DNA from: Caedibacter taeniospiralis
GTDB lineage: Bacteria > Pseudomonadota > Gammaproteobacteria > Francisellales > Francisellaceae
Length of the DNA: 32,000 nucleotides
NCBI RefSeq assembly: GCF_002803295.2
Contig: NZ_PGGB02000007.1
Span: forward strand, 57,414-89,413
Reading direction: 5' to 3'
Both the position numbers and the translations under genes were made by a program. Below the pieces are notes generated by a model. That model did not search any database. It was not told where the DNA came from and saw nothing but the letters and a program-made list of their open reading frames with translations. This document shows positions 1 to 32,000 of this stretch, one piece after another; within the stretch, counting starts at the first letter, position 1; every line of letters begins with the position of its first letter.

Positions 1-59
1 ATTTGCATGCTTAAGCTCAATAAAGATAAGCAAAAGAGTGATCTAATTGTCTTTTTCAT
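1..59 (-). CDS. 5' end of an exported-protein gene that runs off the left edge (partial)
   Basis: The minus-strand ATG is at 57-59, with AGGAG (revcomp of 67-71) 7 nt upstream. The translation MKKTIRSLFCLSLLSLSMQ... looks like a signal peptide. Only 19 codons are visible. Confidence 0.4.
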   Translation of the reverse strand, partial: MKKTIRSLFCLSLLSLSMQ

Positions 60-277
60 AGTAGGGCTCCTTACACGATCAATGCTATTTAGTTTCGTCT
101 CCTGACGTGCTAACAGATATAAGCCATAAAATTAAAATATGCTACTGTGATCATCGGAAAATTTAGCTTTCTGTCCGAACTCCAGTTATTTATTCTCAAC
201 AACCTTAAAAGTTGAACTGTTGCTTATTGCAGCTTAATGATAAAATGCCAATAGATTCAGTCATGCGAGGTGAAAAG

Positions 278-1255
278 ATGAGATTTTTAGATATTCGCAC
301 CGATTTTGCGTTCAAAAAAGTGTTCGGCAGCGAAGGCAGTAAACCGCGTCTTATTTCATTTTTAAATTCGGTGATTCAATTTGAGGGTGATGCTAAGATA
401 ACCGATTTAACGATCGTTGATCCTTATAACATCCCACTGCTAAAGGGAATGAAGGACAGCTTTGTAGATGTCAAAGCCGTACTTGATAATGGCTGCAAAG
501 TAATCATTGAAATGCAGGTTTTGTCACATGCGGGGCTGGAAAAAAGGATTCTCTATAACGCAGCAAAGAATTACTCGACACAGCTTTTGGAAGGGGAAAA
601 GTATCATTTGTTAAATCCCATTATTGCGCTGACCATCGTTGATTTTATGATGTTCGAAGACAATACCAGACTCATTTCAAACTTTAAGCTTCTGGAAAAG
701 GAAGAGTTTATCACCTACAACGATGATCTTGAGCTTATTTTTATTGAATTGCCAAAATTTACTAAAACATTGGAAGAGCTAAAAAACATCCAGGATCAAT
801 GGCTCTATTTTATTAAAAATGCAGGGAGTCTTGCGCATATTCCGCACAACCTGAGCACCGAGGTTATCTCGGCATTTGATATCAGCAATACCGCAGCTAT
901 GACTGAGGAAGAACTTGAAGTTCAGTACAAGAAAAAAGAGTTTATTATCGTGCAAAAGGAAATTGCCGAGGAGAGGGAAAAGGCTGAAAAAAAGGCAAGT
1001 CAGGCAGAGGAAAAAGCGAGAAAAGCAGAGGCTAAAGCAATAGAAGCAGAAAAAAAAGCAAGAAAAGCGGAGGAGAAAGCAAGAAAAGCGGAGGAGAAAG
1101 CAAGAAAAGAGCGTAAAGAAGGGGTAAAAGAAGGAAAGGCACAAGTACAAATTGACATTGCCAAACAACTTAAAGCAGCGGGTATGGGTAATGCGGAGAT
1201 TTCTGCCATGACTGGTTTGTCGGTTGAAGCGGTGAGCCAATTAAACCAAGACTGA
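278..1255 (+). CDS. Rpn-family PD-(D/E)XK nuclease / putative transposase with a Lys/Glu/Ala-rich repeat tail
   Basis: ATG at 278 follows GAGGTG at 266-271. The N-terminus MRFLDIRTDFAFKKVFG and the core FVDVKAV...KVIIEMQV are typical of this nuclease family. The ORF-track start at 212 is a TTG extension. Confidence 0.8.
   Translation: MRFLDIRTDFAFKKVFGSEGSKPRLISFLNSVIQFEGDAKITDLTIVDPYNIPLLKGMKDSFVDVKAVLDNGCKVIIEMQVLSHAGLEKRILYNAAKNYSTQLLEGEKYHLLNPIIALTIVDFMMFEDNTRLISNFKLLEKEEFITYNDDLELIFIELPKFTKTLEELKNIQDQWLYFIKNAGSLAHIPHNLSTEVISAFDISNTAAMTEEELEVQYKKKEFIIVQKEIAEEREKAEKKASQAEEKARKAEAKAIEAEKKARKAEEKARKAEEKARKERKEGVKEGKAQVQIDIAKQLKAAGMGNAEISAMTGLSVEAVSQLNQD
995..1120 (+). repeat. Six tandem 21-nt units (7 aa, ARKAEEK-like) inside the Rpn gene
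   Basis: Units start at 995, 1016, 1037, 1058, 1079 and 1100. Units 1058-1078 and 1079-1099 (gcaagaaaagcggaggagaaa) are identical and the others are degenerate. Confidence 0.9.
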
Positions 1256-1321
1256 GTTTTTACTCTAGCCCAAAACGCTCAACATTGAATGCTTCAGGTC
1301 GAGCTTAGACCACCCCATCAA

Positions 1322-1636
1322 TCAAAATTCTTCGCAAATGGTTTGATCATTGCCCAAAACAAGTCCTCTTTGTTGGGCAATTTTGCTAAGCTTCATCATT
1401 TTAGCGTGATAAGAATCATTGTCGTTGCGTTTTCTAAATGTTGCTGGCTTTTCAGTGTAAGGGTTGAACATAAAAAATTGATGCGTACCCCGGCTGATAT
1501 TGCATGTACGAATATGAGCAACCTTAGTTGCTTCCTTCCAATCTGTACTTTGTATATCTAAGATACATTCTGCAAAGACGCTGCCACTTAAGGTCAATGC
1601 CAGCAAGATTGAAAGTAAGTTGTTTTTAATATTCAT
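1322..1636 (-). CDS. Small secreted hypothetical protein (104 aa)
   Basis: ATG at 1634-1636 with GGAGA upstream (revcomp of about 1644-1650). The signal peptide MNIKNNLLSILLALTLSGSVFA is clear. No family was recognised. Confidence 0.5.
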   Translation of the reverse strand: MNIKNNLLSILLALTLSGSVFAECILDIQSTDWKEATKVAHIRTCNISRGTHQFFMFNPYTEKPATFRKRNDNDSYHAKMMKLSKIAQQRGLVLGNDQTICEEF

Positions 1637-1798
1637 TTTGTTGTCTCCACTGGTGCTGTTTTTTTGACCATCTCATTATATGGTTTAAAAGATAATCTAA
1701 TTAAGAGGAATATTTGACCTTTGAAGGAAATTTTTCCCCTGGTTGATGGATCGATTAAGCAGGTTGTAATAAACTACCCCATCCCTGGGCATTGATTA

Positions 1799-2380
1799 TT
1801 AGCTTTGTGATTCAAAGCAGTAGACAGGTCTTGCGTAGGTAGCGCCACAAGAGGAGTTGAAGCTGCCACCGTCACCGTAAATGTAAGCAGTCCAGTTGCC
1901 ATTAGTGAAGGCTTGTCGTCCCCAGTTTGCCTTTGCTCCCGCACCACTACTTGGTGTGGTGTTAGAAAGTGATGTCCAGTTGTTACAAGAGGCAAAGTTA
2001 TCAAGACCGGTAAAGGTACCATCTACATTTGTAGCCGCTTTAACCCCCGCACCAGGAGAACCTGAGCGTGGATCATTGATTGCATTCACGAGATTGCCAC
2101 TTAACAAAGTTCCAGTGGGAGCAATCGGCAAGTTGTAATTCCAGTTTGCGGTGTAGGATAGTAGATTATTGTAACCGATATTATCCCTGGCATTCATTCC
2201 AGAATCACTTAACCAGGCTTTAAATATGCCACCGTCGTTTGGATTATTTTGATCGTTGGCACAAATACTATTGGCTTTTGCCACAGGAGTCGTCCCCGTA
2301 GCCGCAGTTGCGCCTTTGTTTAACATCCAGGCATTGTTATCCCCACTGACAACGCTATAAGACGTAAACACACGACACAC
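1799..2380 (-). CDS. DUF1554-like (lectin-like) domain in the same frame as the upstream lipoprotein ORF; probably its C-terminal domain cut off by one TGA
   Basis: The translation VCRVFTSYSV...GGIFKAWLSDSG...ASCNNWTS...RPVYCFESQS matches my memory of the DUF1554 pattern (iFvT..., ykAWLSD, C..WT, lyCfEq). It begins at the codon (GTG, 2378-2380) directly after the TGA at 2381-2383. No Shine-Dalgarno sequence is visible upstream. Confidence 0.6.
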   Translation of the reverse strand: MCRVFTSYSVVSGDNNAWMLNKGATAATGTTPVAKANSICANDQNNPNDGGIFKAWLSDSGMNARDNIGYNNLLSYTANWNYNLPIAPTGTLLSGNLVNAINDPRSGSPGAGVKAATNVDGTFTGLDNFASCNNWTSLSNTTPSSGAGAKANWGRQAFTNGNWTAYIYGDGGSFNSSCGATYARPVYCFESQS

Positions 2381-5300
2381 TCAACTATACGCGCAACCGA
2401 CAGCAGCTTTGAAGCTCGCGTTATTATTGCTTAAACTTGACACGTCTGCAGAGCTCGTAAAGGTATAGTTTCCATCGACGTTAGCAACATCCAGGTCAAA
2501 GCTACAGCTTGAGTGTGCCGCGATTGTGGTGCCGCAGGTGTCATTACTGACGGTCAAATCACTACTTTGTCCTGAAGTATTAAGCGTCAGTCCCGTGACG
2601 TCAGTATCCCCTTTATTCTCCAAGGTAATGCTGTTGACAACCGCATCGGGGTTTAAAGCGGTGGTACGCTTGGGTAAATTCAAGGGGCTACTTGTTGTAT
2701 TCAAACCAGAGCCTGTGCTTGCAGCTGAATAGGCAAGATAGCCTAAAGAAGAGTCGACACTAAAGTCTACAGGTAAACTATCGGCAGAAAGGTTCTTGTG
2801 TGCTCTTAAAGTTAGCGCATAGCTTGCTCGCATGCTTGTTTCATTAGTTTGAATCCCAATAGTACAGCTTGCATTAGCGGCTACCGAAGTCCCTGTGAGA
2901 CAACTTACGCCTGAGCTCGGTGCAACAATGGTCACGTTTGCCGTATCGCAGGTATCCAGTCCATTTGCCACACAGCTGATCACATAATCAGAGGAGGTAG
3001 TTGAAGGCTCCCATGCGGTTTGGGTGTTGGTGTTGGTAATACTCACATCGGTAACCTGATTGCCTGTCGCAGGACGTCTGATGCTACCAGCATCACCGAT
3101 AGCGCCAGGCGTCACTGTCACCCCCGCGACATTAACCTGCATTTGTGTGTTGCCATCACAGTTGGCACAGTTTTCAGCATCCCCAAATGCCGCATAATGA
3201 TAAGCGCCATCGGTAACTGAATTATCAGCAGAAACCTCAAAGCTGCAACTGCTCCCTGAGGCAAGCGTTGTTGGTGAGCTTTGACTACCACAATTGTTGT
3301 TAGCTGTAGTTAGTTCAGCAGGTTCAGTAAGATAGAAGTTAGTAATATCGGTGTTTCCTGAGTTATTTACCGTGACCGTTTGTACTATAGGATTCGAGCC
3401 CTTACCAATATTGGCGATTTGCGGCGCAAAGCTCACAAAGCCCATATTATCGATTACATCAAAAATGACAGATTGGGCAGAAGCGAGGTTGGTTGCCTGG
3501 CGGATATTTAAAGCGTAACTGCCGACATTAGCAGAAGATTCTACCTGTAATCCTAAGGCGCATGTACCACCCGCGGAAACAACCCCACCTGCTAAGCAAT
3601 AAGCTTGTGACAATCCCGTACCAACCATGGAGATTCCTGTGGTATCAGTACCTGTCAGTTGATAATCCTCGACATTGGTAGATGGGTGCCAGTCGAAGCC
3701 TGAGTTATTGGTAATCAATACTTCGGTAATACTATTCCCACTCATAGGCACGGAAATGGCAGCTACTGGCGCAATTGAAAGATTGACACCTGTCACAATG
3801 ACGGGGATGGTATGAGAGACGGCTTGTGCACCCGAGGTTCCATCAGCACTGATGATGAAATTGCCAGCACCCATGCCATCAGGCGCATTCACGCTAAAGC
3901 TGCAACTGGCATCTGGGACTAAGGTGCTACCCGTACAGCTGTCGTCTGTTTTTGTCAGTGGCGATGGGATATTAACAGCCACGCCACTAATAGGCGTCTG
4001 CCCAATATTGTTAAGCGTGATGGCTTGACTGCCACCAATTTGGAGGCTGGTGCTTGCAATTTGGGTACTCCCATCACTAAACTGAAATTTCCCGACAGCA
4101 CCTTTGACAGAAAAGCTTTTAGTCTGCTGAGTCGTAAGATTTTGCGCAGGGGTAAGCGTTAGTGTGTAGTCACCAGGTGCTGTATTGATATTGGTTTCGA
4201 TCGCTAAATCACAGCTTGCCCCAGGGACGACAGGAGTACCAGATAAACAGCTACTGCCTAAGCTTGCGCCAAGCACTTCGATATTTTCTGCCGCTAGCGT
4301 TTGGTCCTCTGGGCTTATGAGATAATTTTCAGGGAGGTTGGAAGGTACCCAGTTGAATTTACCGGTATTACTAATGCTCACATGGATCACCTCTTGACCT
4401 GATTCAGGAACACGTAAGGCATCACTCGTACCAACAGTGCCAATGCTTATTTCGGCAGGAGCTACATTTACACTCGCCTGACTGATAAAGCTATTGCCAG
4501 CACTGTCGCTGTAATGAATGCTAAGCGACTTATTGCTTTGAGGTTGGGCGGTGGCATCGACGTGTAATATAATCGTGCAGCTATCGTTGGTCTCACCACT
4601 TGCAGCCAATTGATGACCATCGACACATGTGCCACCTAGCTGATGAACGTCACTAGGCAAATCAAGCTGAATGCCTGGGGTTTCAATAGTCAGTACAGTA
4701 TTGGCAAGATTCGTGAAGGTAAGCGTTTCAAAACCAGCAGGATCAGTTAAAGTGGCACTGCTATCTAGTTTTCCTGGTACGGCTGAAATCTCAATCGCTG
4801 GAGAAATTTTATTTCTTAAGTTCGCAGCAGTGACGCTTACTGTCTTAGAAATCGGGTTATTGGTCAGCTCAGCATAATGCGCTAAGATGGCATCACTGAT
4901 ATTACTGCCTCCTGGAAGATCAAAGCTTATGACCGCTGATTGTCCAGGAGATAAGTTTTCAGCACGACCGTCTTTACTGTAAAGAATGCTTCTTGAGCCA
5001 TCTAAATTGTGTGTAAGCACGGCACTTTTTAGATTTTGCATACTATCGGCCAGCCAATCAGGCACTCTGATGCTCACGTTATTTAAAGCAACAGTGTTTT
5101 CCGCTGGGTTTAACAGGGTGATCGTCGTCGTGCTGTCAGGAGCAATTGCAGTGACGTTTGTGACTTCAGCCAATGGTAAGGCAGTGTTTCCAGCACCAAC
5201 AAATTGGATTTTAACTGGTAGACTGATGGTTTGTGAGTTGGTTTTAACTTGAATATTACCATCCACCTTCGCACCATCGCTGTTACTTTCAACCAAAGCC

Positions 5301-5668
5301 TTAATCGCGCAACTTGGTTGTGCTGATGATAAAGCCAGTCCTGCTTTACAGTCTGGTAAGCCTGTGGTGTTCTCAATTTGTGTCCACAAAACGCCGCTTG
5401 CGGCTGGAAAATCAATGGCACTGATTGTGCTGCCTGTTTCTCCCGCGCCAAGTGCCAATGCGGCGGCTTGACTGCCTGTATTCACGACAGCCTCAAAAAC
5501 ACCTGCTTGATTAGTAACCATTGTTTCAGGCAGGCTGCTGAAAGTACTTAGGTTGATTGGCTCGGAACTGCTTGAGTCTGAGGAGCTGCTGGAGCTACCT
5601 CCACAACCTGCGAGTAATCCCAAGAGACTTGCACTAGTTAATAGGGAAATAAGTTTACGTTTTTTCAT
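2381..5668 (-). CDS. Giant surface lipoprotein with about 8 tandem Ig-like Cys-pair modules
   Basis: Signal peptide with lipobox LLAGC (Cys22), followed by a poly-Ser linker. Repeated modules carry C-x(8-16)-C pairs (SCLSGTPVVPGASCDLAIETN, DDSCTGSTLVPDASCSFSVNA, YCLAGGVVSAGGTCALGLQVE, NDTCGTTIAAHSSCSFDLDVA). These resemble choice-of-anchor-D / ASH-type domains. Confidence 0.85.
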   Translation of the reverse strand: MKKRKLISLLTSASLLGLLAGCGGSSSSSSDSSSSEPINLSTFSSLPETMVTNQAGVFEAVVNTGSQAAALALGAGETGSTISAIDFPAASGVLWTQIENTTGLPDCKAGLALSSAQPSCAIKALVESNSDGAKVDGNIQVKTNSQTISLPVKIQFVGAGNTALPLAEVTNVTAIAPDSTTTITLLNPAENTVALNNVSIRVPDWLADSMQNLKSAVLTHNLDGSRSILYSKDGRAENLSPGQSAVISFDLPGGSNISDAILAHYAELTNNPISKTVSVTAANLRNKISPAIEISAVPGKLDSSATLTDPAGFETLTFTNLANTVLTIETPGIQLDLPSDVHQLGGTCVDGHQLAASGETNDSCTIILHVDATAQPQSNKSLSIHYSDSAGNSFISQASVNVAPAEISIGTVGTSDALRVPESGQEVIHVSISNTGKFNWVPSNLPENYLISPEDQTLAAENIEVLGASLGSSCLSGTPVVPGASCDLAIETNINTAPGDYTLTLTPAQNLTTQQTKSFSVKGAVGKFQFSDGSTQIASTSLQIGGSQAITLNNIGQTPISGVAVNIPSPLTKTDDSCTGSTLVPDASCSFSVNAPDGMGAGNFIISADGTSGAQAVSHTIPVIVTGVNLSIAPVAAISVPMSGNSITEVLITNNSGFDWHPSTNVEDYQLTGTDTTGISMVGTGLSQAYCLAGGVVSAGGTCALGLQVESSANVGSYALNIRQATNLASAQSVIFDVIDNMGFVSFAPQIANIGKGSNPIVQTVTVNNSGNTDITNFYLTEPAELTTANNNCGSQSSPTTLASGSSCSFEVSADNSVTDGAYHYAAFGDAENCANCDGNTQMQVNVAGVTVTPGAIGDAGSIRRPATGNQVTDVSITNTNTQTAWEPSTTSSDYVISCVANGLDTCDTANVTIVAPSSGVSCLTGTSVAANASCTIGIQTNETSMRASYALTLRAHKNLSADSLPVDFSVDSSLGYLAYSAASTGSGLNTTSSPLNLPKRTTALNPDAVVNSITLENKGDTDVTGLTLNTSGQSSDLTVSNDTCGTTIAAHSSCSFDLDVANVDGNYTFTSSADVSSLSNNNASFKAAVGCAYS

Positions 5669-5886
5669 GGTTTTCTCCTTTTTGGTTTATCTGGGGTGAC
5701 AATTTAAATTACACTCTTTTATTGATCGTTTTTTGTCACAAGCACATAATACGTACAGATAAACCGTTAAAAAAGTATATATTTTGATCTACAGTGGTAA
5801 TAATTACCATCATAAGGATTAAGATAGTGCTTAGACAAAAATCTGGAAAACCATTCAATTAAAAATTATGGTATGTGCTGCTGCGC

Positions 5887-5916
5887 TTGACATCCTTAAT
5901 ACCTAGTCACTACACT
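5887..5916 (+). promoter_or_regulatory. Candidate sigma70 promoter (TTGACA-18 nt-TACACT)
   Basis: TTGACA lies at 5887-5892 and TACACT at 5911-5916, about 145 nt upstream of the CDS at 6060. This is a sequence match only. Confidence 0.25.
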
Positions 5917-6059
5917 CAACGCCAGAGGTTAAAGTATATGACCTCGTCAGTTGTCCGAAACTCAGCTTTGCGTTATGTTTACGCTTGAAGCTGGCAATTA
6001 TACATTGAAGGTTGTTGTGTTTTGGACGTTCATCGTAACCATATAGAAGGATTTAAATA

Positions 6060-6551
6060 ATGAAAACTAGATCACTAATGATGCTCATTGCTATGAGCTT
6101 AAGCACCGCCGCGTTTGCTATAGAGAACCAAACGATCCCAAGAATGCAAGTAGGAATCAGTGTACCTGGAGATGTACTATATTCTTTTACGGTTAAAGGT
6201 TATTCCAGGTCATCTCCACCTATGGCAGTAGGTGCTCGACATTCATCTAGCGTTACTGTAGGAGCAGATCAGTTTCCCCTTAAAGCTAGTATTGTTAAAG
6301 ATAAGATGCACTTAAGCGTTGACGGGACGATTGTTAATGGAGGAAAAGATATGGGCTTTACTTTAAGTGAGGACACACTTGATTATAAGCTGTATCTAAA
6401 GTGCAATGCTGACTGGTTAAACTTAAACGCTGCTATGCCTGTGACATGCCCGATCAAGCTTGACGGTGTTGCATCTGCTATTATTCAGGTTTGTCGTATC
6501 AATGACAGCACGTGTGATGGACAAATAAAACCTGCGCAACAAGGTATATAA
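6060..6551 (+). CDS. Secreted hypothetical protein (163 aa)
   Basis: GAAGGA RBS lies before the ATG at 6060. The signal peptide is MKTRSLMMLIAMSLSTAAFA. No family was recognised. Confidence 0.6.
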   Translation: MKTRSLMMLIAMSLSTAAFAIENQTIPRMQVGISVPGDVLYSFTVKGYSRSSPPMAVGARHSSSVTVGADQFPLKASIVKDKMHLSVDGTIVNGGKDMGFTLSEDTLDYKLYLKCNADWLNLNAAMPVTCPIKLDGVASAIIQVCRINDSTCDGQIKPAQQGI

Positions 6552-6639
6552 GAACGTACAAACTCAGAGAGAACTTTAAATTTTGTAATCTCAAACCTCC
6601 TTTAGGAGAGAGCAAGGAATTCCTTACTGGCTTACACAT

Positions 6640-7587
6640 CTAACCTTCGAATGCACCAAAAGACATAAGTTTCTCGTAACGCCTGGCTAAACGCTCTTCA
6701 TTTGACAAGGCACTTAGCTCAGCTAATAAGCGCTGCAAAGCTAACTTGATTTCCTTGGCGGCTTCATTGATATTGCGATGCGCGCCACCTAATGGCTCTT
6801 TTATTACTTCGTCAATAATATTGTGTTCCTTGAGTCTTTTGGCAGTAATCCCCATAATTTCAGCGGCATCAGCCGCTTTTTCGGCTGTTTTCCACAAAAT
6901 AGACGCACAGCCTTCAGGTGAAATAGTCGCAAAATAGCTGTACTCCAGCATCACTAGCTTATCGCCAACCCCAATACCCAGAGCCCCTCCAGAGCAGCCT
7001 TCACCGATGACCACACAGATAATCGGCACATTTAATTTGGACATTTCCAGCAAATTCCTGGCGATTGCTTCACTTTGCCCACGCTCTTCAGCCTTAATCC
7101 CAGGATACGCTCCTGGGGTATCAATAAATGTGATCACTGGCACATTAAACTTCTCCGCCAGCTTCATGAGTCGAAGTGCCTTACGATACCCTTCAGGGTG
7201 CATCATGCCAAAGTTATGCCTCAACTTATCTTTGGTTTTTCGCCCCTTCTCCTGCCCAATAACCATAACAGGCTGCTCACCAAGCTTAGCCAAACCACCG
7301 ATCACCGCTTTATCATCAGCAAAGGCACGGTCCCCATGCAAAGCTTGAAAGTCGGTAAATATCTTTTTTAACAAATCCAAAAAATAGGGTCGCTCAGGAT
7401 GGCGAGCCAGCTGAATAATCTGCCAATCAGTTAATGAACTATAGATTTTCTTCATTAAATCAGCAGTCTTTAGCTGCAACTTTTGGATTTCATGCTGGAC
7501 TTCTTCACTATGTGCATTTGACTTAGCCAGTGCTTCTATCTTTGCTTCTAACTCAGCAATGGGTTTTTCAAATTCAAGAAATTGCAT
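6640..7587 (-). CDS. accA: Acetyl-CoA carboxylase carboxyltransferase alpha subunit
   Basis: [20 protein letters not shown]... is collinear with E. coli AccA ([19 protein letters not shown]). I chose the ATG at 7585-7587 rather than the 7-codon upstream extension in the ORF track. Confidence 0.95.
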
Positions 7588-7600
7588 ATACTTTCCTATC

Positions 7601-8893
7601 CTAGTCAATTTGACGCTTACAATACGTTTCTTTAATCAAGAATGCAAACATAATACTAATGATAAAGCCAATTAGCAAAATGCCCATACCAAAATCAAGC
7701 CCAGGTGCAGCCATGTCCTCCAAACCTTTTGACTGATTAAACCAGCTGGTAAGCATACCAAACAGAGGCATAGCAATAACACCACCCCACAACAGTGAGT
7801 TCATCGATACAATGCTCGTTGCAACGGCATTGTTTTTCATCGGATTAGTCTCGCCGACAAATGGGTAAGCTATGGCTTGCGCGCTTGTAACAAAACCAAG
7901 CAGGAAGAAGAGGACTGATAATTGAGTAACACTCACCGTGCAAAACATAATCGCAGAGATAATGACCACCGAGCCAATCCCACCCAAAATCAACGGTTGT
8001 TTACGCCGACACATTCGTTCTGTGAACCAGCCCCAAAATGGATAAGCAAAAATCATCCCTAAGAAAATGTACCCTGTGATAGAGCGAGCTTCAAGTATAC
8101 TTACGCCATGCGTTTTTATTAAATACGCATTTGACCACATTCCTCCTAACATCCATGTACCAATATTGATTAAGCCAACGTAAATCCCCGCACACCAGTT
8201 TTGCGGTTTGGTTAATACCAGTTTTAATGTCTGTATAACCGATTCAGCTTTTAATGCCTCTGTTTGCACTTGACGAAACGCTATTAACTCTTTTGGGGTA
8301 TCCTGTACCAAAAGAAAAATAAGCACCGCAAGGCAAGCACCAAACAAGGCAATTACGTCCAAAGCATACTTTAAGCCTAAAAGATCAAGCAAGTAGCCAA
8401 CGGGCGCCTGAGCCACATACCCCCCCAACATTCCGATCGCAATAATAATGCCAATCACGAAACCCAAGCGATAAGAGGGAAACCAGTTTGTGGCAATGCG
8501 CACACAACCAATCAAGCTAAAGCTGGCACCAACGCCCATTAATAAGCGCGACGCGCCCATCACATAAATATTTGCTGTTAAGGTCATGACGAAAATACTT
8601 AGCGCACACACCAGTAATGCAATAGAGATGGCTAGCCGCGGTGAGAAACGATCTAAAATATAAGCAGCAGGAGTTAAACAGGCAATATTCGTGTAAAAAT
8701 ATAGGCTTGCAATAAAGCTCACACCAACGTGTGTCAAATCAGGATATGCTACTAAAATTGCTGGTGTTAACGTATTAAAGGCATTGCCTAAACCAAATTC
8801 AAAGAAAAAGAAGAAGGAAATTAAAATCACCACTGCCCAGGATTTTGCCAAGGACATTTGCGCGAGTTTCGTTTGATAAGATTCGGGGGTCAT
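7601..8893 (-). CDS. MFS transporter (about 12 TM segments)
   Basis: The protein is hydrophobic throughout, with MFS-like loop motifs. The ATG at 8891-8893 was chosen. Substrate is unknown. Confidence 0.75.
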
Positions 8894-9081
8894 AGGCAGA
8901 TCCAAATAGTCAGCTTTGTTCTTTTGAGGATGGTAAATATAACAAAAAAATAATTTTTTTACAGTTTCATTTTACGGCAGTGACTATATTTCCGCACATT
9001 ACCTAAGTGTGAGTTGTCAGTGTGACGGACACTGATTACTCACACCGACACACTTGGGCAAATTATTTGCACAAGCCCATT

Positions 9082-10527
9082 TTACTCACATCCTCCTACC
9101 GTAATTTCATCGATTTTTAAACTGGCTTGCCCCACACCTACAGGGACAGATTGTCCCTCCTTGCCACACACGCCAACGCCTTTATCCAAGGCAAAGTCGC
9201 TGCCGATCATTGAAATTTTTTGCATGATCTCAGGACCATGACCAATCAAAGAGGCACCCTTAACGGGATGCACAATTTTACCGTTTTTAATTAAATAAGC
9301 CTGATCCATGACAAATACAAATTGCCCTGAGGTGATATCAACCTGCCCCCCATTGAAGTGGGTTGCATAAATGCCATGATCAATGCTCCTGATCATGTCT
9401 TCAAGCGCATCCTCACCTCCTAACATATACGTGTTTGTCATTCTTGGCAGAGGCAGGTGCGCATAGGATTGTCTTCTGCCATTGCCTGTGGGAGTAACTC
9501 CAAATGCTTTAGCTGAAATTCGATCATGAATATAGCCTTTTAAAATGCCCTTTTCGATCAACACTGTTTTTTGTGTTGGCGTGCCTTCATCATCAAAATT
9601 AAGTGAACCACGACGATTGGCAATACAGCCTTCATCCATCACTGTACACTTTTCTGAAGCCACTTTTTGCCCAATTTTTCCCGAAAAATGTGAACTTTGT
9701 TTGCGGTTAAAATCTCCTTCCAAGCCGTGTCCTACCGCTTCATGCAGTAAAACTGCGGGCCAGCCAGAACCAAGTACCACTGGCATTTTTCCGCTAGGCG
9801 CGGGCTTCGCGATTAAATTTGTTTTTGCCCCTTGATAGGCTTCATCGACATAACTTCGCCATAAATCCTGCTCGGTAAAATAGTGATAATCATAACGTCC
9901 TCCACCACCCGCGGAAAAGCTCTCACGCTTACCCTCTTCACACATGATAAGACTCACATTCATTCTCACTAATGGGCGCACATCCATCACACAAAGCCCA
10001 TCGGTATTTAAGATCAAAATCATCTCAATATTTGAGGCAAGCGCCACGCTGACTTGCTCTATCTTTGAGTCCAACGATTTTGCGTAATGGTTGACTTGAT
10101 GCAACAGTGCAATTTTATCTTCTGCAGGCATACTGCTTAGCGGGGAGTTTGACAGGTAGTGTCTGATGGTATTGGGCGTTATCAGCCTTTCAATCTTATG
10201 CGAGTTGTTACTGTTTTTAAGTAAAAACAAAGAAGTTTTAATCAATTTCTCAATCGTCTCTATCTGCAAGTCATCGGCATAGGCAACACCAGTTTCGCCA
10301 TCAAATACCGCTCTGACCCCAATGCCTTGCTCAATTCCAAAACTGCCATGCTTGACAACGTTGTCCTCCAAAGCCCAACTCTCTGCCATGATTTTTTGCA
10401 AATACAAATCACCAAAATCAATGTGCTTTTGTGTAAATGTATTTAGCTGCGCTTTTAATTTTTCCAGACTCAGATTAAATGGCTGTAACAAATGTTCACT
10501 AATAATACGGTAATATTGATCTTGCAT
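9082..10527 (-). CDS. tldD: Metalloprotease TldD
   Basis: HEAVGHGLEGDF zinc motif and full-length similarity to TldD. The ATG at 10525-10527 was chosen, because the ORF-track start at 10548 is a TTG that overlaps yciO. Confidence 0.9.
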   Translation of the reverse strand: MQDQYYRIISEHLLQPFNLSLEKLKAQLNTFTQKHIDFGDLYLQKIMAESWALEDNVVKHGSFGIEQGIGVRAVFDGETGVAYADDLQIETIEKLIKTSLFLLKNSNNSHKIERLITPNTIRHYLSNSPLSSMPAEDKIALLHQVNHYAKSLDSKIEQVSVALASNIEMILILNTDGLCVMDVRPLVRMNVSLIMCEEGKRESFSAGGGGRYDYHYFTEQDLWRSYVDEAYQGAKTNLIAKPAPSGKMPVVLGSGWPAVLLHEAVGHGLEGDFNRKQSSHFSGKIGQKVASEKCTVMDEGCIANRRGSLNFDDEGTPTQKTVLIEKGILKGYIHDRISAKAFGVTPTGNGRRQSYAHLPLPRMTNTYMLGGEDALEDMIRSIDHGIYATHFNGGQVDITSGQFVFVMDQAYLIKNGKIVHPVKGASLIGHGPEIMQKISMIGSDFALDKGVGVCGKEGQSVPVGVGQASLKIDEITVGGCE

Positions 10528-10540
10528 CTTATTCTCTAGG

Positions 10541-11164
10541 TTATTCAAAAATACTCACATCCCCACTGCCAACGCGAAGCACGGTTGCGGGAGTTTCTGT
10601 CATATCGACAACGGTTGTTGGTTCATAGCCGCAATAGTCAGATTCCAAAATATAGTCAATCATCTGAGCACAAGGCTCATTGGCAAAGTCCTCACTATAT
10701 ACCAGCGCCGTGACCTCACCTGGCAAAATAAAGGTGGTACTTAACAATGGTTCGCCCAGCGCCTCACTAATCATGAGAGGCACAGGATGCTCTGGCACAC
10801 GGATGCCGATGGTTTTTTTGCTTTTGTTAAGCATGAGTCCTGGCACTTTGCTGGTTGCAGATAAAATAAAGGTATAGCCCCCTGGGGTGGCTCGCTTTAA
10901 CAAGCGATATGCCGTGTTATCCACCCTGGCATAATGGGCAATCTCTGATAAGTCACGACAGATCAGGGTAAAGTTATGCTTATCGTCCAGATCACGAATT
11001 TTCTTGATTTGCTGCAAGGGTTTTTTTAAACCCATTTTGCATCCCAAGGCATAACCTGAGTCTGTCGGATAGGCAATGACCTTACCCTCTTTTAATGCCT
11101 GGACGATTTCAGTTAATAGCGCCTTATTTGATGAGTATGGATTTATTTCAATATATTGGCTCAT
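10541..11164 (-). CDS. yciO: YciO / L-threonylcarbamoyladenylate-synthase-like (Sua5/YrdC/YciO family) protein
   Basis: VIAYPTDSGYALGCK...HNFTLICRDLSE...TIGIRVP is collinear with E. coli YciO. Confidence 0.85.
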   Translation of the reverse strand: MSQYIEINPYSSNKALLTEIVQALKEGKVIAYPTDSGYALGCKMGLKKPLQQIKKIRDLDDKHNFTLICRDLSEIAHYARVDNTAYRLLKRATPGGYTFILSATSKVPGLMLNKSKKTIGIRVPEHPVPLMISEALGEPLLSTTFILPGEVTALVYSEDFANEPCAQMIDYILESDYCGYEPTTVVDMTETPATVLRVGSGDVSIFE

Positions 11165-11234
11165 GGCGCATTCTTACTTTATACTGTTGCGAAAATTTGT
11201 GCCAAGTGTACCACCAACCCTCCCTGGAGAGAAC

Positions 11235-11771
11235 ATGAAGAAACTGCTTTTTGACTTTTTCCCAATTATCATCTTTTTTGTGATCTATAAAATGTATGAC
11301 ATCTATATGGCGACGGTTGCTTTGATTATCGCCACAGCGATTCAGTTGACCTACGAGGTAATCCGCTACAAAAAAGTTTCAATGATGCACGTCATTACGT
11401 TTGTACTTGTGCTTATCTTAGGTGGTGCAACAGTGTATTTCCATGATGAAGCACTAATTAAATGGAAGGTTACCATTGTAAATTGGCTATTTGGGGTGAT
11501 TTTTCTCTTCTCTACGTATCTTATGCAAAAACCGATTATTCAACGCTTAATGGAAGAAAATATCGAGCTTCCCCAAAAAATCTGGAAACGTTTAAATAAT
11601 ATCTGGGGCGTGTTTTTTCTGATCTTAGGAGCGATCAATCTTTTTGTGGCTTACACCTTCTCAACGGATATCTGGGTAGACTTCAAACTCTTTGGCATGC
11701 TTGGACTCACCCTGGTGTTTGTAATTGCCCAAGGTGTTTTTCTCTCTAAGCATATTGAGCATAAAAAATAA
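11235..11771 (+). CDS. yciB: Intracellular septation protein YciB/IspZ
   Basis: ATG at 11235 follows GGAGA. MKKLLFDFFPIIIFFVIYKMYDIYMAT is collinear with E. coli YciB. The ORF-track start at 11076 is a spurious extension that overlaps yciO. Confidence 0.9.
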   Translation: MKKLLFDFFPIIIFFVIYKMYDIYMATVALIIATAIQLTYEVIRYKKVSMMHVITFVLVLILGGATVYFHDEALIKWKVTIVNWLFGVIFLFSTYLMQKPIIQRLMEENIELPQKIWKRLNNIWGVFFLILGAINLFVAYTFSTDIWVDFKLFGMLGLTLVFVIAQGVFLSKHIEHKK

Positions 11772-11906
11772 TGTCCTGATTAACATCGACTCGGGGGAGG
11801 CGACTCGGCTAAAGACGCAGGGATAATTGTGTGCGTATTTTTATTGCCACAGCAGGCTTTTCCTATGCTAAACTTGGACGCAAAAAATTGCATTAAAGAG
11901 ATCCTT

Positions 11907-12101
11907 ATGTCTATACAAAAAAACATCCAAATCATCCAAGTACCACATGGTCAGCGCATCTGCTGCCCTATTCCAGAACAAGCCTCGTGGAATCAGCATC
12001 CACGTGTGTATATAGACCTAAACGACAACGATGAAGGGGTATGCCCTTACTGCAGCACACGCTTTGTTAGCAGAAAAAATTTCCCAGGATCACATGAATA
12101 A
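11907..12101 (+). CDS. Small zinc-finger (CHCC / NDUFS6-like) protein (64 aa)
   Basis: ATG at 11907 follows AAAGAG. The zinc motif is ICCP...HPRVYIDL...GVCPYCSTRF. The stop overlaps the waaF start by 8 nt. Confidence 0.65.
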   Translation: MSIQKNIQIIQVPHGQRICCPIPEQASWNQHPRVYIDLNDNDEGVCPYCSTRFVSRKNFPGSHE

Positions 12102-13149
12102 ATACTTGATTATTGCACCAAGCTGGGTAGGTGATATGGTGATGTCACAGTCTCTTTATCGCTACCTTAAACAGCTTGATCCTGAGTGTGTTATCGATAT
12201 TGCCGCACCAAAGCACTGCTGTGAGCTTACGCAATTTATGCCTGAGATTAACCAGACCTTCCCACTTGAGTTTAAGCACGGCGAATTTGGATTTCATGTT
12301 CGTAAACAAAAGGCGTGTGATTTTCGTCATCAAGGATATACCACGGCTATTGTCTTGCCCAATTCATGGAAATCTGCACTTATTCCTTTTTTTGCCAAAA
12401 TTAAAAAACGTACAGGCTGGCAGGGTGAGGCACGATTTTTTTTGTTAAATGATCGCAGACGCTTAAATAAAAGCAAATATCCTTTAATGATTGAGCGCTT
12501 TTGCGCATTGGCAATTGCCAAAACAGAAGACTTATCCCATGAGCTCCCTTTTCCTAAATTTGAATTAGAGGCTTCAAAAATTGATATAACTTTAGCTAAA
12601 TATCGTCTCATAAATAACAATAAGATTGTTGCTCTTTGCCCAGGTGCTGAGTTTGGTCCTGCGAAAAAATGGTCAACTGCTCATTACACAGAGCTCGCTC
12701 AATATTTACTAGATAGAAATTATCAAGTGATCTTATTGGGAGGCGCCAAAGATCAACAGACCACATCCGACATTAGCAAAAGCTGTAACCATCACGCCCA
12801 TTTATTTAATCTTGCGGGAAAAACATCACTCTCAGAAGTCGTCTATTTGTTAGCAAGCTGTGAGAAAGTCGTCAGTAACGATTCAGGACTCATGCACATT
12901 GCCTGTGCGCTTAACATTCCAACACTTGTCATTTACGGTTCAACTTCAGATAAATTCACCCCACCACTTAGTAATAAAGCAAAAAGCATCTATCTTCACA
13001 ATCTTCCGTGCCGCCCTTGCTTTAAGCGCGAATGCCCCTTAGGGCACATGGATTGCCTGAATAAGCTCACCCCTAAACTGGTTATTGCTGAGCTTGAGAA
13101 ATTGCCACCAAACTTGCCAGTATCATACTCGCATAGTCAGGATTACTAG
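12094..13149 (+). CDS. waaF: ADP-heptose:LPS heptosyltransferase II
   Basis: MNKYLIIAPSWVGDMVMSQSLYRYL is collinear with E. coli RfaF (ILVIGPSWVGDMMMSQSLYRTL), and LPNSWKSALIPFFA...RTGWQGE also matches. Confidence 0.9.
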   Translation: MNKYLIIAPSWVGDMVMSQSLYRYLKQLDPECVIDIAAPKHCCELTQFMPEINQTFPLEFKHGEFGFHVRKQKACDFRHQGYTTAIVLPNSWKSALIPFFAKIKKRTGWQGEARFFLLNDRRRLNKSKYPLMIERFCALAIAKTEDLSHELPFPKFELEASKIDITLAKYRLINNNKIVALCPGAEFGPAKKWSTAHYTELAQYLLDRNYQVILLGGAKDQQTTSDISKSCNHHAHLFNLAGKTSLSEVVYLLASCEKVVSNDSGLMHIACALNIPTLVIYGSTSDKFTPPLSNKAKSIYLHNLPCRPCFKRECPLGHMDCLNKLTPKLVIAELEKLPPNLPVSYSHSQDY

Positions 13150-13648
13150 GCACCCCTTCAACTTGCGCCATAGCTTCCTGGAAGGATTTTGAGCTTATTG
13201 TCAGTGAACAGCGTTGCAATGAAGGTAATGCCATTTTAATGGCAGGATATAGCTTATCGTCGATCTGTGAGATCACTGCCCTTAATTTTGTTAAATCGAC
13301 GTCCTTCTGATTAAAGCTTTTTGCATCAGCCGACCACTTAGCCAACCAATATTGCTCAATAAACTTTGACATATCCATCTGTATCTGCGTAAAAACCAGC
13401 GTTGGGTAGGCTGGCAGCATTTCTTTATCTGCAATAATTTTAACGTTTTGCAACACTTGAAGTTCACGATCTGGAGCATAAATACCACTTTTTTTGATAA
13501 ACTTATCCGCAGCAACCAACTGCATCACTTGTGCCCTTTGTGCAATCAGATCAAATGCCATGGTTAATTTAGTATTATCACACTCAGTGGCTTGCGCTGT
13601 GCTGCTCAATATTACTGCCATGAAACAAACCCTCTTTAATATACCCAT
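13082..13648 (-). CDS. Secreted (periplasmic, AroQ-gamma type) chorismate mutase
   Basis: Start at the ATG at 13646-13648 gives the signal peptide MGILKRVCFMAVILSSTAQA. LIAQRAQVMQLVAADKF...APDRELQVL...IEQYWLAKW matches the secreted CM pattern. The RBS is weak. The longer ORF-track version (to 13951) reads through an intergenic repeat. Confidence 0.7.
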   Translation of the reverse strand: MGILKRVCFMAVILSSTAQATECDNTKLTMAFDLIAQRAQVMQLVAADKFIKKSGIYAPDRELQVLQNVKIIADKEMLPAYPTLVFTQIQMDMSKFIEQYWLAKWSADAKSFNQKDVDLTKLRAVISQIDDKLYPAIKMALPSLQRCSLTISSKSFQEAMAQVEGVPSNPDYASMILASLVAISQAQQ

Positions 13649-13833
13649 CGCAAACCATTTTACAGACTTTCTGACATTGCATTTTGGCTGATTTTGAGTG
13701 ACTGAATTTTGATAATAGAGCTTGCTATTACCTGCAATCCAGTCATTCAAAATCCTCACAAACTGCTTTCCCATAAATCCCGCAAAATGATTTACGATGG
13801 GTATAGATATTTTCTGACGAAACAATACCTCCT

Positions 13834-13892
13834 CCCATAATCGCGTGTTGCGTAAGGGCGTATTGCATACGCCCTTGTGCTTATTCAAATAA
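13834..13892 (-). repeat. 59-nt intergenic repeat, copy 1, containing the hairpin GGGCGTAT-TGC-ATACGCCC
   Basis: The reverse complement aligns without gaps to 30374-30432 at 48 of 59 positions (manual alignment). The ends TTATTTGAATAA and ATTATGGG are shared. Confidence 0.8.
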
Positions 13893-14066
13893 CAGCGTGA
13901 GGTGACTTTTCCCACATTCGTAATCCCCGCCTTTTGCCACCTTTTTCCCAAATATATCTACATTCCTGGTGCAAAGCCAGCAGAATTTTAGAACCCCGCT
14001 TTTAATTTTGTGTATACTGCAAAGCTATGCTGTACCAGGCAGTATATCAAATTTTAATGTGGAGAG

Positions 14067-14552
14067 ATGACCATGGAAAATATTGCAAGTTTTAACATAG
14101 ATCACTTAAGATTAAAGCGTGGGATATACGTTTCACGCATTGATCGCTTTGATGTGGCAGTTATTACAACATTTGATATCCGCATGAAAGAACCGAATAA
14201 CGAACCTGTGATTGATATTCCTGCCCTTCACACGTTAGAGCATCTGGGGGCCTCTTTTCTAAGAAACCATACGCAATGGAAAGAGAAAACCAGCTACTTT
14301 GGTCCTATGGGATGCCGCACAGGGTTTTATGCCCTGTTTTCAGGCTCTCTTACCAGCACTGACATTATTCCGCTGATAAAAAAATTATTTCATTTTTGTG
14401 CTGATTTTCGCGGTAAAGTCCCTGGTTGCTCTGCTGCTGAGTGTGGCAACTGGAGGGATCACAACCTTGACATGGCACAATATGAAGCCAAAAAGTTTAT
14501 CGGCGAAGTTTTGAACAAGCTGCAAGCTGAGAATCTTAACTATCCTCAATAA
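14067..14552 (+). CDS. luxS: S-ribosylhomocysteine lyase (AI-2 synthase)
   Basis: HTLEHL metal motif, GPMGCRTGFY, and overall collinearity with LuxS. GGAGAG lies at 14061-14066, so the true start may be the second ATG at 14073. Confidence 0.9.
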   Translation: MTMENIASFNIDHLRLKRGIYVSRIDRFDVAVITTFDIRMKEPNNEPVIDIPALHTLEHLGASFLRNHTQWKEKTSYFGPMGCRTGFYALFSGSLTSTDIIPLIKKLFHFCADFRGKVPGCSAAECGNWRDHNLDMAQYEAKKFIGEVLNKLQAENLNYPQ

Positions 14553-14590
14553 CTCTAGTGATTAAGTTGGAAACACCCTGAGTGATTACC

Positions 14591-15601
14591 TTATTTTAAC
14601 CAGGTTTTTGATTTTTGATGGGCAATCTCACGCACCAGTTTTGGCACTAAATAGCCTGAGGTAATCGCTTTTAACTCATGATGAATTGCTTTGGCTTTTT
14701 CTTCATCAACATCAAAATGCTGCACCCCCTTTACTTTGTCTAGTACATGCAAGTAATAAGGCAATACACCTGCTTCAAATAGACGCTCTGACAACGCTTT
14801 CAACACTTCAGCATTATCATTAACGCCTTTAAGTAACGTTGCTTGATTTAAAATGCTAAATCCTGCTTCTTTTAACTGCTTAAATGCGCCAATCACATCC
14901 GCGGCAATTTCATTGCCATGATTGGCATGCACTACCATAATTTTTTGTAAGTGCGTCTTGTTAAATACTGCTAAGAATTCTTTCGTAACCCTCTTGGGTA
15001 ATACGATTGGGATTCTCGTATGAATTCGCAACCGCTTAATGTGAGGAATTGATTCTGTTTGTGCTACAAACCAGCTTAAGCGTTCATCATTGTGTAACAA
15101 AGGATCTCCCCCCGAAAAAATCACCTCATCAAGCTCTGCATGTTCTCTAATATAGTTAAATACGTGCGACCAGCTTTCTTTGGATTGAGTTTGAGCCTGG
15201 TAATCATATTCCCGACGAAAACAATATCGACAATGCACCGCACAGGCAGGATGCAACATCAGTAAAATCCGATTATGGTATTTGCGCAAAGCCCCTTTCA
15301 CAGGATTAAACTCACGTTCAGAGAGTGGGTCACTCACATAGTTATCTGCTCGATCAAGCTCAAATTTATCCGCTAGCACTTGTTTTAATAAGGGATCATT
15401 AATATCCCCTTTTTTCATTCTCAAGGCAAAACTATACGGTATACGCATTGGAAAGTTTTCGATGACAGGGACCCTGTAGCTATTTGGGTTTAATTCTAAA
15501 AACCGTGCTAAGGTTTGCCAATCTTTAAAGCCTTGATTTAAGGCAATTTTCCAATCTGCGCTGGCTTTATCCTGTTGCCCCTCTGGTTTTTCGTGTATCA
15601 T
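14591..15601 (-). CDS. epmB: EF-P beta-lysylation protein EpmB (lysine 2,3-aminomutase-like radical SAM enzyme)
   Basis: CAVHCRYCFRR radical-SAM cluster motif and YjeK-like length. The ATG at 15599-15601 was chosen. The gene is divergent from efp. Confidence 0.9.
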   Translation of the reverse strand: MIHEKPEGQQDKASADWKIALNQGFKDWQTLARFLELNPNSYRVPVIENFPMRIPYSFALRMKKGDINDPLLKQVLADKFELDRADNYVSDPLSEREFNPVKGALRKYHNRILLMLHPACAVHCRYCFRREYDYQAQTQSKESWSHVFNYIREHAELDEVIFSGGDPLLHNDERLSWFVAQTESIPHIKRLRIHTRIPIVLPKRVTKEFLAVFNKTHLQKIMVVHANHGNEIAADVIGAFKQLKEAGFSILNQATLLKGVNDNAEVLKALSERLFEAGVLPYYLHVLDKVKGVQHFDVDEEKAKAIHHELKAITSGYLVPKLVREIAHQKSKTWLK

Positions 15602-15650
15602 GTTCGGCGTTTTGAAATGAAGTAGCGCTAATATACTAGAGAGGATAGAG

Positions 15651-16220
15651 ATGGCAAGTTTTAGTACAAATGAATTTAAAAATGGCTTGAAATTATTAAT
15701 CGATGGCAACCCAATGGCAATTGTTGAGAATGAATTTGTCAAACCAGGTAAAGGTCAGGCGTTTAATCGTGTTAAATTGCGTAACTTAAAAAATGGTCGT
15801 GTCATTGAGAAAACATTCAAATCAGGGGAATCTGTTGACGGTGCTGATGTACTTGAAGTTGCCGCAAGTTACTCGTACTTTGATGGTGAGTATTACGTGT
15901 TTATGCAGGATGAAACCTTTGAACAATATAATATTAACGAGACGGCTTTGGGCGAAAGTAAAAAATGGATTAAAGAACAGGATCCCTGCTCAATCACACT
16001 ATTTAATGGTGAGCCGATCAGCGTCACCCCGCCTAATTTTGTCCAATTAAAAATTGTTGAAACTGATCCAGGTCTAAAAGGTGACACCGCAGGCTCTGGT
16101 GGCAAACCTGCAACTCTAGAAACAGGGGCTGTAGTGAAAGTTCCGTTATTTGTCCAAATCAATGAAGTGATCAAGGTTGATACGCGCACAGGTGAATACG
16201 TTTCTCGCGCAAGGGAGTAA
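15651..16220 (+). CDS. efp: Translation elongation factor P
   Basis: [21 protein letters not shown]...[16 protein letters not shown] is the canonical EF-P sequence, including the modified Lys loop. Confidence 0.97.
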
Positions 16221-16224
16221 GCCC

Positions 16225-16776
16225 GTGAGTGAAACGACTGAGCCCAAAAGCAATCTCATTTGGCTTGATCTTGAGATGACAGGTCTTGAGATTGAGCGTT
16301 GTCATATTATTGAGATTGCTGCCATCATCACCGATCCAAACCTGAATGTACTGGCAGAATCGCCTGCCATTGCAATTCACCAAAGTGATGATGTTTTAGC
16401 CAATATGAACTCGTGGTGCATAAAGGCTCATGGTGAATCTGGATTAACTGCGCGCGTGCGTCAAAGTAAGGTGGGTACGAGCGAAGCTGAAAAGCAAATA
16501 CTTGATTTCATTAAACCCCATGTCAATAAAGGTCAATCGCCCTTGTGCGGCAATTCTATCTGGCAGGATCGCAAGTTTTTAGCCAAATATATGCCGACAC
16601 TTGAAGGTTACTTTCACTATCGTTTGTTTGATGTCAGCTCATTTAAAATCGCAGCATCATTATGGAAACCCGAACTTCTAGAACAATTTACCAAAAAAAA
16701 TACTCACCTGGCATTGGATGATATAAAAGAATCAATCGAAGAAATGAAGTTTTATCGAGACCATTTTTTAAACTAA
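16225..16776 (+). CDS. orn: Oligoribonuclease
   Basis: GTG at 16225 follows AAGGGAG (16211-16217). [13 protein letters not shown]...[12 protein letters not shown]...HYRLFDVSS...[12 protein letters not shown] is collinear with E. coli Orn. Confidence 0.92.
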
Positions 16777-16965
16777 ATTGTCGATATTAGATATGATCAC
16801 TGAGCAAATAATGCCTATTACACTTCAAGTTATTTTGACTTGGCTCTTTTGGTGTTTCAGGGAGGTATAAAAAAAGTGATGACGGTGTTGTTTAATTCCC
16901 ATAAATATCGTAGTTTTATGACAATTAATTCAAACCTGGCACAGCTCAGGTAAAGGGATAACGAA

Positions 16966-17100
16966 GTGATTAAGATTCAAGATTTGCTAGATGAACAGTA
17001 ATGTTATGAAAAGGTGCGCGCATTACGTTGGGCAGATGGAGTGAGCTGTCCACATTGTATGGCGTCATCAGAAGAAATTGTAAAGAGAAGAAAAATTTAA
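16966..17100 (+). pseudogene. IS1595-family transposase, N-terminal zinc-ribbon fragment with an in-frame TAA
   Basis: VIKIQDLLDEQ*CYEKVRALRWADGVSCPHCMASSEEIVKRRKI*. The stop at 16999-17001 sits where this family normally has Lys (KCYEK). The fragment ends at 17098-17100. Confidence 0.7.
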
Positions 17101-17233
17101 ATGCGTGAGAATTACGTTTTAAACAGAAATAAGCAATTAGTTAAAGACTATAAAACTGTCGGTTCCACATTAGTAGCTAGTCTCAAAGTAATTAATAATA
17201 CAACAAGTATTAAAGTATAACAAATGAAAATAA

Positions 17234-17530
17234 ATAGGGTGCCTCGGGCCTCATGATAGATTTTGTATATCCATACACAAAATCGAATCGGCTATCCTCG
17301 GCGGTATAAATTTTGCCCGGGCCGCCCGCCTCAACGGTGCTTGTCCTCACAAATTCGCTACGCTCATTCCGAACAGACAACACGTTTCCGATTCTACTCT
17401 ACGCCTTGGGTAAAAGCTTTTTCACAGACTTCGCTCTGGCGCCTTCGGCACGTCGCTTGCTGATCAACAGCGCAAGGCTACCCGGGTCTACTCGCCCTCG
17501 CGTTCCGCTATCCATGGCTCGCAGCGATTG
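17234..17530 (+). mobile_element. GC-rich ORF-less repeat element, copy A, lying inside the IS1595 remnant
   Basis: The first 55 nt are identical to 31946-32000. A subterminal hairpin lies at 17259-17284 (GATTTTGT...ACAAAATC). GC-rich runs such as cccgggccgcccgcctc and gcgccttcggc occur in an AT-rich context. The right boundary is approximate. No convincing ORF is present. Confidence 0.6.
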
Positions 17531-17641
17531 AAGAAGTAATAATATTCAACGAACATAAAACTTGCAAATTGATATATCTATCACAAAACGATTGAACTCT
17601 GAGAAGGAATTGCTGAAATCAGCGAGTTGGTTTTACTTAAA

Positions 17642-17951
17642 GGTGATAATGTATGCGATGAAGTGTACGTTGTTGCCGGACACAAAAGGTCAGCCAGCTC
17701 AGGTTAAAAAAGGTCGCAAAGGCAGGAGAAACCGATTGAAAGGAGCAAGAGGTCGAGGCACTTTGGAGAAAGAAAAGCCTCCTATATTTGGGATGATTCA
17801 ACGTGGAGGAGAAGTGGTTATTCAGATGCCTCCTGATGTCAAACAAAAGACGATTAAACCGCATATTGAAGCGTGCATACAGCCTGGTAGCAAGGTATAT
17901 ACAGACGAGTATGCAATCTATTCCAATTTAACGAGTTATTGTCAAATTTAG
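17642..17951 (+). pseudogene. IS1595-family transposase, DDE-domain fragment (frameshifted and 3'-truncated)
   Basis: GDNVCDEVYVVAGHK is followed by a +1 shift in the A-run near 17683-17687. The sequence then reads GQPAQVKKGRKGRRNRLKGARGRGTLEKEKPPIFGMIQRGGEVVIQM...VYTDEYAIYSNL. It loses similarity at about 17930. Confidence 0.75.
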
Positions 17952-17959
17952 TGTATGGC

Positions 17960-18145
17960 TTAAGCGGCATTTTGTTTATCCTGTTTTATTTTGTCTACTT
18001 CATGCTCAGAGATCCCATCAATAAATTTAACCATATTAATCACCTCAGCCAGTCGCTGATGGCCTCTTAATCTCGACCAGGTTTTCTCAGCCTGTCTAGC
18101 AAGTTTAAAGAAAGCGCAAAGTAGCTTTGGGTAATCAGGCATCAT
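17960..18145 (-). pseudogene. C-terminal fragment of an IS256/Mutator-family transposase
   Basis: FKLARQAEKTWSRLRGHQRLAEVINMVKFIDGI matches the conserved IS256-family C-terminus (AEK.WRRLRG...L..VI.GV.F.DG). Only about 60 codons remain. Confidence 0.6.
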
Positions 18146-18174
18146 TTTGCTGGAACGGTACTCTGCGACAGAAC

Positions 18175-18855
18175 TTACCTGTTTATTGAGTAATTTTGGT
18201 TAATTCGGTTTTCAAAGTCTTGTTTTGATTCAAACATAGTCTTGAAGGGTGTGTTGAAAGGCTCTTTTGTTTCCGTAAAATATCCCTCTACAATATTATT
18301 TGACCAATTTTTGTCTTTCGATTTCATATTCATTATTTCGTACGCCTTTTTAGACGAAATTTCATTAATTTGGTTTAAAGTAAAATGGTTATACCTCCCC
18401 TTTTCATCATGTGTTTTGAAATACTTTGAAAGTTCATGTGTTGATATTTCATATACTCCTTTATTAGGTTCAAAGTATAACGATTTTTCGCTGTTAATTA
18501 CATTAACTGCTATTATATGACCTGTTTCTTTTTTATCGTGTCGCATCTCTATATTATAAAGCCCTGGAGGAGAATTGATAATTAAATTTGCTAAGGTCTC
18601 CATGGTATTTGATTTGAATAAAGTTTTACTTTCTAAAAACTGTTCAGCATAAATTTTATCTTCATCTTCTTTTATTAGACTAACTTTAGTTTGTATCAGA
18701 TCAGCAATAGTTGAACTTACATAAGCATCTTTTGTTTTTTTTACGAGCTGGTTGTGTGAAAAGTTAACGACAGCTCCAAAGCACCTCCCACCTACAGGAG
18801 CACCTAAAAATGCTTTTCCACGGTTATTAAATGTTATCAGTTTTTTTTGGGGCAT
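18175..18855 (-). CDS. Candidate YopT/C58-like papain-fold cysteine protease (effector-like, very AT-rich)
   Basis: The Cys/His/acid spacing fits: GGRC(25)FGAV, TGH(113)IIAVNV, YFE(129)PNKGVY. The last motif resembles the fDPN.G motif of YopT/AvrPphB-type proteases. No signal peptide is present, and the composition is much more AT-rich than the core genes. Confidence 0.45.
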   Translation of the reverse strand: MPQKKLITFNNRGKAFLGAPVGGRCFGAVVNFSHNQLVKKTKDAYVSSTIADLIQTKVSLIKEDEDKIYAEQFLESKTLFKSNTMETLANLIINSPPGLYNIEMRHDKKETGHIIAVNVINSEKSLYFEPNKGVYEISTHELSKYFKTHDEKGRYNHFTLNQINEISSKKAYEIMNMKSKDKNWSNNIVEGYFTETKEPFNTPFKTMFESKQDFENRINQNYSINR

Positions 18856-19130
18856 TATTTTATTCCTTATTTGTTTGTGATGTCATGTTAGCGAATTCAG
18901 TGTAAATAAGATATGTTTGAAGATCAAGACCATTGAATTAAAGTCATCAAAATGACTGGGCTCTTCTGCGTTTCTTGTTGGTATGGAATTCAGTAGCCAT
19001 AAGGGTTAGAATGAGTGTAGTAAAGCAAAACAGCCCTGCAACCTAGTAAAGATAAGCGACCAATCAGCAAGTTCTTTTCCGTTTTTTCTTACTCGACCAA
19101 ATAGCTATTGCCACTATCATCATATATAGC

Positions 19131-19508
19131 TTATTCCATAAATACTTTACGTATTGCTTGTGTAATCGCCTCTGCATATCCCAATAAAAAACCGGTGAAA
19201 AAATTACAAAAATAATGAATATCTTCTTTAGAAAAGAGCTCGTCATTTGGAGCGTGATAAGCCTCACTAGATCCTGATTCAGAGGTGTCGACTATTTGTC
19301 TTATATCGAACTCTATATAAGACCGCATATGAAACATGTGCAACAAATAAGCGCTGGATTTTGCCTCTTTTTGCACCTCTAACTCAAACATGAAGCTAAA
19401 TGATCCCTTCCAAGAATCATAATATCCATCACTATATCCTGTGGGGGATTTTAAGGATTGATATATTTTGGGGAGGTTAAGAACATCCTCGGACAAAATA
19501 TGCCCCAC
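19131..19508 (-). CDS. Hypothetical protein (125 aa, GTG start)
   Basis: This is an open reading frame only. It is AT-rich, has no recognised motif and no clear RBS. Confidence 0.3.
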   Translation of the reverse strand: MGHILSEDVLNLPKIYQSLKSPTGYSDGYYDSWKGSFSFMFELEVQKEAKSSAYLLHMFHMRSYIEFDIRQIVDTSESGSSEAYHAPNDELFSKEDIHYFCNFFTGFLLGYAEAITQAIRKVFME

Positions 19509-19590
19509 CGAAAAATAATTCGTGGGAACGAGGAGATAACTCAGTCAAGTGTGACTATTTTGCTTTAGGCATCACTTGTTGCATAAAACC

Positions 19591-20439
19591 CTATTTAAGA
19601 AGCACTCGAATTTCTGTCAAAAGTTCTGTTTCAGCTACCTCATGATCAAAATTGTAATAACAGAATATGCAAGGTAGATCACCTAACTCTTCGCCTGACT
19701 GCGGCAACCAATCGCGATAGAGACCATAAATCGTATCTCCAATATTATCACGAGAACCTTTATGCGTAGTGACAGCATACCTCCCAGCAGGTAGCGTTTT
19801 TTCGATAACCTGATTATTCAATTTAAACTCTTGGGGGACGCTAAGCGCCAAATCAAAACGAAACTCTTCTGGTTTTACTTCTTTTGGGTCATGATAGCCA
19901 AAACCAAAAGCTTCTCCTGGTTTTGGTTTTAGGTTAATTGACTGTGCCTTTACCCACGTCATGAGCTTATCAAGCGTGTCGGATAATCTCACGGGATCTC
20001 CATGATGCTCCATCACAGCAACTCTTTTAGCTGGTAGTTTTTTAATCGTTATTGTCATAATTTTTTCACCTTTGATATGTAATGGCTGTGGCGGATTTTC
20101 AAATCTTTCCCAATTAGCCTTACACCTAAACTCGCTTGGGCTTTGCCCGCAAACTTGTTTAAAAGCACGACTAAATGCTTCATGGGACTCAAATCCAGCA
20201 TCTACAGCAATGTTAATAATTGTTGCCTCTTTATGCACAATCAATTGGTGGGCCGCGCGTTTAAGCCTTAGCCACTTGATATAGCCCATGAGAGGTAACC
20301 CTGTATAAACTGTAAACAACCGATGAAAGTGATATTTTGAGAAGCAAGCGATACGGCAAAGCTCATCCAGCTCAAGCTCTTCATCAAGATGCTTGCCTAT
20401 GAAATCAATCACTCTGTCGACTCGTTCTTTGTAACTCAT
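19591..20439 (-). CDS. AraC-family transcriptional regulator with a GyrI-like effector-binding domain
   Basis: The N-terminal HTH region is LDELCRIACFSKYHFHRLF...AVDAGFESHEAFSRAFKQVCGQSPSEFR. The C-terminal GyrI-like half has a Rob/SoxS-related architecture. Confidence 0.85.
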   Translation of the reverse strand: MSYKERVDRVIDFIGKHLDEELELDELCRIACFSKYHFHRLFTVYTGLPLMGYIKWLRLKRAAHQLIVHKEATIINIAVDAGFESHEAFSRAFKQVCGQSPSEFRCKANWERFENPPQPLHIKGEKIMTITIKKLPAKRVAVMEHHGDPVRLSDTLDKLMTWVKAQSINLKPKPGEAFGFGYHDPKEVKPEEFRFDLALSVPQEFKLNNQVIEKTLPAGRYAVTTHKGSRDNIGDTIYGLYRDWLPQSGEELGDLPCIFCYYNFDHEVAETELLTEIRVLLK

Positions 20440-20617
20440 AATATCCTGTACTTCAGTTGTAACCGTCTACATGGATAAAAATACGACGTTTATGTTTTTT
20501 ATGCTTGACCACCATTGCTAATCTTCATTCAGTTATACTGCCATATGTAAAAATGTAAGTAACCTCAGTTCGGAGTTACGGTTCATAAAACACTCAATCT
20601 TTTTTGCCCAACAATAG

Positions 20618-20708
20618 TAGTAGGGTGGATAAGCCGCAGGCGCATCCACGCGGAAAAGCAAACAGGTTAAGTATTGGTGGATGCGCCTGCGGCTTATCCA
20701 CCCTACTA
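20618..20708. repeat. REP/BIME-like element: 32-bp perfect inverted repeat with a 27-nt loop
   Basis: The arms are 20618-20649 (tagtagggtggataagccgcaggcgcatccac) and 20677-20708, which is the exact reverse complement. Each arm is itself a small hairpin (GTGGAT...ATCCAC). Confidence 0.9.
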
Positions 20709-20914
20709 AGTTTCTGCACGTAAGATGCGCTAATTCGAGCATTTTTAAGTGCCCACTAACTCAGCAACTCTTGAAAAGACGATGCTTTGGCAAGATTTTT
20801 ATGTCGAACTCACGTTAAGTAACTTGCGAAAAAAAGCATAAGCATCTTCGGATGGATTAGGATTGCTTAAATCGTAAACCTCCATGCAAAGACTGAAGAT
20901 AGGTATCTAAAGTT

Positions 20915-21397
20915 TTATCCATTCATAACCTCATCAATAATTCGTTTTTGTAAGCCAGCTTCAGGGCTATTCTTATATGTTATCTGACAAAGCTCAAATG
21001 TTGCTTTCCAAAGTGCCCAGGCACGTGCACGAAGCCATGTATCAGTATCCATATCCATTTCAGAAATAAAAATCTTACGTGCTTTACCGCTCAAATACGT
21101 CCAGGCAATTACTAAGTCACAGGCAGGATCGCCAACGGCAGCGCCGCCAAAGTCAATGACTGCTGATAGTTTTCCACCATCCATCAGTATATTGCCAATC
21201 GCAAAATCCCCATGAATCCATATGGGCGCCTTATTCCATCTCGTCGCATACGCCTGATCCCATAAAGCTAATGCTTTGCCTGCATCTATAATCTCAGCTA
21301 GCTCTGCGATCTGTTCTCGCGCTCCTTTATCGTAAACGCTGACATGATCACCGCGCCACCAGTTATGCTGACCAGGCTCAGATTTTTTGTCATTCAA
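20915..21397 (-). pseudogene. Aminoglycoside-phosphotransferase (APH) family kinase, C-terminal half only
   Basis: WWRGDHVSVYD...PIWIHGDFAIGNIL...SAVIDFGGAAVGDPACDLVIAWT...TWLRARAWALWKA carries the catalytic HGD..N and DFG motifs. The nucleotide-binding N-lobe is missing, and the ORF begins at a TTG. Confidence 0.75.
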
Positions 21398-21495
21398 TCA
21401 ATTTTTCCTTATGCTCATAAACACGACGAGATAAATTGCTTGTCACACCAAATATAAAGAGTACCATTTCTTTTAGAAGCCAGAATATATACCCA
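21390..21495 (-). pseudogene. GIY-YIG (UPF0213-type) nuclease remnant, frameshifted and truncated
   Basis: The minus strand reads WVYILASKRNGTLYI, then a 1-nt shift in a T-run, then GVTSNLSRRVYEHKEKLIE*. This is the N-terminal motif block of small GIY-YIG proteins, and the rest is absent. Confidence 0.6.
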
Positions 21496-21533
21496 ACAGC
21501 GTTTCATTTACTACCTTTTCCATATTGTTCTGG

Positions 21534-21553
21534 ATTCCCGCATGCGCGGGAAT
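21534..21553. repeat. Short palindromic unit ATTCCCGC-ATGC-GCGGGAAT
   Basis: 8-bp stem with a 4-nt loop. It translates to the ...VIPAHAGIQ... artefact peptide seen in ORF 21473..21664. Confidence 0.7.
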
Positions 21554-21660
21554 GACGATAAAGCGAGGCACGCCTTTGTTTCTCAACATCAACGATAGGC
21601 AAGTCGCTGAATTTATGAGTTTGCGCGCAAGATCAAGAGTTGGCATAATCGATTTGTCGT

Positions 21661-22128
21661 TCATAACTCTACCTCCATCACCGTCACAGGATGAGATTTA
21701 AATTCATCCATACCGATTTTCCTCCATCCAAGACGTTCGTAGTACTCTGGTATCGTGAGATCAAAAGCAAACAAGTACAGTTTTTCAAAGCCAAGCTCTT
21801 TTGCTTTCTGCACAGCCACATCAATCAGCATCCTGCCAATGCCTTGCTTTTGATGTTTTGGATCGAGGACAAGTGAACCGAGCCAAGGAGTAAGATCTGA
21901 ACGAATGCCATCATTTTCACGCAAAGAGCACATGCCAACCGGTAAATCGCCACCTAATGCAATAAAAGTGATTGGTAAAGCTTGATCATTCAAGTGATCT
22001 GCAAACCTTGTGATAACACGTTCAACGGGTACCTCAGGAACCCAGATTTTACCCAATACTTCATGCCAAATATGAGTGAGTGCTGGGATAGCGTCTGTAT
22101 GCTTTTTAATCATGTCAATTTTGATCAT
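21661..22128 (-). CDS. GNAT-family N-acetyltransferase (155 aa)
   Basis: The acetyl-CoA binding motif is LVLDPKHQKQGIGRMLIDVAVQKAKELGFEKLYL. ATG at 22126-22128 has GAAGGT upstream. Confidence 0.85.
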   Translation of the reverse strand: MIKIDMIKKHTDAIPALTHIWHEVLGKIWVPEVPVERVITRFADHLNDQALPITFIALGGDLPVGMCSLRENDGIRSDLTPWLGSLVLDPKHQKQGIGRMLIDVAVQKAKELGFEKLYLFAFDLTIPEYYERLGWRKIGMDEFKSHPVTVMEVEL

Positions 22129-22193
22129 AATTTACCTTCGATAGTTTTTATGGCTTCAGGTGGGGACTCTTGTAATCATAGTGATCCGTTCCA

Positions 22194-22478
22194 TTATTCC
22201 TCTTTCAACTGCCTTAAATATTCTTTTGTCGCTTTACGACTGGGGTAAAGCGTTTTTAGAAAAAACACATCCTCTGTGTCTTTAACATACGGAACACAAT
22301 AAACGGTACCCAAACACAAAATACGCATAACGCGCTGATGTGGATATCGTGTTTGATTAGTGTGCATAACAATATCAATGATGTTACCTTTTTCAATTTC
22401 AGTAATCATCTCGGCAAATCCAATCCCTCTTTGTTCAAGCAACCACGAATTTTTTTCCTCGCTATACTTAAATTTCAT
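22194..22478 (-). CDS. BrnT/DUF497-like type II toxin
   Basis: KFKYSEEKNSWLLEQRGIGFAEM resembles the BrnT N-terminus (F.WDE.KN..N..KHG..FEEA). The C-terminal segment is LKTLYPSRKATKEY. The gene lies 4 nt downstream of its partner. Confidence 0.6.
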   Translation of the reverse strand: MKFKYSEEKNSWLLEQRGIGFAEMITEIEKGNIIDIVMHTNQTRYPHQRVMRILCLGTVYCVPYVKDTEDVFFLKTLYPSRKATKEYLRQLKEE

Positions 22479-22482
22479 CAGA

Positions 22483-22746
22483 TTACCATCCCGTGATCGC
22501 GTCTTTATGAAGCACCATGTTGATATAAGTTTGATACGGTATACCTAGCTTAGAAGCTTTAATTTGCATTGCTTCCAAATCGGCTTCATGAATTCTAATG
22601 GTCACCAATTTTTTAGTTTTCATATAACGTTTGGCAGCTTTTTTCAACAACGTTATCTCAGCTTCCATATCTGGAATTGGCTGCATAGATTCAAGATTAT
22701 TTTCAATCTCTTGCTCAAATTCATCGAGCGAAACTTTTTTTCTCAT
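22483..22746 (-). CDS. BrnA/CopG-like antitoxin
   Basis: ATG at 22744-22746 has a perfect AGGAGG upstream. The C-terminal VTIRIHEADLEAMQIKASKLGIPYQTYINMVLHK carries the ...PYQ(S/T).I... motif of this antitoxin family. Confidence 0.6.
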   Translation of the reverse strand: MRKKVSLDEFEQEIENNLESMQPIPDMEAEITLLKKAAKRYMKTKKLVTIRIHEADLEAMQIKASKLGIPYQTYINMVLHKDAITGW

Positions 22747-22917
22747 AAAACCTCCTATGATCATTTGAGAAGATAAAAAAGGAATAAGGAGGTTGTATTA
22801 TATTAGGAATACTTTGTCAATACAGAATCAAATAATTGTAGAGAGTAAATAAACTGCCCTAAGTAAGAACACATGAATTGTCCTGTCTAAACTAGTTCAT
22901 AAACCAACCTCATCACC

Positions 22918-24063
22918 CTATATAGAATTAGCTTTTAATTTATCCATTTTGACTGTGCCTGTTTTATAAAACCGATATTCAACTTCGTCCAAGATCTGAC
23001 CAGATTCGCTTTTCTTAATATATTCAGCCTCTACTTTCCCTCCCAATTTTTCTGCAAGCGCTCTGCTGGCAAAATTATTTTTTTCAACGGGGTATTTTAA
23101 GTAATTAAATGATAGATTTTCCTCTGCCCAATCTTTTAATAATGACAATGCTTCAAATCCATAACCTTGACCGTGAGCTTCTTCTTTAAGCCAAATCCCC
23201 ATTTCTGGAGTGGCTGTATTTAACGCATGGATTGCAATGTAGCCTACAAACTCTTGCGACTCTTTTTTCAAAACAAGCAATGCTAATTCCTCTCCCTTAG
23301 ACATCGCTTGTTGCTGCTCTAAAATATGTTGATTAATTTGCGCCTGCGTTTTAGGAGCGCTTGACCACATCCACCTTGTGATTTTGGCTGTAAAATTTTT
23401 ACAGATATCTTCGGCATATTCCATGCTCAGGGTTTCTAGCAACAATTTTTCTCCTGTTAGCTGTACTCCATTGAGATCACCTATCGCAAGGATGATTGGT
23501 TCAATTTTTTTGATGAGTAAGTGATGTAATTTGCCACTCCCGCTACAATCTCCATCCATCACAAAGTCAGCAATATACTCAAAACCTGCTTTCATGTAAA
23601 CGTGCCTTGCTCTTGGGTTATCGGCTGCTGGGTCTATGATGAATGTATCTGCGGATACGTCGAATTCTCTTCTGAAGAAATCAAGAAACTCTGATAACGT
23701 TTTGGCACCATAGCCTCTGCCAAAATAGTGTTTATCCCCGATCATGTAATCGATACCATGCGTATTACCAGTTTTTGAAAGGTGGTTTAATTTGATGCCA
23801 CCCTCATGATCTTCTGCTGTTTCTTGGATCGTCATTAGCATGGCAAACGGATGAGCATTACAGCTTGCTATCCAGTAAACATATTTGCCATCACAATAAT
23901 TTGAAGGTTCTCTTCGACCATTAACAAAACTTAAAATATCGTCTTTATGACCTTGTGTATTATCCCAAAATTCCTGAATAAAAGGTTCAGAAAGCCAGTC
24001 AAATATAATGTCAACGTGACTTACGCTGGCTTTTTCAAAATGGATTTCAGGCAGTTTACTCAT
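22918..24063 (-). CDS. Two-domain acetyltransferase: AAC(6')-Ib-like GNAT plus RimJ/RimL-like GNAT
   Basis: The N-domain (FDWLSEPFIQEFWD...GIDYMIGDKHYFGRGYGAKT...IIDPAADNPRARHVYMKAGFE) follows the AAC(6')-Ib / Acetyltransf_8 pattern. The C-domain is ...IWLKEEAHGQGYGFEALSLL...NNFASRALAEKLGG. The ATG at 24061-24063 overlaps the upstream stop by 8 nt. Confidence 0.8.
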   Translation of the reverse strand: MSKLPEIHFEKASVSHVDIIFDWLSEPFIQEFWDNTQGHKDDILSFVNGRREPSNYCDGKYVYWIASCNAHPFAMLMTIQETAEDHEGGIKLNHLSKTGNTHGIDYMIGDKHYFGRGYGAKTLSEFLDFFRREFDVSADTFIIDPAADNPRARHVYMKAGFEYIADFVMDGDCSGSGKLHHLLIKKIEPIILAIGDLNGVQLTGEKLLLETLSMEYAEDICKNFTAKITRWMWSSAPKTQAQINQHILEQQQAMSKGEELALLVLKKESQEFVGYIAIHALNTATPEMGIWLKEEAHGQGYGFEALSLLKDWAEENLSFNYLKYPVEKNNFASRALAEKLGGKVEAEYIKKSESGQILDEVEYRFYKTGTVKMDKLKANSI

Positions 24064-25093
24064 CCTCACCACCCAAGTCTTTTGCAAGCTCAGCTTCAAG
24101 TTCTTCGATTGTTGGTAATGCGGTTTTGAGATTTTCTGGTAGTGCATCTTCAAGCCTATATTCAGCAAGACCTATTGGTTTTGTCATGTCACGCAAGGCA
24201 TATTCTGCAAGAACATTATTTTTACTTTTACACAGAATCAGCCCTATAGAGGGTTGATCTGTTTCGTGCTTTACAAGATCATCAACAGCGGAAAGATAGA
24301 AATTCATTTTGCCTGCATATTCTGGCTTGAACTTCCCAGATTTTAGCTCGATCACCACAAAACAGCGTAGCTTGATGTGGTAAAACAGGAGGTCAATGTA
24401 AAAATCTTGATCTTCAATTTGAAGGTGGTATTGCCTGCCTAAAAACGCAAAACCTTCACCAAGCTCAAGGAGGAATTTCTCAATATGGGCTACTAATCCT
24501 TTTTCTACCTCACGTTCGTGGGCATTTTTTCCAAGGCTCAAGAAATCAAAGAGATATGGATTTTTTAAGGTGGCTTGTGCTAAATCAGACTGCCGCATAG
24601 GCAATTTATCTTGAAAATTTGTCACCGCATTGCCTTGGCGTTTAAATAAGTTTGTTTCAATTTGCATTGATAGCACATTGCGAGACCACCCATTTTGCAG
24701 AGTGCCTTTAATATAAAAATGTCGCTCGGTTTTGCCTGATATAGCGTATATCAAGGTTACAATATGACCCCAAGGTATTTGGTCAACAGCCTGTTGACCA
24801 ATTTCCTCTGCCTTATATTCCTCGGCGAATTTGCGCATATATTTCAGATTTTGGGGGCTAAAGCCTTTCATATCAGGAAACTCAGAGCGTAAATCTCTTG
24901 ATAATTGCTCAATGACCTTGGTTCCCCAGCCTTGCCTGCCTTGGGCTTCAAGTATTTGCGTGCCTATGTGATGATAAAGCAGAATAAGCTCTTTATTGAC
25001 GCTAAGCGCCGCTTTATATCTTGACGCTGCAACACGATTTTTTAGATCGGCAAGAAACGTATTGTATTCTTGGGTGGTAATGTTTTTAGTCAC
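24056..25093 (-). CDS. DUF1016 / YhcG-family PD-(D/E)XK nuclease domain protein
   Basis: LLYHHIGTQI...GFSPQNLKYMRKFAE...YIDLLFYHIKLRCFVVIELKSGKF...GKMNFYLS is characteristic of YhcG. The GTG at 25091-25093 overlaps the upstream TGA (GTGA). The TTG alternative at 25162 would overlap the upstream gene by 73 nt. Confidence 0.8.
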   Translation of the reverse strand: MTKNITTQEYNTFLADLKNRVAASRYKAALSVNKELILLYHHIGTQILEAQGRQGWGTKVIEQLSRDLRSEFPDMKGFSPQNLKYMRKFAEEYKAEEIGQQAVDQIPWGHIVTLIYAISGKTERHFYIKGTLQNGWSRNVLSMQIETNLFKRQGNAVTNFQDKLPMRQSDLAQATLKNPYLFDFLSLGKNAHEREVEKGLVAHIEKFLLELGEGFAFLGRQYHLQIEDQDFYIDLLFYHIKLRCFVVIELKSGKFKPEYAGKMNFYLSAVDDLVKHETDQPSIGLILCKSKNNVLAEYALRDMTKPIGLAEYRLEDALPENLKTALPTIEELEAELAKDLGGEDE

Positions 25094-25944
25094 TCCTTGT
25101 CTCCATCGATTACAGTGCCTTGGTGATAGAGAATTTTCCAAGCACCATTTACTCTTCGCCAAATCGTTGATCTTCTGGTCATTCTTGTTTTGTTTTGAAT
25201 AAGAACGTAGGTGAGCAAATAATTATCTGCGGCAATTTGGGTGAGGGTAAAGTCTTTTGCTTCCCAAATATCTTGATACTCTCGTTCACTATAACGCTTA
25301 AGCAGAGTATCTATGACATCTTTTTTGGTGTAGACATTACCTGATGCACCAACCTCCCAAAATTCATCACACATTTGAGCTTCAATATCTTGTTTTGTCT
25401 TCCCAAGTTTTTCAGGATGATGAAAAATCGGTTCTCTTGATTTGAGTTCTTCCAATACCGCCCCATGATGAGAAGTAAACTCTTCATCAAAAAACTTTTG
25501 AAACGTTACTCCATTAAGATCAGACTCATAAAACTGAGGCATAATGTAGGCTTCAGTAAAACCGACTGAGGTGTAAAATTTTCTGCCCTCAACATTATCA
25601 ACAGGGGTGTCAACGTAAATGCCCCGTTGTTGCCTGTTTTTAGAAGAAAGCTTCACTTGCTCAACAAGGTTTTTAGCAATCCCTAGTCTTCTGGAATCAG
25701 GACGCACAACAAGACCCTGTAATTGTGTCAACGTATTCCAAGTATGATGTTCAGCCTGAATAAAGCCAACGACAACTTGTTCGTGAATGGCGACAAACAC
25801 TTCTCCTGTTTGACTGCGAAAAAGCTTTTGCATCCCTATTAATTGCCCCTGCACATACTGATCAGCCCAGCCGATGATTTTCAGAAGGTTCTCAACAGAG
25901 ATGGCGTCTTTTTCTTCAAAAGACCTGATGACAACACCTTTCAT
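25090..25944 (-). CDS. GNAT acetyltransferase fused to an NTF2-like (DUF4440-type) domain
   Basis: The GNAT part is LQGLVVRPDSRRLGIAKNLVEQV. The C-terminal FWEVGASGNVYTKKDV...YLLTYVLIQN...RRSTIWRRVNGAWKILYHQGT is typical of DUF4440. The ATG at 25942-25944 overlaps the upstream TGA (ATGA). Confidence 0.8.
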   Translation of the reverse strand: MKGVVIRSFEEKDAISVENLLKIIGWADQYVQGQLIGMQKLFRSQTGEVFVAIHEQVVVGFIQAEHHTWNTLTQLQGLVVRPDSRRLGIAKNLVEQVKLSSKNRQQRGIYVDTPVDNVEGRKFYTSVGFTEAYIMPQFYESDLNGVTFQKFFDEEFTSHHGAVLEELKSREPIFHHPEKLGKTKQDIEAQMCDEFWEVGASGNVYTKKDVIDTLLKRYSEREYQDIWEAKDFTLTQIAADNYLLTYVLIQNKTRMTRRSTIWRRVNGAWKILYHQGTVIDGDKE

Positions 25945-26876
25945 ATCGCCTTCCTCATCAAATAGCAGGTCAGATCGTATTTCCAATTTGGAATAACAGC
26001 CACTTCTTCAAACCCACATTTTTTGAAAAACTGACAGGCTTTGGGGAAATAAGTGTTTAGCTGAATTTCACGAAGATTATGCGCTTTACCGAGCTCTAAT
26101 AATTTGATTATGAGCTCTCTACCCAGCCCTTTGTTTTGCAATCTTTCTTCAACATAAATAGAATCGAGCCATAATATTTTTCCATGAATATAAGCGATAG
26201 CACCTGCGACGATTTTGTCATCTTGTTTGGTGTAAATATTATGTTTTTTAAAATCTTCTTCGATACTGGTTAAATCTTTGCATGTGTTTATCAAAGCTTT
26301 AGATGATTTTTCATCAAAAATTTGGTTTGGATCGTATGTAAAATAAAGAGGAAGTAATTGCTTAATCATCCAAGTGGTAGATTGTGTTTTAAATTGCTCA
26401 AATACTTCAAACCCCGCCTTTGTAAAGGCTTTAATTGCGCTTAGGTTATCTGTCGCTGGATCAATAAGACACCAATCAAAATGGGAGGTTAATACCTGTC
26501 TCCCAAATTCATTTAAAATTTTCGCTCCCCATCCTTTGTGTAGGAATGGTGACTCTCCAATGAATAAATCTATGCCGCATATAGATCCAGAAATAGCGCT
26601 TAAGTCTACGTTATTTTCTTGAGCGAAATCACGGGCATTATAAGACTGTATGTAACCTATCATTTCTTCGCCTGAGCACATGATATAAGCGTATGTTTTG
26701 TGATCTGAACTTTTTAAAAGAGGTTTACTGTGGATGTGTTTCCCAAATTTTTCTTTCACCAAATCTATCGTATACCTCACATCCTGATCCCACCATTTTT
26801 TGACGTGAGGCGTCTCTAGCCACTTTAGAAGTAGTGGAAAATGTGATTCAGCTAAGGGAGTAAAAGTAATTTTCAT
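25941..26876 (-). CDS. Two-domain acetyltransferase: AAC(6')-Ib-like GNAT plus a second GNAT
   Basis: LLLKWLETPHVKKWWDQD...IGYIQSYNA...GIDLFIGESPFLHKGWGAKI...LIDPATDNLSAIKAFTKAGFE follows the AAC(6')-Ib pattern. The C-domain is LDSIYVEERLQNKGLGRELIIKLLELG. Confidence 0.8.
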   Translation of the reverse strand: MKITFTPLAESHFPLLLKWLETPHVKKWWDQDVRYTIDLVKEKFGKHIHSKPLLKSSDHKTYAYIMCSGEEMIGYIQSYNARDFAQENNVDLSAISGSICGIDLFIGESPFLHKGWGAKILNEFGRQVLTSHFDWCLIDPATDNLSAIKAFTKAGFEVFEQFKTQSTTWMIKQLLPLYFTYDPNQIFDEKSSKALINTCKDLTSIEEDFKKHNIYTKQDDKIVAGAIAYIHGKILWLDSIYVEERLQNKGLGRELIIKLLELGKAHNLREIQLNTYFPKACQFFKKCGFEEVAVIPNWKYDLTCYLMRKAI

Positions 26877-26954
26877 AGCATATCAATCTCTATAATGCTT
26901 GGTTTCAGCAAAGTCCTCGACAAAAGTGTGACCGCACAGCATACTCTACACGCT

Positions 26955-27659
26955 TCAGATGCTTCCACCACCATCAATGAATAAAGTCTGACCCGTAATA
27001 AATCCAGATTTTTCATTAAGGAAAAACTCAATGGCATAGGCAATTTCATCTGGTTCCCCAACACGACCAAGCGGAATCCCAGACATCACATGCTTTTCTC
27101 GTTCACCTCCCTTAGGATGGTTTGTGAAAAATTGATCAGTATTGATAGGACCAGGCGCAATTGCATTAACGGTAATCCCGTCTTTGGCCAATTCTAGAGC
27201 TAAAGTACGAGTCAATCCTATTACACCCGCTTTTGCTGTAGTATAACTAGAACAGCCAACTTTCCCCAATGCCGCTCGGCTAGCGATATTGAGAACGCGT
27301 CCCCAGCGCCTTTCTTTCATTCCTGGGGTGAATATCTTTGCTGCTTGTATAACAGGTCGTAAATTAATATCAAGTACAGAATAGAAATCAGTAAGCTCAA
27401 GTTCCTCCAGCAGTTGTGGTTTTGCAAATCCAACGTTATTAATAACCCCGTTGATACAGTGGTTGTGGAGAATTTTGTTAAAAATTAGGTCTGTCTCTTC
27501 AGCATTGCCTAAATCTGCTAAATAAAGTTCTCCAGGAAAGACACCATGAAATTTGTTTCTGGCAACCCCTACAACGTTATAACCAATACGATGAAGGTGG
27601 ATAGCTGTCGCCAGCCCAATTCCTTTGGTGCTCCCTGTGATTAGAATGGTTTTTTCCAT
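26955..27659 (-). CDS. Short-chain dehydrogenase/reductase (FabG-like)
   Basis: The motifs present are ITGSTKGIGLA (TGxxxGIG), NNVG, and the catalytic S...YxxxK (YTTAKAG). Confidence 0.9.
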   Translation of the reverse strand: MEKTILITGSTKGIGLATAIHLHRIGYNVVGVARNKFHGVFPGELYLADLGNAEETDLIFNKILHNHCINGVINNVGFAKPQLLEELELTDFYSVLDINLRPVIQAAKIFTPGMKERRWGRVLNIASRAALGKVGCSSYTTAKAGVIGLTRTLALELAKDGITVNAIAPGPINTDQFFTNHPKGGEREKHVMSGIPLGRVGEPDEIAYAIEFFLNEKSGFITGQTLFIDGGGSI

Positions 27660-27727
27660 TTTTTCATTTTCCTCTCTTATGTGCAGAAAGTTTAGTCATT
27701 AAAGTAATGCCATTAATATCTTAAATC

Positions 27728-27991
27728 AATGGCAACTACCTTAAAAGCTTAACTACCCCGCCTCGCAGGCCTGACCACTTTAAAGTGGTCAGGCAGGCTC
27801 GGCACCCCTTCACTAGTGAAGGGGAATTTTGGAAGCCATCGTAGCTTAATTCCCCTTCGTTAGCGAAGGGGGTGAAAAGCGCCCGAAAGAAGCAAACAGT
27901 TTTGCTTCTTTAGCTTTGAACGCCACAAGCTCTGCGCGTGAGGCTGACGGGGTAGTCTTGACACAGATAAATCATTAAGGTAGTTGCCATT
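27728..27991. ncRNA. 264-nt GC-rich multi-hairpin element closed by a 17-bp perfect inverted repeat (structured RNA or MITE; class unknown)
   Basis: Outer helix: 27728-27744 with 27975-27991. Second helix: 27752-27764 with 27940-27956, with a 4-nt bulge. Internal hairpins lie at 27769-27794, 27805-27824, 27852-27871 and 27886-27911. There is no ORF, and the strand is undetermined. Confidence 0.5.
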
Positions 27992-27993
27992 TT

Positions 27994-29304
27994 TCAATAT
28001 TTGAAAGGCTTTTGGCTCGGGGTATCATTCATAGATTTGAGATACGATATTTTTTGTCCAATTTTTGCCTCAAGCCCCCTATCCGTTGGGTAGTAATATT
28101 GCTGATCAACCCCCACTGGCAAGTAACGCTGCTTAACATAGCCTTCAGCGAAATCATGCGGATATTGATAACTTTGTCCTGTTAATTCACCCGCGGGTTT
28201 TATATTTCTTAGATGCAATGGAACGCTAACATCTACATAGCGTTTTAAATCGCTAAATACGTTTTTATATGCCATATAAGAAGCATTACTTTTGGGAGCA
28301 CAAGCCAGATAAATAGCCGCCTGAATCAAAGGCAATCGACCTTCTGGTAATCCCAGACGCTCATAACACTGCCAGGCATCCAGCGCTAATGTCAAGGCTC
28401 TAGGATCCGCATTACCAATATCCTCTGAAGCAATACATAACATGCGCCTTGCAATAACCAAAGGATCTGCCCCACTTTCGATCATATTAGCTAACCAAAA
28501 AATAGCCGCATCAGGATCTGATCCTCGAACTGACTTATGAAAAGCAGACAGCTGATCATAAAAATAATCGCCCTCTTTATCAAGCTTATGCGCATTTTCA
28601 GTCAACGCAATCGTAAGGAGCTCCTCACCAAGCTCAACTGGCTGTGTGGGCTGCGTCAAGTCCGCCATTAAAAATAACATTTCAAGCACATTTAATGCCT
28701 GCCGACAGTCACCTTTCGCGTAGTGGTAAATCTTCTCAATCACTGCTGTAGGCAAGCTTAAGTCATATTGTGAGAGAACTTCATCATGGATCAGCACATA
28801 TTGTAATAGCTCCCTTATATCCTCAAGTGACAACGGCTTTAGACGCAGCACAGTCAGACGTGATAGCAAAGCATTATTGACAGAGAAAAATGGATTTTCT
28901 GTCGTTGCCCCAATCAATATTAAATCTCCACTTTCTACGTGTGGCAACAAGGCATCTTGTTGTGCTTTGTTAAAGCGGTGAATCTCATCTAAAAATAAAA
29001 TCGTGGATTGCTGATGTTCTATAAAATGCGCTTTTGCCGATTCAACGGCAAGCTTGATGTCTTTCACTCCTGCGCTGACAGCTGATAATTCAATGAATTG
29101 ACATGAAAGCTCATGTGCTAATACTTTGGCTAATGTCGTTTTCCCAACCCCTGGATCACCGTATAAAATCATTGAGACAATGTGCGATTTATCAAGCATC
29201 CTTGCAAGAACTTTTTGCTCAGCCAATAAATGCTTTTGCCCAACATAGTCTTTGATGCTTTTGGGTCGCATTCGATACGCCAGCGGGACGTGAAGTTTAT
29301 TCAT
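27994..29304 (-). CDS. rarA: Replication-associated recombination protein A (MgsA/RarA AAA+ ATPase)
   Basis: Walker A is GDPGVGKTT, and LFLDEIHRFNKAQQDALLP plus the C-terminal MgsA domain are present. The ATG at 29302-29304 is preferred because it is 6 nt from AAGGA. An in-frame ATG at 29310 is also possible. Confidence 0.93.
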   Translation of the reverse strand: MNKLHVPLAYRMRPKSIKDYVGQKHLLAEQKVLARMLDKSHIVSMILYGDPGVGKTTLAKVLAHELSCQFIELSAVSAGVKDIKLAVESAKAHFIEHQQSTILFLDEIHRFNKAQQDALLPHVESGDLILIGATTENPFFSVNNALLSRLTVLRLKPLSLEDIRELLQYVLIHDEVLSQYDLSLPTAVIEKIYHYAKGDCRQALNVLEMLFLMADLTQPTQPVELGEELLTIALTENAHKLDKEGDYFYDQLSAFHKSVRGSDPDAAIFWLANMIESGADPLVIARRMLCIASEDIGNADPRALTLALDAWQCYERLGLPEGRLPLIQAAIYLACAPKSNASYMAYKNVFSDLKRYVDVSVPLHLRNIKPAGELTGQSYQYPHDFAEGYVKQRYLPVGVDQQYYYPTDRGLEAKIGQKISYLKSMNDTPSQKPFKY

Positions 29305-30238
29305 TGGCATCCTTATTTTGTTGGTAATTGTTTACAATCTCGTACAGCATGCCTTCACGTAATGCCCCATCTGACTTTAGCATTTTCTTAATCCCTAGAC
29401 GATTAAAAAGCGCATATAACACACAAAAGCCGCCTGCTAAGATGTTCTCACGATCAGCGCGTAGACCATTAAAGTGAATATTAGCCACCACCTTCTTTTG
29501 CAATAATTCTGCTGCCAGATTCTCTAATACTTCACGCATAATGCTACCATCCGACCAGTTATTAGCCAGAGCCAAATCCGAAATAGAGCGAATGGTCCCC
29601 GATGAACCAAGCACAACTTCCCAGCCTTTTTGAACGTATTCTGCAGCAACAGGGTCAATTAAGCCGTGCGCATAAGTAATGGCCTGGGCAATATTTGACA
29701 AACTTAACAAGCCATCATTAAAAAACTGACTTTGTATGCTGACACAACCCATCTCAAGACTTACTAGTGCTTTTAAATCTTGACCTTTACCAATAACAAG
29801 CTCGGTTGAGCCACCACCAATATCGATAATAAGTGCTTGTTTTTTCCTGGCTTGCGTGACTGATGATGCCCCAACATAGACAAGACGGGCTTCTTCTTCA
29901 CCTGAGATAACTTCAATTTTAGTATTTAAAATGACCTCAGCCTGGCTTAAGAAGTCTTGGATATTTTCTTTCGCTTTTCTTAATGTATAGGTGCCAACAA
30001 CTTTAACTTCATCAACTTGATAGTGTTGAATTGATAAGGCAAAATTCTGTAAACATTCCAAAGCACGCGCTTTTGCGTCATCTGTCAACGCCATATTCTC
30101 GGTAAGTCCAGCCCTAAGCTGTACTTTACTTTTGCCACGATAAAGCTCTTTAATATCACCTTCAGTGGTTACTTCTGAAATAAGCATATGGAAGCTATTA
30201 GAACCTAGATCAATTGTTGCCACTTTTTTACTCGACAT
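29297..30238 (-). CDS. Ppx/GppA-family phosphatase (313 aa, ASKHA N-terminal domains only)
   Basis: VATIDLGSNSFHMLI...IIDIGGGSTELV matches the Ppx/GppA motifs. The protein is too short to include the C-terminal HD domain of full-length Ppx. Confidence 0.85.
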   Translation of the reverse strand: MSSKKVATIDLGSNSFHMLISEVTTEGDIKELYRGKSKVQLRAGLTENMALTDDAKARALECLQNFALSIQHYQVDEVKVVGTYTLRKAKENIQDFLSQAEVILNTKIEVISGEEEARLVYVGASSVTQARKKQALIIDIGGGSTELVIGKGQDLKALVSLEMGCVSIQSQFFNDGLLSLSNIAQAITYAHGLIDPVAAEYVQKGWEVVLGSSGTIRSISDLALANNWSDGSIMREVLENLAAELLQKKVVANIHFNGLRADRENILAGGFCVLYALFNRLGIKKMLKSDGALREGMLYEIVNNYQQNKDANE

Positions 30239-30373
30239 AATATATTACTTTTCCCGATTTTTTCTATCCCTCGGCATAATACCACAGCATATCCAAATGC
30301 AGCCTAAAAAATTAAAATTAATCTCTACACACGATTATTTATCGGGCTTAAATCTCGACTTTGGATAAAACTT

Positions 30374-30432
30374 TTATTTGAATAAATGCAAGGACGTATG
30401 CAATACGCCCCCACACAATGCGTCATTATGGG
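30374..30432 (+). repeat. 59-nt intergenic repeat, copy 2 (hairpin GGACGTAT-GCA-ATACGCCC)
   Basis: See copy 1 at 13834-13892. This copy is in the opposite orientation and matches at 48/59 positions by manual alignment. Confidence 0.8.
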
Positions 30433-30464
30433 CAAGGATATTGTCAATGCCGAAATTTGTAAAA

Positions 30465-31565
30465 TTACGGGGCAATAGTAAGCTGATCCTGTTGCAACAC
30501 ATCTTTAATTGTTAATGCGCCATTATCGAGCCAAAAACGAGTGTCTGGCTTAGCTTGTAAAATAAGTAGTGTCATTAATGGGTGATTCAGTTTAACTAAT
30601 TTGTCATTTTGCACGCGCTTAAATAAATGTTTTCTATGATATAAAACGCCATTCTTATACTCAAACATTGGAGTATAGTTTGACGTTTCCACAGGTCGGG
30701 GAAGGTAATCTATTACACGATATTCCTTAGGCAAGACACCAGTTTGGAAAGCTTTATAAACTTCGTCAACCGACACTTGAACAGCCTCTATCATCATCTC
30801 CAGATTTTGTTTATTTTCTTTATCATATGCTCTAGCATCGCCATATGCCAGCCAAGTTTGGCTTTTACCATCTTTTTTTATGTTATTGGTAACCTCTAAT
30901 CCATATAAATTTTCTTCATTGTGCATTGTTCCAGCCAGTAACCCGCCAACTGTCGTAGAAAATATTTCCAAAGCAAGCTCTTTTCTGGGTGCTCTCAAAT
31001 GACCTGCAGCAAATGTATCTGTTAAAAAATGATTAGCAAAACCATCTTGAGCGTAAGCTAACTCTAGCAACATTCTTTGCTTTGTATTGTTAGTTTCGTT
31101 ATGCGCCGCAATGGCTGTGTCAATTGCAACTGCATGCCCAGCTGCATAAGCTTTAAAAGCGTAGCCTCCATAAGCAAAATGATCCCAGTTAGTTTCACTT
31201 AGCTGCAGCATTCTTCCCTTTGGAATATATGCGCTGATTACAGAGCCACCGCCTGTTGCAATATTGTACTCTTTATTAAGCGTGCTGTTGATTTCTTTAT
31301 ATGCTTTGGATGGTTCTTCACCACGATTTAGAGCATCATTAATCAAGTTTTTTTCTTGTTCAATAATACTCAACAGCTTTGGCACCTCGATTAGTGCACG
31401 CTTTTCCTGAGCCAAAGTATTAAAAGCATTTATAAAACGTTGCTTCCTTTCACTTTCTGTTTTGCCATCAGAGATAGGGACGTCCACAATACCAAAAAAA
31501 TCAGGCATTGCGACAAATTCACCATAAGTAAGCCTAAGCCCATTATAACCATAAAAAGATGGCAA
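30465..31565 (-). CDS. Putative zinc-dependent phospholipase C / P1-nuclease-fold protein (effector-like); the N-terminus is probably disrupted
   Basis: AYAQDGFANHFLTDTFAAGHLRAPR resembles the H..D....H metal motif of Zn-PLC (alpha-toxin HYFGDIDTPYH). The ORF starts only at a TTG with no RBS. A good RBS+ATG at 31829 lies in the same frame but is separated from it by four stop codons. Confidence 0.5.
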   Translation of the reverse strand: MPSFYGYNGLRLTYGEFVAMPDFFGIVDVPISDGKTESERKQRFINAFNTLAQEKRALIEVPKLLSIIEQEKNLINDALNRGEEPSKAYKEINSTLNKEYNIATGGGSVISAYIPKGRMLQLSETNWDHFAYGGYAFKAYAAGHAVAIDTAIAAHNETNNTKQRMLLELAYAQDGFANHFLTDTFAAGHLRAPRKELALEIFSTTVGGLLAGTMHNEENLYGLEVTNNIKKDGKSQTWLAYGDARAYDKENKQNLEMMIEAVQVSVDEVYKAFQTGVLPKEYRVIDYLPRPVETSNYTPMFEYKNGVLYHRKHLFKRVQNDKLVKLNHPLMTLLILQAKPDTRFWLDNGALTIKDVLQQDQLTIAP

Positions 31566-31916
31566 ATTTAAAGGGAGCTTTGATGCTTGCTCTTTCCCAT
31601 TTGGGAAAGATAGCTCAACACTATCTCCAATGATGGTATGTTCACCGCCATCATAACCTAGATATTAAGCCCTTCGTCATTACTCGATAGCATTTTGATT
31701 TTAGACAAATAGACCAACCTGTATCAAAGACACACCTTCTAACAAAAAATATGACTTCGGAATTTTTACCATATCCTTTTCTTCATCGTTTAAAACTTGA
31801 GTTTGTTTCATGTGATAAATTTGATTCATTTTTGGGACTCCTTTTTCATGGATTGAACAGACCACAGAAGTGAACAAAAAAGCTCTTTCACATCCTGCGA
31901 TATGATAGTTATTTGA

Positions 31917-31947
31917 GATTTTTGATTTTTGATTTTTGATTTTTGAT
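31917..31947. repeat. Heptanucleotide microsatellite (GATTTTT)x4 plus a partial unit
   Basis: Units start at 31917, 31924, 31931 and 31938, followed by GAT at 31945-31947. The repeat abuts the left end of GC-rich repeat copy B. Confidence 0.9.
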
Positions 31948-32000
31948 AGGGTGCCTCGGGCCTCATGATAGATTTTGTATATCCATACACAAAATCGAAT
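31946..32000 (+). mobile_element. GC-rich repeat element, copy B (left end only, continues beyond the window)
   Basis: All 55 visible nt are identical to 17234-17288. Confidence 0.6.

Follow-up and report, generated by a model that had tools for sequence, protein, structure and literature searches.

A short ORF-less repeat in a dead IS1595 gene of Caedibacter taeniospiralis belongs to a family of non-autonomous mobile elements of Gammaproteobacteria

The window, by which we mean the whole 32,000-nt stretch of Caedibacter taeniospiralis DNA analysed here, contains a dead IS1595-family transposase gene that is split by a GC-rich repeat unit, copy A (Table 1). An N-terminal fragment lies on one side of the unit (the Zn_ribbon_IS1595 domain match covers approximately 17003-17098) and a DDE fragment of the same gene on the other. 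The GC content of copy A is 54.6%, versus 40.8% for the whole window; it is 49-58% in the stretch after the repeat start and 29-37% in the flanks. The only ORFs overlapping copy A encode 57-72 aa and are spurious. A GC-rich, ORF-less repeat inside a dead IS1595 gene, as a previous sequence-only reading of this DNA had described it, is therefore what lies at the locus. When the 291 nt are subtracted, the spacing of the two IS1595 fragments equals that in an intact gene, indicating that copy A is a simple insertion in the dead IS1595. Copy A is a discrete, multi-copy, ORF-less unit that lacks terminal inverted repeats. It is probably an ordinary, inert member of its family, with no evident effect beyond occupying the dead IS1595.

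Table 1 Features of the element copies and of the interrupted host gene in the window
Feature	Position	Strand	Details
Host fragment, N-terminal Zn-ribbon of dead IS1595 transposase	16966..17100	+	In-frame stop; PF12760, E = 6.6e-6
Element copy A, complete, 291 nt, AGGGTGCC...GGCTCGCAGCG	17236..17526	+	Ends set by five pKAP298 copies with common ends and differing flanks
Subterminal hairpin, arms ATTTTGTAT and ATACACAAAAT, loop ATCC	17260..17283	+	24 nt from left end; covaries among Caedibacter, Piscirickettsia, Legionella and metagenome lineages
Small GC hairpin GCG-TTC-CGC	17500..17508	+	18 nt from right end; compensatory variants in other lineages
Most conserved block of the family, TATCCATGGCTCGCAGCG	17509..17526	+	Right terminus; CC[AT]TGGCTCGCAGCG invariant in all lineages retrieved
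Target bases ATTG after copy A	17527..17530	+	G at +4 is 17530, the family target cue
Host fragment, DDE of the same dead IS1595 transposase	17562..17951	+	PF12762 (DDE_Tnp_IS1595), E = 4.2e-13, profile positions 18-94 of 153
Element copy B, first 53 nt	31948..32000	+	Exact repeat of the start of copy A; ends at window edge

The start of copy A recurs at the right edge of the window, where an exact 55-nt direct repeat joins 17234-17288 to 31946-32000 (zero such repeats are expected from dinucleotide shuffles). In a plasmid search, the C. taeniospiralis plasmid pKAP298 gave a 99% blastn match and was found to carry five copies of the element, all of which have the left end AGGGTGCCTCGGG and the right end CCATGGCTCGCAGCG in unrelated flanks. 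These common ends place copy A at 17236-17526 and the start of copy B at 31948. The 55-nt repeat noticed earlier is thus real, and the boundaries of the unit are moved to 17236 and 31948, so that 53 nt of the repeat lie inside it. Window positions 31671-32000 are 99.7% identical to pKAP298 31737-32065, and the plasmid copy at this locus is internally deleted to ~115 nt; since the two loci match, copy B may be the same ~115-nt short form.

These last 330 nt (31671-32000) are a pKAP298-like segment in an otherwise chromosomal window (efp, orn, epmB, luxS, rarA and ppx), and may reflect integration of plasmid DNA or a mobile region that window and plasmid have in common. The stretch common to the window and pKAP298 includes four TTTTTGA repeats at 31918-31945. 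The window ORF at 212-1255 encodes a 'transposase' domain of the PD-(D/E)XK nuclease family (PDDEXK_2, Rpn-like), and pKAP298 also carries an Rpn-family gene together with two PD-(D/E)XK-like genes. A separate ~80-nt repeat with the hairpin GGGCGTAT-TGC-ATACGCCC occurs at 13822-13895 and, inverted, at 30371-30444 (77-80% identical); one of its copies is intergenic, just 5' of the ORF at 30465-31565, and a tRNA gene is present at neither site.

Homologues of the element are abundant in Piscirickettsia salmonis. The right-end 60 nt match P. salmonis plasmids at 79% identity, and the homologue in this species is 285-288 nt long (CGTAAGCGTCGC...GGCTCGCAGCG), with at least 68 chromosomal copies and many plasmid copies. 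The P. salmonis plasmids gave 5641 matching places in 337 records, with a query that also held an IS30 fragment. Further homologues were retrieved with a pattern taken from the conserved right end, which recovered P. salmonis chromosome and plasmid copies as well as copies in Legionella sp. PL0403, L. drancourtii, a Legionellaceae MAG, one Legionellales MAG and two Gammaproteobacteria MAGs. After two chance matches in coding sequence had been set aside, 49 metagenome contigs added further lineages. The element thus represents a family of non-autonomous, ORF-less mobile elements of intracellular and aquatic Gammaproteobacteria (Caedibacter, Piscirickettsia, Legionella and other Legionellales). 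The family, common to Caedibacter, Piscirickettsia and Legionella, is apparently undescribed: the literature searched held no description of the repeat in any of these three genera, while an ISfinder entry may exist. In the Legionellaceae MAG RH-23may17-45 (loci L011-L123), all 28 listed copies lie within ~120-190 nt of a contig end, and the repeat evidently breaks the assembly of this MAG.

Across the family, members range from ~250 to 345 nt in length and consist of conserved sequence blocks interleaved with variable hairpins. In addition to the right terminus, internal blocks (GTCCTGCGTCC, ATGACTCTACGCC, AAGGCTAC and CTACTCGCCC) are kept across genera, and ~150 nt of internal sequence are conserved in this way. 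Such cross-genus internal conservation exceeds what transposase binding at the ends needs, and it is unexplained. The distances between the 5' and 3' motifs of the copies cluster at 240-290 nt. An autonomous copy was sought among ~160 loci through unusually long motif distances, all of which were explained by other insertion sequences or by masked sequence. The elements were found to be interrupted only by other insertion sequences, namely IS30, IS6, IS1 and IS4/IS5-like ones.

Terminal inverted repeats are absent from copy A, from the pKAP298 copies and from the other lineages (AGGGTGCC... and ...GGCTCGCAGCG are not complementary), so the statement that none is evident now extends to all lineages compared. 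Each end carries a subterminal hairpin of its own kind, with a 7-10-bp AT-rich stem and an ATCC loop on the left and a 3-5-bp GC stem and a triloop on the right. The left hairpin had been recognised ~25 nt from the boundary in the window alone; its position at 24 nt from the left end is now joined by compensatory changes in other lineages. We built a covariance model of the left 94 positions, which had 39 matches among 31 sources (Caedibacter, Piscirickettsia, Legionella and metagenome lineages). In this model 13 of the 18 pairs change on both sides, and 87.5% of the cells are paired, versus 69% in shuffles and 31-46% in slid controls, on an alignment that was fitted to the model and hence favours it. 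The ATCC-loop hairpin is the clearest helix of the element, with 6 of 8 pairs changing on both sides and 92% of the cells paired. The right-end hairpin varies to GTGC-TTA-GCAC in P. salmonis, GCC-TTC-GGC in Legionella, and GGC-TGC-GCC and GCT-TTC-AGC in the loci L027 and L151/L168, respectively.

Neither strand of the whole element folded more stably than shuffled sequence (z = +0.93 and +0.28). The wobble counts, 39 G-U versus 19 A-C, come from an alignment fitted to one strand and do not identify the strand that folds. Hairpins that a protein recognises in single-stranded DNA account for these folding data no less well than a globular RNA would. A scan with covariance models of known RNA families, which had been put forward as a check, returned nothing for the element: the whole window had no Rfam match at the gathering threshold, and positions 17100-17700 at E <= 10 gave only a chance-level narK (E = 8). 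The proposal of an omega-RNA scaffold is not supported, given the lack of an Rfam match (HEARO and IS605-orfB motifs included) and of tnpB, iscB or tnpA beside any of ~200 copies in the ~160 loci examined.

The products of insertion were read from filled and empty sites on P. salmonis plasmids. The copy at 8879-9166 of L005, compared with the empty L008/L009, lies at GGGAG/TGGG (the slash marks the junction; empty allele ...GTCGGGAG/TGGGTAC...), and the copy at 2761-3048 of L004, compared with the empty L010, lies at CTAA/ATGG (empty allele ...GGCACTAA/ATGGAAG...). In both pairs the element was inserted exactly between two bases, with zero target duplication and zero loss, and the pairs prove that it is mobile. 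Beyond the conserved ...CCATGGCTCGCAGCG end, a G occupies position +4 in 148 of 154 unique sites (p about 1e-97). In a target logo of 81 reconstructed P. salmonis targets, this position carried 1.98 bits and every other position < 0.3 bits, while a few metagenome lineages have T at +4 instead of G. The cue therefore adjoins one end of the element only and fixes one of four bases, G at +4 or, on the complement, C at -4. The sole strong target requirement is a G four bases 3' of ...CCATGGCTCGCAGCG. Looking for further genomic copies, for the ends and for the insertion target, as had been advised from the letters of the window, was thus productive, giving the five pKAP298 copies, family-wide ends and the G at +4. 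The targets of the 81 P. salmonis copies are unrelated, although the copies themselves are nearly identical and free of any hypervariable segment, indicating that the target is not chosen by a copy-specific guide.

The orientation of the copies is tied to replication. Of 68 copies on the chromosome of P. salmonis NZRLO1, 61 occupy the lagging strand of their replichore (p = 7e-12), which is the C-rich one and was identified from the GC skew of each 8-kb locus. The same preference was seen in other taxa, where 44 of 60 copies, including both copies of the window, were on the C-rich strand (p = 4e-4). Since the copies are on the C-rich strand, the complement of the window strand is the lagging-strand template. 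Orientation relative to host genes was mixed in the cases examined, so that transcription is unlikely to cause the strand bias. In a survey of insertion sequence orientation, bias was found mainly in IS200, IS200/IS605, IS607 and IS91, and not in IS1595, IS30 and IS630 (PMC3971601).

Taken together, exact insertion without duplication, the lack of inverted repeats, the asymmetric hairpin ends, the one-sided cue and the lagging-strand-template bias can be read as single-strand transposition. We infer from these features that the element may be a non-autonomous substrate of a trans-acting HUH-type transposase, and give this reading, including its single-strand intermediate and enzyme class, about an even chance. 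The element would then move as single-stranded DNA at replication forks, and would be cleaved and rejoined by an HUH enzyme acting in trans, for which Y1 of the IS200/IS605 or RAYT kind is favoured and an IS91-like Y2 is possible. The strand expected to be mobile, as judged from single-strand elements, would be opposite to that of the window and read 5'-C-N-N-N/CGCTGCGAGCCATGG...-3'. On this strand the C at -4 of the cut would be the sole base-specific target contact. The conserved 18 nt together with the small hairpin would serve as the recognition site of its left end, and the ATCC-loop hairpin as that of its right end. The single-strand reading also predicts a circle junction, ...GAGGCACCCT/CGCTGCGAGCC..., in which ...CACCCT is joined to CGCTGC....

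With the IS608 and IS200 TnpA proteins as tblastn queries, no HUH (Y1) gene was found in ~0.9 Mb of loci that included the window and pKAP298. In a plasmid search with an IS200-type TnpA, Piscirickettsia was not among the genera with many matches, a result that is uninformative for this genus. No parental element with the same ends occurred among ~160 loci, and neither a recurring neighbour transposase nor a repeated neighbour ORF was present in the Legionella loci. The earlier likening of the unit to an ORF-less IS200/IS605 derivative is partly supported, by the exact insertion, the cue at one end and the strand bias; the two end hairpins, however, are unlike, and of the 4-5-nt target one base alone is fixed. 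Because of the unlike end hairpins, the single-base target, the Y1 gene and parent not found, and the unexplained core, we do not assign the element to IS200/IS605.

A non-autonomous derivative of an IS91-type rolling-circle (Y2 HUH) element, whose right end would be the origin next to a degenerate tetranucleotide target and whose left end would be the terminator, is in our estimate unlikely. The geometry fits, in that inverted repeats and duplications are lacking and the cue touches only the better-conserved end, and IS91 has a replication-orientation bias (PMC3971601). IS91-family transposases are also frequent in the P. salmonis loci, but the IS91-like element of this species has the ends AAAGAGGCCTCC... 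and ...TTCTTCAATAT, neither of which is related to an end of our element, and the Caedibacter and Legionella loci examined contained no IS91 gene. IS91 targets are full tetranucleotides, GTTC or CTTG, whereas the flank of the element is N-N-N-G; moreover, the motif distances of 240-290 nt include none of the variable-length products that an IS91-like one-ended process yields. Distinctly unlikely, in our view, is a new class of single-strand element in which the conserved core (~150 nt of blocks plus covarying hairpins) is itself functional. The folded DNA or RNA would in that case recruit a host or unrecognised enzyme, or join directly in strand cleavage and joining; the G at +4 would be read by one base contact, and the element would not be a passive IS200/IS605 or IS91 substrate. 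We regard as very unlikely a SINE-like retroelement, in which a structured RNA would enter single-stranded DNA at the fork, to be copied in trans by the reverse transcriptase of a group II intron. Conserved internal blocks and covarying hairpins would be expected of a functional RNA, exact insertion is compatible with an RNA-mediated route, and endonuclease-less group II introns share the preference for the lagging-strand template. One pKAP298 copy (38855-39145) even runs straight into a group II intron, with a reverse transcriptase gene 450 nt downstream. This intron (39146-41058, L003; 3' end ...CUACUCGAC) is class-C-like and was recognised from three features: a match to positions 101-219 of the RF02005 model, the presence of domains V/VI, and a reverse transcriptase-maturase gene disrupted by frameshifts. 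Related introns begin ~37 nt before position 1 of the Rfam D1-D4-6 model, which shows that the pKAP298 intron is 5'-truncated, with ~115 nt of the normal 5' end missing. The adjacency consequently looks like an insertion of the element at a truncated intron, and the flank, TATG, obeys the target rule. Against the retroelement also stand the absence of a reverse transcriptase from the ~110 searched genome loci of up to 8 kb each, the lack of a domain V or VI and of a D1-D4 match in the element, and its folding, which is no better than that of shuffled sequence.

The remaining explanations concern enzymes of other classes. That the unit consists of the left end of an IS110-family element joined to its right end, encodes a bridge-RNA-like guide and is moved by a DEDD recombinase seems highly improbable. 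A complete IS110-family transposase (PF01548 + PF02371) does lie inside one metagenomic copy of the element, at L168/L175, and orientation bias has been seen for IS110 in some genomes (PMC3971601). However, this IS110 has its own ends, the inverted GGACTCATCCG...CGGATGAGTCC, and occurs in L177 and L179 without element sequence around it, so that it is a secondary insertion, independent of the element. The absence of inverted repeats and target duplications matches IS110 elements, which have neither. The 81 near-identical P. salmonis copies in unrelated targets without a guide-like segment contradict the IS110 reading, and there is no core dinucleotide common to the element ends and the empty sites. 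The bridge-RNA-like leader suggested earlier is set aside on the same grounds, namely near-identical copies in unrelated targets and no variable guide. We give almost no credence to a DDE-type MITE, a foreign GC-rich DNA fragment or a stationary non-coding RNA gene. A short, ORF-less, multi-copy unit within another insertion sequence could suggest one of these, but the terminal inverted repeats and target duplication of a DDE-type MITE are absent, none being found in ~200 copies, and the filled and empty sites prove mobility. An orientation linked to the replichore is likewise unexpected for DDE-type MITEs, since IS1595, IS30, IS630 and similar families are unbiased (PMC3971601).

Several candidate relationships with introns were tried and rejected. 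The element is not the 5' part of the pKAP298 intron: other copies end in GCAGCG with unrelated flanks, no reverse transcriptase lies near ~110 loci, and the intron is truncated. The RF00029 and D1-D4 models match the intron and not the element, whose ends vary by lineage (CGTAAG, AGGGTG, ATAAGG) and are not of the group II type 5' GUGYG ... AY 3'. A likeness of the element end to one Peribacillus intron is missing from the family consensus. The right flank T-N-GAAG-N-N-GTA, considered as intron sequence, is the start of an IS91-type gene in P. salmonis and is present at the empty site.

Two of the other mobile elements met in these loci can be described further. The P. salmonis IS91-family element at 4630-6116 of L093 is 1487 nt long, with the ends AAAGAGGCCTCCTGCG... 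and ...TTCTTCAATAT and an empty site at ~798-802 of L016; the L093 copy has a 35-nt duplication at its right end. Two copies of our element directly adjoin the left end of the P. salmonis IS91-family element. The IS110-family insertion sequence (L168/L175/L176; L177 and L179) encodes a 347-aa DEDD transposase followed by a ~330-nt non-coding tail, and its close homologues number in the thousands, most of them on contigs 1.2-2.5 kb long.

If the reading as a substrate of a trans-acting HUH transposase is right, the element would be a compact parasite that has spread over several genera of intracellular bacteria, including the salmon pathogen P. salmonis, moving by a single-strand route linked to the replication fork and asking unusually little of its target. 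In the annotation of these genomes, the element accounts for many short "hypothetical proteins", split genes and contig breaks. For the biology of mobile DNA, it is a natural case of a non-autonomous element that has a strong strand bias and a core larger than end recognition needs, and whose transposase was not found. Were its partner enzyme to be found, a new HUH subtype, or another role for a known one, could come to light.

We compared the family with the known systems that it resembles. Group II introns of the class-C-like kind share the exact insertion, the lagging-strand-template bias of endonuclease-less introns and, at one copy, direct adjacency, whereas the element lacks domains V/VI, GUGYG...AY ends and an Rfam match, and no reverse transcriptase lies near its other copies. 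IS110 elements with their bridge RNA also have no inverted repeats or duplication and a structured non-coding end; in contrast, the targets of the element are not sequence-specific, and it has neither a guide segment nor an associated DEDD recombinase. The IS91 family has in common with it the absence of inverted repeats and duplication, one strongly conserved end followed by a cue, and the replication-orientation bias, but the target of the element is not GTTC/CTTG, its ends are unrelated to the P. salmonis IS91-like ends, and its length is fixed.

REPINs, mobilised by RAYT (TnpA-REP), are likewise high-copy, non-autonomous and hairpin-bearing, and are presumed to be moved by an HUH enzyme whose single-copy gene may lie elsewhere in the genome. 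In REPINs a ~35-nt palindrome with a conserved GTAG is doubled symmetrically to ~100 nt, whereas the element is asymmetric, ~290 nt long and built of several distinct blocks. The window itself holds a REPIN-like doublet at 20618-20708: two 32-nt arms, each a GTGGAT...ATCCAC palindrome, form a perfect inverted repeat around a 27-nt spacer. This doublet hints at the possible presence of a RAYT-type tyrosine transposase in the genome. The ORF-less derivatives of IS200/IS605 (PATEs) resemble the element in their length of a few hundred nt, the lack of inverted repeats and duplication, the subterminal hairpins, the one-sided cue, the orientation tied to replication and mobilisation in trans. Their target, in contrast, is a fixed motif of the TTAC or TTGAT type, and that of the element is one base (C followed by three free bases on the presumed mobile strand). 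The hairpins at IS608-type ends are similar to each other, whereas the left and right hairpins here are unlike. The element further differs from PATEs in its ~150 nt of conserved internal sequence, and in that neither a parental IS nor a Y1 transposase was found. PATEs and RAYT-mobilised REPINs are thus the closest known things, from which the family differs in its target rule, its end architecture and its conserved core.

Follow-up and report, generated by a model that had tools for sequence, protein, structure and literature searches.

A YhcG-type nuclease gene in a probably eroded array of small-molecule-modifying enzymes in Caedibacter taeniospiralis

The window is a stretch of 32,000 nucleotides of C. 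taeniospiralis DNA. It contains five co-directional genes, called here A to E, and further genes of interest downstream of E. Domains were called with Pfam, equivalog models were taken from NCBIfam, defence candidates from PADLOC, and fossil genes were located by tblastn; the three overlaps were read base by base in the sequence.

26955 to 27659, minus strand: gene A, SDR oxidoreductase (Pfam adh_short_C2, 1.9e-44)
25941 to 26876, minus strand: gene B, Acetyltransf_8 domain plus second GNAT domain, 311 aa (Pfam)
25941 to 25944, minus strand: ATGA overlap, stop TGA of B and start ATG of C
25090 to 25944, minus strand: gene C, GNAT plus DUF4440 (NTF2-like), 284 aa (Pfam)
25090 to 25093, minus strand: GTGA overlap, stop TGA of C and start GTG of D
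24056 to 25093, minus strand: gene D, YhcG/DUF1016 PD-(D/E)XK nuclease, 345 aa, GTG start (Pfam and PADLOC)
24056 to 24063, minus strand: 8-nt overlap, ATGAGTAA, stop TAA of D and start ATG of E
22918 to 24063, minus strand: gene E, Acetyltransf_8 domain (E_N) plus RimJ-like Acetyltransf_3, 381 aa (Pfam)
22194 to 22764, minus strand: toxin-antitoxin-like pair, a BrnA/CopG-type antitoxin (22483 to 22764) and a 94-aa ORF (22194 to 22478)
21661 to 22128, minus strand: GNAT155, an array GNAT (Pfam Acetyltransf_1, 3.7e-13)
20918 to 21397, minus strand: truncated APH, with residues ~136-290 of a 290-295-aa family gene left
20826 to 20922, minus strand: methyltransferase fossil, the first 32 codons with a frameshift
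19591 to 20439, minus strand: AraC/GyrI-like (Rob-type) regulator, end of the array

The ORFs and coordinates of A to E match the original prediction (SDR, B, C, D, E, all on the minus strand), which also placed the ATGA, GTGA and 8-nt overlaps exactly. Pfam finds Acetyltransf_8, Acetyltransf_3, DUF4440 and DUF1016_N in the expected genes, and the operon comprises five GNAT-fold domains, one NTF2-like domain and one PD-(D/E)XK nuclease. Gene B consists of Acetyltransf_8 (residues 10-162, 1.1e-17) and Acetyltransf_1 (206-289, 4e-16), gene C of Acetyltransf_7/1 (41-131, 2e-12) and DUF4440 (186-271, 1.4e-6; 29.2 bits for a Pfam cut-off of 25.2), and gene E of Acetyltransf_8 (15-167, 1e-10) and Acetyltransf_3 (207-342, 4.5e-32). 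The Acetyltransf_8 domains of B and E are indeed paralogous, as had been proposed (29% identity over 177 aa). Gene C is a 100% match to the C. taeniospiralis protein P0001. Its DUF4440 part (residues 163-281) is 75-83% identical to C-terminal modules that have many different N-terminal partners; the module is highly conserved.

Gene D matches DUF1016_N (1.4e-44), YhcG_C (3.9e-67) and the PADLOC model PDC-S02 (8.5e-156). Its GTG start is backed by homology, since all its relatives begin with ATG at the equivalent codon (M-T-K-N-I). The catalytic D...E-x-K motif is intact: among 47 relatives D234 never varies, and conservation of E249 and K251 is at least 90%. The ATGA junction between B and C is preceded by a purine-rich AGGAAGG. 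In other arrays the junction that follows DUF4440 reads GAT GGA GGN AGC ATA TGA, which combines GGAGG with ATGA and is kept regardless of the downstream gene; at the C/D junction of the window, the ATG of this homologous junction is replaced by GTG.

Comparison with other loci (L003, L005, L085, L167 and others, some of them on metagenomic contigs) reveals a canonical array of 15-25 small, co-directional, coupled genes, of which we found no published description in the literature. It includes GNAT and hexapeptide acetyltransferases, APH and CPT-type kinases, a methyltransferase, a beta-lactamase-fold protein, an ABC exporter, NUDIX/MazG/HAD hydrolases, a nucleotidyltransferase-like domain fused to DUF4440, and regulators of the ligand-sensing MarR and AraC/GyrI types, which would control the array. 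B_N, B_C, DUF4440, E_N, GNAT155 and APH occur in a shared order in L089, L091, L092, L105 and L167. Proteins of 311-312 aa with the architecture of gene B come after MarR/CPT in L003, L089 and L177, and B_N is 77-78% identical to its counterparts in L003 and L089. The architecture of gene E recurs in L177 (78% identity) and L178 (66%), while E_N shares 61-84% identity with the N-terminal part of the E-like proteins, 517-524 aa long, that canonical arrays encode. The array homologues are named from Legionella, Rickettsiales, Holosporales and Chlamydiae, and those of E_N (60-84% identity) from Trichorickettsia, Legionella, Holospora, Midichloriaceae and Chlamydiae. The dS values between the window and arrays L092, L089, L003 and L167 range from 0.28 to 0.99.

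The likeness to these arrays continues downstream of gene E. GNAT155 shares 77-86% identity with the GNAT located ahead of APH in L005, L085 and L092 (dS of 0.28 with L092). With the APH and methyltransferase sequences of L167 and L085 as queries, the APH remnant aligns over its C-terminal 155 aa only, at 83-88% identity (the Pfam match covers profile positions 139-223 of 239), and residues 1-9 and 9-32 of the methyltransferase are found in two frames. The AraC/GyrI regulator matches the terminal AraC/GyrI gene of L167 along its full 282 aa, at 76% identity; its score against NCBIfam RobA (83 bits) is below the cut-off. The array of the window is interrupted by the toxin-antitoxin-like pair, whose antitoxin ORF matches Pfam CopG_antitoxin (3.7e-8) and BrnA_antitoxin (4e-5), and NCBIfam BrnA below the cut-off (25 bits); no equivalent of this pair was detected at the same position in the other arrays examined. 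The shared gene order, the APH and methyltransferase fossils and the terminal AraC/GyrI gene thus suggest that positions 19591-26876 are probably a decayed copy of a larger, horizontally traded array common to intracellular bacteria. The Caedibacter copy would have lost the MarR, kinase and NUDIX genes, kept APH and the methyltransferase as fragments only, and gained the toxin-antitoxin pair.

The unit was originally given the limits 22918-27659. It extends down to 19591, and the membership of gene A appears doubtful, because it lies 78 nt upstream of B, although co-directional, and shares only 29% identity with its counterpart in the canonical array L167, an SDR in divergent orientation. Gene A also scores below the cut-off of NCBIfam PRK07577 (284 bits vs 310). 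That these genes are merely chance neighbours in a compact genome is hardly credible: co-directional overlaps are common in the window (for example, rarA and the Ppx-GppA-like ORF upstream of it), but the gene order recurs on many unrelated contigs, and a subclade of YhcG recurs in arrays. The comparative data contradict a chance neighbourhood, and the idea of an operon-like unit holds.

The overlaps had been taken as a sign of stoichiometric co-expression. However, 12 of the 13 junctions of L167 overlap, as do nearly all of those of L003 and L085, and overlaps join genes of unrelated chemistries throughout the 15-25-gene arrays. Among distant YhcG genes, co-directional neighbours overlap in 10 of 41 cases upstream and in 11 of 35 downstream (about a quarter to a third). 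Three overlaps in a row are therefore not exceptional in themselves, and coupling that is found at nearly every junction is not evidence of stoichiometry; it may rather reflect compaction and polar, promoter-distal expression than stoichiometric complexes. DUF4440 is free-standing in L013 and L097 and has over 10 different fusion partners elsewhere, B_N+C-like fusions of 442 aa exist, and L171 contains fossil fusions. For B, C and E, the simplest view is that these two-domain proteins are fusions of neighbouring array genes: at a 4-nt overlap, one frameshift would unite the two reading frames.

A multi-target cluster that modifies xenobiotics or antibiotics, as proposed, is the best available reading of these enzymes, each of which, judging from family membership, most likely acts independently on a xenobiotic substrate of its own. 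The more specific label AAC(6')-Ib-like stands at the superfamily level only. AAC(6') models are the best NCBIfam matches of B_N and E_N, relatives fused to APH are named "bifunctional AAC/APH" in Legionella, and the arrays contain APH genes, which would fit a true multi-aminoglycoside resistance operon of AAC(6') Ib/Ie-type enzymes with auxiliary acetyltransferases. But the AAC(6') scores are 25-61 bits, compared to cut-offs of 260-450, the APH of the window is truncated, and the arrays include many non-aminoglycoside enzyme families, so that such an operon is very improbable. The array enzymes would be resistance-like at the level of Pfam families, the AAC(6')/APH equivalog models being far below their cut-offs. 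Like AAC(6')-Ie/APH(2'')-Ia and the AAC(6')-Ib fusions, they join an Acetyltransf_8-type domain to a second modifying domain, and APH, CPT-like kinases, nucleotidyltransferase-like domains, MarR/AraC-type control and an exporter are shared with aminoglycoside resistance clusters. With 15-25 genes, the arrays greatly exceed such clusters in size, and their chemistry is broader; they are not integron cassettes, and their carriers are bacteria that live inside the cells of protists and arthropods. The horizontally acquired aminoglycoside cluster AGAB on RAGE-A of Rickettsia buchneri (PMC8770908, PMC6300072) likewise groups several antibiotic-related genes with an MdlB-type exporter in a bacterium of intracellular lifestyle, but it is biosynthetic (PIG-L, KanB/BtrR-type aminotransferases and others), whereas the array has modifying and hydrolysing enzymes only and shares none of the AGAB genes.

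The nuclease had been considered integral to the set. DUF1016 is missing from the loci that come closest to B-C (L003, 72-77% identity) and to E (L177 and L178), and also from the backbone arrays L089, L091, L092, L105 and L167. Any YhcG is present in about one in ten informative DUF4440-seeded arrays, a fraction that depends on only ~10 loci with at least 3 kb of relevant flank and on absences judged partly on short contigs. YhcG amid acetyltransferases nevertheless recurs independently in L005, L007, L008, L010, L013, L085/86 and L171, and 8 of the 11 contexts of relatives at least 70% identical to gene D, the threshold that defines the array subclade, are arrays. Below 70% identity the neighbours are mostly type I restriction-modification (RM) genes. 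YhcG hence looks like an accessory, optional resident of the array rather than a partner of the acetyltransferases. The suggestion of an acetyltransferase-toxin/nuclease conflict finds no counterpart in the data: there is no GNAT-toxin/antitoxin architecture, no PADLOC match for the acetyltransferases and no YhcG partner that is constant across its contexts. The invariable place of YhcG beside an E-like GNAT module and the existence of one YhcG-GNAT fusion nevertheless leave this reading a small probability.

Four observations could all mean functional coupling and count against YhcG as a mere resident of the array. A GNAT-fold gene directly follows YhcG in 8 of 9 array contexts, and that gene invariably corresponds to part of the E-like protein, namely to E_N in the window and in L171 and to the "PQFW" GNAT in L007 and L085/86; one protein, P0164, is a YhcG-GNAT fusion; L171 has a GGxGAGGATGAGTAA junction identical to that of the window, followed by an Acetyltransf_8 gene, yet the downstream genes are only 44% identical; and the YhcG dN/dS of 0.055-0.095 indicates strong, long-term purifying selection. 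YhcG and the adjacent E-like acetyltransferase might thus form a functional two-gene module carried by the rest of the array, in which acetylation could control the activity or toxicity of the nuclease, or the GNAT could modify its target. This is unlikely, considering that outside arrays the same YhcG clade adjoins GltX and SLFN_AlbA_2 or TniA/TniB-like genes, that distant members belong to RM or tra operons, and that E-like genes are widespread without YhcG. Neighbour fusions are so frequent throughout the arrays that a single one says little. No kind of gene is commoner in the arrays than GNATs, and the 8 of 9 is inflated by common descent.

The presence/absence polymorphism of YhcG among otherwise syntenic arrays, with different flanking genes at every locus, also evokes an actively mobile, homing-type endonuclease gene that repeatedly inserts between genes of arrays or other operons. 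Transposons and conjugative elements carry YhcG, and the other array genes of the window have their closest counterparts (dS 0.3-1.0) in arrays that lack YhcG, while the YhcG of the window has a dS of at least 1.3 to every other copy. Homing is quite improbable: the ends of YhcG show no conserved flanks, repeats or target motif, saturation of synonymous sites even between the closest copies argues against recent spread, and the constant E-like backbone segment fits one old capture followed by rearrangement.

We favor, with a probability of roughly 60%, an eroded array of independent enzymes with a dispensable resident YhcG nuclease. Gene D is predicted to be self-contained and to encode an Mg-dependent PD-(D/E)XK endonuclease. 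It belongs to a subclade resident at the E-like acetyltransferase segment, would have no promoter of its own and would be translated by coupling to the host operon. Selection would retain it for a separate role, presumably in DNA-level conflict or element maintenance, and the acetyltransferases could dispense with it. The one PDC-S02 representative tested was not among the candidates that protected against T4, T5 or T7 (10.1101/2024.09.26.614923).

Other YhcG genes, which occur in type I restriction operons, conjugation operons and Tn5053-like transposons, probably live likewise. Distant YhcG genes lie between hsdM, hsdS and hsdR, often with overlapping junctions, an embedding similar to that of gene D; PrrC-type effectors are also genes embedded in type I RM operons. 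The Caedibacter locus differs in that it has no RM genes and its host operon is metabolic or detoxifying. A Bandiella plasmid has YhcG within a tra operon with 8-nt overlaps, Legionella has it in Tn5053-like units, and YhcG/DUF1016 "piggy-back" nuclease genes were described in the RAGE conjugative element of Rickettsia felis pLbaR (Gillespie et al. 2014, PMC4316617). These mobile-element genes share with gene D the DUF1016_N + YhcG_C architecture, the co-directional position inside a host operon and the same guild, with relatives in Rickettsia, Legionella and Wolbachia at 66-74% identity. Their hosts are T4SS or restriction operons, in contrast with the small-molecule-modifying array of the window, and gene D belongs to a distinct subclade (at least 70% identity) specialised to the array context.

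ORF calls, Pfam searches and reading of the bases fully confirm the original description of the five minus-strand open reading frames of the operon, of their domains and of the three junctions that overlap:

26955-27659, minus strand: SDR (gene A)
25941-26876, minus strand: Acetyltransf_8 and GNAT (gene B, domains B_N and B_C)
25090-25944, minus strand: GNAT and DUF4440 (gene C)
24056-25093, minus strand: YhcG/DUF1016 nuclease (gene D)
22918-24063, minus strand: Acetyltransf_8 and Acetyltransf_3 (gene E, N-terminal domain E_N)

Profile-HMM annotation of each gene places DUF1016_N, YhcG_C and Acetyltransf_8 above the Pfam gathering scores. The description of two domains as AAC(6')-Ib-like holds for the Acetyltransf_8 fold (PF13523; 64.4 bits for B and 41.9 bits for E, cut-off 27), but every curated NCBIfam cut-off for AAC(6') is missed: B scores 61.3 bits with AAC_6p_set_A (cut-off 280) and 46.3 bits with AAC_6p_Ib (cut-off 400), E 41.1 bits with AAC_6p_Ie_fam (cut-off 340), and C 47.5 bits with an AAC(6') model (cut-off 140). 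Since the NCBIfam resistance models score 25–61 bits against cut-offs of 260–450, the similarity to AAC(6') is at the superfamily level only.

The association of these genes is not a chance neighbourhood, as had been argued: the same backbone (B_N, B_C, DUF4440, E_N, a GNAT gene called GNAT155 and APH, of the aminoglycoside-phosphotransferase family) recurs in L003, L089, L091, L092, L103, L105 and L177. Gene content and order indicate that the window operon is what remains, in a state of decay, of a large and mobile array whose enzymes are resistance-like. The type example of this array is the locus L167, which contains:

One strand: GrpB, NUDIX, ABC exporter, SDR
Other strand, first part: MarR, CPT kinase, Acetyltransf_8, nucleotidyltransferase-like+DUF4440, NUDIX, NUDIX, GNAT
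Other strand, continued: 524-aa Acetyltransf_8+GNAT+GNAT ("E-like"), GH5-like protein, APH, methyltransferase
Other strand, end: GNAT, beta-lactamase-fold protein, TspO, AraC/GyrI

On the 3' side of E, Pfam and tblastn detect in order a BrnA-type toxin-antitoxin-like pair, followed by:

21661-22128, minus strand: GNAT155, a GNAT
20918-21397, minus strand: APH, C-terminal half only (tblastn with the L167 proteins)
20826-20922, minus strand: methyltransferase, 32 codons and a frameshift (tblastn)
19591-20439, minus strand: AraC/GyrI regulator of 282 aa, 76% identical over its full length to that of L167

The window genes 3' of E match the distal part of the L167 cluster in the same order, with 76–88% identity. 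The canonical backbone order (Acetyltransf_8, DUF4440, E-like Acetyltransf_8, GNAT155/APH, methyltransferase, AraC/GyrI) is found in the window, with proteins that are 42–88% identical and junctions that overlap. The complete canonical gene set is not: a tblastn search with the L167 proteins finds in the window no MarR, CPT kinase, either NUDIX, beta-lactamase-fold protein, TspO or divergent ABC exporter, and the C-terminal half of APH and 32 methyltransferase codons are all that is left of the missing set. The MarR, kinase and NUDIX genes have been lost from the window copy. The island has rarA at one border; at the other lie an IS1595 fragment and a core gene of the RNase T family. Gene A was considered as the divergently oriented SDR of the array and rejected as such, being 29% identical and in the wrong orientation; for these reasons it may not belong to the array.

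The named sources of E_N homologues with 60–84% identity are Candidatus Trichorickettsia, Holospora, Midichloriaceae, Chlamydiae and several species of Legionella, whose homologues carry the name "bifunctional AAC/APH". Relatives of D that are 66–87% identical occur in Alphaproteobacteria, Holosporales and Gammaproteobacteria MAGs, Legionella, Wolbachia, Rickettsia and Bandiella. The window array genes differ little at synonymous sites from their counterparts in L092, L089, L003 and L167 (dS 0.28–0.99). The named hosts and the low dS point to horizontal exchange of the arrays within the gene pool that intracellular bacteria share. Gene C has a 100% identical protein match in C. taeniospiralis, the species of the window, and Caedibacter lives in Paramecium as an endosymbiont. 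If such exchange is real, a block of 15–25 resistance-like enzyme genes is common to genome-reduced intracellular bacteria of several phyla by horizontal transfer, and such bacteria would form a large, unexplored reservoir of drug-modifying genes and a network for their exchange. Among these genes would be AAC/APH-type fusions that recall the bifunctional enzymes known from the clinic.

No description of the array was found in the literature, searched on the array gene content and the Caedibacter genome. The array class, with its unusually conserved DUF4440 module, appears to be undescribed, and a more interesting lead than the nuclease. The "AGAB" cluster of Rickettsia buchneri was rejected as a match because it is biosynthetic, and hence distinct from the array (PMC8770908, PMC6300072). 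An integron gene-cassette array was rejected on account of both attC sites and the IntI integrase: the ORFs overlap by 4–8 nt, which leaves no space for attC sites, and no integrase was found among the ORFs Pfam-scanned between 12031 and 27659, nor in ORF 30465-31565. Rfam and tRNA scans of the window gave no match, nor did a megablast of the region against plasmids, and promoter and terminator scans gave counts at chance level, which carry no information on transcript boundaries. At the edges of other arrays lie genes of conflict and mobility: a tyrosine integrase (L177, 1-597), a TOTE-type AEP fragment (L008, 4736-5293) and a Fic gene (L167, 20772-21128).

The multi-domain proteins seem to have arisen by the joining of genes that lay side by side. 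DUF4440 stands alone in L013 and L097; elsewhere it is the C-terminus of proteins whose N-terminal partner is a GNAT, Acetyltransf_8, nucleotidyltransferase-like, YciI, NUDIX, cupin, aldolase_II, zeta/CPT kinase or phosphatase domain. Fusions of B_N, GNAT and DUF4440 (442 aa) exist, and fossil fusions are present in L171. The "interleaving" of domains in the operon would thus be explained by the fusion of neighbouring array genes, and the arrays illustrate domain fusion by neighbour-joining.

The DUF4440 module itself (120 aa, window 25093-25467, part of gene C) was compared with proteins P0005-P0120. Its identity is 75–83% among proteins that join it to over 10 kinds of N-terminal partner, including a LMW phosphatase, and it has 44 invariant columns, among them the REPIFHHP motif, with a dN/dS of 0.12–0.18. 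A PDB sequence search with the module returned nothing significant, and the plasmid database holds no DUF4440 of the array type (best match 51%; Legionella plasmid matches 32%). Fossils of array erosion are seen in L171 (2564-6001): 28 DUF4440 residues inside an Acetyltransf_8-GNAT fusion, a 43-aa ORF that equals the GNAT155 N-terminus and a 40-aa ORF that equals the APH C-terminus.

Translational coupling had been taken as a sign of stoichiometric co-expression. Overlaps are found at 12 of the 13 junctions on the plus strand of L167, and L003 and L085 are alike in this respect. The junction 3' of DUF4440 (GAT-GGA-GGN-AGC-ATA-TGA) equips whichever gene comes next with an ATGA start and a Shine-Dalgarno sequence, be it MazG-like, NUDIX or a P-loop kinase, or YhcG in the window. 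Since overlapping junctions occur throughout the arrays and connect enzymes of unrelated chemistry, they argue for compaction and polar expression and not for stoichiometric complexes. The coupling is generic to the array and says nothing specific about the nuclease; what the arrays do show is that coupling junctions survive gene shuffling.

Gene D belongs to the YhcG family, with 151.9 bits for DUF1016_N (cut-off 32.8) and 225.4 bits for YhcG_C (cut-off 32.5), and its GTG start is homologous to the ATG (M-T-K-N-I) of every relative. The predicted catalytic D...E-x-K motif is kept: among 47 sequences (FYIDLLFY...VVIELK), D234 is invariant, and conservation is at least 90% at E249 and K251. The PDC-S02 HMMs of PADLOC match D (8.5e-156, 516.6 bits); one PDC-S02 representative assayed against T4, T5 and T7 in E. 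coli B was outside the four protective candidates (10.1101/2024.09.26.614923). A look-up of the exact protein found nothing on record, and a PDB sequence search with YhcG gave nothing significant. The AlphaFold2 model, built from a shallow alignment of 73–89% identical sequences, is good only for residues 1-150 (mean pLDDT 56), with pLDDT below 50 in the catalytic domain, which is unreliable. Foldseek with this model gave no PDB match with E <0.5, and weak ParB-like DNA-binding matches with a probability of 0.4–0.6 were set aside.

An integral role of the nuclease in the acetyltransferase set does not agree with the absence of YhcG from L003, where B-C have their nearest relatives, and from L177 and L178, where E has its own; YhcG is also absent from L089, L091, L092, L105 and L167, and among the DUF4440-seeded loci the only cases are L088, with a 49%-identical type, and L156, with one of 30% identity. 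The distribution indicates that the nuclease is an optional, long-term resident of the arrays, on which the acetyltransferases do not depend. Arrays account for 8 of the 11 independent contexts of YhcG homologues with at least 70% identity (window, L005, L007, L008, L010, L013, L085/86 and L171), the other three being a Tn5053-like unit (L009; L174 in Legionella pneumophila) and a GltX-YhcG-AlbA_2 locus. Below 70% identity, most genes next to YhcG homologues belong to type I restriction systems (N6_Mtase in 8 loci, Methylase_S in 6, HsdM_N in 6). The dN/dS of YhcG is 0.055–0.095 and dS is at least 1.3 even between 87%-identical copies, so the protein identity reflects constraint and not recent spread.

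Within arrays, YhcG always lies at the E-like segment (E-like proteins are 517–524 aa long, with E_N at the N-terminus). In the window and in L171, the gene that follows it is an Acetyltransf_8 gene of the E_N type, with an identical ATGAGTAA junction, and it precedes a "PQFW" GNAT, the C-terminal module of the canonical E-like protein, in L007 and L085/86. P0164 (497 aa) is a YhcG with a C-terminal GNAT fusion (Acetyltransf_1, 26.8 bits) of the same "PQFW" type. YhcG may have been captured once, long ago, beside an E-like gene, and rearrangement, mosaic recombination between arrays and frequent loss of YhcG would have followed. A cassette with conserved ends was rejected because the flanking sequence changes from locus to locus.

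YhcG is rather unlikely to be functionally linked to the E-like GNAT. On one reading, which is quite unlikely, the arrays would form a mobile "super-operon" that crosses phyla and has gone undescribed (Legionella, Rickettsiales, Holosporales, Chlamydiae, Caedibacter), and a dedicated YhcG lineage would be kept beside the E-like acetyltransferase for its cooperation with the array; YhcG could then be a nuclease under the control of acetylation, or it could police or stabilise the array as a guardian or addiction module. The main argument that YhcG works alone is that no constant partner gene is found across its tra, restriction and transposon contexts. YhcG lies inside the tra operon of a conjugative element on a Bandiella plasmid, with 8-nt overlaps on both sides, and inside that of the R. 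felis pLbaR RAGE (PMC4316617); it also occurs inside restriction operons and in transposons. No YhcG above 67% identity was found in the plasmid database. The message is mainly deflationary, the nuclease being optional and the coupling uninformative about it specifically; the array-resident subclade offers a defined genetic context for asking what the widespread YhcG/DUF1016 nuclease does.

In L009 and L174 (Legionella pneumophila, 4557-8825), a 74%-identical YhcG is the fourth gene of the Tn5053-like unit, after the resolvase, the rve transposase and the AAA_22 ATPase, in the usual place of TniQ. The unit is situated on a conjugative element.

GNAT toxins of type II toxin-antitoxin systems (TacT/AtaT/KacT) are single-domain proteins encoded with a small RHH/DUF1778 antitoxin gene. 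The suggestion that the operon encodes acetyltransferase toxins fails on this point: no such pair is present, and the GNATs of B, C and E are all in two-domain fusions. The sole antitoxin-like gene (BrnA/CopG type, 22483-22764) is partnered by a non-GNAT ORF of 94 aa (Pfam), and PADLOC has no match for the window GNATs.

The IS1595 (ISXO2-like) transposase fragment at the rnt-proximal edge of the island covers 17562-17951, and two ORFs without family match (18175-18855 and 19131-19508) separate it from the AraC/GyrI gene. Between rarA and the SDR gene lies a MITE-like element (27728-27991) with perfect 17-nt terminal inverted repeats, AATGGCAACTACCTTAA, and an interior of about 230 nt rich in palindromes (CCCCTTCACTAGTGAAGGGG twice and a 22-nt hairpin). 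L087, a 29-kb metagenomic contig, is collinear with the window (98.8–99.8% identity): over 17085-27842, the island is 98.8% identical and the flanking core DNA 99.6–99.8%. GNAT155 has 93.5% protein identity between the two, every other compared window gene having 98–100%. An indel of about 290 nt is located near the IS1595 fragment, and the MITE-like element is about 30 nt longer in L087. In a second C. taeniospiralis record, the 385-aa protein P0241 is 96% identical to E, and comes either from another strain or from a second copy of the array gene.

What the first reader, a model, noticed from the sequence alone, without database searches (positions are those of the whole stretch)
27728..27991. 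Orphan 264-nt GC-rich element with two nested long-range helices and four internal hairpins
This element fills the intergenic space between the rarA stop (27994) and the SDR start (27659). A 17-bp perfect inverted repeat (AATGGCAACTACCTTAA) closes the element. A second helix (ACTACCCCG+CCTC with GAGG+CGGGGTAGT) nests inside it. The interior holds a 26-nt palindrome (GCCTGACCACTTTAAAGTGGTCAGGC). It also holds two near-twin hairpins, CCCCTTC-N6-GAAGGGG and CCCCTTCG-TTAG-CGAAGGGG, plus an 11-bp hairpin at 27886-27911. I could not match it to tmRNA, 6S, RNase P, SRP or common riboswitch consensus motifs from memory. A multi-branch architecture in a GC-rich patch of an AT-rich genome is typical of a functional structured RNA. 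A nonautonomous transposable element or a recombination site at the island boundary is also possible.
Basis: seen in the sequence. Interest (0 to 1): 0.7.

Follow-up and report, generated by a model that had tools for sequence, protein, structure and literature searches.

The report
Palindromic mobile repeat, not orphan RNA
The 264-base structured patch after rarA is one copy of a repeated, apparently mobile, palindromic DNA element of Caedibacter taeniospiralis, and its two 50-base building blocks also bracket small DUF559 endonuclease genes in distant bacteria, which points to a possible new repeat-plus-nuclease partnership.

Summary
The element is not an orphan, and the evidence argues against a dedicated RNA gene.

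- **Host:** Caedibacter taeniospiralis.
- **Anatomy:** two inverted ~50-nt units, each X (ACTACCCCG), a linker hairpin, H (CCCCTTC-loop-GAAGGGG) and AATT. The units are joined tail to tail. Each carries an extra hairpin module in its linker, and a 17-bp outer inverted repeat wraps the whole.
- **Other copies:** Caedibacter-type contigs hold related copies at other loci. Two carry 8-bp flanking direct repeats, and two are absent from another strain.
- **DUF559 link:** in 6 of 6 close DUF559 endonuclease loci examined, the same unit brackets the gene in inverted orientation. These loci come from Caedibacter, Facilibium, another Francisellaceae lineage, a Desulfuromonadales MAG and a viral contig.
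- **Phage contigs:** units also occur there, twice inside open reading frames that read through them.
- **Pairing:** hairpins are kept by double-sided changes with no G·U intermediates, and both strands fold equally well. Rfam gives no match.

Best reading: a non-autonomous REPIN/MITE-like repeat. A DUF559 nuclease is a candidate partner, but that link is inferred, not shown.

The parts
27728..27744 (.). Outer inverted repeat, left arm: AATGGCA-ACTACC-TTAA.
   Evidence: (I3) shows 100% complementarity with 27975-27991. Copies B and C carry related outer arms, AATGGYACTAAGTTAA. In L231, AATGGCA lies directly before X.
27752..27828 (+). Right-arm-type unit: X (27752-60), a 44-nt linker (27761-27804), H1 hairpin (27805-24) and AATT (27825-28).
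   Evidence: Found by the unit regex and the nhmmer unit profile, E = 5e-9. The ends of the linker match the right arm of the Facilibium DUF559 locus, ACTACCCCGCCTCGCAGGCTCGGCACCCCTTC.
27770..27792 (.). P hairpin module (CCTGACCACTTTAAAGTGGTCAG) inserted in the linker and flanked by the 5-nt direct repeat GCAGG (27765-69 and 27793-97).
   Evidence: Sequence, compared with P-less arms in L219. L188 has the same arrangement with GCAAG repeats. The same stem occurs in more than 118 metagenome loci.
27829..27847 (.). Central spacer between the two AATT ends. It is 19 nt here and 49 nt in other strains.
   Evidence: Alignment A1 shows a 30-nt indel in L084 and L085.
27848..27956 (-). Left-arm-type unit, read on the minus strand: X (27956-48), a 76-nt linker (27947-27872), H2 hairpin (27871-52) and AATT (27851-48).
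   Evidence: The linker starts TCAGCCT, as in the left arms of the DUF559 loci L138, L219, L226 and L232. The nhmmer hit has E = 4.7e-5. Copy B has the same long linker.
27886..27911 (.). 11-bp hairpin inside the ~66-nt module inserted in the left-arm-type linker.
   Evidence: I6. The module is present in copy B (L137 14212-14320) and absent from copies C and D.
27975..27991 (.). Outer inverted repeat, right arm. It ends 2 nt before the rarA stop codon.
   Evidence: I3.
27696..27714 (-). Degenerate third copy of the outer terminus (AATGGCATTACTTTAATGA), 13 nt outside the element. It is probably the remnant of an adjacent copy.
   Evidence: (D3, I9).

Best explanation
The element is a non-autonomous, palindromic, repeated DNA element. 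It is built like a REPIN, that is, two REP-like units in inverted orientation that can fold back on each other.

**The unit.** Each unit is about 50 nt and reads X (ACTACCCCG), a short linker hairpin, H (CCCCTTC-loop-GAAGGGG), then AATT.

**This copy.**
- The two units are joined by their AATT ends.
- Secondary hairpin modules have been inserted into both linkers: the 23-nt P hairpin, and a ~66-nt module carrying the 11-bp hairpin.
- An outer 17-bp inverted repeat surrounds the pair.

**What is shown.**
- The modular anatomy.
- Other copies of the family in Caedibacter taeniospiralis-type genomes.
- Presence/absence differences between strains.
- 8-bp flanking duplications at two copies.
- Selection for hairpin complementarity at the DNA level.
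- The same unit bracketing DUF559 (Vsr-like PD-(D/E)XK endonuclease) genes across phyla.

**What is inferred.**
- The element spreads, or spread, as DNA, mobilised in trans. The DUF559 nuclease is the best candidate partner, by analogy with RAYT and REP. I give that specific link about 35-40%.
- At this locus the copy is fixed in five sampled strains. It is most likely a neutral passenger that may incidentally end or stabilise the ppx-rarA transcript.
- It is not a dedicated RNA gene.
For: **Host.** RarA is 100% identical to the Caedibacter taeniospiralis protein. The same element lies at the same site in four other assemblies, with a 30-nt indel and a few substitutions.

**Other copies.**
- L137 14184-14435 is 91% identical over 208 nt.
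- Further copies are L107 4695-4889, L137 6358-6579, L137 ~3890-3975, L138 and L188.
- L137 is Caedibacter-type. Its 900-aa protein is 98% identical to WP_395946616.1.

**Mobility.**
- Two L137 copies are absent from L217 and one of them also from L218.
- 8-bp direct repeats flank two copies: TAGCTACT at copy B and AGGGTATA at copy C.
- Logan contigs L086 and L087 stop exactly 30 nt into the sequence shared with copy B. L261 stops inside copy C.

**Unit homology.** Both halves of the window element match the unit. The background is 2 regex hits in 1.38 Mb of unrelated loci, and one of those is a true doublet.

**DUF559 link.**
- Units bracket the gene in L138, L188, L219 (27-nt arms, 100% complementary), L226, L231 and L232.
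- More distant DUF559 genes are bracketed by other hairpin repeats.
- C. taeniospiralis itself encodes such a DUF559.
- Candidate nuclease-motif residues (my reading of the VDF and ExD segments) are among the invariant columns in 20 homologs.

**Covariation.** 93.5% of cells are paired against 82.4% in shuffles (0 of 500 reach it). There are 18 double-sided changes and 0 one-sided changes.
Against: - The window copy has no recognisable target-site duplication, and no unoccupied rarA-SDR site was found in any strain. Mobility of this particular copy is therefore not shown.
- The two sites where L137 carries a copy and L217 does not are replacements of 19-39 nt, not clean insertions.
- The extra Caedibacter loci were found through the P hairpin, so apparent copy density is biased. 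The only unbiased stretches show 1 doublet in 32 kb (window) and none in 14 kb (L217).
- The window has only one copy and no DUF559 gene.
- The cognate T-type DUF559 (L138) was seen only in one metagenome assembly and in Facilibium.
- No DUF559 protein is known to move DNA. 23 of 24 viral contigs with units have no DUF559 nearby.
- The 8-bp duplications and outer inverted repeats would also fit mobilisation by an ordinary DDE transposase.
- In phage contig L274 the units lie on the gene strand after stop codons. That is what an RNA-level signal would look like.
Confidence: 0.8

Rival explanations
1. It is a classical MITE moved by a DDE transposase. The outer AATGGCA... inverted repeats are the transposase-binding ends and produce 8-bp target duplications. 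The inner unit doublet is passenger or ancestral sequence, and the DUF559 association is incidental. For example, DUF559 genes could themselves be cargo or preferred neighbours.
For: - Copies B and C have outer inverted repeats and 8-bp direct repeats.
- An IS1595-family transposase remnant lies in the window. From my own recollection, not checked here, that family makes 8-bp duplications.
- Outer arms differ between sub-families, as expected if the doublet was captured more than once.
Against: - No transposase gene with these ends was found.
- The exact 17-mer of the window terminus returned only single-site matches across 83 loci in the scan of 185,579 species genomes, and blastn against those loci found no further part of the element. 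That scan did not return the source genome either.
- Minimal doublets in phage contigs lack the outer repeat.
- The unit-DUF559 architecture is conserved across phyla with compensatory changes. An incidental association does not explain that.
Confidence: 0.3
2. It is a structured non-coding or cis-regulatory RNA, transcribed from the minus strand as the rarA 3' UTR or the SDR leader.
For: - Very stable folds.
- Hairpins are kept by covariation.
- Two substitutions in L085 give G·U on the minus strand only.
- Units in phage L274 lie on the coding strand after stop codons.
Against: - No Rfam match.
- Both strands fold equally well with few G·U pairs.
- There are no one-sided changes among 138 cells.
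- Copies occur in unrelated contexts, are absent from some strains, and sit inside open reading frames that read through them.
- Neither a promoter-like site on the minus strand nor a terminator-like site was called inside the element.
- Relatives with ppx-rarA have no such sequence.
Confidence: 0.05
3. It is a host-level signal made from a repeat, such as a transcription terminator, an insulator or an mRNA 3' stabiliser between ppx-rarA and the accessory gene island. REP and BIME elements do this in enterobacteria.
For: - It starts 2 nt after the rarA stop codon.
- Other copies also abut stop codons: L107 copy C, the L274 tandem units, and DUF559 stops that overlap X.
- It is fixed in five strains.
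- REPs are hypothesised to act in termination and mRNA stabilisation (abstract of PMC3733652).
Against: - It was not tested here.
- No T-run follows the hairpins.
- Copies also lie upstream of genes and inside ORFs.
- This reading is compatible with, and secondary to, the mobile-repeat origin.
Confidence: 0.15
4. It is an invertible promoter segment or a site-specific recombination site that marks the island boundary.
For: - Perfect 17-bp inverted repeats lie 230 nt apart, directly upstream of an accessory gene cluster.
- Synteny breaks right after rarA in relatives.
Against: - No recombinase gene lies in the 32-kb window.
- All three full-length sequences, and the two partial ones as far as they reach, have the same orientation.
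- The same family occurs at non-island sites.
- Contig breaks are at repeat entry points, not at the inverted repeat.
Confidence: 0.03

Closest known systems
REPINs and REP/RAYT systems (Bertels & Rainey 2011, PMC3116915; PMC3337134)
   Same: - Short palindromic units occur as inverted doublets that form a long hairpin.
- Many non-autonomous copies coexist with a small gene that is itself bracketed by inverted copies of the unit.
- Different gene sub-families go with different cognate hairpins.
- Copies lie mostly between genes, next to stop codons.
   Different: - The bracketed gene is a DUF559 Vsr-like PD-(D/E)XK endonuclease, not a Y1/HUH tyrosine transposase.
- GTAG lies at the end of the unit far from the hairpins and pairs with the partner unit. 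In REPs it is an unpaired tag at one end of the hairpin (PMC3733652).
- The units are longer, with two hairpins.
- Copy number in the sampled Caedibacter sequence is low.
Bacterial MITEs, for example Correia/NEMIS and ERIC (own knowledge)
   Same: - Size under 300 bp.
- Terminal inverted repeats.
- No coding capacity.
- Multiple copies.
- Flanking direct repeats at some copies.
- Internal insertions that create size variants.
   Different: - No DDE-transposase partner with matching ends was found.
- The ends differ between copies while the inner core is conserved.
- The window copy has no target duplication.
Mosaic repeat arrays: BIMEs of enterobacteria and NIMEs of Neisseria (own knowledge)
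   Same: The architecture is modular. Small palindromic modules (X, linker hairpin, H, P, the 66-nt module and the outer arms) are combined in alternating orientations.
   Different: I recognised no sequence resemblance, but none was tested with tools. The modules here are shared with a protein-coding unit.
Rickettsia palindromic elements and REP inserts inside genes (PMC3733652; own knowledge)
   Same: Family members occur inside open reading frames that read through them: L092 663-760, and L274 within ORF 11044-11730.
   Different: The window copy is intergenic. Similarity to RPE sequences was not tested with tools.
Free-standing and intron-encoded Vsr-like homing endonucleases, listed for the VSR/DUF559/DUF2726 clade in PMC3424549
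   Same: A small, highly conserved nuclease gene of the Vsr/DUF559 clade, patchily distributed across phyla, sits in a compact unit whose neighbouring genes differ from one taxon to the next.
   Different: No intron or intein context. No cleavage site or homing has been demonstrated. The gene is bracketed by hairpin repeats that also exist on their own.

Membership tests
MITE | Small (under ~500 bp), non-coding | tested here: met
   The element is 264 nt. Only spurious ORFs of 45 aa or less cross it.
MITE | Terminal inverted repeats | tested here: met
   A 17-bp perfect inverted repeat. Copies B and C have related ends.
MITE | Target-site duplication | tested here: inconclusive
   None at the window copy. 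Copies B (TAGCTACT) and C (AGGGTATA) have 8-bp direct repeats.
MITE | Multiple copies, with insertion polymorphism | tested here: met
   for copies. for copies absent from another strain. for contig breaks inside copies.
MITE | An autonomous IS with the same ends that encodes a transposase | tested here: not met
   No such IS is in the window or the fetched loci. The exact 17-mer terminus returned only single-site matches in the species-genome scan, and none extended into the rest of the element. The gene-bearing relative carries DUF559 and shares the inner units, not the outer ends.
REPIN / REP-RAYT | Short palindromic unit repeated in the genome | tested here: met
   Unit table and profile.
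REPIN / REP-RAYT | [quoted passage not shown] | tested here: met
   Units at 27752-27828 (+) and 27956-27848 (-) with a 19-nt spacer.
REPIN / REP-RAYT | Cognate RAYT (Y1 transposase, PF01797) bracketed by the units | tested here: not met
   The bracketed gene is DUF559, PF04480. The one Y1_Tnp gene seen, in L090, has no units nearby.
REPIN / REP-RAYT | Unpaired GTAG or CGTC tag at one end of the hairpin | tested here: not met
   GTAG is inside CGGGGTAGT, 11-17 nt from the hairpins, and it pairs with X of the partner unit.
Any Rfam RNA family | Covariance-model score at or above the gathering threshold | tested here: not met
   No match in the window or in five related loci. The permissive scan gave only noise.
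Invertible promoter (inverton) | Both orientations present, and a site-specific recombinase | tested here: not met
   All sampled sequences have the same orientation. No recombinase lies in the window.
Candidate DUF559-associated repeat system | Unit brackets a DUF559 gene in inverted orientation | tested here: met
   For the family: 6 of 6 close DUF559 loci. This holds for the family, not at the window locus, where no DUF559 gene is present.
Candidate DUF559-associated repeat system | DUF559 binds, cuts or mobilises the unit | not testable with these tools
   This needs biochemistry or genetics.

The most novel reading that the evidence does not exclude
The ~50-nt unit is the cognate repeat of an undescribed partnership analogous to REP and RAYT. 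In it a DUF559 (Vsr-like PD-(D/E)XK) endonuclease, rather than a tyrosine transposase, is the gene bracketed by the repeats and the enzyme that spreads or maintains them. The system would span Gammaproteobacteria, Desulfobacterota and phages, with T-type and C-type sub-families. More distant DUF559 clades would pair with their own hairpins. This would give the large DUF559 family a function.
Probability: 0.35. Interest if true: 0.75.

Novelty: new variant of a known kind. Interest (0 to 1): 0.55.

Why it matters
For this window, the result removes a candidate RNA gene. It explains the patch as a repeated palindromic element sitting at a synteny break.

More broadly, small palindromic repeats are abundant in bacteria, but only the REP/RAYT pairing links such repeats to a specific enzyme. 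Here a conserved architecture appears across phyla: hairpin unit, DUF559 gene, inverted hairpin unit. Gene-less doublets and single units are scattered in genomes and phages. This would be a second such pairing, with an unrelated nuclease fold.

It would also give a testable role to DUF559, a very common family of unknown function. The repeats break short-read assemblies as well, and they may drive rearrangements.

Tried and rejected
**Known RNA families.** Rfam gave no match at gathering thresholds (window and five related loci) and only noise in the permissive scan. No tRNA or tmRNA was found.

**Coding capacity.** Only spurious ORFs of 45 aa or less cross the element.

**Terminus scans.**
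- The exact 17-mer terminus returned 83 single-site matches in 185,579 species genomes, and blastn found no further part of the element in any of them.
- The source genome itself was not returned, so this scan says nothing about copy number there.
- The same 17-mer, the P hairpin and H+AATT in viral contigs gave single-site matches or nothing, except L092, which proved to be a real doublet.

**Similarity searches.** BLAST of the element against plasmids and phages found no match.

**Hypotheses considered and dropped.**
- Integron attC: the neighbouring genes overlap one another and have no cassette spacing.
- Retron msr/msd: no reverse transcriptase is present.
- Inverton: single orientation and no recombinase.
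- Xer/dif or Tn7-like attachment site: no matching ends.

**Unoccupied site at rarA.**
- All Caedibacter-type assemblies carry the element.
- Relatives (Cysteiniphilum, JAMBMW, Facilibium) have different downstream genes, so they are not informative as empty sites.
- A look-up meant to give an unoccupied site for copy C found the copy present.

**P hairpin in other metagenomes.** The stem CCTGACCAC-N6-GTGGTCAGG occurs in more than 118 loci from a few metagenomes. Those loci have neither units nor DUF559. I treat them as a separate, unexplained hairpin family.

**Literature.** I found no description of these repeats in the two Caedibacter genome papers (only PMC7297999 was searched term by term), nor any paper linking DUF559 to repeats.

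Full report
**1. The observation**

- A perfect 17-bp inverted repeat, 27728-27744 with 27975-27991.
- A nested 9-bp helix, ACTACCCCG with CGGGGTAGT (27752-60 with 27948-56), extended by CCTC/GAGG.
- A 26-nt palindrome at 27769-27794.
- Two twin hairpins at 27805-24 and 27852-71. They are also complementary to each other over 24 nt.
- An 11-bp hairpin at 27886-27911.

Both strands fold far better than shuffles, with z = -10.5 and -12.1. The features are real and not due to chance.

**2. What it is not**

- Rfam has no match at gathering thresholds and only noise in a permissive scan.
- No tRNA or tmRNA is present.
- There is no credible ORF.
- There is no similarity to plasmids or phages.
- The predicted helices are almost purely Watson-Crick on both strands: 2 G·U among 96 pairs and 7 among 99. 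This is the signature of DNA palindromy rather than of an RNA evolved on one strand.

**3. Host and locus**

RarA is 100% identical to the Caedibacter taeniospiralis protein. The next relatives are Cysteiniphilum (86%) and Facilibium (69%).

Four other Caedibacter-type assemblies carry the element at the same place.
- Two full-length versions are 294 nt, with 30 extra nt in the central spacer and several substitutions.
- Two Logan short-read contigs end inside it.

Relatives keep ppx-rarA but have other genes and short unrelated spacers downstream. The element therefore sits at a synteny break. Next to it is an accessory cluster of GNAT acetyltransferases, a CopG antitoxin, DUF1016/YhcG, an APH fragment, an AraC/GyrI regulator and an IS1595-family remnant.

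**4. It is not an orphan**

The exact 17-mer terminus gave only single-site matches in the species-genome collection, and blastn found no more of the element at any of them. That collection did not return the source genome either.

A metagenome scan with the palindrome stem returned more than 118 loci. Among them were further contigs of the same assembly (JACCDZ01) that carries the rarA locus. blastn showed that these hold further copies of the element's interior.
- **Copy B:** L137 14184-14435, 91% identical over 208 nt, with its own outer repeat AATGGTACTAAGTTAA / TTAACTTAGTGCCATT.
- **Copy C:** L107 4695-4889, lacking the 11-bp-hairpin module.
- **Copy D:** L137 6358-6579, a symmetrical version with different outer arms.
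- **Others:** a mini copy at L137 ~3890-3975, and several in L138 and L188.

These contigs are Caedibacter-type.
- The 900-aa protein of L137 is 98% identical to a named C. taeniospiralis protein.
- The DUF559 protein of L188 is 94% identical to another named C. taeniospiralis protein.

**5. Evidence for mobility**

- The orthologous region of another strain (L217) lacks copy D and the mini copy, and L218 also lacks copy D. The differences are replacements of 19-39 nt rather than clean insertions.
- Copies B and C are flanked by 8-bp direct repeats, TAGCTACT and AGGGTATA. In both there are 5 extra nt on the same side of the element.
- L086 and L087 end exactly 30 nt into the stretch they share with copy B, allowing for each strain's own substitutions. 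That is k-1 if these contigs were assembled with k = 31, and it is where such a contig stops on entering a repeat. L261 ends inside copy C.
- The window copy itself has no target duplication. It has a degenerate extra terminus 13 nt away (27696-27714), which suggests an older, rearranged site.

**6. Anatomy**

Comparing copies reveals a ~50-nt unit: X (ACYACCCCG), a linker that forms a small hairpin (11-17 nt), H (CCCCTYC-loop-GRAGGGG), then AATT.

The window element is two such units in inverted orientation, joined by their AATT ends.
- **27752-27828 (+).** Its linker is expanded to 44 nt by the P hairpin. P sits between 5-nt direct repeats GCAGG (27765-69 and 27793-97).
- **27956-27848 (-).** Its linker is expanded to 76 nt by a module that holds the 11-bp hairpin.

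The outer repeat begins AATGGCA-ACTACC. It resembles AATGGCA plus a truncated X, and AATGGCA directly precedes X in a distant relative.

A unit profile finds only these two units in the 32-kb window. It finds none at the rarA loci of relatives. The unit pattern hits unrelated DNA about once per 1.4 Mb.

**7. The DUF559 link**

In L138 and L188 a small ORF lies between element ends. Both ORFs are DUF559, PF04480 (E = 1e-25 and 2e-28), and they are 63% identical to each other.

In the gene's orientation the architecture has four parts.
1. A left arm: AATT, H, an ~18-nt linker, then CGGGGTAGT.
2. A short spacer.
3. The DUF559 ORF.
4. A right arm: ACTACCCCG, linker, H, then AATT.

The stop codon overlaps or abuts X.

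The same architecture recurs in four other taxa or sources.
- Facilibium subflavum: 84% protein identity, with 27-nt arms that are 100% complementary.
- A marine Francisellaceae lineage, where X and H lie inside the 3' end of the ORF.
- A Desulfuromonadales MAG: 63% protein identity, with ACCACCCCG and CCCCTCC/GGAGGGG variants and a full doublet upstream.
- A viral contig (L232/L284).

That is 6 of 6 close homologs examined. More distant DUF559 genes are bracketed by other GC-rich hairpin repeats (L235, L236, L237). Two (L233, L234) show nothing clear.

On the + strand the window element reads right arm, spacer, left arm. This is the sequence that lies between two DUF559 units, not an internal deletion of one unit.

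DUF559 proteins are about 60-65% identical across phyla. Residues I read as the nuclease motif (the VDF and ExD segments) fall in invariant columns. The only solved relative found is 3HRL. PMC3424549 groups VSR, DUF559 and DUF2726 in one PD-(D/E)XK clade that includes a homing endonuclease.

**8. Wider spread**

A unit pattern finds 24 viral contigs of 34-67% GC.
- There are two sub-families, in which X and H change together: ACTACCCCG with CCCCTTC, and ACCACCCCG with CCCCTCC.
- Most have no DUF559 nearby.
- L092 has a minimal 100-nt doublet inside a 229-aa ORF that reads through it.
- L274 has seven units on the coding strand. They include a tandem pair just after a stop codon and a doublet inside an ORF.

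**9. Covariation**

On 12 units from six sources, 93.5% of cells pair, against 82.4% in shuffles (0 of 500 shuffles reach that).
- There are 18 double-sided changes and no one-sided change.
- Sliding the partner columns drops pairing to 46-62%.

Hairpins are therefore selected, and in a way that does not pass through G·U intermediates. That fits DNA hairpins or cruciforms, or a symmetric protein site, better than RNA.

**10. Interpretation**

The element is a member of a repeated, modular, palindromic DNA family. It is closest in logic to REPINs and, in its outer layer, to MITEs. I am confident of that (about 0.8).

How it moves is inferred. The conserved bracketing of DUF559 genes is the pattern that identified RAYTs as the REP partner (PMC3116915, PMC3337134), so DUF559 is my leading candidate at about 0.35-0.4. 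The main rival is a DDE transposase acting on the outer repeats and making 8-bp duplications.

At this locus the copy is fixed and probably neutral. A terminator or stabiliser effect on ppx-rarA is possible but untested.

**11. Caveats**

- The extra Caedibacter loci come from metagenome contigs found through the P hairpin, so copy density is biased.
- The copy number in the window's own genome is unknown.
- No clean unoccupied site or target duplication exists for this copy.
- The DUF559 sample is about 11 loci.
- I found no prior description, but the literature tool covers only open-access texts.

Noticed in passing
window 17091-17570 and 31946-32000: A ~450-nt insert, AT-rich then GC-rich, interrupts an IS1595-family transposase remnant. 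The N-terminal zinc-ribbon coding is at ~17000-17090 and the DDE part at 17562-17951. 55 nt of the insert (17234-17288) recur 100% identical at the very end of the window (31946-32000), so it is a second repeat family. Rfam gives no match, and there is no match in any fetched locus.
   Followed up: partly
L099-L216 (metagenome contigs), e.g. L124, L151, L134: The 10-bp stem CCTGACCACT-N4-AGTGGTCAGG, which is the P module of the window element, occurs in more than 118 loci. They are concentrated in a few JGI metagenomes (Ga0099364, Ga0123356, Ga0268262, JGI24698J34947, Ga0209755). It often sits at the centre of larger nested palindromes or in a terminator-like context (gaaaggcg-P-cttcttttttt). 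These loci have neither units nor DUF559. It may be an independent miniature hairpin repeat.
   Followed up: partly
window 27765-27797; L188 4761-4793: P is flanked by a 5-nt direct repeat that matches the local linker: GCAGG in the window and GCAAG in L188. P-less arms read CCTCGCAGGCTCGGCA or CCTCGCAAGCTCGACA. It looks as if a 23-nt hairpin inserted with a 5-bp duplication, independently in two sub-families.
   Followed up: partly
L092 663-760; L274 11575-11717: Unit doublets lie inside open reading frames of phage-like contigs, and the frames read through them (a 229-aa ORF and a 228-aa ORF). This recalls Rickettsia palindromic elements and REP inserts in genes.
   Followed up: partly
L231 1080-1199: Upstream of the Desulfuromonadales DUF559 gene the left arm is partly duplicated in tandem, 2-3 times: TTTGGAGGGGTGGCAGGCGAAGCCTGACGGGGTGGTGCC.
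   Followed up: no
L226 1851-1908: In the marine Francisellaceae lineage the DUF559 ORF reads through X and H of the right arm and stops just after AATT. The last ~19 residues are therefore encoded by the repeat.
   Followed up: no
viral contigs L262-L284: Position 3 of X (T or C) and position 6 of the H stem (T or C, with its partner A or G) change together in almost all units. This gives T-type and C-type sub-families, with one mixed exception (L269). It may be plain ancestry or recognition by matching nucleases.
   Followed up: no
L090 2413-2850: Facilibium has a Y1_Tnp gene (IS200/RAYT-type, PF01797) just upstream of ppx. No X or H motifs occur anywhere in that 8.5-kb locus.
   Followed up: partly
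window 212-1255; 17.5-27.7 kb: A PD-(D/E)XK 'transposase' (PDDEXK_2, Rpn-like) lies at 212-1255. An accessory cluster lies between RNase T and rarA. It holds four GNAT acetyltransferase genes, a CopG antitoxin pair, DUF1016/YhcG, an APH fragment and an AraC/GyrI regulator. DUF1016 and APH also follow rarA in Facilibium.
   Followed up: no
L138 1500-1620: A solitary H hairpin sits at the centre of a longer palindrome, GGGCGCATTCCAGATGTGTGGGTGT-AATT-H-AATT-ACACCCAC..CACAAATTTGGAATGTGCC. The same GGCGYATTCCAARTYTGTGGG motif precedes the left arm of the DUF559 loci in L138 and L219, so the arms probably extend further out than the 50-nt unit.
   Followed up: no
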